The notes under the pieces were generated by a model. That model did no database searches. It was not told where the DNA came from and was given only the letters and a program-made list of their open reading frames with translations. Made by a program: the position numbers and the translations under genes. A stretch of DNA of 51,664 bases, the filler included, from Jimgerdemannia flammicorona (lineage: Eukaryota), in assembly GCA_003990765.1 (NCBI GenBank). It is 2 parts of 2 records of this genome, joined end to end, with 100 filler letters (N's around TTAATTAATTAA, not from the genome) between each part and the next. Parts side by side here need not be neighbours in the genome. Positions count along the whole stretch, not along the records: positions 1 to 25,789 come from RBNJ01000796.1; 1 more part is not named here. One strand, 5' to 3'. Positions 1-51,664 of the stretch are shown one piece after another; positions within the stretch are counted from its first letter, which is position 1, and the number at the start of each line of letters is the position of its first letter.

Positions 1-109
1 AAAAAAAAAAAAAAAACTCCCTACGTGTCATAAGGTAAGTAGGTTTAAGACTTGTTTTTAAATCACCTATTTATCGACAAGGTCTACGCCTGCAATCCTG
101 CTTGACAAT

Positions 110-1045
110 ATGCTGTCAACTTCATCGGACTCGTCCTGTCAGACACCGCGCCGCAAAACCAAGCCTCTGGTGTCCCCCCAAGATCTTGAATCTGCCAGGA
201 GCCGCTTGCTCGCACTTGAACGAGACGAGGGAAGCACCGAGGTCGAAGCAAGGGATAAGGAAGAACAGAGAGAAATCATTATCGTCAACAACGTAACTGT
301 ACACAACTACCTCAAGTTTGTTGACAGTGAGCCAAAACTTTCAGCGAAAATAGGTCTGATGAATGGAAAAGTCGTAGTGTATGACACACCTCTGCTTCCA
401 CATGGGCAGGTATTGGCTGAGATTATCGGTGGATTCAGTACATGGGGCGGCCTTAATTTTAGAACCGCAGCCAAGGTGGATCTCATTGTAGGTGCAAACA
501 GTGTATGCTGCGCTGACCTTACAATACGACCAAGGCAACGTCAACGACCTCCACCTGCACTCGCATCTGACTCGTTAGGATCTGCATACCCTACGATGGT
601 CGTTGAAATTGCCAACACACAATCCATTGGCAGCTTGCATGCTCTGGCGGAGAGCTACCTTTCTCCAAGGACCACGATTCGAGTCTATCTCGGCATTAAA
701 CTTTTTCGTCCTCGTGAGAACGGGACCACGGCGATGCTCGTTCTGATGTATCAACGCTCGAGCCCGACACCCACAATTCCAACTATAGCAGTGTCTTTTG
801 GGACGGCGCCTATTCACAATCGCACCGTACCATTTCTTCACCAGCATGGTGTTCTGGATGCCATCATTACCGGTGTCGGGAGGCATGGAGCACCTGCCTG
901 CGATGGTCCGGGTATTCCAGTTTACCAATTGAACATCCCTGCAGTCGAACTCTACAATGGAGTTCCTGGTGGCACCCCTGCTGCAGCTGTCAATGGGTAC
1001 GACTTAGACCTGAGGAGGATACAACAGGCTGCACTGGATTCTTAG
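110..1045 (+). CDS. Uma2/PD-(D/E)XK-like restriction endonuclease-fold protein (resembles the C-terminal REase domains of fungal Crinkler-type proteins), intronless
   Basis: Intact 311-aa ORF that retains CpG. Motif order P-H ... C-A-D-L-T-I-R-P ... Y-P-T-M-V-V-E-I-A-N-T-Q-S ... Y-L-G-I-K-L-F matches the Uma2/DUF820 pattern (PD...P-x-L-V-V-E-V). Confidence 0.7.
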   Translation: MLSTSSDSSCQTPRRKTKPLVSPQDLESARSRLLALERDEGSTEVEARDKEEQREIIIVNNVTVHNYLKFVDSEPKLSAKIGLMNGKVVVYDTPLLPHGQVLAEIIGGFSTWGGLNFRTAAKVDLIVGANSVCCADLTIRPRQRQRPPPALASDSLGSAYPTMVVEIANTQSIGSLHALAESYLSPRTTIRVYLGIKLFRPRENGTTAMLVLMYQRSSPTPTIPTIAVSFGTAPIHNRTVPFLHQHGVLDAIITGVGRHGAPACDGPGIPVYQLNIPAVELYNGVPGGTPAAAVNGYDLDLRRIQQAALDS

Positions 1046-2244
1046 GTGTTTACTTTGTATAGATTTCGCATTGGGTTATTTTTAACCTATTGCATTGTTG
1101 TTAAGACTTCCTAACCTCCAGGCCCTATATTGGTTGCAGAGATAAAATGTGATTATGCCATAATACGATCTGGGTGTACATTGTGAGTTTACAATGGTAA
1201 CAGTGCTGCTATGACGTGCTGATGCAATTGAAGTTTTTGCAGGTACATTTCGACTGTTTATATACATAGTCTATCGAGTTTGCGTAGCGGAAGCAGGGGA
1301 TTTGCAAAGGTGTAGAAGTTGGACCTTATAATCTTCATATTTGTTAATAAAAAAAATATTATCTCAATTAATATCGAAACGTGACCAAGTTTGAGTCAGA
1401 ATCCAATGCCAGATAGATGCTACTGTACGAGTGTACATGTGGGAAAGTTGGTATCGTGAGGTTGCTTGAGGCCAAGCTCGTGCCAGACACCAGCACACTT
1501 TAGATTTATTTCATTGCAATATCATGATTTTATTTTTTATTTTATTTTTATTCTTTGATTGGCTATCTTCACTCTCAGATTTTTAAGTAAACTTTCAGTT
1601 TACTCATATTTGTTGTTGTCACTGGGAACTTTTAGTCAAGTATATTATACACTAGTATTATATAAGTATATATATATACTATCTGGTATAGGTTTTTGTA
1701 ATTAAATCTATCATACCTACTAATAATTACTCTACTATATTATATAACTTATTGTTTGAGATAATAGAATATTAGAATGTTAAATGTTATTTATATAGTT
1801 ATTTGTAGATTCTCTAAGTTCTTTAGTAGTCAAAGTTTTCTTTAAATAATTTCTAGTAGTGTTTTCTAGTCTTATTTTTTAAATAGTAGATATTTAGTTT
1901 CTGATGATTAAATATTTTATAGCAGATTCTAATAGTAAGAGAAATAATTCATCTTTATAAACTTTGAGCTTTGTACTTCAGATAGATATATATCTTAATT
2001 TTTAGAAATTTTTATATTCTCTTAGAGATAGTAGATATATTTTACTAAGTTTTTCTTTATACTAAAACTAACTGACTGAGATTTATTTACTTAAATTATA
2101 GAGATTATTTATATAAATTGGTTAATTATATATATAGTTATAGAATAAGAAGATAAGATTGATAGCAGAATATATAATTATAAAAAATACAGAAAAGTTA
2201 TAAAACTTTGAATTACTAACTAAGAATCTTATAGATATAGATAT

Positions 2245-3671
2245 TGTAACAAACCAAAACATACTATCCAAATTATAACTTAGCCAGATGATGTAAACAA
2301 TTAATATACTTAACCAGATAACATGGGCTCCCAGTATGACATGACTTCTAGTATATCATAGTTACTCATACTTATCATACTTATAATTAGCCAGATATAC
2401 CAGAAAGGGTCTGTTTACCTATACAGACTCTATATACCATACAGACTCTGTATACCTGCCATAAGTAGCAGTTCTATAGTTAGCCACATAGTAACCAGAT
2501 AGCAACCAACTTATATAAATTACTCCAGAGACAAGAGTAAATAAACCTCAGTCTAAATTGAAGTACAAACCAAAAAAGCCTCTAAAGATTGAGTATTGGT
2601 CCCCTTATTTCCACTCCAGTCTACTTTCTGATATAAAGCTTAAAGATTTTGCTGTCAAGTTTGAGTGAAGAACTTTGCTGCTTTTGGAATTATTGATATG
2701 CTTGCCAGACTAAGCCTAAAGAACTCAAGTTTCTACCACCTAAGCGAAAGCTGCCTTGCTCAAGCCAGTTTCTGACACAACTTCACAGTAATCTATTCAT
2801 ATAAATGAAGCCAGTCTTTGATGCAACTTTGCCAAGAGACCCTTTCCAAGAAGCTGCCAGTACATTTCCCAGTTGAAGCTACCAATTTAGGAAGAATCTG
2901 TACTATCATATTCCTAGAAGAGCCCACTGATTCAGGAAGAATCTGTACTATCTGAGTAGTATTCTCAGTTGAAGCCACCAATTTAGAAAAATCCCCACTG
3001 CCTGAGTTATTTTCCAGAGAGCTACTGATTTAGAAAAAATCTGCATTATCCACTATTTTCAAGTCATTTGCATTCCCAGAAGACCCACACCACCTAAGTA
3101 TTATTCTTAGAAAAGCCCAAGTTATCTATGATATCTAAGTTATTTATTTGTTTCCAGTGAGTCTGATATAGAAGAATCCATACTATCCTCTATTCCCAGT
3201 GAGCCAGATTGAGTTATCTACTAGAAATTGCATACTTTTGGAAATTAACATGCTACATGAAGATCATCATATAGAGATCATCACCTAAGAAGGAAAACAG
3301 CTAAATTACCAGACTGTCATACATAAGGAACCCATCATGCTACATAAGATCATTACCCAGAAATCACATAAGAAACCTACTATACCATACAGAGATCATC
3401 ATACTATACATGAAATTCTACTGGTTCCCAGTTGACCCAAGAAGGAAATCCATTTATACAAATTATTGCTATACCCAGAGAACTGTCTCAATAAGGAAAT
3501 CACCAGAATTGCTTACAGATATCTAGCTTTGACTATTATATCACTAAATACTAAGGATCTCAGAAATCTTAGAACATTTTATTGCTTTTTGACAAAGTAA
3601 CTAGGAGCTCAAGCCAAACCACATCAATCTCCAATCTTATAATTTGCCTCCATTGAGCCAGGCATGTTATA
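2245..3671 (+). repeat. 5' LTR of element A
   Basis: Starts TGTAAC and ends TGTTATA (TGTTACA with C>T). Colinear with 13301-15120. Contains TATAAA followed closely by AATAAA (about 2514-2545) and imperfect internal tandem repeats (about 2870-3200). Confidence 0.95.
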
Positions 3672-3673
3672 TT

Positions 3674-3690
3674 TGGAGGCTCAACTGGGA
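3674..3690 (+). promoter_or_regulatory. Primer-binding site of element A (TGGAGGCTCAACTGGGA; possibly tRNA-Gln-like)
   Basis: TGG begins 2 nt after the LTR end. TGGAGG is complementary to a tRNA ending CCT-CCA. The tRNA identity is inferred only. Confidence 0.6.
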
Positions 3691-6600
3691 AGATTTTAAA
3701 ATTGATATGACTTTTCAGCTCACAAGAACCCACAGTCAAACTGGATACATTTGATACAACACCAATCTCTGCTACTATAGGAGAACTAGTTATTACTAGC
3801 ATCTGGACAGAAAGAGAAGTAATCACATCAAGACTTGCCAACTACCTAGTATCAGAAGGATCTCAACCAGAACCAGAAGGCAGTACAGTCTGAAATCTCC
3901 AACAAGACTAACCAGATAACATAGGTGGCCCTGCTGGAGATTTTGAAGAACTTGCATAAGAACTAGAAGATCTTATTACACAAGCCCAAGATTTTACAGC
4001 CAGATACCCTATACCAGTCCCATCAATTTCACCAATAGAACCTTTACTACAACTCCTTGCAGAATTAGAAGTAGCTCCTACAAGAATACCTAGACTCATT
4101 CTACTTTGTCCAAGATCCAGAACACTATCCTCAGGATAAGCACCCCTATCTCTAGTAATAGCTCAGAAAGTAAATTAGAATCAGAATCTAAACCAGACCC
4201 AAAATCAGAAGAAAGTGACAATAAAATGGCCACCTCATTGCCAACCTTTACAGGATTCCCAGAGAAAGACCCCAGAGAATTCCTTGACAGAATTAAAGAA
4301 ATTACAGTCCTGAGGAATCTCTCAGATGAAAAAAAAAATCACCATCTACAAGGCTCAGCTTAGAGAATCAGCCAGAGGAATTTTCTACTAAACAGCAGAT
4401 AACTCTAATTCAGAATTAGTAAGACAGATATAAGTAGCAATGTCTTATAAGCTAGAATATGTGGCCATGGTCCACTGGCTCATTGAAAAGTATGCAGGAA
4501 ATGAAACCCACTACAAGGCTCAGAAATCCATCATGGGGATGAAGATGAATCTTAAAGAATTACCCAGAGCCTTCTTCATAAGAATTCAGAAGAGAATGCA
4601 TGCTACTGGGTTCAATGCCACCAACCAGGACATCATAGGGCCAATGATCTTCATGAATGGAATTCCTCTGAACATCACCTAGTATGTCTGCACCCTAGGC
4701 ATCAGAAGGTCTGAGGAGTAAGTAGATACAGCCCAGGGATTCTTTGATGTCAGACAAGGAACCACCTGGAGTAATCATGATAAGAAAGAAGATAAAGAAG
4801 ACATCCTGGTCAAAGCTCTACAAGGACTCCTTCAAGGATAAGAAAGATCTGAAGAAAGAAGGTCAGCCAAGGAAGAAAAGAAGAACAGAAGTGAAATCCA
4901 AGACCTTAGCTCCAAGTTGGACTGATTGGTTGGACAGATTGAAAAACTCACTACATGCAAAAATCAGAGTTACCAAGACAATAGAGGATACCCACCATAG
5001 AGGAGCCAAGGTTATCCACCCAGAGATAACAGAAGTTATCAGAAAAAAGAAAGAAGATATCCTGTCTGAGACAGAGCTTAAGTCCAATACTTCCACTGTA
5101 GATAATTCAGATACTATGCCACTGAATGTGATAACAAAAGTGACTGAAGAGACTCAGAACTACCAAACTGAAGGAATGACACTCAGTACAAGAAGACTGA
5201 AGCCCATCCTATTGAAGATTTCAAGAAAGCAAGCAATAGTGAAGACTACAGTGACCTAGATCTGTACCCTACCAAGGTTACCATCTGAAAAACAGTCTAC
5301 TCAGCAGAGAAGAGAAAGAGATCTGTAAGAAGGCCATCCAGGAACATCAGCAGAAGAATCATCCAAGAAGAAGATGAAGAACATAAAGAGGAGTAGATAG
5401 AAATACCTCTCTGAACCCCCTCACCTTTTGTCTCTGAGACAAATGAGTTGCCACCAGAAGATGAAGAAATGGAATAAGAAGAACAGAAACCTGCTGCTCC
5501 AAAGTCCAAGAAGAAGTACACCCCAAAGACCATGCCTAGAGATATCTACAATGAAGCCTGGCAGAAGATTCAAGAGGTTAAGATAGAAGTCCCTCTCCTG
5601 CAGTTTCTGTAACTAACACCAGCTAGAGTCTGAAACAAATTGCTGAGAACCACCAGGTCTAGCACTGGCCAAGTTCCTATCCCACAGTAAGAACTAGCTT
5701 TTATTTCTATTCAGGCTATGGAAAGACATATCAGTACCTACTTATGTAGAGATATTGGAGAACAAAAAGCAAAAATCCTTATAGACACAGAAGCAGCTAT
5801 CTGTATCATTTCCAAACAATTCCTGAACACCCGCCAATGGCCCATTGATGGACCATCTAACCTCAGCATTATAGTAGCAGATGGAGTCTGAACTCAACCC
5901 CTTGGAGAAGTATGAAATATCACTATCTCTCTTGGACATATTCAGTTCTCTATCCCAAAAGCTATTGTTACTGAAGCTGTCATCTATGACATGATTCTTG
6001 ACACCAACTGGATGAAGGAAATGAATGCAGTTGTTGATATTGGTCAACAAGTACTCAAGTTTGACTACCGAGGTAAGAAGTATAGAGTTAAGGTGACCAG
6101 CTATGAGCAATCAAAAAAGAAGAAGAAGGTCACTATTCAGGAGGAATATGCTAGTAGTAAAGAATCTACCACAGAAGAAGAGGAAGAATCTGAAGATGGA
6201 AATGATCCCAGACTCAATCTCTGAATTAATCTGATGGATGACAGACCAGAAGACAATGTGTGGGCCAAGAACACTATCTCTATCACTATTGGAGCCATTG
6301 CAGGAGAAATCAAAGGATGCCCTGCTTGCCTCAAGAGATACAAGTGTCCTGAGCATTCCTCTAAGATCATGGAAACAAGAAAATCACCTGGCACAGTCTG
6401 CCCAGAGTGTAGAAAGAAGAAGAAGAAATACAGACATGTTCCAGAAATACCTGCAACTGAAGCTGCAGAAGTATAAGCAATTTGGAGTCAAGAATCATCT
6501 GAGGAAGAAGAAACTTCTGACCAAGAAGTTCCTGAACAAGAAGTAACTGAAGAAGAGGTCCCTGAACTCATTCCCTGGGATGATCCTCACTGGACACCAC

Positions 6601-7389
6601 CTGAAGACAATGACCCTTGGAATACAGAAGAAGGACCCAGTATAATCACTATTATCCCCAAGAAAGAAACTCACCAAGAAAAGACTTTTCAGCTAGAAAG
6701 ATGTCTACACCAAATGATCTTCTACTCTCCCTGAGACTACTGCTATCAGTGCTATCTACTAGACCAATAGGAGAGACAGAGACCCCAGAGAGCAGAACCC
6801 CCAAATACAATTGCACAGTCAACTACCTTCTAGGAAATTACTACTAAGTTGCAAAGCTGATTCAGAGGATAAGGCCTTTTCACCCAAACAGAAGTATACT
6901 CTCTGTCTACTCTTTCACCAACTTATGACCAAGATGGGTACTGATTCCTAAGATAACAAGAGATAAACAGTCAGAAATATCATTTTTGAGCAATGAGATA
7001 TTACAATCATGGGAGACACCCTGACTACCAAGACTGCAGACATCAGAAGATTCACCTCAGTTATGATATTGCAATCCATACTTTGAAGAGAGGAGACAAC
7101 AGAGGCCAGATCCAAAAGAGCTGGACCAAGAAGCCAGGAAGGAGAATTCTCAAGATCTATGATTTGAGAGAAGACATCCTAGCTCTCATCAGACATACAA
7201 TCCACCAAGGATGGGCAGAAGATACCACCAACTTCATGGAAGCCCTAGACCCTATAGGAAGAAGAGGAATCAACTATCTCCAAGACCCCTCTACTGGAGC
7301 CAGATGGCCACATCTCAATCTCAGAGTCTGGAGGTTCTCTGCTAGTAGAGCTTCAGCCCTAGGACAGCCCAAACTCAGCAAGAATATTG

Positions 7390-7797
7390 TCCAGTATGCC
7401 CTTCTACACCTCAAGGCCAAACTCCCAACCAAAGCTCACCCAGAAGATATAGGGTATGATCTTCACAGTCTAGAGGATGAATCTATCAAGCCTGGAAAAA
7501 CCTTCATAATCAGAACCAGATTAGCTATACAGCCACCCCAAGGAGCTTATATCCAACTGACCTCAAGGTCTGGACTTGCCAGACAAGGAATAACTGTAGA
7601 AGAAGAAACTATTGACCCAGGATATATAGGTGAAATCAAGATCATTCTACACAACAGTAGTACAGAATGGTATTGAATCATTAGAGGACAGAAGATTACC
7701 CAAGCAGTCTTCATGAAGGTCAAGACTCCACAATTACAAGAAGTCTCTGAACTAACTGAAAGAACAAGACAAGCTAAAGGATTTGGGAGCTCAGATA
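7390..7797 (+). pseudogene. dut: dUTPase domain inside pol of element A, between protease and RT
   Basis: Motifs GYDL, TSRSGLA, TIDPGYIGEI, GQKITQ and RQAKGFGSS correspond to dUTPase motifs 1-5. One in-frame stop. Confidence 0.92.
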
Positions 7798-10198
7798 AGA
7801 AGGAAGTATATCTCCTTTAAGTCAACCACCTCAAGAGGAATGTTTCCCTGCAAGTGTACTGCCAACCAGTTAAGCTGTACAAGAATCTCATCCTGGAGCC
7901 CAGAGAACAAACTACCTTTGAAATCTTTGCACCACCTGACCCCAGAAATCTTTTCTTTGAACCCAAGAAAGATATCCCACACCTGGATATAGAGGGACAT
8001 ATATTCCTTGATAAGATGAATCCAGTACACTTCTGAGCAACCAACCAAAGTTGGGAGACTATCATCTTGCTAAAAGGAACTATCATAGGACATCTGGTGC
8101 CTTTTCTCAACCTAACTCATAGGGAAGTTTATGAACTAAACCTATTGAGAAACAGCAAAAGGTCTCAGAAGAAAAGAAAGGCCCCTCTGCGACCCAGAAA
8201 ACAGTGAAGCCTTCCACCAACATTGGAGAAGAATTGACACCCCAACAACAGTAATAACTAGTAGAACTTCTCAACAAATATCAAGATATCTTCACTACTG
8301 ATTATGACAACCTGCTATACAACTCATCTATCATCACAGCATAAATACAGGAAATGCAACACCCATCTGGCAGAAACTCTATAGAATACCCCATCACTTG
8401 AAAAATATTTGAAAAGAAGCACATTTAAGAACTCTTAAACAATAGAGTCATCTGACCCTCTATCAGCCCCTGGGCCAGTCTTATACTTATTGTACCAAAG
8501 AAAGAAGGATGGAGACTCTGTGTGGATTACAGAAAACTCAATTCAGTCATCAAAAAGGATACCTATCCTTTGCCCAGAATCAATGACCTTTTGGATCAGT
8601 TACAAGATACCAGATACTTCAGTAGTATGGACCTCTTTGCAGGATTCCATGAGACCCCCATGGACTCCAAAGATATTCAAAAAACAGCCTTCCTTACTCT
8701 AGGAAAATTGTTGAATACCTTTGAATACTCTTTGGACTTTGCAATACACCCCCCATCTTTCAGAGGATGATGAATTCAGTCTATGCCCCCTTGATCCACC
8801 ACTGCCTGATTGTATATATGGATGATTAAAACATCTATTCAGCAAATTTTGAAGAATACCTGCAACACCTAGAGGAATTCTTCAAGCTCACCCACAAGAA
8901 CTACTTGAGATTGAATGTAAAGAAATACTACTTTGGGAAACAGAAACTTGAATTCCTTAGATTCATAGTTTTGAAAGAAGGAACCCATACAGACCCAAAG
9001 AAAACTGAGAAGATCAACAATTGGCCAGTACTCAAGACTTTAAAGAAAACACTATCATTCCTGATACTAGTATTCTACTATAGAAGATTTATCAAGAACT
9101 TTGCCCAAATTACCACCCCAATCCAAATCCTTCTCAAGAAAGAAGTACCATTCAAATAGACAGAATTACAAGAAAAAGCCTTTAAGAACTCAAGAACCAC
9201 ATGACTACAGTACCAATCCTTGTGCATCCCAATCTACAGAAGCCATTCATCTTGTATACAGATGCCTCCAAAGATGGCCTAGGAGCAGTTCTAGTCCAAG
9301 AAGGACCTGATCAACAATACTATATGATAGCTTATGCAAGCCAAGCTACCAATCAGCAGCAGATGAATTATGGTAGCATCAAACTGGAATGTCTTGCAGT
9401 CATATGGGTAGTCACTCTGTTCAAGCATTACCTTATTGAAAAAAGGTTCACCCTGATTACAGACTATACAGCTCTCAAATAGCTATTCAACTGCAAGGAA
9501 TCCACCAGAATCCTAGTCTGCTGGATCATTATCCTTCAGGATTACAAAATCACCATCATCCACAAAGCAGAGAAAGCTCACAACAATATTGATGTACTTT
9601 CCCACTAGCCCCAATGAATCAGAAGAAGAGTGTCCCAAGGAACTGTACCCTAAAGGAAGCTCCTCAGACCATCAAGGCACAAGAAGATCTCATCTGAAAA
9701 GAACATCAAAAAGCCCACCAAGGACAAGTGAATATAGAAGAAAAGCTGTGAACAACATACCAACATTGGCCCAACCTCAGAACACAAGTCTGGAACATAC
9801 TCAAGAAATGCAACACCTGCCAGAAGTACTAAGGAAAGAAGAACTATCAAGCACCATTGCAACCAATTATACCTCTAGACAACATCTTTCAGAAATGGGG
9901 AATAGACATAATAGGACCTCTACCAGTTACACCAAGAAGAAACAAATACATCCTTGTACTTATAGAACATCTGACCAAGTGGCCTAAGGCTTTCTCAATA
10001 GAAATCACAGATGTCTTAACCATTGTAGGCCTTCTCCATAGACTCACACTCAGATATGGACCTCCAGAAGAACTTATCTCTGACTGAGGCACTGTAAGCG
10101 CACAACCTCCAAGCCACCGAGATCACACGTCACCCTCTGAACAAGCCACTGAAATCACACACGACCTCTGAACAAATCTGGAAATCACCTGCCTGATT

Positions 10199-10311
10199 AC
10201 AAAGCTGAGTCAAACCGAAGTCACAGTGCACAAAGCTGAGTCAATACGAAGTCACAGAACACAAGATTTACACAAACAGAATCTTACCAATCAGGACCAA
10301 ATGCATATATA
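10199..10311 (+). promoter_or_regulatory. Putative internal promoter for the U3 ORF
   Basis: Direct repeat ACAAAGCTGAGTCAA-x-CGAAGTCACAG occurs twice, each copy with TGAGTCA (AP-1/Gcn4 consensus; 10206-10212 and 10237-10243). CCAAT at 10287 and TATATA at 10306, 75 bp before the ATG. Confidence 0.5.
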
Positions 10312-10380
10312 CCGAGCACCGAGACACGTCAAAACAGAGAACCAAAACAAACAACAACCACAACTTCCAACACATACAAC

Positions 10381-11484
10381 ATGACCACTGAGATCTACAA
10401 CCGCATCCACGCTGACATTTGGAATGCCATTGTCAACCGAGCCACACCCCCTCTGCCCCTCATGAATATCCATAGTCTAGCACCCCTCTACTTCGTAGAA
10501 GCCCGATGGAATGCCCTGAACATGCTTAACGAGGCCCACCGAATCAGACAAATCTCAAGCTACTACCAGATCGGCCGCCTCTTGGAAGACATGGTCGAAC
10601 ACCACCATGACACAGACATTACCCAGATGTCTCAACACCAGAAACTCATTGCCCGCAAACACCGAGAACTCTTTTATGAGTACAGCACCTTTATTCCCTG
10701 CCTCCGAGTCACTACCAGCGAAATGGTTGCTACCCTGTCCTATGGCCAAATCGATGACATGATACAAGAACTCAACCACAAGTACCTCGAGTATGTCCAG
10801 ACCACAGACAGAACCTTCCCGCACCCCAATGACCATATCCTGCAAATGCCCCAAGTTGGATACGCCATGAAGGATGTCTACGATATAATCCACTTTGATG
10901 AAGACGAAGCAGAAGACAATGACCCCTCTGATGCCGACATGACCTCAAGCCAAGGATCCCTGCTAACCCTGATCACGCCGCCAATGTTGCCAATGAACTT
11001 ACAACAGTTCATAACTGCATACAAGACTTATTGGGACAATGACCATTGGCACGAATACCAACCCGCGTTCACCCCCGATTACTTCAATTACAATGAAGAG
11101 ACCGGAGAACACAATCTGTACCTCCAGACAACCCTCGAGATCGAACCAACAACTCCACTACCTGAGTACGAGCGATATGAACCACAGCCACCAGCTTACT
11201 ACAACCCCGCGACTCATAGTGCTGTAACCTATAGAAGGTACGCAGACAGCGAATCTGATGAAAGCAAAAACAATACACCCATGCTTCACCCACCAACACC
11301 TTATCCAGCATATGAGACAGACGATGCTATTCTGTGGGATGGAGACGAAGTTCCAATGTATTACTACCTCAGTGAACAAGGAGAAGTAATCCGCGAACCA
11401 CTCTTCCTAGATGACTACTTCATCAGAGATGATGCAATCGATGGTGATGTCATCGAAGACTACCCAGATAGTGCCAAACCATAA
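10381..11484 (+). CDS. Uncharacterised 367-aa protein encoded in the U3 region of the solo LTR (helical N-terminal domain, acidic Pro/Tyr-rich C-terminal region)
   Basis: Uninterrupted ORF in a region otherwise full of stops. A-rich leader, TATATA at 10306 upstream, AATAAA at 11791 downstream. Motif similarity to ORF3 of element A. Confidence 0.85.
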   Translation: MTTEIYNRIHADIWNAIVNRATPPLPLMNIHSLAPLYFVEARWNALNMLNEAHRIRQISSYYQIGRLLEDMVEHHHDTDITQMSQHQKLIARKHRELFYEYSTFIPCLRVTTSEMVATLSYGQIDDMIQELNHKYLEYVQTTDRTFPHPNDHILQMPQVGYAMKDVYDIIHFDEDEAEDNDPSDADMTSSQGSLLTLITPPMLPMNLQQFITAYKTYWDNDHWHEYQPAFTPDYFNYNEETGEHNLYLQTTLEIEPTTPLPEYERYEPQPPAYYNPATHSAVTYRRYADSESDESKNNTPMLHPPTPYPAYETDDAILWDGDEVPMYYYLSEQGEVIREPLFLDDYFIRDDAIDGDVIEDYPDSAKP

Positions 11485-11665
11485 ATAGCCTAGCAGTCAT
11501 AGTATAGTTAGATTAGCCTTGTACGACGTGACTGTGAACTGACTCAGCAGTCAGGCGATCTCTTGACATGTCAGATCACTATTGTACTACGTGACTGCAT
11601 TCCAACTCAGCAAGGCACTAAGTGCTACATCCATATCTAGCATAGTCCAGATAGCCCCTCACTAG

Positions 11666-11796
11666 TATAAATACCCCCTCCCCCAGACCTCAGAATCTCA
11701 GACCTGAACAATCCGAACACAACTCCTGAGCACTTCCCCACAATACCCCTTCACACAACTACTCCTAGTATAGCAATATCATAAATAGCGAATAAA
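11666..11796 (+). promoter_or_regulatory. Canonical LTR TATA box and polyadenylation signal of the B-family LTR
   Basis: TATAAATA at 11666-11673 and AATAAA at 11791-11796, both conserved in the reverse-strand copy (about 27850-27995). Confidence 0.6.
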
Positions 11797-12745
11797 CCTA
11801 TTTCATAACCCACAAACCACTCTTAAGTAAAATCCGCTCCCTGTTAGGTCCTACTCCTAACCCCATCACGAAATTTCCTAATTGGGTATTGTCTGCAGCG
11901 ATACGCCAATTCAACTAAGCTGGTCTTAGTTTCTCGAACTTCCTGAAATATGGAAAATCCTGAACATCCAGAACTAGTCCGAAAAAGGACTTTGGTTGAG
12001 ACGTCAACCCAATCTTGAAATCAATAAGCATAGAGGACGTACTCCATACGAAATTGATCTTGACCATAAGAAAACAGTCTTCCAGAATATCCAGAACTTC
12101 CAGAAAACCCTTCCAGAACTACGTAATGGTTACTCTAAAAAGCAACCCCCTTACAGGCACAGAATTCATCAATAACATAATTACAAGTTATGTACAAATT
12201 CACAAGATCTACCTCAAATAGACCATATTATATCATCTTCAGACCAATGGCATGACAGAAAGAATGAATCAGACCATCAAGAAAGAACTTGCCCAAGTCA
12301 ATTCTACCAATTGGGATCTCTGCTTACCCAAGATCCTATAGGAAATTCAGAACACCCCTGTTACCTCCACTAAACAGAAGCTATTCAAAATGATGTTTGC
12401 CAAGAAAACCAGAACTACTGACCATGAGAATCTCAGAGATCTCCTCAAGAAGGCAGAACAGTTACATAATTAAGCCCAAGGTCAGATTATCAAAGCCCAA
12501 GAAAGACAAAAGAAGTACTATAACTAGAAACAGAAGGATCAGGAGATCAAGATTGGAGATCAAGTATTAGTTTGGAGAAGTATGATTAAAATGAATTTTG
12601 TCACCAAATTGGAGCCCAAATAAGAAGGACCTTATATTGTATATAATATTAAAGGAACTAGCATCTATTTAAGAAACATGAATGGATGAATCCTGAGAAC
12701 ATTAGTACATATCAATCATCTCAAACTATATCTTCTCTCTACACT

Positions 12746-13261
12746 ATGAGTCAAAGGATTGATCAGTATCTACAGACATTAGTCCTCAGCTCCTTCTAGA
12801 CCCTACTAGTTCCTCTACCCCAATTTGGCCAAGCTAATGGAAACCCCCTTCAGAAGATTCAAGTTTACTAAGAAAATCTCACCCTGGCCAGATGCCTACT
12901 ACAAGTCCATCAACTACAGGCCTATTATGCAATTGGTGAATAATTGTAGAACCTTTCAGCCCCAGAGCAGACCTATATCAGGAATACCACAGGTCTGACC
13001 AGAAGAGATACTACTGCTGCAGACAGACTATACACCATTTACAAATAAAATATCATAGCTCTGATACAGGCACAGTTCTCTCTAAATGATATTCAAGGAA
13101 TAAACCCTATTACCTATTTGAGCATTATCAATTCTGTCGAAATTCTATTTCCTGAAAAAGAAGAAGAGCCCATAGAATGGAGTGACCCTAATATAGACAA
13201 TAAAGATGATAGAACAGGTATAGATGTAGAAGAAGCTTATGCTTATTGGGATGATGACTGA
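12746..13261 (+). pseudogene. ORF3 of element A (172 codons), homologous to the U3 ORF
   Basis: Single frame MSQRIDQYLQ...PLP...HQLQAYYAIGE*L...AADRLYTIYK...EEAYAYWDDD*. Internal stops are only TAA/TAG (consistent with C>T or G>A). The ATG overlaps the integrase TGA (ATGA at 12746-12749). Confidence 0.8.
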
Positions 13262-13300
13262 AGAACAGTCTGAGACAGACTATTCTTCAGTGAGGGCTAA

Positions 13301-15120
13301 TGTAACAAACCAAAACATACCACCCAAATTATAACTTAGCCAGATGATGCAAACAATTAGCATACTTAACTAGATAATGTGGGCTCCCAGCATGATATGA
13401 CTTTCAGTATATCATAGTTACTCATGCCCACCACACTTATAATTAGCCAGATATACCAGAAAGAGTCTGTTTATCCATACAGACTCTGTACACCATACAG
13501 ACTCTGTACACTATACAGGTCCTGTATACCATATAGACTCTATATATCTGTCATAAGTAGCAGATCTATAGTTAGCCACATAGTAACCAGATAGCAACCA
13601 ACTTGTATAAATTACTCCAGAGATAAGAGTGAATAAACCTCAGTCTGAATTGAAGTGCAAACCCAAAAAGCCTCTAAAGATTGAGCATTAGTCTCTTTAT
13701 TCTCACTCCAGTCTACTTTTTAATACAAAGCTTGAAGATTTTACTACTAAGTTCAAGTGAAGAACTTTACTGTCTTTGGAATTATTAGTATGCTTGCCAG
13801 ACTAAGCCTGAAGAATCCAAGTTTCTGTCACTTAAGAGAAAGCTACCTTGCTTAAGCCAGTTTCTGATGTAACTTCACAGTGATCTATTTGCACAAATGA
13901 AGCCAGTCTTTAATGCAACTTTGCCAAGAGATCCTTTCTAAGAAGCCACCAATATGTTTCTCAGTTGAAGCTGCTGATTCAGGAAGAATCTATGCTATCA
14001 TATTCCCAGAAGAGCCCACTGATTCAGGAAGTATCCATACCATCTGAGTAGTATTTCTTGTTGAAGCTACCAATTTAGGAGAATTCGTGCCACCTGAGTT
14101 ATTTCCCAGAGAGCCACTAATTTAGAAAGAATCCACATCATCTGCCATTTTTAAGTCATCTATATTCCCAGAAGACCCATGCTACCTGAGTATTATTCCC
14201 AGAAAAGCCCAAGTTATCTGTAATATCTGAGTTATTCATTTGTTTCCAGTGAGCCCAATATAGAAGAATCCATGCTATCCTCTATTCTCAGTGAGCCAGA
14301 TCAAGTTATCTACCAGAAATTGTATACTTTTGGAAATTGACACAAGGCCTATCTAATGATACTAAGAACATTGAAATCGGATCATGCGTTGCTGAGCTAT
14401 GAAGGAAAATGTCTGAATTGCCGATTTTGGAAATTCTTTGATTTGCTGATTTTGGAAATTTCGTCAAATGGAACGTTTTCCTTAATATCTCGGCAACACG
14501 TAATCCGATTTTAATGTTCTTGGTATCATTAGAAAGGCCTTATTAAGGGCTTTCAAATGACACCAAGATCATCAAATTTGGATGATTATTCATCAAGTTA
14601 TTGATGTAAACATTTAATTGTCTAATTTGGAAATCAAAACAATGGTTGATTCGAATCCGATTCGAATCCATCCGGATTGACTCGTTTGGAGCACTACACT
14701 ATACAAAGATCATTACATAGAGATTGATATCACCCAAGAAGGAAAACCACTAAATTGCCAGACTGTCATACATAAGGAACCTATTGCACTACACAAGATT
14801 GTCACCCAGAAATTACATAAGGAACTCACCACACCACACAGAGATCATCATACTACATATGAAATTCTACTAGTTCCTAGTTGACCCAAGAAGGAAACTC
14901 ATTTATACAAATTGCTACTACATCCAGAGAACTGTCCCAATAAGGAAATCACTAGAATCACTTGCAGATATCTAGCTTTGACTATTATACCACTAAATAC
15001 CAAGGATCTCAGAAATCTTAAAATATTTTATTGCTTTTTGACAAAGTAACTGAGGGCTCAAGCCAAACCACATCAATCCCCAACCTTGTAATTTGCCTCC
15101 ATTGAGCCAGACATATTATA
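13301..15120 (+). repeat. 3' LTR of element A, with an extra insert of about 353 bp
   Basis: TGTAAC start, colinear with the 5' LTR except 14344-14696, preceded by a hairpin and a purine-rich tract. Confidence 0.95.
14344..14696. mobile_element. Palindromic DNA-transposon fragment inserted in the 3' LTR
   Basis: Absent from the 5' LTR. Long imperfect inverted repeat at 14344-14541. The right end reads TAGTGCTCCAAACGAG on the minus strand with GATTCGAATC subterminal repeats (hAT-like). CpG-rich. Confidence 0.65.
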
Positions 15121-15879
15121 ATATTATTATTAATTCAAAATCAAATACTATAGACTATTTGACTAATAATTAATTCTACTATCTAACTAGCTATCTTTCT
15201 ATATTTCAGAATAAATACTAAGATATAAATCAGATTTCAGAATAGCTTATAAAGTGGGAAACTATAGAATAAGTACAATAAATATTCTATAAGTACTGAG
15301 GATATAGAAATAAGATAGATAGAAAAATAAACTATAAAAATAAATATATAAGTAAACAAAGAGGAAAATTAATACTAAATTAGATCTAATTATATCTTTA
15401 ATTATCTTTACTACTAGAAATAGACACTAGGAGTATAGGAGTATATTCTTGAGGTTTTTAAAATAGAGACAAGACTAGCTAAGTGATCTATAGATAATAC
15501 TCTAGCCAATCATCTTCTGTAATAAGTTCTAATCTAAGAGAGATCTGAAAATAGATAGATAACTAATAGATCCTAGATCAGAGACTAGAAATATCTTCTT
15601 TTTGTTCAGATTTATAATAATTCTTAGAGATTCTAGAATAAAAAATTTCTCAGTAGCTTCTTCTAGAAAAAAGTCTCTTTTTTAATACTAGAGACTCAGA
15701 TACTTATTAATTAGATTCTCAGATATATAATATATATATTAGTTAGTATAATTGACTAAATAGTATATAGCTCAGATAACTTCTTAGGATACTTTTATTA
15801 TATATATATAATAGTCTCTTAAAGATTCTTATAATATTTATAAAGTGGTCTTATTAATTATCTTAAAGAGAGAGAATGA

Positions 15880-16322
15880 TATCTCAGTAAGATATATTTA
15901 GTATCTTTAGTTTCTACAATAACTTAGTTATTTTCAATATAGTTAGCTATCTTAACTTTAAGCCAATTGTAGTCCTCCTCAGAGAGGTGGATAATATCTT
16001 GAGAGATTACTTTTTCAAGATAGATAATAGTCTAGAGTGTATGATAGAATATTTGATAAATATAGAAAGTCTTCTCAATTTAGTTTTGGATAATCAAGAG
16101 CTCTCTAACAAGGTCTTCTTAATTATTATTAACTTCATTATAGAGGTAGTAACTAATCTTATAATTATACTAAAAGATAAGATATAGATATTCTAGGTAC
16201 TTTGAGCTAATATATTGTGATATTATTGTAGTTAATAAAGTATTCCAGATCTTTTATATAGAAGTTGAAATGCTTAGTATATTTAGATAATAGTTAGCTT
16301 TTTTGATAACTTTTGAAGATAT
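15880..16322 (-). pseudogene. Heavily decayed third member of the U3/ORF3 protein family (tentative)
   Basis: One frame: (M)SSKVIKK...KIWNTLL...YNYKISYYL...IEKTFYIYQIF...LEKVISQDIIHLSEEDYNWLK. Reverting the transitions gives Y-x-I-G-x-x-L and I-Y-Q-I-F...L-x-x-V-T-x-x-D-I-x-x-L-S. Confidence 0.45.
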
Positions 16323-16404
16323 TTTTTTGAAAGAAAGAATTAGGATAGAATAGTAGGCAATTTAATAAATAAGAATTATTATAATGAATAGAGGCTTAAC
16401 TATT

Positions 16405-16830
16405 ACTATTATCAATTAATTATCAAGTGGAAGAGTTACCCCACCTATGATACCATCTGGAAAAAAAAAGAAGCTCTAAAGAATGCATACAAAGCCCTCC
16501 AGGACTATATAGAAATACTCACCCCCCAGTAAAGGAAGAAACTGTAGCTTTAAAGCTTAGAGCATATAGTAAAGAAAGAAGATACCATATATTTATCTAG
16601 AATATACAATACCAAACATTAATAGAAAAAAGAATACTATATCTAATTAGTAAGAAAGATACTCAGATAAAGAACAACCCAGTATAGTATAGTAAAACAC
16701 ATTTGAATAACTCCATTTTATACCATCTGTATCATCTCTACTGGATAATGATAGATGTTTCATATAGAACTTAAAAAAGTCAACAATGTCAAAACCAATC
16801 TAAGTCATTCTGAAGAATGAGTATAGAGTA
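16405..16830 (+). mobile_element. Chromovirus remnant: chromodomain, PPT and start of an LTR (TGTAGC at 16543)
   Basis: IKWKSYPTYDTIW.KKEALKNA chromodomain motif, followed by the purine tract AAAGGAAGAAAC and TGTAG. Confidence 0.65.
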
Positions 16831-17064
16831 CTATTTCTAAGTAAAATTAAGCTCTTTTAATAGTTGTTATAACTAAATAACTTTTTTTGTTATAGTTGAT
16901 AATACTTGATACTTTATTTATATAGATGATATTATTATTAAGAACTATTTATATATCTGCCAAAATATGTCTCCTTTGTTATTTAGTTGAAAGAGATACT
17001 CTATTATAGATTAGTAATTATTCAAGTCTCTAGTCTAGTTAGTATCATTATACTGAATAGTTAT

Positions 17065-17540
17065 TGTAACGTAGCAGACACTTACTCTTGAAAGTACGTC
17101 AGATTTCTGTATCTTGAAAACTTGACTGTTCTGACTCTCGCAGAGTCTCTTGAAGTTGCAGGGGAGGGTGGGTGAGTTCGAAGTGTATCTGCCCGCAGGC
17201 TTACTAGTTCCTTTGCTATCTCTTTGCTTTGAACTATTTCGATCTGAGGTTTATTCACTTGAAGATACTGGGTTATTTATACAAGTTTGCTAGCTATGAG
17301 AGGGTGGCTAAGTAATAAATGAGTCATTTGGACTTTGTCGAAACATTTGGACAATGTCTAAAGGTTATACTAAATCAGGGTATTCGATTTGGATAATGTC
17401 TAAAATTTAGACAATATCTAAGAAATTAGACAATGTCGGAATCAAGGACTGCTAACTATAATGCTATACTACTTTGGGAATGAGTGTGATCAAGTGTCTA
17501 TTCCCTATTTCCTTCTTCCAAATCTGGCTGTACCGTCACA
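17065..17540 (-). mobile_element. Solo LTR (476 bp)
   Basis: TGTAACG...CGTCACA termini and 4-bp TSD TTAT. The minus-strand TATAAATA...AATAAACCTCAG module is shared with LTR A. Short tandem repeats (TTGGACAATGTC-type). CpG retained. Confidence 0.85.
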
Positions 17541-18054
17541 TTATATACTATTACTCTTACTCTATTTACTTAAGATAAGTATATATAATATACTATTTTT
17601 TAATATATTTAAAAATATACTTAATTACTAACTAATATAAATTATTATAGTAGGATAAGTTCTGTACTACTTTATTTATAGTGTAGAATATATCAGATCT
17701 CATTTCTAGTATAAGATATATATAAGAGAGAACAGACAGCTTATTGATAGAAAATATTTTTATTATTTATCTTAAGTATATTATTATTGGATTTTCTTAA
17801 CTTCATAAAAGTTTTTATAGAAGTACTAATGAGCTTATATTTACTTATATTTATTGTAATAAATAGAAGAAGTAATTTATTCAGAATATATAAGTTATAA
17901 ATTTTATATATTACTGATGAATAATATAAAACTGATAGAATAGTATAATGTAAAGTTATATATCTATATATTGAGTTATCATCTCAATAATATTAAAGTA
18001 TTATAGGATAGTTTTGATATAAGTTTTCTATAAGAGATATATATATATATATAT

Positions 18055-18430
18055 TGTAATATATAGTATAAAATAGAAATAGGAAATAGATATTTAATTG
18101 TGATACCTGATTCTGATTTCCAATTTAGTATAGTCCTTTACTGTGGATACTATATCTAAAATATTATCAGTGAAACTCTTATTACTTTCATGAATTTCAG
18201 ATAGAATTTCACATGAGATTCTATCTGAGAATTTCACATAAAAAGACTTAATACTTAGCTGTATATTTAGTAGCAGAATTAGCATACAAATTTGTATAAA
18301 TAACTCAGTATTTTAGAGTAAATAAACCTCAGTCAGATTAAGTCAGTTTAATTCAAAAGTCTTCTTTACATACCCTTCCCCCTATATAAAATCTGTCTAA
18401 CTTACTAAGTTCTGTCTCCACTATATTACA
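18055..18430 (+). mobile_element. Solo LTR (376 bp) inserted in an (AT)n tract
   Basis: TGTAATATA...TATATTACA termini, ATAT flanks, and the same TATAAATA...GTAAATAAACCTCAGTC module. Confidence 0.75.
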
Positions 18431-19800
18431 ATATATATATATATGTATATTTTATACTCTCATTTTTAATTATAATATTAATAGAGTCTATAAGCTTATA
18501 AAAAGAGATTTGAAATATTTCTCAATATTTTATTACTTTTATCTAAATTGCTTATATTAATTATAGTTATACTTTTATATAATAATAAACTTTAAATATA
18601 CTATATATTTTTATTATTATTAAATACTATTTATTTATAAAATACTTATATTTTATTTATTATATTTTATAAAGTTTTTATAACAAATCCTCTAACTATA
18701 TTTTTAGTATAAAAAGAAAAAATAATTAATAAGTCAAGATTAGTAATAATTAAAAGAATTAGTCAAGAAATATTATTTTGAGAGTTTTTGATATTACTTT
18801 TATTATTTTTTTCTTCTCTATCTTATTTAGATCAAATAAAATCTATAAGACTTCAAAAGAACTATATATTATAGAAATTATTTAGATAATAGAAAAGATA
18901 AATAGAACCAGTAAAGGTAGATATTTTATATTTTTTAGATAAAACTAAACTTTATAGATTTTTGTCCTTAGCTCTCTTTTATTCTTGGTATTATTGTAAA
19001 GAGAGGATAGATAGTTTATTGATATTGATAATAATAATATTTACTCTAATTCCTAAGAGATACTTTTTTAAAATTTCTAATATAGTCTGAGAAAGTATTA
19101 ATATAGCACTAGTACTAGAAATATAGAATTTAAATATAATATTCTTAGAGTTGATTATTTTGTAGTTTACAGATAGATTGAGTTAAATATTAATAGACAA
19201 TATTGATTATTGCTAGTTAATATTATTAGAGTAGTACCAAACAAATATTTCTAAGAATAGCTTCACCCAGTAAAGCTTAGCAAACTTATAGATATATAGA
19301 CTTATTTAAGTCTAATATAATATAAAAATATATATAATTAGTAATATTCTTTATAAGATATTATTATTTAATATCACTTTACTATATCTATATTACCTAT
19401 TATATCTATATTACTACTGCTTATATCATTTAGATAACTCTAAGTAACTATTTAATATTTCTTTAAGAAATATACCTCAGGCTCTATTCACATCTCTATC
19501 AATATATAGATTACACTATCTGTATCTAAATATCTTTTTTCCACTAAGCTTTAGATCAATTTAGCTATAGATACTATATATTTTGCTGGTGTATATCTCT
19601 AAGATCAGAAAACCCTACTTTTCATACTCCTCTATCTTAGACAGTAGTCTCTTCTAAAACATTGTATATATATACTCAGATCATCATCTCATATATAGTC
19701 CTATTACTAATATTTCTATATCTCATTTTCTTACTTATTTTACTACTATTAAATTGAGAAATAATGATCATATTAAATATCTATATAAGCTATAGAGTGG

Positions 19801-19833
<33 letters not shown>

Positions 19834-20036
19834 ACTTAGACTTTGCCATTTATTACCAGTCTATATATAAATTTACATTATCTTCTCCCACTACCCAATT
19901 CCTATAAAGAAACCTCTCCTCTTCCATCTCTTTATACTTAAAAATCACCCTGTCTCCCATAACCCCAACTCTTCCCCCACTCTGCCTGTATATCTTCTCC
20001 ACTAAATAACACTGCTGACCACACACATCTTTCACT
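19801..20036 (-). mobile_element. 5'-truncated LINE 3' fragment with poly(A) tail
   Basis: Poly(T) at 19801-19827 on the plus strand. The minus strand reads ...RNWVVGEDNV...AATAAA-tggcaa-AGTCtaagtAATT-ATA-(A)n, like the end of the large LINE. Confidence 0.75.
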
Positions 20037-20107
20037 GGTAACATTCGGGTGACACAAGACTCAGGCAATACTTTTTACTACGTTTTCAGTATCAAGCAAC
20101 TATTAAC

Positions 20108-22030
20108 ATGGATAGCAATAATCGAATTGGTGAGCATACTGGCCAGGGGGGTGCTGGCACCTTTGACTGGCAGCAGGTGGGGAGGAGGGGAGATAGTTTG
20201 GAGATGCCGGGGGCCTTGATGGCTAGCTGAGGTCCTGGTGGTGGAGGGAGGGGTGGGCTGAGGCAGAGAGGTGGGGAGAGGTTGACCTTCGCTGATAAGG
20301 TCAGAATGGAGAAGATGGTCTCAGGCCTTGACAATTGGCTGGGCCTGGGGAAGGCGTCGACAGCTGCTGCTGGGGGACAGAGAGGTATACCCAGGGGAGT
20401 CTCAGGTGGCAGGGGAGGAGCAGGAGTAGAGGCTGGAGATAGAGATGTGACTGTTGATGGAGCTGTGACTAGGGATCTGGCAAAAAATCCAGATATGATG
20501 GCGGTCAGTAATTCAGGACTGGGAGTGGGCATGAGGCCCAGGGACCTAGCAGATGGCATGATAGGCATGGTGTTGACCCCATTACTCAAGAAGTCGAGGT
20601 TGGAATTCGTGGTCACTATGTGTTTCCGGGGTTTGGTGGTGATGGCGAGGATGATTTTGGGGCTAGTGGCGCAGGAGGCTAAGGGAGCAGTATCGGTGAA
20701 GTTTTTGAGGGGAAAGGAAGGGGTTGAGGTGGGGTTTGAGGAGGAAGATGTCTTGTTGGCGGCCATGGAGAAAGGAGTGACAGTTAGTGGGGTTGTGGTC
20801 CCTATGGCTCAGTGCATGTGCTGGGACCCCTGAGTGATACAGTTGATGGTATTGGATCTCTCTACTGTGTCGAAGGAGAGGACCAGGGAGTTGGTTGTGG
20901 AGGCGATCAAGGAGTATGGAGAGATTGTGGATATTGGGTTCAAGGTCTGGGAGGGTACAGAGCTTAGGACTGGTGACATTGATATCAGAGTGAGGCTGGC
21001 TGGGAAGGAGAATATGGAGAAGTCGAGGGACTGGTCAGCGACGCTGAGGTGGGGACCAGTGGAGTGCAAGGTCACAAGGGTGAAGGGGACCCAGGAGGAG
21101 GAGGAGGACCTGTTGGAGGCTCTGGAGGATCTGGAAGGGGTGGTTGCAAGGAGGAGATCGGCCTGGAAGGAGTTTGAGGCCAGGATGGTGGTGGGGGAGG
21201 TGGATGTAAAGAGGATCTGGATAGAGAAGAGGGCTTGGGAGAAGATGCAGGGGAGGAAGATCCAGAAGGAGTTGCTGGTGAGGTTGGGTGGGGGTAGGGC
21301 CAGTGGAAGCTCCAGGGAGGGAGTTGCAGGGTTGTAGGAGAGTGCCTGGGCTGAGGGGGGAGAAATGGCCCAGGGTGGGGCTCAGATTGGAGTGGAGGAG
21401 GAGAGGGGAGGCGAGTTGGAGGCAGATGCCGAAATGGGTGAGGATGTGCGCCCTCAGTATAGTGTCCCAGGTAGAGCTGAGGGGGAGGAGGAGCTGCTGG
21501 ATGTGCTGGATGAGGAGTGGGATGAGTCAGTGAGGAGGAGTGCATTGATGGACCCCGAGGTAGATGGGGGACAAATCACTCAGGGTGTGGTGGAGGTAGT
21601 GGATGAGGAGAAGTGGATGTGGAAGACTCTGGAAGGGGTAGCAGCTGAAGAGCTGGGGGGTGAGGATTTCAGGGTGATGGAAGAGAGGCATTGGGAGGAG
21701 ATCCTACAGAGAGAGGAGGTGCCGAGAAAGATGAGGAATGAGATCCTGGCTGTTCTCCTGGAATCAGTTGAATATCAAGTTGATGATCAGCAGGAGGAGG
21801 AGCTTTAGAAGATTGCAAGTGATAGGGCACTTTTCTTGTAGAACTTGAGGAAGGGACTGGAGAAGTGGCATGCAGTCTACTTGGACTACCGGTCAGATAT
21901 GGAGGTAGTGGACAGGGTGGAATGTCAGGAAATCTTGAAGGCACTGGATGCTCAGGCTAATGTGGAGGGTGACTTGGAAGCTGAATAGCACTTGGACCTG
22001 GCTGGAGATGAGATGAGCATGGATTACTAG
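20108..22030 (+). pseudogene. LINE ORF1 (RRM-like region, acidic/coiled-coil C-terminus)
   Basis: The ATG at 20108 reads through fragments 20282-20833, 20834-21337 and 21365-21808 with CGA>TGA and CAG>TAG type stops and a frameshift near 21340-21365. EAIKEYGEIVDI...RTGD resembles the Tx1 ORF1 RRM. Confidence 0.7.
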
Positions 22031-22061
22031 GCTGGGGTCACTCTTACAACATTTTTTCAAT

Positions 22062-25000
22062 ATGAACAGTACAACTAGGATATTCTCATTAAACATTAAT
22101 GGGTTATGGGGGGTGGCTAGGAGGAAGTATATATTTGGATGGCTTAAGGGACTGGATGTGGACCTCTTCTTATTGCAGGATGTTCATTATGAGGCAGATG
22201 TGGACTTACAGGATTAGACTAAGGAATGGGGGGGCATGGCTATATGGAGGGGGAAAGTATGTATTCTCATTTGGAAAGGGATGGGGGACATTGAGGACAT
22301 TGGACATTGGGGGTCTCGGGTGGTGTGGGGAATGTGGACGAGGCCTGGATGGGGCTCATTGACAGTTGGGTCTTGTTACTGCCCAGTGGAGAGAGGGGTG
22401 AGGGTGGATTTAATTCACAGATTGAAAGAGGCTGGTGTATTGGGAGAAGATGGGTTGGACTATATGGGGGGTGACTTCAACATGATACAGGATAAGGAGA
22501 AGGATAGAACAGATGGCAGGAGAGATATGTGGGGTGAAAGTGGTGAGTTGGATGACTGGTTGGAGACAGAGAGGTTGTGTTCTTTGGTGGACTCAGGAAG
22601 ACATTTTTGGGCAGATCAGCAGGTGTACACCCACTGGGTGGTGGGGCTGGACTCCAGGATTGACTGGGTTCTGACAGCAGAATGTTGGGGAGCAGATGTC
22701 TGGTCGGTACTGGAAGTAGTATGGTGTCCATGGTCTGATCACTGGGGGCTGCTTGGAGGGGGGAGGTTTGGGGGAAATGAGGATGGGCCTGGACATTGGT
22801 GGCTAAATTCTTCCTTGTTGGAGGATAGGGTATTGTGGGAGGGTTGTGAAATAGAGGTGGTTGGTAACATCAGTAGGTGGTAGGAACAAGGCCTGGGGAT
22901 TGTGGACTGCTGGAGAAGACTGAAGGTGAATGCTCAGGGGTATTGGAGGGAAGCAGGGAAAGAAAAGTGTGCCCAGCAAAGATGGAGGGTGCTATGGGCC
23001 TCGCAGCATCTGGCAGCACTTATGGAGAGATAGACAGATGTACTGGAGGATGGGGACATGACAGACTGGCATATTGTGAGAATCCGGCAGGAGGTTGAGG
23101 AGTTTAAAGGAGTGTTACGAAGAGAGGAGGAGGTGAAGTTGCAGGGAATGGTGGCCCACCTGCAGTGGCAGGGGCTTGAGGAGGGGGAGAGGCCTACTAG
23201 GTTTTTGTCACAGTTGTTACAGGCATGACAAACAAAGCAGTAGTGGGAGGGAGTTCTGGACGTGAATGGCAAGCTGGTGGTGAGGTCTCTGGCAATTCTG
23301 GGTCTATTGAGAACCTGGTGGGAGAATCTATAGAGTGAGGAGGAAGGAGGAATGGACACTATGGACATTGAAAGGCAGCTAGGGGATTGGCACCCAGACC
23401 CTGTGATGGGACAGGGATCCAGTGAGTGGAGAGGAAATTGGCAGAGTTGTGGCCTTGACGAGTAAGGGGACAGCCCTGGGAGAGGATGGACTTCCCTGGG
23501 ATTTTTGGCAGAAGATGGCTGGGGTGGGCATGGTGCTAGAGGAAATGACTGCTATGTATGATGGAGTTCTTCAGTCTGGTGCCTGGATTGGGGGACAGCA
23601 CTTAGGGCTAGTCTCCTTGCTCTACAAGAATAAGGGGAGGCGAGAGGACTGGAAGAACTGGTGGCCAATTATGCTTCTCAACATAGACCGCAAACTGGTA
23701 ACAAAGGTCTTGGTAATGAGGCTGCAAGGAATCGGTCAGCAGGTGCTTGGTGTGGAGCAGCATGGGTTTGTTGGTGGTTAGTTGATTCAAGATGGGACAG
23801 CTTGGGTTCATGGAGTGATTGAAGGTGCTTAGGTGACAGGGGTGGATGGCAGATTGGTATTTCTGGACCAGGAGAAGGCTTATGATAGAGTGTGGAGGAT
23901 ATGGCTGGAGGGGGTGCTGAAACGGATTGGTATCCCCCCAGAGTTCTGAGGATCATTGATCAGCCTCTTGGAGGACAGTCAGGCAGTATTGGTCATTAAT
24001 GGCCATAGAGGGGTGACCTTTCCCCTGGGATGTGGGGTACCATAAGGTGACCCCTTGTCACCCATATTGTATGCTCTTTCCCTGGAGCCTCTACTGGACA
24101 GAATTTGGCATCGAATTGGGGGTTTGGATATTTTAGGGATTAATTGGAAGGTGGGGGCCTTTGCTGATGATATGGTGGTCAGGCTGGGCTCCTTGGTAGA
24201 TGTGGGGGAGTTGCAGAGGTCTGTGGAATGGTATGAGAGGGGTTCTGGTACTAAACTGAACTGGCACAAATACGAGACTCTGGTGCTGGGTGCTGGAATT
24301 GTTGGTGGTGATGTCATTGGGACAGTGGTACCAGCTGGTGAACCAGTGCACTATTTGGGGATCTACTTCTTGGTGTTCAGATCTCTTCTTCCCCAGGCAT
24401 GGTGGAACCGTAAACTTCTAGAGTGGGGAAATGTTCTGCTGCAATGGGGAGGCCAGCATATATCCCTAGCTGGAAGGGTGATGGTGCTGAATGTGTATTG
24501 GATGCCGAAGCTGTAATATGTGGGGTATCATTTGGATTTCCTACCCTGGGTGGTCAAGGGGCTGTTGAAGATAGTGAGGTCATGGATCTGAGGAGGGCGG
24601 TGAAGCCAGGTTGATTGGGAGGTGCTCACACTGCTCTTAGAAAGAGGTGGGCTGGACTTAGTGGACTTTACTAAGCAGCTTCTATGTCTGAGAGCCTGGT
24701 GGTTGCATAGGGCGAGTGAGCTTCAGGGATGAGAGTGGGTACCACTCATGCAGAGGTTGTGGGAGGTTTGGTACTCCCCATGTGGTGACACAGGTGACCT
24801 ACTCATGATGGTGGCCATGGAGGGGAGTAAGAGAATGTGGTTTACAGGCTTCTGGTGGGGGGTGGTGGATGGCGCTAAGAAGATTGGACTTTGGTGGCGA
24901 AGTGATGAAGCTGAGGAGGATTGGGGACCTTGGATGTGGCAGTGGGACAGGCTGCTACTGGGGGGTGTTCCGGTGGAGAGCTTTCAGCTTGGTGAGGGTC

Positions 25001-25725
25001 TGGAGTGCCTGCAAGGTCTAGGTAGAGACCTATGGCCAGAAGCCTGACAGAGGGTTGGAATTGGTGAGGAGTGGGATTGGAATAGACTATGGCTTTGGAG
25101 CAAAAGGGTAAGGCAGTGGCTGCCCCCCAAGTTCTGGGTGATATGGTGGCATGTCCTCCAGTGGAATATGATGTTGAACTATCAGTCTGGGCACTTGGTG
25201 GCCGGTGGAGTATTCAAGTGCAAGGATTGTTTCAATGTTGGTCAGGAGGGAGGAGTGGTACAAATGCCTGAACATTGGCTTGGTGAGTGTGAGGTTTTGG
25301 AGGAGTTTTAGAGATATATTATGAACTGGGTAGGGCTCAGTGCCTTGGAGGGGGAGGGAGGGGGGAGATGGGGAGAGCTCTGCCAGTGATTGGTAGGTAG
25401 AGTTGGGGACGAATGGCTGACCCTTGGTTGGACTTTGGCCATGTAGGTTGGGTTGGCTGGGCATTGGGTTCATGTCTTTGAGGAAGGGCATTGGGTAGGG
25501 GTTGGGGACAAGGTGGCACGTTGGGAATGGTTGCTTTTGGATGTTTTGAATAGCTGGTGGCAAGGTTGGGGGATGGGTGGGGGGAATTGCAGGGGTTTGG
25601 TGCAGTGTATCTCCCAGAAAAGTGGTGGGAGGATTCGGGTAGTGGGTAATTGGGTGGTGCTTGGGCAGGGGGAGGTCGAGGAGGGAGGATTGGGCCCACA
25701 GGGCATTGGTTGAGGGTGGGAGTGA
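22062..25725 (+). pseudogene. LINE ORF2 (APE endonuclease, reverse transcriptase, zinc knuckle)
   Basis: SLNING, LLQD, YCP, GGDFN, RIDW, SDH (APE); GEDGLP, PIMLLNID, QHGF, LDQEKAYDRV, GVP*GDPLSP, FADD (RT); CKDC...EHWLGEC. Confidence 0.93.
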
Positions 25726-25789
25726 CATTGTATTGTTAGAACTATAGACTTCAGTAATAAAGGGCAGTCTAAGAGACTATAAAAAAAAA

Positions 25790-25889
25790 NNNNNNNNNNN
25801 NNNNNNNNNNNNNNNNNNNNNNNNNNNNNNNNNTTAATTAATTAANNNNNNNNNNNNNNNNNNNNNNNNNNNNNNNNNNNNNNNNNNNN
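25790..25889. other. Artificial contig spacer (44 N + TTAATTAATTAA + 44 N)
   Basis: Exactly 100 bp, symmetric, with a six-frame stop linker. Both flanks end in homopolymers. Confidence 0.97.
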
Positions 25890-27079
25890 TTTTTTTTTTT
25901 TTTTTTTTAATGGACTCAATGTCCTGCAGATTTTTATTGGGAGGGAACCTAGACTATATAGGCCAAAACCCTCCCTCACCACACATCAAGCACTGCCTTC
26001 CCAGTAACTTAGGCTAACTATTACCCAGCAGTTCAACCATACTAGTGCAGCAGGGCCTATGGCAGCCTGTATCTCATTCTGTGCACCATGCTCTCCCTAC
26101 CACTAGGGAAAATCCAGCCATACACCAACAACTAAAAGCACATGCTCAAGAACCCAATGTATGTATGTACAAGGCCACACCTAAGCTGAATAGAATAGCC
26201 TCTGCCATCTCAAAGAGAATGACAGGTAAAGAAAAAACCCTCATCAAAGCACAACATAGTGAGTAGGGCCTGGTTCTCCCAGTTGAGGTGAGTAAAGAAC
26301 TTACATATAAGGTGGGAGGAGACCCCCAATACTTCACTACTCAAGCCTGTAGGTCTCAATCATATTGCTATATCAGCTTCCAGTTCTAGTTGAGTACAGT
26401 TAAGACACCTGAAACGGATAGCCTCAGGCCCCCTGACTCCCCCTGATGACCGAGGCCCAACCCACTGAATCACCAAAAGAAGCCAAGAGTGACACCTACC
26501 ACCTAACTATACTGAACTAATCAAAAGGTCCCACTGAAGTAGTATCTGCCTCAGCCCTGATGACCGCCCCTAGCCTGACACCCTACTGGTTCACCATTAA
26601 TGCCCTTTCTCCTATCTGTGACAACCATCTCTCCTCCCATCCTGACAACATCTAAAAAGCAGTTATCTATGCCAGAACTGTGTTCACCAGGAAGCTCGCT
26701 AAAGCCAGAGGGCCCCACTACAGGTACTGAGAACTTGCAGGTAACCTACACTAAACACTTGATACCCAAGGTTGGCCAACTCCCTATGTAGCCTGAGATA
26801 TACTGAGACAACACCTTGTTAGTGATGGCAAAAAGAAAAAGATGTTGCACTAAAATAAATATACTCCAGATGCAGCCAAAGGCACCAAAATCTACAAAAA
26901 AGTGGAGAAGACACCAATCTGACACTGATAAAGGGGCAACTCATCACCATTACCTCTCTCTCACTGCCCTGCAATAGGTACAGCAAACCAACCCAAGATA
27001 GAGAGGATAATAATTGGGGAAAGTGGACTCAGAAGATTGCCTATCAAACCATTATGACTAGTAAGGTAGCAAAGAAAGG
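25890..27079 (-). mobile_element. About 1.2-kb non-autonomous retroposon, copy 1 (poly(A) tail)
   Basis: Colinear with 46675-47890. The minus strand ends AATAAA...GGACattgaGTCC-att-(A)n. No recognisable RT coding. Confidence 0.8.
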
Positions 27080-27495
27080 TTGCTCTAAATTCTATTTTAC
27101 TATCTGAATCTTATTCTGATTCTGACTTCTATCTCTAAGCTCAATATATCTAGTTTATTATCTAAGTTCAGATTAATCAAGTTTTCTCAATATATTTCTT
27201 ATCCAAATTCTCTTTTATAAACTTCTTACTATTCTTTATTTGAATTTTGTCTCAGGTCTAACTGTATTCTCTAATTAAGTAACTATCAACTAAATTCTGA
27301 TATAAGTAACCTACTATATATATTATTAATTTCCAATATATAAATAGTATTATTACTCTAAAGCTAAGATCTCATTATACTAATAGCAAATTTGCAATTA
27401 TATCTAGTAAATTCTATAATATATTGATTACTTTTACCTTCTTATCAATTGATACTTACTGATCATTATAGTCAGAAATTTATCACTATTAATAT

Positions 27496-28999
27496 TATAA
27501 GAGGGTTGCTTTTTAGAGTAACTATTACGTAGTTCTGAAAGGGTTTTCTGGAAGTTCTGGATATTCTGGAAGACCATTTTCTTAGGGTCAAGATCAATTT
27601 CATATAGAGTATATTCTCTATGCTTATTGATTTCAAGATCGGGTTGACATCTTAACCAAAGTCCTTGTTCAGACTAGTTCTGGATGTTCAGGATTTTTCA
27701 TATTTCAGAAAGTTTAAGAAACTAAGACCAGCTTAGTTGAATTGGCATATTGCTGCAGACAATACTCAATTAGGAAATTTCGTGACAGGGTTAGGAGTGG
27801 GACCTAATGGGGAGCAGATTTACTTAAGAGTGGTTTATGGGTTATTAAATAGGTTTATTTGCTATTCATGATATTGCTATATTAAGAGTAGTTGTGTGAA
27901 GGGATATTGTGGAGAATTGCTCAGGAGTTGTGTTCAGATTGTTCAAGTATTCAAGTCTGAGATTCTGAGGTCTGGGGGAGGGGATATTTATACTAGTGAG
28001 GGGCTATCTGGACTATACTGAATATGGATGTAGCACTAAGTACCTTGCTGAGTCAGAATGCAGTCACATAGTACAAGAGAGATCTAACATATATATCAAG
28101 AGATCGTCTGACTACTGAGTCAGTTCACAGTCATATCATACAAGGCTAATCTAACTATACTATGACTGCTAGGCTATTTATAAGTTTAGATGCTGTCTGG
28201 TTAGTCTTTGATGACATCACTATTGATGACATCATCACTGGCAAAGTCTGAACAGTTTTCTAACTTCTGATATTATCAGTTTCAAGATGTCGTCACTTCT
28301 ATCTCTTGCAAGATTAAGACTGTCTTTGGTGGCAGTAGTTGTACAAGGATAACAGGTCTTGGTTCTCTTTTTTTTTGGTCTACTGGCGCATTTGCAAGGA
28401 CTGGCCATTCTCGTCTAGGACAAGGGCTCCCAATGTCGCAGCTGGGGGTTCAAACCTCTTGAAAATGATATTTTCTGTAATCCGAGGCAATTTCTAGTAA
28501 TAATATCTGTCATGTGAATGGCTTGAGATTGGTTTTGACATTGTCAGCTTTCTTGAGTTCAGATGAAGCATCTGTCACTCTCCAACAGAGGCAATACAGA
28601 TAGAGCAAATGGAGTTGTTCAAATGTATTTTGCTTCTACTAAGTAATGAGGTCTTGTATAGTCACAGTATATCTTGGTCTTGAGTTGATAAGTATAGTTT
28701 GTAAACCTTTTGGTAGATGAGATAGGGTTCTTCTTATCTCAATTTGAGTTTGGTACTTTGGTTTCCTTTTGTAATAGTATGGTACACCAAACTAGTTATA
28801 GCAGTTCAGAGTCAGTCTTATGGTTATAGTACTTCTTCTAGTATTCTTGTATCTTGGCAGTGAGTTCTCATGCTTGCTGGCATATTTTGTGTAACCAGAT
28901 GATCTCTTCAGTAACTTGTTTTGTAGTCTCACATGTGGTTTCCAAATTAGTTCTGAGGATACCATGTGATTTTGGTGGCTTGGAGGTTGTGTGCTTACA
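27496..28999 (-). repeat. 3' LTR of element B (1504 bp, mosaic U3)
   Basis: TGTAAG...CTTATA termini. 27496-28236 matches 11428-12155 and about 28930-28999 matches the start of the solo LTR. The middle differs. Confidence 0.9.
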
Positions 29000-29959
29000 A
29001 CTCTCCCCTTCTTAGCTTTTGATGTCCTCGTTGGGGTCTTCTAATTTGTTCTGATGTTGTTGTACCATTTGGATGGTTCTTGTGGCTGTATTTGTTGAGG
29101 ATTTGTTCAACTTTGTATTCTTCTTGGTCATTAATAATGATAGGTACAGGTGGTTCTATGGTTCAGTTCAGAAATGTGTCTCAGACTTTCTGGAGTAGTG
29201 GTCTGACATGGCTGTTGACTTTGGAAAAATCTTCTTCAAAGTTCTCAGGTTCTCCTTTGGATAGACAAATGGAGATAGCAAAGAGAGGGTATTTCTTAGC
29301 TAATCTCTTGAGTTATAGTTTGTTGATATGAGTGATCTTTAGTCCAGGGTCACTAGAGTTGAGTGGGTCCTTTTTGCCTTATAGTTTGAAGTTGTGGCAT
29401 CCTTTCTTAATGGTCAGGGAATGGTTTACCCAATCAATCATGGGGTTCTCTTTTTTTAACCATGGAGTCCCAAGAATGATTTTATTGTCAGGAAGTGGTA
29501 CAATTTGGAGGGTAATATGTACTCAGTAGTCACTAATTTGGAAGGGTAGATTGTGGACTTCTTTACTAATAATATGTGAGGTTCCATCAGCTGTAGCAAC
29601 TGCTTGAGTTTGTTGTACCGGAGAGGTGAAGACCTTAAGTCTGTTGGCTGTCTCTTCACTGATGAAGTTGTCTGAGGCACCACTGTCTATCATAATCTTG
29701 ACAGATGCTCAGTTGACAAAAGTCTTAAGTGTGAGCAGTTTGTCTGATCCAATGGTGGTGATTTCAGTTGTACATAGAAGCTTTCCTTCTGTTGGTTCTT
29801 CTTTGAGCCAGTTCGTTGATACAAGAGAAGTAATCATCAATCATTTGGAATGAGTACATTCCAATGCCATGAGGACATTGGCCACTTGGTACATATCTGT
29901 CTTTGATTTTCTTATAGAATTATTCTTCTTTATTCATGGTAGGTTGGGCTGGGGCCTTG

Positions 29960-30375
29960 TTTGATGAGCCAAATCCTTTGGATCCTTGGATTGTAGGTAG
30001 TAGTTCAGGGACTTCCTTGACTGTCAGGGTTGATTCAATTTTTTCAAATAGGATCTGGGTGATGCAGAAACCAATAGGGATCTTAAAGGGTGTCCAACTA
30101 TAGTTTTGGAAAGAATAATAATTTCACCTATGTAATCTTCATCAATAACTCCTCCTTCTACTGAGAGTTCTTTCAGTACTAGGCTGCTACGATAGCATAT
30201 TCTTCCAACATATCCTTCAGGAATTTGGATACTGATTCCTGTGTAGACTTACTTGACTTCTCGGTTGGAGACTGTAGCTTCTTCAGCTGCATACAGGTCA
30301 TATCCAGCTGCTTTTTGACTTCCTTTAGTTGGGGCCTTGGCAGTTTGTCTTAACTTGACAAAGTCCAGTATTCTG
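29960..30375 (-). pseudogene. dut: dUTPase domain of element B, between the Gag zinc knuckle and protease
   Basis: AAGYDLYA, YRSSL, GGVIDEDYIGEI, CITQ, QGSKGFGSS. One stop and one frameshift. Confidence 0.92.
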
Positions 30376-33328
30376 GTGGTCAGGTTGTTGAGGTGGTGCA
30401 GAGTGGTAACAGTTGCTTGTATTGCTGTTCAGGGTTTTCAGTTAGGGCAGGCACTGGCCATGTGTCCTGTCTTTCAGTAATAGAAGCATGCTCCACTTCT
30501 TCGAAGTTCATTCCTTTTGCCTTCAGTAAGTTTCTTGAAGATACTTGGCTGGGTGAGTTCATGATTTCTGGGTATCCAAGAGGTGGATGTGGAGGGAGCT
30601 CAAGACACTTTATGCTTGGGTTCTTCTTTCTTAGTTCAAGTCTTTTCCTTGTTGTTGAATTGCCTTTGGGGCAGAATTGGTCCAGCTGTTAGAATTCACT
30701 TGACCATAGTCTTGATTCTTGCTAGGCACCATTGTTGGTGATCACAACCCACTGAGCGGTCTTATTCTTGGATTTTTCTAGTAAGCCATTCAGGCAGTGC
30801 ATCGAATAAATGGTCTGCTCTTGTACCATTTTATGCTTCATCATTGGCAATATATCCTAGGCCAACAGTGTTCAGGAGTGACTCAAGTTTTGTATAGAAG
30901 GTTTCGAATTCTTCTTTACCATATATATCAAATTTGAGGTTGTGAAGTTTTACTCGGGATTCAGCAATTATAGTTTTGCTGCAGTATTGAGCAATTATAA
31001 GTTGTTTGAGTCTAGGGGCTGCAGGATGGGCTCCATATCCTGGGGCATTGTTTGCTGCATTCTGAGCAACTACTGCAGGTCGGGTATCCCATGTGAGGGG
31101 TTTTTCAGGAAGAGTTCACTACCATTCTTTGGCAGGTCCTCAGAAGAATGTAACAACTCAGTGGACATAGGCTGTAGTGGTAGCAAAGAGTTGTTCCAGA
31201 GTGTGATCTTGATTGTTTGTCAGAATGTAGTCAGCAACTCACTCATTGGTCCATTGATTGGCTTCAAAGTTGGTGTCAACTACACTAATGAAGCTTTGGA
31301 CTTCTTGTATAGTACCATTGAAGGTAGGTAGGCTCAGATTTTTGGTAGGTCAGGTCTGTTCAGCTAAGGTAGTAATGGTTGCTGCCATTATGGCTACCTG
31401 GGCTGTGAGGTCTAGAATCTGTTGGTTCACCATATTGTTTACTGAAGGCAGTTGGAATACTGGTAGTGGTGTTACTGGTACTACTTGAGGTACTGGTGCA
31501 GAGTGTGATGGGGTTCTTTGAGTTTATGTAAGTTGCTAGAGTAATAGTTGTAGGTCTGGAGTAAGGGCTTGATAGATAGCTGTTTGTTGCTGTGTAGGTG
31601 TATTCTGTCCTGATAGAGGTGTTTCTCCTTCAGTGGTGTATCTGGGATCGAATTCACTGAGATACTCCTCCTCTTCTTCAGTTTGGTTCTTGTGTAATTG
31701 GGTTTGTTCAGTATCAAAGTAGATGGAATCAGTTGTATATCTGATTTCAGATGGACTTAATTCAAAGTCAAGTTCTGGTTTGGTATTGGTTTCGGATTCA
31801 GATAGGGCTATAGTAGGGTCTACTTCAGGTTTGGAGTCAGATAGTTGATGAAGGGTTTCTCTTGCTTCTTCCTTAAGAATATGGCAGGCCTTACTATTCT
31901 AAAATCGGTAGTATAGTGTGGTCTTGGTCCTAGTATGGTGAAAGTTGGTAGAGTTGAGCCACTTGGCTATAGAGGCTTAGGCTTCATGTAGAACTAAGGC
32001 TAGAAAGACTGCTGCTAGTTGTCCTAGGTCACTCGGATTTGTAGAGCTGACAAAACTCTTATTGAGAAGAGTAAAGAAGGCTTCAATAAGACCTTCTTTG
32101 TCTTGACTTGCTGGATATAATGCAAGGAGTTCAGTGAATAGGGTTTCATCTATTTGCTGGTTTAATCAGAGTACTTCTTTCTTTGAATGAAGTTTGTCTC
32201 ACTTGTTGCAGGTGTGGAGGTCAAATTGTCCTTGTACATCAGGTTCAATTCTCTTCAGATTGTCAGATAGTTCAGGATAAATTCCAATTCAGAGGTTGGG
32301 CTTTATACCAACTTGTAGGAATTCTCAGAAGGGTTTGTAGCAGAGTAAGGAAGTGTCTTGAAGTGGAATTGGATTATAAACTGCTACTACCAAGTTATAA
32401 GAGAGTTGCTTTTTAGAGTAACTGTTATGTAGTTCTGGAAGGGTTTTCTGGAAGTTATGGATATTCTGGAAGACCGTTTTCTTAGGGTCAAGATCAATTT
32501 CATATAGAGTACATCCTCTATGCTTATTGATTTCAAGATCAGGTTGATGTCTCAACCAAAGTCTTTGTTCGGACTAGTTCTGGATGTTCAGGATTTTCCG
32601 TATTTCAGGAAGTTCAAGAAACTAAGACTTATCTTTCTATTCAGAGTCTTTTTTTTTCTTATATTTTATAGTTCTGTCTGATAATACAAATTAATTCTGG
32701 TCAGTTTCTTTTTAGTTCAGTTATCTTTTACTCTTTTTGTAATTATATCTTAATTATAGTATATTTTTATATATTTTTTTCTAGTTTTTTTTTATCTTTT
32801 CTTAAATATTTTACAATATTCTAGCTTTTTCTGAATACTTAAAAATTCTCTCTTAATATTAAAACTTTATTAGAATATTTTATCTTTTTTTGATATTAAA
32901 TATCTTATCTTAGCTAGTTATAAATCTTTTAAAATATTATAAAATCTTATTTATTATCTTTACTAAGAACTACTTTCTTAGTTTTTCTTTTCATTTTCAA
33001 GATCCTTTTAGATTTTCTTTTAGAGCTTATATAAATATTCTTTTTTTTTTACTTAAATAAAGCTTAGAATATTTTTTTTTAGAAATTCTTTAAAATTACT
33101 TAAACTTATAAATATCTCTTTAAGCTATTTTAGATCTATCAGAACTTTCAGATTTAGTTATTTCTCTTAAAGAAACTAAAATTATTATACTTCTAATCTT
33201 ATTATAATTTCATAAGTTTCATTATATATATAGCTTGGTCTTTTCTCAAAGTATATAGTATATATATATTATCTTTAATATTTCACTTTCTTCAATATAT
33301 ATCTCTAATATTAGTAGTTATATATATA

Positions 33329-33413
33329 TCTTATTCTATAATATAATATAGCCAAATTTGGCTGTAAAAATTTTTTAAATTTTTAAATTTTTTTTTGACT
33401 TGATATTTATTAT

Positions 33414-33502
<89 letters not shown>

Positions 33503-33630
33503 AAAAAATTAAAAAAAAAAAAAAAAAAAAAGTTTGTAATTTAATTTTTTTTAATTTTCTTTTGATTTTTATAATATTTTTATAGAAGTTTTTTTTTGTA
33601 GCCAAATTTGGCTACATTGCAGAGTAAGGG
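33329..33630. mobile_element. MITE-like element with TIRs of about 35 bp and a poly(A) core, in a (TA)n tract
   Basis: Right TIR (reverse complement) CCCTTACTCTGCAATGTAGCCAAATTTGGCTACAAAAA matches the left TCTTATTCTATAAT..ATAGCCAAATTTGGCTGTAAAAA, differing by transitions and a short indel. Confidence 0.75.
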
Positions 33631-34098
33631 ATATATATATTATAAATCTTCTAAAAAGTCTCAACTTAGGCCTCTTCTCTAATTTCTCAGAACTTATCAA
33701 TTTTTAGCTCAAAACTTGATAAAATTTTATAAAAGTAGTATTAAATAAAAGCTAAATTTATCTTTAATAGAGTATATCTTAAAAACTGTTAAATATATTA
33801 CTTTTTACAAAAAATATACTAGTAGCTTAACTCTCTCTAAATAGTTCAAGCAAAAGAAGTCTATTGATTAAAGATAATAGTAAAGATAAGTAATATAAAG
33901 AGTATAATTAAAATAGAGATCAAGAATAATATTATAGAGAAATAATTCTGACAAAAATACAATATTCTTATTAGTAGAAAGGAGAATATTACAGTTTGAC
34001 ATAGATTTGACTTTGATAACTATAGAAATATCATATAATATATATAGCTAATTACTAAAATTTAATATAACTAGCTTTTTCAATATAGACAATTAAAT

Positions 34099-34260
34099 CT
34101 TTTTTTATTTTATTTTTTATTTTATTTTTTTTATAGTCACAAGGACTTCCACTTTATTACCAAACCATCTATGAAATACTAATACAGATGAACCCCCCAC
34201 TCGGAATCTCCCTCCTCCCCTCAACAATTAAATCATTCTTATATAATTACTATATTTATT
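34099..34260 (-). mobile_element. Short LINE 3' fragment with A-rich tail
   Basis: The minus strand reads GTAATAAA-gtgga-AGTCcttgtGACT-ATA followed by an (A)n/(AAAAT)n tail. Confidence 0.65.
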
Positions 34261-34733
34261 GTTATCTATAATAGCTAAATATAGACTTTATAAACTTGTT
34301 CTTGATTCTATTTACTATACCTAAGTGTTGGGACGTCACCGCTGGAAATTTAAAGATGTTTCTTTTAATTGCATTGTGGCGCAGCAATCTTAAAATTGAA
34401 GAACAAATACATATGTCATGTGGCTGCTCATGGAGAACATGCCACATTGTTCGGTGTCCTGCTGCGGTGTACGGACGAGATTAATCAAAGTATATTCCGA
34501 CCATGTTGGACCATGATGTCGTTTGGACGACGATCGGTTTCAGTCTCCGGGCCGCAGTTAGGGGAGGTCGCGTGTTTTGGAGGTTACTCAGCCACAAGGC
34601 CGGATTCGCGCGGACCGATGGCATAGACAAAATGTGTCAAGCTCAAGTCACGTCACGCTGCCGTGTTTTTACACAGTCCAATCTTCCGCAGCAGAAAAAA
34701 CCATCTCTCCTTCGCTCCAGTCATAACACAAGG

Positions 34734-35219
34734 ATGCCTGTTATCCCTGCTGTCGAATTCACTCCCGTCAACGCCGACCCCCTTATAAACGCGAGGAAAC
34801 GCGGCAAACCCTTCATTTTAACCAGCGCTCTGGGCACTTTGAGCCTCGGAAAAAAGGAGTGGGTCCGTTACTACCAGCGGCTCCCCGTGGAATGGGAAGG
34901 CAGATTCCCCGTCAAACTTGTCACCTTTTCCGCCCAATGGTTGCCCAGCACATCCAGCGCTGCATCCTCGTCCTCATCGCGTCCAAACTTTACCGTCCAC
35001 GCTACCTACGGGTGCATCCAGCAACGGCGGCGGACGAACATTCGGCTGAACTGCTATTACAAACATGCGGGCACCGATACCTGGAAGACTTTGTCGAACG
35101 GGCCGGTTGAAATCCGCGATGGGACACAGTTCTCGCCGTCTCAGGATGGAGACCGGGCCATTATGGCCGTATTCAGAGATGTGGAAGGTGTGTGGCTAAA
35201 TTTCAACAGTATTATTTTG

Positions 35220-35271
<52 letters not shown>

Positions 35272-38200
35272 ACATTGGGCCCAACAATTTTTTTTTTTTT
35301 TGTGTGTGTGTATGTGTCCTACCGCAACGTACGGACGTATGATCAAAACACATTGCTCAAGATCATAATGCTGAGGTATACTCAAATATCTTTTTATTTT
35401 TACTTCACAGCCGATCATATAAAATCAATACCCAGAAGCTTAAAACGTCAAATTCCCGAATATGACGGCGAAGAGGACGATGATGAAGAGGATGAAGATG
35501 ACGAGAAGGACCAGAAAGACACAGAATATACTGAGACGAATGATGATGGTAGTTGGTATCCGTTACAAACGAGCAAGGCTAAGAAGGGTCAGCCTAAGGC
35601 TGTGGATATCAAAGGCAAGGGGAAGGGGAAAGCCAAGATGGAAGTGACATCAGAGATTGGTGGGTCGGCAGCAAAGCGGTGAGTATTCGAGATGGAATAT
35701 ATACGAGAAGTGAGGCGATTGCATTGTTGTTGCAGGAATCTTGTTGCGTTCGCAAGTCATTATATGGCTTCTGGGTACAATGTGTCGCATAATAACCGCC
35801 ACGTCGTCTTGGCCACCTTCCCACGTTCTCACTAGCCGCAAAATCAAAGACACATCAGACGAAGATTTTTCCGATGGCTCCGATGCCGACCTCTCCGACA
35901 CCGTTACGACCAATGATGACATTCCCGTTACTCTCCCCGCTTGCCCGCCGCCGACATGGCACTTCATAGCAACTAAGTCCCTCCACTACAGCTACGCTTA
36001 CGACTCCTCGTTGAAGAAAATACACGCCGAACCGGATACCAGCTCTAAATATCACTTCGCCATCTCCACTAAACCGGGATACTTGGTCCTAGTTCGAGAT
36101 TGCGACGAAAGCAATCCCGACGACATGAAGTACTGGAATACTTACGAGAAGAAGCAATCGTCGAGCTGGGTCTCGTATGACACGCAGCCAAAGAAAAAAG
36201 GGTTCGAAGCTGAGGCGACGAACGTTTTAGAGCCTGAGGAAAAGAAGACGATTGAAATGGCATATTGGACGTCGTCGTAAGTAGAGCGCTCGACAAATGA
36301 GCTTTCATGTAATTGTAATGGACGCATGGTTGAGTTTTCGTTAACAATGAGTATTATCAAGGCGCCACTTATAACGATTTTGGAAAATCCGGCATATTTA
36401 CTGTCTTTAGATACCCGCCGATCGTGAACGATATGGACAAATCGATGATTTATAAGGTACCAATCATCCTTTCCAACCGTTTGCATACCTAACATGCCAA
36501 CAACGATTATTGATCAACAGAAGTAGACGCGTTTCAATTTTACCAACGTTTCTCTCTTTTTTTTAAAAAAAAAAACAGAACCAAATTATCCTTGGCCCGA
36601 AAGACGTTACGGTAAATTGGTTCGTCGACACTGCCCGCCTCGACTATAATATTCGCTACGGCCTCCCGGTTCCATACCGTCGCCTCATCTTTGATGCGAT
36701 CAACGAGCCCTCCGAGACCCCACCTATCGAGGATTCCGCAGCATTTGACAACCCCCCCAAACAGACGGAAATTGTGCGCGCCTACGACACCGTTCTGCGC
36801 CCGTACTCCACTGAAGGGCCGCCACCCAAACAACCCAAGGGCCTGAGCACTAGTCTCAAGTCCTACCAGCTTCGCGCTGTAGGGTGGATGCTTGAGGTAG
36901 AGGACGGGGTGAGGAGGAGGAAGGGATGGTCGACGGAGAGTTTGGCGAGATTGGAGGGGAGCGAGTCGTGGTTTGATGTGGAGAAGAAAAGGTATGTGTG
37001 TGAAATTGGGATGATTACTGGCGATGACGCTGTATGCGTACGGGGTGTCGTTAATGATTGGCTGGTTTATCACTTGCTTACAATAGGTTTTATCTGAACA
37101 AGCGCCCGCCACACACGATGCGTAGTCATGGAGCCATCCTCGCCGATGAAATGGTAAACAAAATACCATCTATTACTTCACGCACACCATACACATACTC
37201 ACCAGACTTATTTATCGTCTCTCTCAGGGCCTCGGCAAGACAATGGAAATACTTGGCGTCATCTTGGGTAACCCTTCGCCACTCAAGTCCATCTTTAGAT
37301 CGAGAGGGCCCAACTGGTGGTGCAATGAAGACGACGAAGCGTGGCTGTTTCCATCATCCGCGACGTTGATCCTGGCTCCGTCGCATCTGATAATGTATGT
37401 TCATGAGACCGTTTTTGAGAGTCAAGGGTGTATGTGTTTTCGAGCTCAGCTGGTGTATAGGCATTCTCATAATTTGAGTACCATATTACTTGGTCCTAAT
37501 TCTTTTTAGACAATGGAAGGGCGAGATTGAAAAACACATATCGAAGAATATGAAGGTCATTGTGATTACGACCAAGCCCCAGTTTGCCAAGGTTTCGTAC
37601 AAAGCCTTGATGGTATGCGTTGGTTGTAAATTTGTTATATGTCACAAAATTTTTGTGTCTTACATCTAAATTAATAAATTGAGTTTGTTTGAAATCGGAA
37701 ACATTATATTTAATTCCTCCCTCTCCGATCGCAACATGGTAGACCGCCGACGTCGTCCTTATCTCGTTCCAATTTCTCAAGAACAAGGCTTGCCTCAAGG
37801 CCGTGGAGTCCTTCGAGGTCGGCCGTGACATCCTGAACGAAGCCGGTGTTCACGCAGCTTCTAGCGCAGCAGCCGCCGTTGGCACGGACGAAGACGGGAC
37901 GCCCGACAGGCGTGGCGAGTCGGCACGCATGAACGCCATTGTCACGAGCGCGATGGAGCTCAAGCGCCACAAGAACGCGCTCACGAGGACGTCGCCCGTG
38001 TTGGAGCACATACATTGGTGGCGTATCGTCGTTGATGAAGGTGGGTCACGGTGCTTTTGCTAATGGTTATGCAATTTCCTGGTACCTTGGTCTCACGATG
38101 TGGAAGCACATCTGGGTCGAATATTCTATAAAAATATAGCGTTAATATGATGCGATTATATCGACTCACCCTATTCGCCTTCGTTCAGGGCATGAGATTC

Positions 38201-41060
38201 TTAACGATCACGAAAGTGTGAAGGTGAGTGGGAGTACGCATTTTGTCTATTTATAATACACTATTAGATTTTTTCACTCGCCATTTTTTTTTTTTCTTTT
38301 TTTTTTGCCACGTAACCCCAATGAAGGGGGTTGATTACTTGAATGTTCTCGAATGTAATACATTTTTACACCTACAGTCCTCCTGGCGACCCAGCAAGGT
38401 TAAGAGAAATCCTATGCTCGACCTTGTGTTGGGATTCCGATCCATTTTTCGGTGGTATGTGACCGGAAGGTATGCATAATTAAACCAGAGTGTATCTGTC
38501 TATCAAGTTAATGCTCACAATAAGGTTTGCGGTGTATTTACGATTTCCTCATAATTTCGCGCACTAGCCCGTTCCCCCACGGCGTCAGCTCCCTGGTTGG
38601 CGCGCTCAAATTTCTCGGCTGGTCATTCACGGAAGGAAGATCACGTCGCTGGGCCAGCAGCGGATTCGACTACAATGAGGTAGTAGGAATTGACCACGGA
38701 AGGGGCGAGGATGGCGACAGGCCCTTGCGGAGAGAAGACGGCGAGAATTTCGAGGCGGGTGATAATGGAGAAGAGGGCGAAGGCGAGAATCGGGAGGATG
38801 GCAGCGGCGACACGCACGGCCCTACCGTCCTGTCCAAGCCGCGGGCGGGAGCTTTCCTTAAGGGGCAGTTGCATAAGATGATTCGGGAGCATTTGTATTG
38901 TAGGAGAACTAATGTGTCAGTTAAGGTGCGTATTTGATTTTATTTATTTAATTTTATTTTTATTTTTTGTGTCCCAAGCGGGTCCGGAAAAATTACTGAC
39001 ATTTGATTTCTTTGTTGCCGACTTTTAGGACGAATCCAACATTCCACCGCTTGTTGAAGAAGGCATGCTTAATTCAATACAAAGCTCTTACGTTCGTCGC
39101 TATCTCTATCTCAATCTTTGATGCGTTTCAAAGTTATCTCATATTTCCGTTCTCATTATTTTTCTTTCAGTTCTATTGCTTGAAATGGCTGCCGGTAAGT
39201 TCACTTCATAACAATTATGTTTTATGTGCAGCATTTTCATTCAATCTCATCGCACGGTTAGCGCTTTTGACCCACCTCATTCTCCATTTTCCAGTCGAGC
39301 GTGGCATTTATGCCGCCGCCGTTGCTCGTAGTTCCTGGAACACCGATAGCGTACGGTTGCGTCAGCTTTGCTGTCATTTGCAGATTTCGGAACAAGACCG
39401 CACCGTGATCGGGGAAACACGCAGAACTCTGAAGGAGATCCGCGAAATCATGGTAGAACATGTACGCGACTCCATTGAGCGCCAAACAAAGCTATTGGAC
39501 CGGTATCGCGTTTCATTGCAGGAAAAGAATGCGGACCTTGCGGAGGCCAGGGCTCTGAGCAAGCCAGGCGCTCATACTACCCAGATTAGTTCGCTTGAGA
39601 ACCAGATAAAATATATTAAAAACTCCATGGGAAGTACAGAGAGAGAAATCGTGCAGCTCGAGTCCGAGAGGTGAGCGATGACATCTCTTATAGGGATTGC
39701 GTCTTCCTTAGAAATATCAGGGGCTTGAACTAATTTTTTTTCAAACGCCTACATCATATACAGGACATATTTCGAGTCGATCATTGACACTATCAGCCAC
39801 AGCACCGACGAAAATTGTGCGATCTGCATGGATGTCATCAAGTTAGTACACACGGTTTTATCCTTCTGATTTGCAAAGTAAAAATAAACCGTCTGTTCAG
39901 GCTATTTACGTTGTAATAATACATTTGTGAATATCGTTTTACTGTTTTCGACTTAACCATCGCAACTCATGGGGCTCCCTTCAGAAACATGACTATCACC
40001 ACGTGCGCGCATCTCTTCTGTATGGAATGTATCCGGCCCTGGGTCGAGAAGCAGCAGCGATGCCCGGCCTGTCGCAAGTCGCTCACGCTTCGTGGTCTCA
40101 CTGAAGTGGCGGCCGAGGAGGTGCGACAGGAGATTGATGAAAATCATCGGCGCTTGGTCCTCCAGGACAAATATGGGACAAAAATGGCACGGTTGATTAC
40201 TTATATCGAAGGTACGTAGAGGGAGAGGTATAGACAAGAGAGATTTGTATATGTTGACTAAAGCAATAATATATTAATTCGCAGTGTTGTTGTGGTATAT
40301 CGGACAATCTAATAGAGCAATTGGAAGTGGATGCGAACGCTCGCTTCATTGTCTTCTCGCAGTGGGATACATTGCTCCACAAGATCGGTGATACACTTTC
40401 AGAAAACGGAATCAAAAACTGCTACGTTCGGGGTAATTACGATATTTTATTTTCTTGATATATTGATACTGAATTTTCCTCATTAATCAAATTGAATTAT
40501 TTCAGGCAACGTTCACATGCGCACCAACGCAATCCAAAATTTCAAGAAGGACGAAAACATCCGCGTCATCATGCTTAGTTTGGACAACGCCGCAAGCGGG
40601 ACGAATTTGATCGAGGCCACACACATCCTTCTTCTGGACCCTGTGGCGGGTACTGCTGAACAGGCTCGGGCCGTGGAGGGTCAGGTATGCGCACGAAATG
40701 TTGTGATGTTTGGGAATTTTATGTTTTCGCGGATCTGGTACGTCTTGTATTGACACACTGTTTTTGGTTGTTTCGTGATGTTTACAGGCTATTGGTAGGG
40801 CGCATCGTCTTGGTCAAGATAAACAAATTACCGTTGTGCGGTTCATGTATGTTTTCCATTTGATCTATGGCTTGTATTGTTTTTTGACAATGAAGAGCTC
40901 TAACACCGCCATGAAATTTTGTTCATGCAGCGTGCGTGATACAGTAGAGTATGACCTCTACTTGCGCAATATCGCTGCAGCCGCGGCGTCGAGGAAAAGC
41001 AATGAGGTGGCTGCAGCGGAAGCCAGCGAGGAAGTTGTTGCGGGAGGATCGTCGGCGTGA
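34734..41060 (+). CDS. SNF2-family helicase/ATPase with inserted RING finger (Rad5/Rad16/SHPRH-like), about 20 exons
   Basis: Spliced motifs LKSYQLRAVGWM, GAILADEM|GLGKT, ATLILAP, WWRIVVDEG|H, RWYVTG|SP, LRQLCCH, RING CAIC...CAHLFCMEC...CPAC, YGTKM, FIVFSQW, ASGTNLIEATH, Q|AIGRAHRLGQ. Predicted exons: 34734-35187, 35411-35678, 35836-36276, 36579-36991, 37087-37153, 37228-37394, 37510-37612, 37743-38040, 38189-38223, 38378-38469, 38568-38925, 39029-39062, 39171-39194, 39295-39670, 39764-39841, 39985-40211, 40316-40432, 40506-40684, 40788-40846, 40931-41060. Confidence 0.9.
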
Positions 41061-41311
41061 TTTTGCGATAGCCTCTTGCTGTTGTCTGTGTGGTTGGGTG
41101 CTACTGCCTAATCAGTTCATGAAGGAAGTGTAGGAGGATGGGTTGGTCGAACAATAATCATAGTTCTTAGCATTGTCTTGTTTGTAGTACACAACAATGT
41201 TTATTGCATAGTTTCCATTCACATATATAAAATCATAGGTTGTGACTGCTGAACGTGAAATGCCGAACCTTGGCTGCTGCTCCTCCCCTCCTCTCTCACG
41301 AACCCCCCCCA

Positions 41312-42824
41312 ATGGTTGCCACCCTCGAAGACCCCGAATTCTACCAGGCCGACATCGACGAGGTCTCTCGCCTCAAGTCCCTTACCACGCGGGATTCCGT
41401 CCTTCTCATCCTCGACGACCAGCTCGCCAAGCTAAACACCACTCTCGCCAAGGCCACCCAGCAGCGCGAGGAACGTCTGCGCCGCGAGGAAGAGGAGCGC
41501 AGGCTCGAGGAGAGGAGAAAGCAGCGTGCAGAGGAGCTCAAGGCCATGGGCGTGAAGATGCCGGAGCCGATCGAGAGGTCTCAGGTACTTGGGTGATACA
41601 TATTCGGTCCTGAAGGACGGTGCTCAGGTTTTACTTTCAACCTGCTGAAAACAAATTGTTCGTTATATTATTGAAGGCGACTATCCAAACCATTTTTATT
41701 ACGACCAATTACGGGTGGCGGGAATCCGAAGCCTCTGTCTTGTGAGTAACGAGTGTATTTGTCTTTGAGTTTGTAATATTCACCTGTGCGACGGGAACTC
41801 GAAAACGAGTTTGATGCTAATAGTATTTTCGCACTATTTTGCAGCATTTACTTGAATATTCCCGGGGCTGAGGACATTGAAAAGGAGCAGTACGAGTTCA
41901 ACGTGCAGGCAAAGAGCGTCAACTTTGACATTGTATGTGACAATCGACAAATCGTCATACCATTATTATTTCTGTGTGCATTTTTTTATTTTATTTTATT
42001 TATCGGAGGATAGGGACAACAATTGCCTAGATACTGATTTTCTATCGGCTTACATGTTTTATTCCAAAATAATAGAAAAATCACAAGGGGGCCAACTACA
42101 ACTTCAAGCTGTCGAGCCTTAACGGCGAGGTGATCCCTGAGAAATCGCGCGTCAAGGTACGTCATCATCACCCTTTGTATAGCGAAAGCGCGCTACCTTC
42201 GTGGTATACAATATCGTTGTCGTTAACCCAGTGATTTTCCGCGACCGCCTTTCGTGATCATGATTGTAGCTTAAGAAGGACCAGGTCGCGCTGATCTTCA
42301 AGAAGAAGGAGGAGGGTAAGGAGTGGAAGGAACTACGGTACAAGTCCACGCGTGACTTGTACAACGACCTTCTGCGTGCCGAGGAGAAGGGTGAGTAGAA
42401 AACCTTACTTGTATCGATCATTTTGGACCCCGTCGATCTTCAACTTTATGCATGTCCGTCACACCACCGTCCGAATCCTGACTCCTGACCCCTCCTCAAT
42501 TCGTAACCAATCACACCAGGGGAGCCCGACAAACCCTCCGCGGCGACGACCTCTGGGCTGGCGGGTCAGCAGGACGAGATGCGGGAGATGATGCGCAAGA
42601 TGTACGAGAGCAGCGACCCGGAGACGAAGCGCATGATGGCACAGATGCAGGAAGCGCAGAAAGCCGGCGGCGGCTTGGGTGGCATGGGAGGCATGGCCGG
42701 CATGATGGGTGGTATGGGCGGCATGTTTGACCCCTTTGGCATGATGGGTGGGCACGGCGGGCACGATGGGCACGATCATGATCACGGGCATGGCGGACAT
42801 GGCGGACACGGACATAGCCATTGA
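41312..42824 (+). CDS. CACYBP: Calcyclin-binding protein/Siah-interacting protein-like cochaperone (N-terminal helical, CS and SGS domains) with a Gly-Met and His-rich tail, 6 exons
   Basis: Exons 41312-41584, 41677-41741, 41845-41932, 42076-42156, 42270-42390, 42520-42824. DIDEVSRLKSLTTRDSV N-terminus, CS domain ITTNYGW...IYLNIPG...KSRVKLKKDQVALIFKKKE..EW, SGS-like MMRKMYESSDPETKRMMA. Confidence 0.8.
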
Positions 42825-43309
42825 GGGGTTAATTGGTTGTGTGGATGTCGGGAATTGGGGAAGTTTTCAGTTATATAGGAATGATAAATGTTTTACATTG
42901 AGGGTTCTCGGATCTGGGTGGCGAAGCTGCTAGCTGTCACAGAATCTTCGTGTCAATGTCGACGAACATTTATTGAGATATATATTAGAAACTTTACACG
43001 AACGATCAATCTGTTGTAAATGCTGTATTTTGGCTGGTTTGTCATTATGATTTACTTCGATGCCTACATTTAAACCTATACATTTCTAATCAAAGCTCAT
43101 ATTTCTACAAATCTTAATTGAAATGTACAAGTTCTGCTTAAAATCTTAGAATCTCAAGAGATATGTTCTATAGCTGATATAAACTGATTCTTTTTGATAG
43201 TTAAGTAAGGTTAGCTGAGCTGGTAGATTTTGATCTTTTATATGAATTATTATTATTAAATATAATCTTTACTCATAATAAGTTAGTATAGTAAGATATT
43301 TATATATAT

Positions 43310-43540
43310 ATTATTATTATTATTATTATTATTATTTTATAGTTACTTAGACTTCTACATTTATTACCAAACCCCTTTATATTATAATAATATATAATAG
43401 CTCCCTTACCCAATCCCATGGAGGGGCCTACTCTTCTCTCTAATCTGCTGAAAGACAACCATCTCCTTAGATATCCCCACTCTCTCTCTACTCTTTATAT
43501 AAATTTTTTCTACAAGTTTTTAATAAAGACCTCTCTTAGG
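43310..43540 (-). mobile_element. LINE 3' fragment with (TAA)n tail
   Basis: The minus strand reads GGTAATAAA-tgtaga-AGTCtaagtAACT-ATA-aaa(TAA)n. Confidence 0.65.
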
Positions 43541-43870
43541 TAGTGCATCGCAACCTGAGCTGACCCGTGTACATATTTAACCTGACCCGGAATTATATAT
43601 CACCTGTCTTTAACCCAACCCGGAATAATATGTCACCTGTCTTTAACCTGACCCAGAATAATACATCACCTGTCTTTAACCTGACCCAGAATTATATGTC
43701 ACTCATCTTTAACCTGACCTGGAAATGTATGTCACCCATCTTTAATCTGACCTGGAATTATACATAACCCATCTTAACCCAACTCGAGAAATATACATGA
43801 CCCAACCCGAGAAATATACATGACCCAACCCTGACCCATATTTAACCCAATACAGACCCATCTTTAATCC
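43541..43870 (+). repeat. Putative hAT-like transposon end with about 30-bp subterminal tandem repeats
   Basis: Starts TAGTGCATCGC. About 7 units of TTTAACCTGACCCGGAATTATATRTCACCYRTC plus further AACCCGA/TGACCC motifs. No matching second end was found. Confidence 0.55.
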
Positions 43871-44032
43871 ACCTTTAAGCTACAAGGCACCAAAAAAAAT
43901 ATATTGTACATCTAAGATATATATTTAGAATAAACAAACAGAAACATAATTAGGAATCAGAAATCAAAATGAAATCGAAAATAAATAGGAAGTAAATCAG
44001 GAAAATAAAGAACTTACTGGTGTAAACAGATC

Positions 44033-45046
44033 TTACTCTTCATCGCTATAAACCAACTAATCCTCCTCTTCATCGCTATAAACCAACTGATCCTCCTTCT
44101 TCTCAAATTTCGAACCATCTTCCTCTATATATTCTGAACCACTTTCCTCTATATCCTCCTCCTCCATATCCTCCTCTGGGCTGACCTCCTTTGTGCCAAC
44201 CTCCATTTTGTCCTCCGTGCCAACCTCCCTGTGTTCCTCTACGCCAACCTCCCTGTGTTCCTCCACACCAACCTCCCCATGTTCCTCCACACTGACCTCC
44301 CCATGTTCCTCTATGCCGACCTCCCCTGCACTGACCTCTCTATATTTCTCCATGCCAACCTCCCCTGTGCCAACCTCCTCATATTTCTCCATGCCGACCT
44401 CCTTCGCGCCGATCTCCCCTGTGCTGACCTCTCCTGCACCAACCTCCCTCACACCGACCTCTCCCATGCCAACCTCCCTTGCGCCGATCACCCCCGCGCT
44501 GACCTCTCCACTGACCTCTCCACCAGCGCTGACTCCTCCACCGGCACTGACCTCTCCCATCTCTCCATCTCCTCCACCACCACCCCCCTCAACAAAATGC
44601 ACAAGTCTGCCATCCATCAGTCACATATAAAGTGTTTTGTCATTCTTTACCAGTACTCATTCAAATATGGCCAGCAGTTTTTCGTGTTCATCCATGATGA
44701 CAATTCCATCTGGACAACCTTGCTTGTTCTATGCTTTGGCATTCACCTTGAAGCTGGTGTGGTATGACGAATGTTCCACGATTTTCGCATGGTTTTTTAT
44801 TGCTCTTATGACTTCTTGCCTCAGTTGGTCATCATGTACTTTCTTAATGTATTTGTTGGCTGCAGTGAAAGTATGCCTAATATCTGATTTGTAAGGCCTT
44901 TTCTCTGTGAGGTTTGGGGCATCCGGGAAATTGATTTGGCAATGCTTCCAGGTGGTGTTTGGGCAAACTTGATGGCAAAAATGGCAATTATAGCAAGACT
45001 TGCACTCCGGCCCAGGCTTAGAAGCTGGAGGATATGTATATTTCAA
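44033..45046 (-). pseudogene. Cys-rich (CxxCxxCxxCxxxC) plus acidic repeat protein, pseudogenised exon
   Basis: ORFs 44729-45046 and 44057-44617 share a frame and are joined through TAG/TGA stops. GEVG/EEH repeats. A plausible splice acceptor near 45025 and donor near 44036. Confidence 0.55.
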
Positions 45047-45106
45047 ATGTTATTAGGAAAAAAATTCGAACATTGATTTAAAAAGAAAAAAAAAAAAAAA
45101 ACTAAT

Positions 45107-46672
45107 GTTTTTGAACTGTGTTATTGAGATCTAATGATCTCTCAAGAGGTAATGGGTACTTTGTGATCAGATATCCTGAAGAGTAGATAATGCTATTGGC
45201 AGATAGTGATCTCAGTTTTTATAATTATTGCAGATCTTAGTGATAACATTCTTGAGGGTCTTGTTGATCCTTTCTGCTTATTCATTTTCTTGAAAGTAAT
45301 AGGTTGTAATTCAAATGTGCTAGATCTTATAATTTTTGTAGAGAACCTCAAAGAACTAGTTTATGAATTCTGTTCCTCTGTCTGTAGTTATGCTAGAGTC
45401 TTGAATCAGCAGATGATTTCTTTATAAAAGAAATCAATTAACTGTGTATTGACTTCTTTGAGGGGTTCTGTCTCTATCTATTTTGTGAAAAGGTCTATAA
45501 TGATAATGATGTATCAGTTACTAGTCAAAGTCAAGAGTAGAGGGTCAATTACATCTATTACAATATATGTAAAGGGTACTGGTTCTAAGTATATTAATTT
45601 CAGAGTTTGATTTTATTGGTCTTATTTCTATTTCTAGTATTTATCACAGATCTTGATAAATCATCTGATATCTTCCTCTATTCCTAACTACTACATTATT
45701 CTTCTTACTTTATTATATATATTTATTCCTTCTAGATGGCCAAGTTTATATATTGATTTCATTACTTACTCCTTCTTGTATTCAGGTATAACTAATAGCT
45801 TTTCTTTCTTTAGTATTTCTCTATCAGTCTTGAATTATTTCTATATTCTATTGATAATCATTTGTATCTATTCTTCCAGATATTGGAGCATCTTTCACTA
45901 TCCCAGATAGGTGATAATTCCATAGTAAAGTTTCTTATTCATGGTTGATTTACTGGTTGGAAGTCCTTCAGGGTATCTGTGAGAGGGCATCTGTATTAGT
46001 ATTAGTTCTTTTAGGGTAATGCATAATAGTTATATCATAAGCTTGCATTTAGCATAAATTCCTTTGGGTTATCCAGTGGTTAGTAGCCAGATAAGGACTA
46101 AGTAGTCTGTCTGAATAGTGAAGTGTCTCTCTATAAGATAGTAGTAGAACTTCTCTATAGCTTAGATACATAACTGTGAGATATTTCAACTTATAGGATT
46201 TATACTCTTTTAGCTTCTTAGATTCCTTGGCTAAGATATATAATAACATATTCTACTTTGTCTTTCTTCTGAACCAGAACTGCTCCTGGTCCTTGTGTAC
46301 TTACATCTATCTGTAGGATAAATTCTTGAGTCCAATTGGGTCTTCTAAAAATAAGTACTTGAGTCAACCTAATCTTGAGTTCATTAAATACTTTTATTAC
46401 CTACTAGTTTATTGAAACTTGATATTCTTCTTGTTGAGTTTATAGATTAGGCCTATAATATTAAAGAATCCTCTAATAAATCTACAGTAGTATAAGATAA
46501 GTCTCATGAAGACTTGAGCTTTAGTAATAGTAGTGAGCCTTAAGTATACTACTACTACTTGAATCTGTATATATTCTATCTTAGTTGATAATATGACTAA
46601 GATAGAAGATCTTGATTTCTACAAACTTACACTTCTTAGGCTTGATATATAGACCATACTTCCTTAGCTTTC

Positions 46673-46718
<46 letters not shown>

Positions 46719-48488
46719 TGTTTTATGGACTCAAAGTCCTGCAGATTTTTATTTGGAAGAGAACCTAGACTATATAGGCCAAAACCCTCCCCTACCACTC
46801 ATTAAGCACTGTCCTCCTATTAATATAGACTAGTAGCTCAACCATGCCAGGTATAGTAGGGCCTATAGTGGCCTATACCTCATTCTGTATACCATGCTCT
46901 CCCTACTACTAGAGAGAACTCAGCCATATACTAATGACCAAAAGTATATATCCGAAACCCTAACATATATATAAGGCTATGCCCGAGCTAAATAGAATAG
47001 TCTCTACCACTCTAAGGAAAATAACAGACAAAGAAAAAACTCTCATCAAAGTACATCATAGTGAATAGGGCCTAGTTCTCCTAGATAAGATGAGTAAAGA
47101 ACTTACATATGTAGTAGGAAGAGACTCCAATACCCCATTACTCAAGCCTGTGGGCCTTGATCACATTGTCATATCAGCTCTCAGTTTCAGTTGAGTACAG
47201 CCAAGACACCTAAAATGAATAACCTCAGGCCCCCAACCCTCTCAATAACTGAGACCCAACCCCACATACATATTACTAAAAGAAGCTGAGAGTGATACCT
47301 ACTATCTAACTGCTCTATACTAATTAAAAGGCCTTACTGAAGCAGCATCTGCCCCAGCCCCAATGACTGCCCCCAGCCTGGCACTCTACTGGTTCACCAT
47401 TATTACCCTTCCTTCTATCTATAATGGTCATCTCTCTTTCTATCTCAATAATATCTGAAAAACAGTTACATATACTAGAACTACACTTACCAGAAAGCTT
47501 GCCAAAGCCAGAGAGCCCTACTACAGATACTGAGGACCTATAAATAATCTATACTGGGCACTTGATACCTAAGGTTGGCCAACTTCTTACATAACCTATG
47601 ATGTACTAATACAATACCTTGTTAGTGATGGTAAAAAGAAGAAGGTACTATACTAAAACAGATACACTCCAGATATAGCCAAAGATATCAGAAACCATAA
47701 AAAAGTAGAGAAGACACTGATCAGACACTGATAAAAGGATAACTCATCACCATTGCCTCTCTCTCACTACTCTGCAACAGATATAGTAAACCAACCTGAG
47801 GTAGAGGGAGTATTAGATGTAGAAAGTAGACTTGGAAGGTTGTCTATCAAACTATTATATCTAGTAAAGTAGTAAAGAAAGGAGCTATTGTAGCTTTTCT
47901 ATCATCTACTGGATATACTGCAGATGTTCTTTAGCTATCTTACTATAGATAATAATATTATTTATATAAACCATCATCTATCTTTCTATATTATAGTGAA
48001 AGATTTTTTCATCATTTACTGAAAGCTTGTTAGTGTATTGTATATTCCAAATAGTATTTGCAGATAGACATAGGTTCTGTCTGAGGTAATAAAGGCTGAT
48101 TTTTCACTTACTGCTTCAGTGAGACCAATTTGGTAGAATCTTGAATATAAATCTAAAGTATTATAATACTATACTTTATCTCTCAAAGTTACAAGAATGT
48201 TACTGATGAGGGGCAGTAGTTGGTAGTTCTTCTTTGTAGTCAGATTGAGCTTTCTGTAATTGATATAGAGTTTTGGAGCAAATTCTTCTGGTTTATCTTC
48301 TTTTTTCAGGGCCAATATAACTGGTGAAGCCCAAGGACTACTGGCTTCTTTGATGATACTGGCTTCTTCTATCTGCTTGATTTCTTCTCTAAATCATTCA
48401 TGATAGACTGATGGGATTGGTCTTACTTTTTGATAAATTAGTTCAGTATCTCCTATATCTACATCATAATAGTAGTGTGGAGTCTTTC
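45107..48488 (-). mobile_element. Decayed Ty3/Gypsy pol remnant C (RT and integrase), interrupted by retroposon copy 2
   Basis: The minus strand reads SSPWASPVIL...INYRKLN...LLPLI (RT) and IDVIDPLLLT...IDLFTK...TDRGTEF (integrase core). Confidence 0.8.
46675..47890 (-). mobile_element. About 1.2-kb non-autonomous retroposon, copy 2 ((TAA)n tail)
   Basis: Colinear with 25890-27079. Flanked by a probable TSD TAGCTTT(T)CTA (about 46665-46674 and 47891-47901). Confidence 0.8.
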
Positions 48489-51400
48489 TGTAATAGTTCT
48501 AGTTTCTTTAAGAGGAAGCAATTAAATCTGGAAGTTCTGGTTAACCTAAAGTAGCTCAAAGAGATACTTAAAGATTCAAGTGTTCTTGAAGAATTTCTGG
48601 GAGAAAAATATTCTAAGCTTTATTTAAATAGAGAATAAGGATATTTATACATGATCTAAAAGAAAGGTCCAGAAGGATCTTGGAAAAAAAGAGAAATACC
48701 AAGAAATAGGTTCTTGGCAAAGCTGACTAATACTATTCTACAATGTTCCAAAAGGTTCCATGACTAGCTAAGACAAGATGCTTGGTGCCAAAGAAAGACA
48801 AGAATGTTCTAATAGTGTCTGGGCACTGAGAGAAGGTTTTTAAGCAGACAGAATATAGTAGAATATTTAAGAAATGACAAGAAAAGACTAACTAAAAGAT
48901 GTAAAAATATACTAGGACTAAATATGACTGTGAAATTGTTACATCCCTCTCTCCTTAAGAACAAATATCCTTATTGAGTTCTTAGATAACATAAGATTAG
49001 ATATACTTAATCAAAATTTCTCAAACTTGAATTGGTGCATTGGTGGGGATTGGCTATCCTCATATAGAGAAGAGGGCCTATTACTAGACTAACTAACTGG
49101 AAGAGGTTCAAATCTAGCTAGTAGCCTTATTTTGGTGGACTTCTTATTTATTAAATATTCTGCTAGTTCTGGGGTCCCAAAGTAAACTTCCAATGCATAA
49201 GACACTTGTCATTTCCATAGGTTGTCAATAATCTAAGAAAGTTACTATAGGGATTGGACAACGTATTTTGCCTCAAAGTCTTGAACTAGATCTTGAGAGT
49301 TCTTGAGATTGACCAGTAGTTCCCAGGTAGTATCATATTTAGGATAACCCATCTACTTGACTAGATATTCTGGATAGCAGTAGTAGATTCATTTGTCAAG
49401 GATTTTCTCAGCTTTATACTCAATATGGTCTTCAATAATCACAGGGATAGAAGGCTTAGGAATTCAACCAGAGTAGAGTGGTGACTAGTTCTAGGTCTTG
49501 AGGTGTGATATATGAAAGACTGGGTATACTCTCATAGTTTCAGGTAGCTTGAGACAGTAGGAGGATGCAGAGATCTATTCAGTAATCTCAAAAGGTCTGA
49601 TATACTTGGATTGGAACTTATTTGAAGAACAGTTGACTTGAGATTATATCTTGAGGTTCTTGGTAGATAGTAGGACTTGATCACTAACAGTATAAGTGAC
49701 ATCACAGTATTTCTTATCAGTATACTTGGCTTGATGCAGTTGAGCCTTCTGAAGATTCATAGTAGTAATCTTGAGTAGTTCATCCATTTTGTCTATAAGG
49801 TTCTTGGTGGTTGAGACTTGTATTTGACTGGTTTTTTTGAAAGAGAATAGACTTGCAGGGGTCTTGGAATCTTGACCATGGAGTAACTAGAAAGGGGAAA
49901 GACCAGTAGATGATTGGACAGTATTGTTGTATGCAAACTCTACATAAGTCAGGTAGATGTTTCAATCATCTTACTTATAAGAAATATAGTTTCTAAGCAT
50001 TTGTTCTAGAGTTCTGTTCATGCACTTAGTTTATCTATCAGTTTGTAGGTGAAAGGCAGTAGACATAGCCAATTGGATTTCCAGAGTCTTGAAGAGAGTT
50101 TGCCAGAAGTGACTGGTCACAATCACTAACAATTACACATGGTAGACCATAGTGATGGAAGATAGACTTGAAGAAGATTCTTGCAATCTCAAGTGCAGTA
50201 GTATTGGTAGTAGTTGGTTCAGCAACCATAGTCTTGGTCAGATAGTCAATAAATATGACAATAGTATCAGCACCAGATTGAGTTTATGATAGTTGAGTTA
50301 TAAAGTCTATGGTGACTTGCTTGAACTTCTTAGTAGGAATTGGCAGTGGCTGTAGTAAACTGGCAGGTGCTTGGTTGATAGACTTATTGTGCTGACATAG
50401 ATCACAGCTAGCAATATAGTTCTTGATTTCCTTGACTATATTTGGCCAATAGTAGCAGTATTGGATGTTCTTGATAGTCTTCTCAATTCTCAGATGACCA
50501 GCAAGAGGGGAGTCATGGTGTTCTTACAAAACCTTATAGTGTAGATTCATGTTTTCAGATAGGTAGACTTGATCTTAATGATAGATCAGGTTGTTCTCAA
50601 CAGTATATATATCCTTGAGTTCATTTGAGAAAACTCTAGTGACAACTATATCTTCTTTGTAAGCTTGCCTGATTTAGTCTAGGAATTCTGATGCCAAGGT
50701 GACTTGTATGATTGTGGCAAGGTCTGGGCATCTTGATAAGGTACCTGGTACTACAAGTATCTTGCCAGGCTTGTAGATGATTATTAGATTGAAGGTTTGA
50801 AGCTTGAGGCTCTACTTGGCTTATAGATGTGACAGAGTAGATTGGGTGTTGATATACTTGAGAGATTGATGATCAGTAATGACATCAAACTCAATACCTT
50901 CTAGATAGTATTGCTAGTAGTCTAGTGCATATATTATTGCTAGTAGTTCCTTTTCATGAGTAGCTAGCTTTTGTTTAGCTGGAGCCAGCTTGCAGGACTC
51001 AAAAGTAATAGAGTAATGTCCTTTGCTATCATCTTATAACAGGACTGCTCTAATAGCAAAATTTGATACATTAGTAGTGACCATGAATTTTAGGTCTTGA
51101 TCTGCATTATGCAGGACTAGAGTATGGGTCAGGTGGTTCTTGAGTTCTTGAAAGGCTTGTTGACAGAGGAGGTCCCAGGTATAGGGTATATAGTGGTCTG
51201 AGTGTGGGGCCTTCCTCATGAGATTAGTCAGTGGCTCAGCAATGCCAGAGAAGTTTCTGATAAAGTAGCAGTAATAGCCAGCTAGACCAAGGAAGGATTG
51301 GAGTTCTGTGAGGTTAGATAGAATGGACCATTCTTCAATTACTTCTATCTTGTATGGGTCTACTTGAATTCCTTGTACAGAGACAATCTAGTCAAGATAT

Positions 51401-51664
51401 TCAACTTGTTCCATGAAGAATTCACACTTCTTGAGCTTGGCATAAAGCTTGTGTTTTTACAGGATTTCTAGGACTATTCAAATGTATTTGAGGTGTTCTT
51501 CTTTAGTTGCACTAAAGATCAGGATGTCATCAAGATATATCAACAGGAAAATAAATAGTTGGTCCTTGAATATCTTATTAATCAGGGTCTGAAATGTGGC
51601 AGGTACATTGGTGAGACCAAATGCTAAGACCAGAAATTTGTAGAGTCCAAAGGGGGTCTGTTAA
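48489..51664 (-). mobile_element. Chromovirus-type Ty3/Gypsy element D (RT-RH-IN-chromodomain-PPT-3' LTR), continuing off the window
   Basis: FGLTNVPATFQ...IYLDDILI, RNase H TTNVSNFAI..EKELLAI, HHDSPLAGH, IN core, chromodomain EYKAEKILD...YLVK*MGY...TWE, PPT at 48944-48955, LTR at 48489-48943 (TGTAAC...ATTACA). Confidence 0.9.

Follow-up and report, generated by a model that had tools for sequence, protein, structure and literature searches.

A solo LTR of 2063 bp in the genome of Jimgerdemannia flammicorona contains a complete open reading frame (ORF) of 367 codons, which is a real coding sequence belonging to the LTR family and not a chance frame. We consider it somewhat probable that this ORF is a family-specific accessory gene in U3 of a chromovirus-type Ty3/gypsy LTR, retained in the element's active lineage and sag-like in position, with a trans-acting function that we assign with low confidence. 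The window, that is the whole stretch of DNA analysed, comprises 51,664 nucleotides from two records of assembly GCA_003990765.1, joined by 100 filler letters, with positions 1 to 25,789 taken from RBNJ01000796.1. The features located in it are listed in Table 1.

Table 1. Positions, strands and supporting evidence of the features in the window
Feature	Position	Strand	Basis
Element A, old Ty3/gypsy copy hit by the solo LTR; LTRs at about 2242-3671 and 13298-15120, 85-89% alike	2242..15120	+	Pfam; CpG observed/expected 0.00-0.03
Target-site duplication GGCAC, left copy	10088..10092	+	Direct reading; empty-site contigs skip 2068 bases
Solo LTR, ORF-bearing type, 2063 bp, TG...CA	10093..12155	+	Ends, homology to element B LTR, CpG observed/expected 0.67
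32-bp tandem duplication, 2.1 copies, 5' part of U3	10110..10175	+	Tandem Repeats Finder, score 90
31-bp tandem duplication, 2.1 copies, TGAGTCA in each (10206, 10237)	10199..10264	+	Motif scan and Tandem Repeats Finder
Promoter-like module upstream of ORF: CCAAT 10287, TATATA 10306	10287..10311	+	Motif level only
ORF, 367 aa, 43 kDa, pI 4.45, net charge -41; predicted helices at residues 3-141, acidic Tyr/Pro-rich tail	10381..11484	+	ORF call, periodicity, relatives P0001 and P0002
Segment common to B-type LTR, 88% identity, including last 22 ORF codons	11417..12155	+	LTR alignment
Core LTR promoter module: TGACTCA 11540, TATAAATA 11666-11673	11540..11673	+	Motif scan; also present in B-type LTR
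Sole AATAAA of the LTR, putative polyadenylation signal; putative R/U5 border shortly after	11791..11796	+	Motif scan; position inferred
Target-site duplication GGCAC, right copy	12156..12160	+	Direct reading
Element B 3' LTR, B type, no ORF body; preceded by polypurine tract at 29001-29020	27496..28999	-	LTR alignment
Element B internal region: gag with zinc knuckle, dUTPase and protease, with RT, RNase H and integrase deleted as far as a chromodomain-like end; primer-binding site 32381-32392	29000..32395	-	Pfam on frame with X at stops
Element B 5' LTR remnant, last 233 bp	32396..32628	-	92% identical to LTR positions 1831-2061

The solo LTR and its insertion site

The LTR opens with TGTAAG and closes with CTTACA, and a perfect 5-bp target-site duplication brackets it, as read directly from the sequence. 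It interrupts the integrase core of element A, whose domains follow the order gag, PR, dUTPase, RT, RNase H and integrase and contain many stops. On the left flank, an ORF at 9833-10084 aligned with positions 6-73 of the Pfam rve profile (E 0.0022, below the curated cut-off), on the right flank the frame read with X at stops gave an rve_3 match (E 0.0044), and Integrase_H2C2 was found by Pfam directly upstream of the split core. Seven contigs from other runs, in five joint rows, bridge both flanks without the solo LTR, and four of the seven skip exactly the length of the LTR plus one duplication copy. Termini, duplication, homology to element B and the empty site all agree that this is a solo LTR of a chromovirus-like Ty3/gypsy retrotransposon. 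The original prediction of a TG...CA element with a perfect duplication, splitting the integrase of element A, was thus borne out on every point.

The LTR was also predicted to match that of element B at both ends. Positions 1-50, 1325-2061 and 1831-2061 of the solo LTR aligned with 28999-28950, 28247-27498 and 32628-32398 at 84%, 88% and 92%, respectively, so the prediction held for the ends, but the middle 670 bp of the B-type LTR is unrelated to the ORF cassette. Homology between the two LTR types covers the 3' 740 bp as well as the initial 50-110 bp, and the cassette that distinguishes them consists of the promoter-like module and the ORF, in agreement with a modular gene unit. When the ORF was searched across the window by tblastn, only its last 18 residues were recovered, in the B-type LTR. 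Of the cassette, the B-type LTR has just the last 22 codons, so at least some copies can do without the gene in cis.

The CpG observed/expected ratio was 0.67 in the solo LTR versus 0.00-0.24 in the surrounding old element, and values of 0.00-0.03 were obtained for element A. Judged by CpG content, the solo LTR copy is younger than element A. Its surroundings, an old element strongly depleted of CpG, are probably methylated, and the copy may itself be silenced. Elsewhere in the window, a host ORF at 62-1042 showed 88-93% identity to J. flammicorona proteins and 38-49% to Glomeromycota proteins. This places the host among Endogonales fungi near Jimgerdemannia and argues against a truffle (Tuber, element Tmt1), an alternative suggested by the dUTPase-bearing gypsy elements, the CpG-depleted repeats and the origin of the runs in soil and roots. 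Another host exon had no match in the Atlas.

The duplicated TGAGTCA sites, CCAAT and TATATA upstream of the ORF, and the TATA box and AATAAA downstream of it, had all been predicted and were recovered by motif scan. The ORF ends 182 bases before TATAAATA, with TATAAA at 11666, and AATAAA lies 125 bases downstream of this TATA box. Because the ORF is upstream of both, it is placed in U3 by motif position, the U3/R/U5 borders being likewise inferred. The predicted "self-contained transcription unit" would fit this arrangement of motifs. In runs X19 and X20, possibly of RNA, summed contig depth steps at about 11721, and contigs break at 11830; copy-number differences or a 1-base polymorphism could explain these features as well as transcript ends could. 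No Rfam family reached gathering score in the whole window, and no 5S or small-RNA gene was found in the LTR.

Coding character and relatives of the ORF

The predicted stop-free ORF was re-found as an ATG-to-stop frame within a stop-free stretch of 414 codons. Across 2000 dinucleotide shuffles no frame exceeded 279 codons, so that a length of 367 was never attained. Base use differed strongly by codon position in the ORF (chi-square 78.6, p 7e-15), and the corresponding value for the non-coding part of the LTR was p 0.51. An excess of A and C over T and G in the sequence makes stop codons less frequent. This is the one point in favour of a chance open frame, an explanation that, together with assembly artefact, we regard as practically negligible in view of the shuffles and of independent contigs from four runs that cover both the ORF and the empty site.

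Searches of the protein against Pfam and PDB sequences (E up to 10 in both) gave no family and no match, and an Atlas search gave no usable match; by these searches the protein is an orphan. Among 1.84 billion representative proteins only two copies of the ORF itself and one repeat-inflated match (P0003) were recovered, and in a set of 5.8 billion proteins none with a length of 201-643 residues had 90% or more identity to it. We discounted P0003 (E 9e-6), a repeat protein that scored against 22 unrelated Pfam families as well, without a significant stretch. Searches for proteins of similar or shorter length, and an index-free search, recovered only two relatives from the two sets, P0001 and P0002. 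P0002 is 95% identical over residues 1-128. P0001 shows 66% identity and 84% similarity across 250 residues (115-364); the alignment has two gaps, both in frame and of 2 residues, and P0001 contains no stop. No DNA relative was detected in JGI metagenome contigs (two scans), viral contigs or prokaryote genome contigs.

The N-terminal third of the protein is predicted to be helical. The most acidic 30-residue windows carry a net charge of -8 to -10 and contain 5 to 11 residues that are aromatic, Leu or Met; for residues 151-195 and 301-367, a composition heuristic gave -6 to -10 per 30 residues, interspersed with 5-11 residues of the W, F, Y, L or M kind. This acidic, aromatic character is also present in P0001. 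The highest 19-residue Kyte-Doolittle mean was 0.91, indicating no membrane segment, as had been predicted. AlphaFold2 gave a pLDDT of 32.6 for the whole protein (3-row alignment) and 41.4 for residues 1-145 alone. The models thus contain no confident fold, and a non-folding or very young protein is possible.

Family abundance, constraint and alternative explanations

Parts of the LTR were present in runs of 13 studies, none of the listed runs being recorded as RNA, and thousands of contig pieces from soil and root metagenomes, 80-99% alike, cover the ORF. In all, 4391 contig pieces aligned at 80-100% likeness. In run X1, summed contig depth was 525-1695 in the ORF bins, 1842-3289 in the 3' part of the LTR and 41-350 in the flanks. 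In run X5, a polypurine tract and a primer-binding site as in element B appeared as loose ends beside the LTR ends. A variant start region, also seen as a contig loose end, retains the ATG and the frame.

The main competitor of the accessory-gene reading is that the ORF is a functionless young passenger: one subfamily would have captured it, or gained it de novo, in U3, and the frame would still be open here only through the youth of the copy, with neither benefit nor harm to the element. We consider this possible, though on the unlikely side. The 12 best-supported ORF substitutions speak for it, comprising 4 synonymous and 8 non-synonymous changes, equal to the neutral expectation of 33% synonymous; the seven with a high share in X1 split 4 to 3. 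The absence of the cassette from B-type LTRs, the orphan status of the protein with no confident fold, and the youth of the copy by CpG content point the same way. Against it stands the open frame of P0001: neutral simulations to 66% identity (n=2000) accumulated a mean of 4.3 stops and only 1.35% stayed open (p about 0.013), a value weakened by ascertainment bias, since it was the open frame that brought P0001 to light. The 12 indels and 5 deletions below 100 bases listed for the LTR all fell outside codons 1-364, which make up 53% of it; this avoidance rests on about 10 events, not all independent, and the non-coding parts hold slippage-prone tandem duplications. The strong codon periodicity and the acidic, aromatic make-up kept between the two relatives likewise argue against a passenger.

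That the ORF lies in R and not in U3 strikes us as improbable. Element RNA would then start after TATATA (10306), with the ORF as first cistron of the full-length RNA and an R of about 1.5 kb, and the CCAAT and TATA located 75-95 bases upstream of an ATG in good context (A at -3) would agree with this. However, TATAAATA is the better TATA box, it precedes the sole AATAAA, and it recurs in the B-type LTR, where the upstream module is missing. By what is established for retroviral LTRs, a polyadenylation signal 1.45 kb past the cap in the 5' LTR would terminate most transcripts before gag. Plant LTR elements are known to capture host gene fragments, and the ORF might on this precedent be a piece of a host or retroelement gene (gag, pol or env) brought into the LTR. 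We regard such an origin as very improbable, since the Pfam, PDB and Atlas searches and the 1.84 billion representatives yielded no such gene, element B has its own gag with zinc knuckle, and the protein is without a membrane segment; the view that neither gag or pol nor a known host gene supplied the ORF was in this way upheld.

Proposed mechanism and known systems

In the accessory-gene reading, the U3 cassette would comprise the enhancer-like tandem duplications, CCAAT, TATA and the 367-codon ORF, followed by an ordinary LTR promoter, R with the polyadenylation signal, and U5. Because the cassette lies in U3, reverse transcription would copy it into both LTRs, and LTR-LTR recombination would leave it behind in solo LTRs, while the ORF would be retained along the active lineage of the element as a family-specific accessory gene. 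Transcription would start from the cassette's own upstream promoter and end at AATAAA in R, and the ORF would also be the 3'-terminal cistron of the full-length element RNA. With low confidence, we suggest that the product would act as a soluble trans-acting factor of the element, its helical N-terminal part binding a partner and its acidic, aromatic-rich tail acting like an acidic activation domain, perhaps boosting LTR transcription.

The protein is perhaps an acidic trans-activator by analogy with activators bearing acidic activation domains, whose acidic stretches with bulky hydrophobic or aromatic residues it resembles by a composition heuristic only. Complex retroviruses possess a 3'-terminal accessory gene overlapping U3 (foamy virus tas/bet, HIV nef) and an acidic activator driving the LTR. 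These genes served as a working analogy for the function of the ORF; there is no homology, and they only overlap U3. A full complex-retrovirus layout in a fungal LTR retrotransposon would go further: a regulatory gene with its own promoter, wholly in U3, encoding an acidic trans-activator or adaptor with feedback on the LTR, and solo LTRs as dispersed, potentially expressible copies, thousands of which would shape transcription or silencing in a genome consisting of about three quarters repeats. We put this extension forward as a speculation that is distinctly unlikely.

Sag of mouse mammary tumour virus (MMTV) is expressed from spliced RNAs. Like the fungal ORF, whose own place in U3 is probable, sag (the 'LTR ORF') is a complete protein gene within the LTR (U3) and hence in both LTRs; it is termed an 'LTR-encoded ERV protein', and purifying selection on it has been reported (PMC11998498). 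However, MMTV is a retrovirus of vertebrates and its Sag a type II transmembrane glycoprotein; the fungal protein has neither a membrane segment nor a Pfam match, and the two share no sequence similarity. Lineage-specific accessory ORFs captured by gypsy-like elements, many with dUTPase, are described as ORF3 of bdelloid rotifers and as additional ORFs (aORF) of plant Ty3/gypsy elements, and often form separate transcription units (PMC5408684, PMC6431247). Their place is in the internal region, either ahead of gag or between pol and the 3' LTR; each element has a single copy, and formation of a solo LTR eliminates it. The fungal ORF, by contrast, lies inside the LTR, between the termini of the LTR itself. 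In the Cassandra TRIM elements of plants the LTR also carries a gene-like unit with its own promoter, a 5S rDNA-related sequence (10.1101/2023.07.14.548913, PMC10886601), but the product is a Pol III non-coding RNA in a plant host, in contrast to the protein ORF of the fungal LTR. LTR subfamilies of crapaud in Podospora have a common 3' half, a differing 5' half of U3 and recombinant LTRs, with a variable part reported as below 200 bp and non-coding (PMC10787394); in the Jimgerdemannia LTR the corresponding cassette is 1.2 kb and contains an ORF. Full-text searches of open-access papers and bioRxiv preprints turned up no description of a protein-coding gene located within the LTRs of an LTR retrotransposon.

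By convention, LTRs count as non-coding suppliers of promoters and terminators, and repeat-masking removes them from view before genes are called. Jimgerdemannia genomes are about 240 Mb in size, and that of J. flammicorona consists of more than 77% repeats (PMC10386755). If the gene works, LTR retrotransposons outside the retroviruses can hold regulatory or accessory genes in U3, and solo LTRs can be gene copies and not inert scars. An expressed multi-copy gene family could then make up part of what counts as "repeat" sequence in Endogonales genomes.

The solo LTR and its insertion site

The original prediction placed at 10093-12155 a solo LTR with TG...CA ends and a perfect GGCAC duplication, splitting the integrase of element A, an old Ty3/gypsy copy, and both points were borne out. 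The open stretch on the left (9833-10084) matched Pfam rve (profile positions 6-73, E 0.0022), directly downstream of an Integrase_H2C2 zinc domain, and the right flank, with X put at stops, matched rve_3 (E 0.0044); the two matches were co-linear, with scores below the Pfam curated cut-offs. The LTRs of element A were 85-89% alike. When contigs of public sequencing runs were aligned on window 9600-12600, seven of them (5 joint rows) connected both flanks without the 2-kb unit, and four of the seven skipped exactly 2068 bases, the LTR plus one copy of the duplication. These empty-site contigs are independent proof of the insertion.

The CpG observed/expected ratio was 0.67 in the solo LTR, 0.00-0.24 in the old elements and 1.0-1.3 in a gene-like island at 34-43 kb. 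In agreement with this picture, C>T and G>A made up most of the contig differences (run X1, 217 of 368 places; X5, 276 of 481; X19, 178 of 243; X20, 201 of 252). The CpG contrast and the excess of these changes indicate that the solo LTR is a young insertion, and that its target was an old element, probably methylated and decayed by deamination.

Coordinates of the solo LTR, its ORF and motifs, and of elements A and B
Feature	Position	Remarks
Element A	~2242-15120	gag, protease, dUTPase, RT, RNase H, integrase; full of stops
Target-site duplication GGCAC	10088-10092 and 12156-12160	flanks solo LTR on either side
Solo LTR	10093-12155	starts TGTAAG, ends CTTACA
32-bp tandem duplication	10110-10175	5' part of solo LTR
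31-bp tandem duplication	10199-10264	TGAGTCA in each copy
CCAAT	10287	upstream of ORF
TATATA	10306	ATG of ORF 75 bases downstream, A at -3
ORF	10381-11484	ATG to stop, 367 codons, within 414-codon stop-free frame
TGACTCA	11540	55 bases past ORF stop
TATAAATA	11666	between TGACTCA and AATAAA
AATAAA	11791	sole one in solo LTR
Presumed U5	last ~345 bases of solo LTR	after AATAAA
Element B, internal order		gag with zinc knuckle, dUTPase, aspartic protease, chromodomain-like end
Polypurine tract, element B	29001-29020	adjoins start of 3' repeat
Primer-binding site, element B	32381-32392	begins TGG; two bases past 5' repeat end

In the gene-like island (34000-43000), the sole stretch of the window without CpG depletion, a RING finger was found at 39920-40216 and a weak match to Helicase_C at 40496-40750; the two may be parts of a Rad5/Rad16-like gene. 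Several other open frames there had no family match. The stretches 15000-20000 and 33000-34000 were very AT-rich (GC 17-28%), with several 1-kb bins of zero CpG. A GC-rich block at 20000-25900 (50-56% GC, CpG observed/expected 0.07-0.30), in which either strand had long open frames and the plus strand an RVT_1 fragment (24046-24513), terminated at two 44-N gaps (25790-25833 and 25846-25889) and resembles a different retroelement, perhaps non-LTR. The minus strand of 44000-51664 held a third degenerate gypsy copy running past the window end (Integrase_H2C2 50287-50523, RNase H 51037-51387), and a 1.2-kb repeat, 77% alike, occurred at 25892-27079 and 46708-47882. A Uma2/DUF820-like (restriction-endonuclease-like) ORF at 62-1042 was 88-93% identical to two J. 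flammicorona proteins and had numerous relatives at 38-49% identity in Glomeromycota (Dentiscutata, Racocetra, Acaulospora, Paraglomus, Ambispora); in these fungi the family seems to have expanded. By this one gene, the window comes from an Endogonales fungus close to Jimgerdemannia, in keeping with the occurrence of the LTR in soil and root runs and with the genome size and repeat content given below.

The LTR family and its two types

Both ends of the solo LTR had been said to match the LTR of element B, a minus-strand gypsy copy, and matches of 84-92% were found. Counted from 10093, LTR positions 1-50 aligned with 28999-28950 (84%), 1325-2061 with 28247-27498 (88%) and 1831-2061 with 32628-32398 (92%), all on the minus strand. 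The two repeats homologous to the solo LTR enclose an internal region of 3.4 kb, from which RT, RNase H and integrase have gone through an internal deletion. The primer-binding site presumably resembles the initiator-tRNA site of Ty3-like elements. This site and the polypurine tract were also seen beside LTR ends as loose ends in X5, which implies that full-length relatives exist elsewhere. The dUTPase lay after the protease in element A (3672-10092) and before it in element B (29000-32394, minus strand), and its placement thus differs between two gypsy families of one genome; varying positions are known in fungal gypsy elements, with a similar pattern described for those of Postia placenta (PMC2864245).

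The B-type LTR has positions 1 to ~110 and 1325-2063 in common with the ORF type, among them the second promoter module and the final 22 ORF codons, while its middle 670 bp had no similarity to the 1.2-kb cassette (promoter-like module plus ORF) of the latter. Such a leftover piece of the ORF points to an origin of the B type from an ORF type by replacement. Since the B type carries this tail without the cassette, not every copy requires the cassette in cis. The B-type junction appeared as loose ends in two records of X1 and one of X5.

All the promoter-like and polyadenylation motifs named earlier (the TGAGTCA pair, CCAAT, TATATA, the TATA motif and AATAAA) were re-found. They are short and common (11 TGASTCA, 66 CCAAT and 121 TATATA in the whole window), and their order is a plausible arrangement, no proof of function. 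In three runs many contigs ended at 11830/11831. Loss of a single base at 11829 was frequent (X1, depth 195 of 909; X19, 564 of 3161). At ~11721 the summed depth of X19 and X20 rose ~200-fold; the contigs would fit transcription, copy number of other LTR types and assembly breaks alike.

Among the matches listed, LTR parts were present in 20 runs from 13 studies, mostly soil metagenomes, with one root metagenome and four runs from two coded organisms. From X1, 4391 contig pieces were aligned at 80-100% likeness, and summed depth, which is a sum over contigs and not a copy number, was 525-1695 in the ORF bins, 1842-3289 in the 3' part of the LTR and 41-350 in the flanks; X1 is not independent, as it may be the sample from which the window originated. 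The ORF is part of the LTR family and occurs in abundance. Jimgerdemannia genomes are ~240 Mb, with repeats above 77% in J. flammicorona (PMC10386755). A high-depth contig of coded organism B (X19 record 13, 9601 bases) matched at 80% only ORF codons 234-303 (11080-11289), near its own start, and its loose end upstream could still be read in frame as a divergent form of the codons before these; the contig may represent a full-length element whose 5' LTR holds a more remote homologue of the ORF.

Coding capacity and possible maintenance of the ORF

The predicted intact 367-codon frame was confirmed. When the LTR was shuffled 2000 times with dinucleotides preserved, the longest open frame among all six reading frames was 111 codons on average and 279 at most. 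Base use varied among the codon positions (chi-square 78.6, p 7e-15; GC 56, 34 and 55% at positions 1, 2 and 3), and no such signal was found in the 671 non-coding bases downstream (p 0.51). Judged by length and periodicity, the ORF is a real coding sequence.

Whether the frame is maintained was weighed against neutral drift. One protein relative, P0001 (247 residues, from a 998-bp contig), was 66% identical and 84% similar to ORF residues 115-364, with two in-frame 2-residue gaps, zero stops and an end three residues off that of the ORF. Drift of the same codons to 66% identity, simulated 2000 times with indels left out, gave a mean of 4.3 stops and left 1.35% open; P0001 is a biased sample in this respect, because its open frame was what allowed its discovery. 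A second relative, P0002 (128 residues, 95% identical), spans the N-terminus including the start. Codons 1-364 make up 53% of the LTR, and the best 12 of 28 indel rows (10135, 10371, 10377, 11475-11480, 11714-11723, 11829) all fell outside them, as did 5 of 5 listed deletions below 100 bases (10135-10167, 10157-10248, 10312-10381, 11541-11605, 11698-11760). The 12 best-supported ORF substitutions (4 synonymous, 8 non-synonymous) equalled the 33% synonymous expectation for random transitions and lend no support to frame maintenance; many may have arisen after insertion, in copies no longer active, with little bearing on the master lineage.

The predicted protein (43 kDa, pI 4.45) has 63 acidic and 22 basic residues, 30 Tyr, 30 Pro and one Cys. 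No membrane segment was found, as originally predicted. AlphaFold2 gave helices at residues 3-141 and little else for the whole protein (pLDDT 32.6), and pLDDT 41.4 for residues 1-145 alone, and at these values no fold was assignable. No Pfam family or PDB sequence matched at E up to 10, no usable Atlas match was obtained, and among 1.84 billion representatives the only match beyond the ORF relatives was a repeat protein (P0003), whose score was repeat-inflated. Two segments, residues 151-195 and 301-367, are both strongly negative in charge and rich in aromatic and Leu/Met residues, a character retained in P0001; this make-up weakly hints at an acidic activation domain, the sole lead to function.

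Comparison with known systems

For a complete gene within an LTR, mouse mammary tumour virus offers the closest precedent with its sag gene (PMC11998498). Sag is an unrelated membrane protein of a vertebrate retrovirus, whereas the protein of the ORF has no membrane segment and is encoded in a fungal retrotransposon. Additional ORFs of rotifer and plant LTR retrotransposons occupy the internal region (PMC5408684, PMC6431247), in contrast to the ORF inside the LTR described here. In Cassandra elements the LTR holds a 5S-like unit rather than a protein ORF, and crapaud of Podospora has LTR subfamilies with differing U3 halves (PMC10787394). In the full text of open-access papers and bioRxiv, no report was found of an LTR retrotransposon with an ORF within its LTR.

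The best-supported reading of the ORF, held with slightly better than even confidence, is an LTR-borne gene of this LTR family. That each solo LTR would carry it as a self-contained, expressed unit is possible. Accessory genes in U3 are already known; here a putative one is found in a fungal retrotransposon.

Follow-up and report, generated by a model that had tools for sequence, protein, structure and literature searches.

We identified a third open reading frame (ORF3) at the 3′ end of a decayed Ty3/Gypsy retrotransposon of Jimgerdemannia flammicorona, here called element A. Our analysis suggests that this frame is a real gene and that it is homologous to a gene embedded in the U3 region of a second retrotransposon family (family B), a reading to which we assign a probability of roughly 0.6. 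ORF3 lies between pol and the 3′ long terminal repeat (LTR) of element A, whereas its candidate counterpart, a 367-codon frame (the U3 ORF), is enclosed in a solo LTR of family B inserted in the integrase region of the same element. Both lie in the window, by which we mean the whole stretch of DNA that was analysed (51,664 nucleotides, filler included).

A third reading frame at the 3′ end of element A

Element A is a Ty3/Gypsy (Metaviridae) LTR retrotransposon, as judged by its LTRs, target duplication and domain order, and its features in the window are as follows.

2241–2244 and 15121–15124: target duplication ATAT, either side of element A
2245..3676, plus strand: 5′ LTR, TGTAAC...GTTATA (from repeat pairs, ends read)
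12155..12749, plus strand: C-terminal part of the integrase in the pol frame, which resumes 3′ of the solo-LTR insertion (from translation)
12746..12749, plus strand: ATGA overlap, in which the ORF3 start and the pol stop have TG in common
12746–13261, plus strand: ORF3, 171 codons plus TGA (13259–13261), starting at the ATG at 12746–12748
12746..13150, plus strand: ORF3 N-domain, residues 1–135, predicted all-helical, pI ~9, containing five premature stops
13151..13261, plus strand: ORF3 acidic tail, residues 136–171 plus TGA, with two invariant Trp, ending YWDDD
13262..13300, plus strand: 39-nt spacer with a purine-rich tract, from the ORF3 stop to the 3′ LTR (from sequence)
13301..15120, plus strand: 3′ LTR (from repeat pairs; start set by alignment to the 5′ LTR)

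The two LTRs are 83–87% identical and have short inverted ends (TGTAAC...GTTATA/ATTATA). Along positions 3700–10086, the Pfam domains follow the order gag-asp_proteas (weak), dUTPase (E = 1.3e-24), RVT_1 (1.2e-11), RT_RNaseH (5.2e-30) and Integrase_H2C2 (9e-06). The integrase part at 12155..12749 is decayed, with five in-frame stops, and pol ends in ...LKLYLLSTL, followed by the TGA at 12747–12749. A Pfam search of the last 197 pol codons returned zero families at E ≤ 0.01; element A thus lacks a chromodomain, as an earlier, sequence-only reading of this DNA had stated, and is not classed as a chromovirus. The purine-rich tract in the spacer is a putative polypurine tract. Right behind the ORF3 stop, before this tract, there is a short inverted repeat (CAGTCTG ... 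CAGACT, 13266–13282), and the 3′ LTR has ~360 extra bp at 14343–14705 that are missing from the 5′ LTR and include an inverted repeat (14344–14541), possibly a small nested insertion.

Contigs from three of the four sequencing runs compared (X1, X2 and X5) join position 10086 straight to 12155, indicating that other A copies carry the empty site, without the solo LTR. Between positions 10000 and 13400, the window differs from related metagenome contigs overwhelmingly by transitions (in run X1, 132 C>T and 109 T>C differences, with 33 transversions in total), an excess that fits deamination-type decay of repeats.

The sequence-only reading had described a 172-codon frame after the integrase whose ATG overlaps the pol TGA; we found 171 codons plus TGA, and the overlap does read ATGA. 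The copy in the window is interrupted by five premature stops (codon 18 TAG, 42 TAA, 66 TAA, 68 TAG and 101 TAA), which in the alignment face Q, Q, Q, Q and R/W/Q, respectively, in intact relatives. At positions 12797, 12869, 12941 and 12947, the soil-metagenome contigs carry C rather than the T of the window at all the depth there, and these are, among the positions listed, the first bases of four of the five stop codons. The sense codons in relatives, along with the dominance of transitions among the differences, indicate that ORF3 in the window is a gene killed by C-to-T decay.

We found 13 relatives of ORF3, all of them unnamed predicted proteins from metagenome contigs. A word-indexed search with the X-masked ORF3 translation recovered five, with 70–78% identity. 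Searching an ORF3 profile against 1.84 billion representatives yielded six proteins at E ≤ 0.001, comprising four new relatives, one already known and one, P0014 (671 aa, E = 3.3e-4), that we rejected as a spurious repeat match; cluster members added four more relatives. Four relatives are open over their full length, namely P0004 and P0016 (both 171 aa), P0005 (172 aa) and P0018 (170 aa), and represent three lineages that are 75–79% identical to one another. The more divergent P0010, 51–60% identical over 142–144 aa, contains no stop and remains open for 144 aa despite an in-frame 5-residue deletion. Conservation along the protein is uneven: the first 70 residues are nearly invariant and the tail is variable save for its two Trp, which are invariant across the family alignment, as are the start and end. 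This unevenness argues for selection at the protein level. Scans for the DNA of other ORF3 copies in metagenome and viral contigs (A2 and A3) confirmed nothing.

These observations bear on whether ORF3 is non-functional, a chance or relic frame within the spacer between pol and the LTR. Such a frame could well be broken, as the window copy is; the 71–79% amino acid identity between copies is close to that expected from ~10% neutral DNA divergence; and the databases carry only predicted proteins, so that open copies are favoured by ascertainment. However, three lineages that are 21–25% apart have all stayed open for 170–172 codons, the distant P0010 has kept its frame across an indel, and conservation is strongly uneven, with start, end and Trp residues invariant; this explanation is very improbable. 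Rather than being absent from related copies, the frame occurs intact, at 170–172 aa, on other contigs, and these sequence comparisons give good support to ORF3 as a third ORF that truly belongs to the A family. It represents an accessory gene, specific to its lineage, at the 3′ end of a dUTPase-bearing, chromodomain-less Ty3/Gypsy family, and is dead in this copy.

Intact ORF3 proteins consist of a mildly basic N-domain of ~135 aa (pI 8.9–9.6) and a tail of 36–37 residues, of which 15–18 are acidic and none is basic, ending in YW(D/N)DD. An AlphaFold2 model of residues 1–135 is all-helical at low confidence (pLDDT 53), and the ESM Atlas's own model is likewise helical (pLDDT 0.76). The maximum Kyte–Doolittle mean over 19 residues is 0.9–1.5 in P0004, P0005 and P0018, no stretch reaching 1.6; ORF3 thus has no membrane segment, and we rejected its identification as env. 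An env-like protein is ruled out by the want of a signal peptide or membrane anchor in a protein of 171 aa that is predicted to be soluble and helical.

Searches for known families were negative. Pfam returned no family at E ≤ 1 for either ORF3 or the 367-aa U3 ORF, and the best match in a PDB profile search with ORF3 was a plant P450 at E = 0.027, which is meaningless. In the ESM Atlas, P0004 had only unnamed or unrelated neighbours (structural TM ≤ 0.37) and residues 1–152 of the U3 ORF protein (P0002) gave no usable match. With the low-confidence ORF3 model, a fold search retrieved no chain at Z ≥ 5 among 48,161, and BFVD contained no match at E ≤ 0.001.

Comparison of ORF3 with the U3 ORF of family B

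The family-B sequences that enter the comparison are the following.

10088–10092 and 12150–12154: target duplication GGCAC, flanking the solo LTR
10093..12149, plus strand: family-B solo LTR, 2057 bp, which splits the integrase of element A
10381..11484, plus strand: 367-aa ORF (P0002), intact, within U3 of the solo LTR
10381–10827, plus strand: U3 ORF residues 1–149, the portion aligning to the ORF3 N-domain

The U3 ORF starts 288 nt into the LTR and is not coupled to pol. The sequence TATAAATA at 11666–11673, 182 nt past the end of the ORF, is a candidate promoter of the family-B LTR, and transcription of the U3 ORF would be confined to the copy in the 3′ LTR, where it would form the 3′ end of genomic RNA. 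In the soil-metagenome contigs, the solo LTR has ~10 times the summed depth of the element A flanks. The only relatives of the U3 ORF that we found are P0003, which covers its C-terminal part at 66%, and P0009, which covers its N-terminal 128 aa at 95%; as they add no N-terminal diversity, the U3 ORF profile stays shallow.

A second, internally deleted B-type element occupies 27498–32628 on the minus strand and carries gag, dUTPase and a chromodomain-like end, followed by the polypurine tract. Recognized by eye, the chromodomain-like stretch runs up to the polypurine tract, which in turn is followed directly by the start of the LTR. Similarity of this 3′ LTR (27498 to ~29005) to the solo LTR begins no earlier than the last ~20 codons of the ORF, whose body is swapped for ~700 bp of unrelated closed sequence. 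U3 thus occurs both with and without the gene, and we found no intermediate between ORF3 and the U3 ORF in this LTR. Elsewhere in the window, a block at 20000–26000 (49–54% G+C), in which GC skew is extreme (+0.42 to +0.50), contains a reverse-transcriptase-like frame (24046–24516) and resembles a non-LTR element whose mutations are strongly biased by strand.

In both lineages, a dUTPase lies between protease and reverse transcriptase (7374–7799 in A and 29956–30383 in B), the two being 34% identical. This is the sole similarity between the internal parts, indicating that A and B are different lineages, as proposed in the sequence-only reading, and the 4-bp and 5-bp target duplications given there were read as ATAT (element A) and GGCAC (solo LTR). 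That reading had also placed one gene between pol and the LTR and the other inside the LTR. This placement holds, although the positions in genomic RNA are equivalent: both genes would occupy one slot, 3′ of pol and 5′ of R, and the lineages would differ in whether the polypurine tract, and hence the LTR boundary, comes after the gene (A) or before it (B).

Motifs shared by ORF3 and the U3 ORF had been aligned by eye. These motifs exist, and BLASTP returns the same region, pairing ORF3 residues 23–70 with U3 ORF residues 24–71 (12 of 48 identical, 23.5 bits) at E = 0.003 for the single pair and E = 0.23 against the whole window. By standard measures, the match is sub-threshold. The hhalign probability is 2.2% with the first alignments and 15.4% with the enlarged ORF3 alignment, below an accepted family threshold taken as, for example, above 90%. 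An ORF3 HMM scores 7.5–9.3 bits on P0002, and 11 of 3000 shuffles and 1 of 126 ORFs in the window exceed 7.5. Moreover, the ORF3 profile search of 1.84 billion representatives returned no U3-ORF-like protein.

By contrast, comparisons that take account of position along the protein set the pair apart. For 10 of the 12 ORF3 members, the best BLASTP segment pair places N terminus on N terminus in the same register (E = 0.001–0.34). An N-anchored banded profile alignment gives z = 5.2–6.0, a score reached by 0 of 2000 shuffles and by 0 of 3091 natural segments from all six frames of the window, the top three being the U3 ORF start itself; the best unrelated segment (+6288) has no BLASTP alignment to ORF3 whatsoever. 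In the profile–profile comparison, hhalign in Viterbi mode aligns residues 1–138 with 1–149 at a score of 25.0, which none of 150 column shuffles reaches (maximum 23.3); when hhalign is run globally, 2 of 150 do. A global affine alignment of the N-domains yields z = 6.2, equalled by none of 1000 shuffles and none of 1386 natural segments. With Met1 and the strongest helix masked, 3 of 1000 shuffles and 1 of 1386 natural segments reach the score, and with PLP masked as well, 17 of 1000 shuffles do so. The score thus survives masking of the best motif, indicating that the signal is spread along the domain. These values come from shallow profiles (Neff 1.2–1.5), home-made anchored tests and a pair chosen beforehand by eye.

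The alignment requires a single insertion of 9–12 residues, with 19–21% identity over the N-domains, and an additional collinear motif, Y-L-x-x-I/V-x-T-x-E/D-x-x-F-P, ends both N-domains just before the acidic part. Models of both proteins are all-helical, with pLDDT of only 53 (ORF3) and 45 (U3 ORF), and in these low-confidence models the predicted helices start at residues 2 and 34 in both proteins and then at 86 versus 85. The resemblance between acidic, Trp-containing tails that had been drawn at the ends of both proteins stands for ORF3, which ends in AYAYWDDD; LWDGDE, however, occupies residues 318–323 of the U3 ORF, 44 before its end.

ORF3 could instead be a real gene unrelated to the U3 ORF, the likeness arising from chance and from convergence between helical proteins with acidic, aromatic-rich tails. 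The sub-threshold standard tests are what such a pair would produce (hhalign 2–15%; 11 of 3000 shuffles above the HMM score), as is the missing cross-match among 1.84 billion proteins, and the pair was selected by eye from elements that share only a dUTPase at 34% identity. Against this, the two N-domains align collinearly over their whole length, starting at residue 1; the match was attained by no shuffle (0 of 1000 and 0 of 2000) and no natural segment (0 of 3091 and 0 of 1386), it persists after masking of the best motif, 10 of 12 members align in the same register, and the runner-up natural segment is not aligned by BLASTP at all. We regard unrelated origins as unlikely. The proposal of a single protein family thus holds up in the anchored and global alignments and falls short on the standard measures, and the comparison of sequences makes it likely that the ORF3 N-domain is a distant homologue of the U3 ORF N-domain, below the usual thresholds.

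Translation of ORF3

Residue 2 of ORF3 is N, T or S in all 12 sequences that carry the N terminus. Because the codons for N and T must start with A, and the S codon in the window is AGT, the fourth base of ATGA has been kept throughout; position −3 is also A. In element A, ORF3 would be translated from full-length RNA through coupled termination–reinitiation, or else from a subgenomic or spliced RNA.

A different route, which comes close to an even bet, is that ORF3 is made in the way of retroviral or errantiviral env, through a subgenomic RNA, a spliced RNA or an internal promoter, the ATGA then reflecting compact packing. Reinitiation after a very long ORF requires special cis-elements (PMC10275272), and none is visible in the window copy: the 131 nt upstream of ORF3 in this heavily mutated copy fold with z = −0.98, 34 of 200 shuffles folding as well, and TGGGA is absent within 200 nt upstream in the same copy. 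Furthermore, the U3 ORF, 288 nt inside the LTR, is uncoupled from pol, so the family-B gene, a probable homologue, needs another route. On the other hand, all 12 sequences retain A as the fourth base although residue 2 varies, and the window copy is too decayed for an absent upstream element to count. We considered and rejected a splice acceptor at the AG of ATGAG, because residue 2 varies and this AG is not conserved. A run guessed to be RNA (X19) has no cover in the bins at 12622–12849 and is uninformative on expression.

Termination–reinitiation at the conserved AUGA, from full-length RNA, is in our view possible but tentative. The overlap invoked in the sequence-only reading is present and conserved, whereas the window copy has neither an upstream structure nor an rRNA-complementary motif. 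Caliciviruses, influenza B virus and the SART1 retrotransposon use stop–start overlaps of this type to reinitiate translation downstream of long ORFs (PMC10275272), and a fungal-host precedent for coupled termination–reinitiation is the hypovirus CHV1 (PMC2699510). ORF3 resembles these systems in its AUGA/UAAUG-type overlap and in the succession of a long ORF and a 3′ ORF. It differs in that those systems need an upstream rRNA-complementary element or a nearby structure, which is not detectable in the decayed ORF3 copy. Among the literature matches listed, there was no case of termination–reinitiation in an LTR retrotransposon.

A Pol–ORF3 fusion through −1 ribosomal frameshifting is highly improbable: relative to pol, ORF3 does lie in the −1 frame, which upstream of it is open over 29 codons in the window and 41 in P0007, but no X XXY YYZ heptamer occurs in the pol frame from 12156 to 12749, gene callers chose one and the same Met as the start for 11 of 12 sequences, and the upstream in-frame ATG of the window is Thr in P0007.

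Possible function and relation to known accessory genes

The ORF3 protein could act as an adaptor, its helical domain docking on a component of the element or the host, or serving oligomerisation, and its acidic Trp tail recruiting a host factor. Tails of this kind function elsewhere as acidic activation domains, or bind host proteins through short Trp-acidic motifs. Any one version of the adaptor, such as a tail serving as a transcriptional activation domain on the LTR, is unlikely taken singly. The version that we prefer, at low confidence and by analogy, is that ORF3 may transactivate its own LTR as does foamy-virus Tas, a protein with an acidic activation region whose target is the LTR of the virus that encodes it.

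The closest parallels in layout are the accessory genes in or overlapping U3 of the 3′ LTR, namely MMTV sag, HIV/SIV nef and foamy-virus tas/bel, whose expression relies on splicing or on an internal promoter. Like the family-B ORF, these are extra ORFs located 3′ of pol/env and partly or wholly in U3, and ORF3 represents a variant of this layout placed outside the LTR. However, we found no sequence or fold similarity between sag, nef or tas and ORF3, and the present elements are fungal Ty3/Gypsy elements without env. A protein gene inside U3 (here 1.1 kb) is otherwise known from complex retroviruses, and accessory genes are rare in fungal LTR retrotransposons, none being known to have an assigned function.

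Env-like third ORFs have been described for Ty3/Gypsy elements such as Drosophila errantiviruses and plant Athila/Tat (PMC13524379, PMC4408406). ORF3 is like them in its position between pol and the 3′ LTR and unlike them in being a 171-aa protein with no hydrophobic segment that is predicted to be soluble. In bdelloid rotifers, additional ORFs captured by LTR retrotransposons are common to diverse types of retroelement (PMC5408684). Those elements share with ours the presence of one accessory ORF family in different LTR-retrotransposon lineages of one genome and differ in having an animal host and proteins unrelated to ORF3. The brtn gene is antisense, unlike ORF3 in orientation and position, and is not known to resemble it in sequence. 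It is the additional ORF of Boty/BcGypsy1 from Botrytis cinerea, which resembles element A as a fungal Ty3/Gypsy element with an extra gene (PMC8365987). For fungal Ty3/Gypsy elements, our literature search, outside subscription journals, listed no paper on a third ORF in sense orientation or on an ORF embedded in U3, brtn and the shared bdelloid ORFs coming nearest.

In its fullest form, the proposal would be that a previously undescribed protein family occurs in two unrelated lineages on opposite sides of the polypurine tract, that it encodes a transactivator or anti-silencing regulator, and that it is expressed by AUGA reinitiation after gag-pol, the first such case in an LTR retrotransposon; all of this holding together is a long shot.

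ORF3 is conserved, matches no known family and probably exists in two layouts, and its conserved AUGA is a simple candidate site at which a eukaryotic retroelement could reinitiate translation behind a very long ORF. If the homology is true, a gene has been crossed by the LTR boundary. With the gene inside U3, every LTR would bring a further copy of it and solo LTRs would retain it; if the homology is true, solo LTRs, of which the window contains one with an intact 367-codon ORF, would be possible dispersed sources of a transposon protein.
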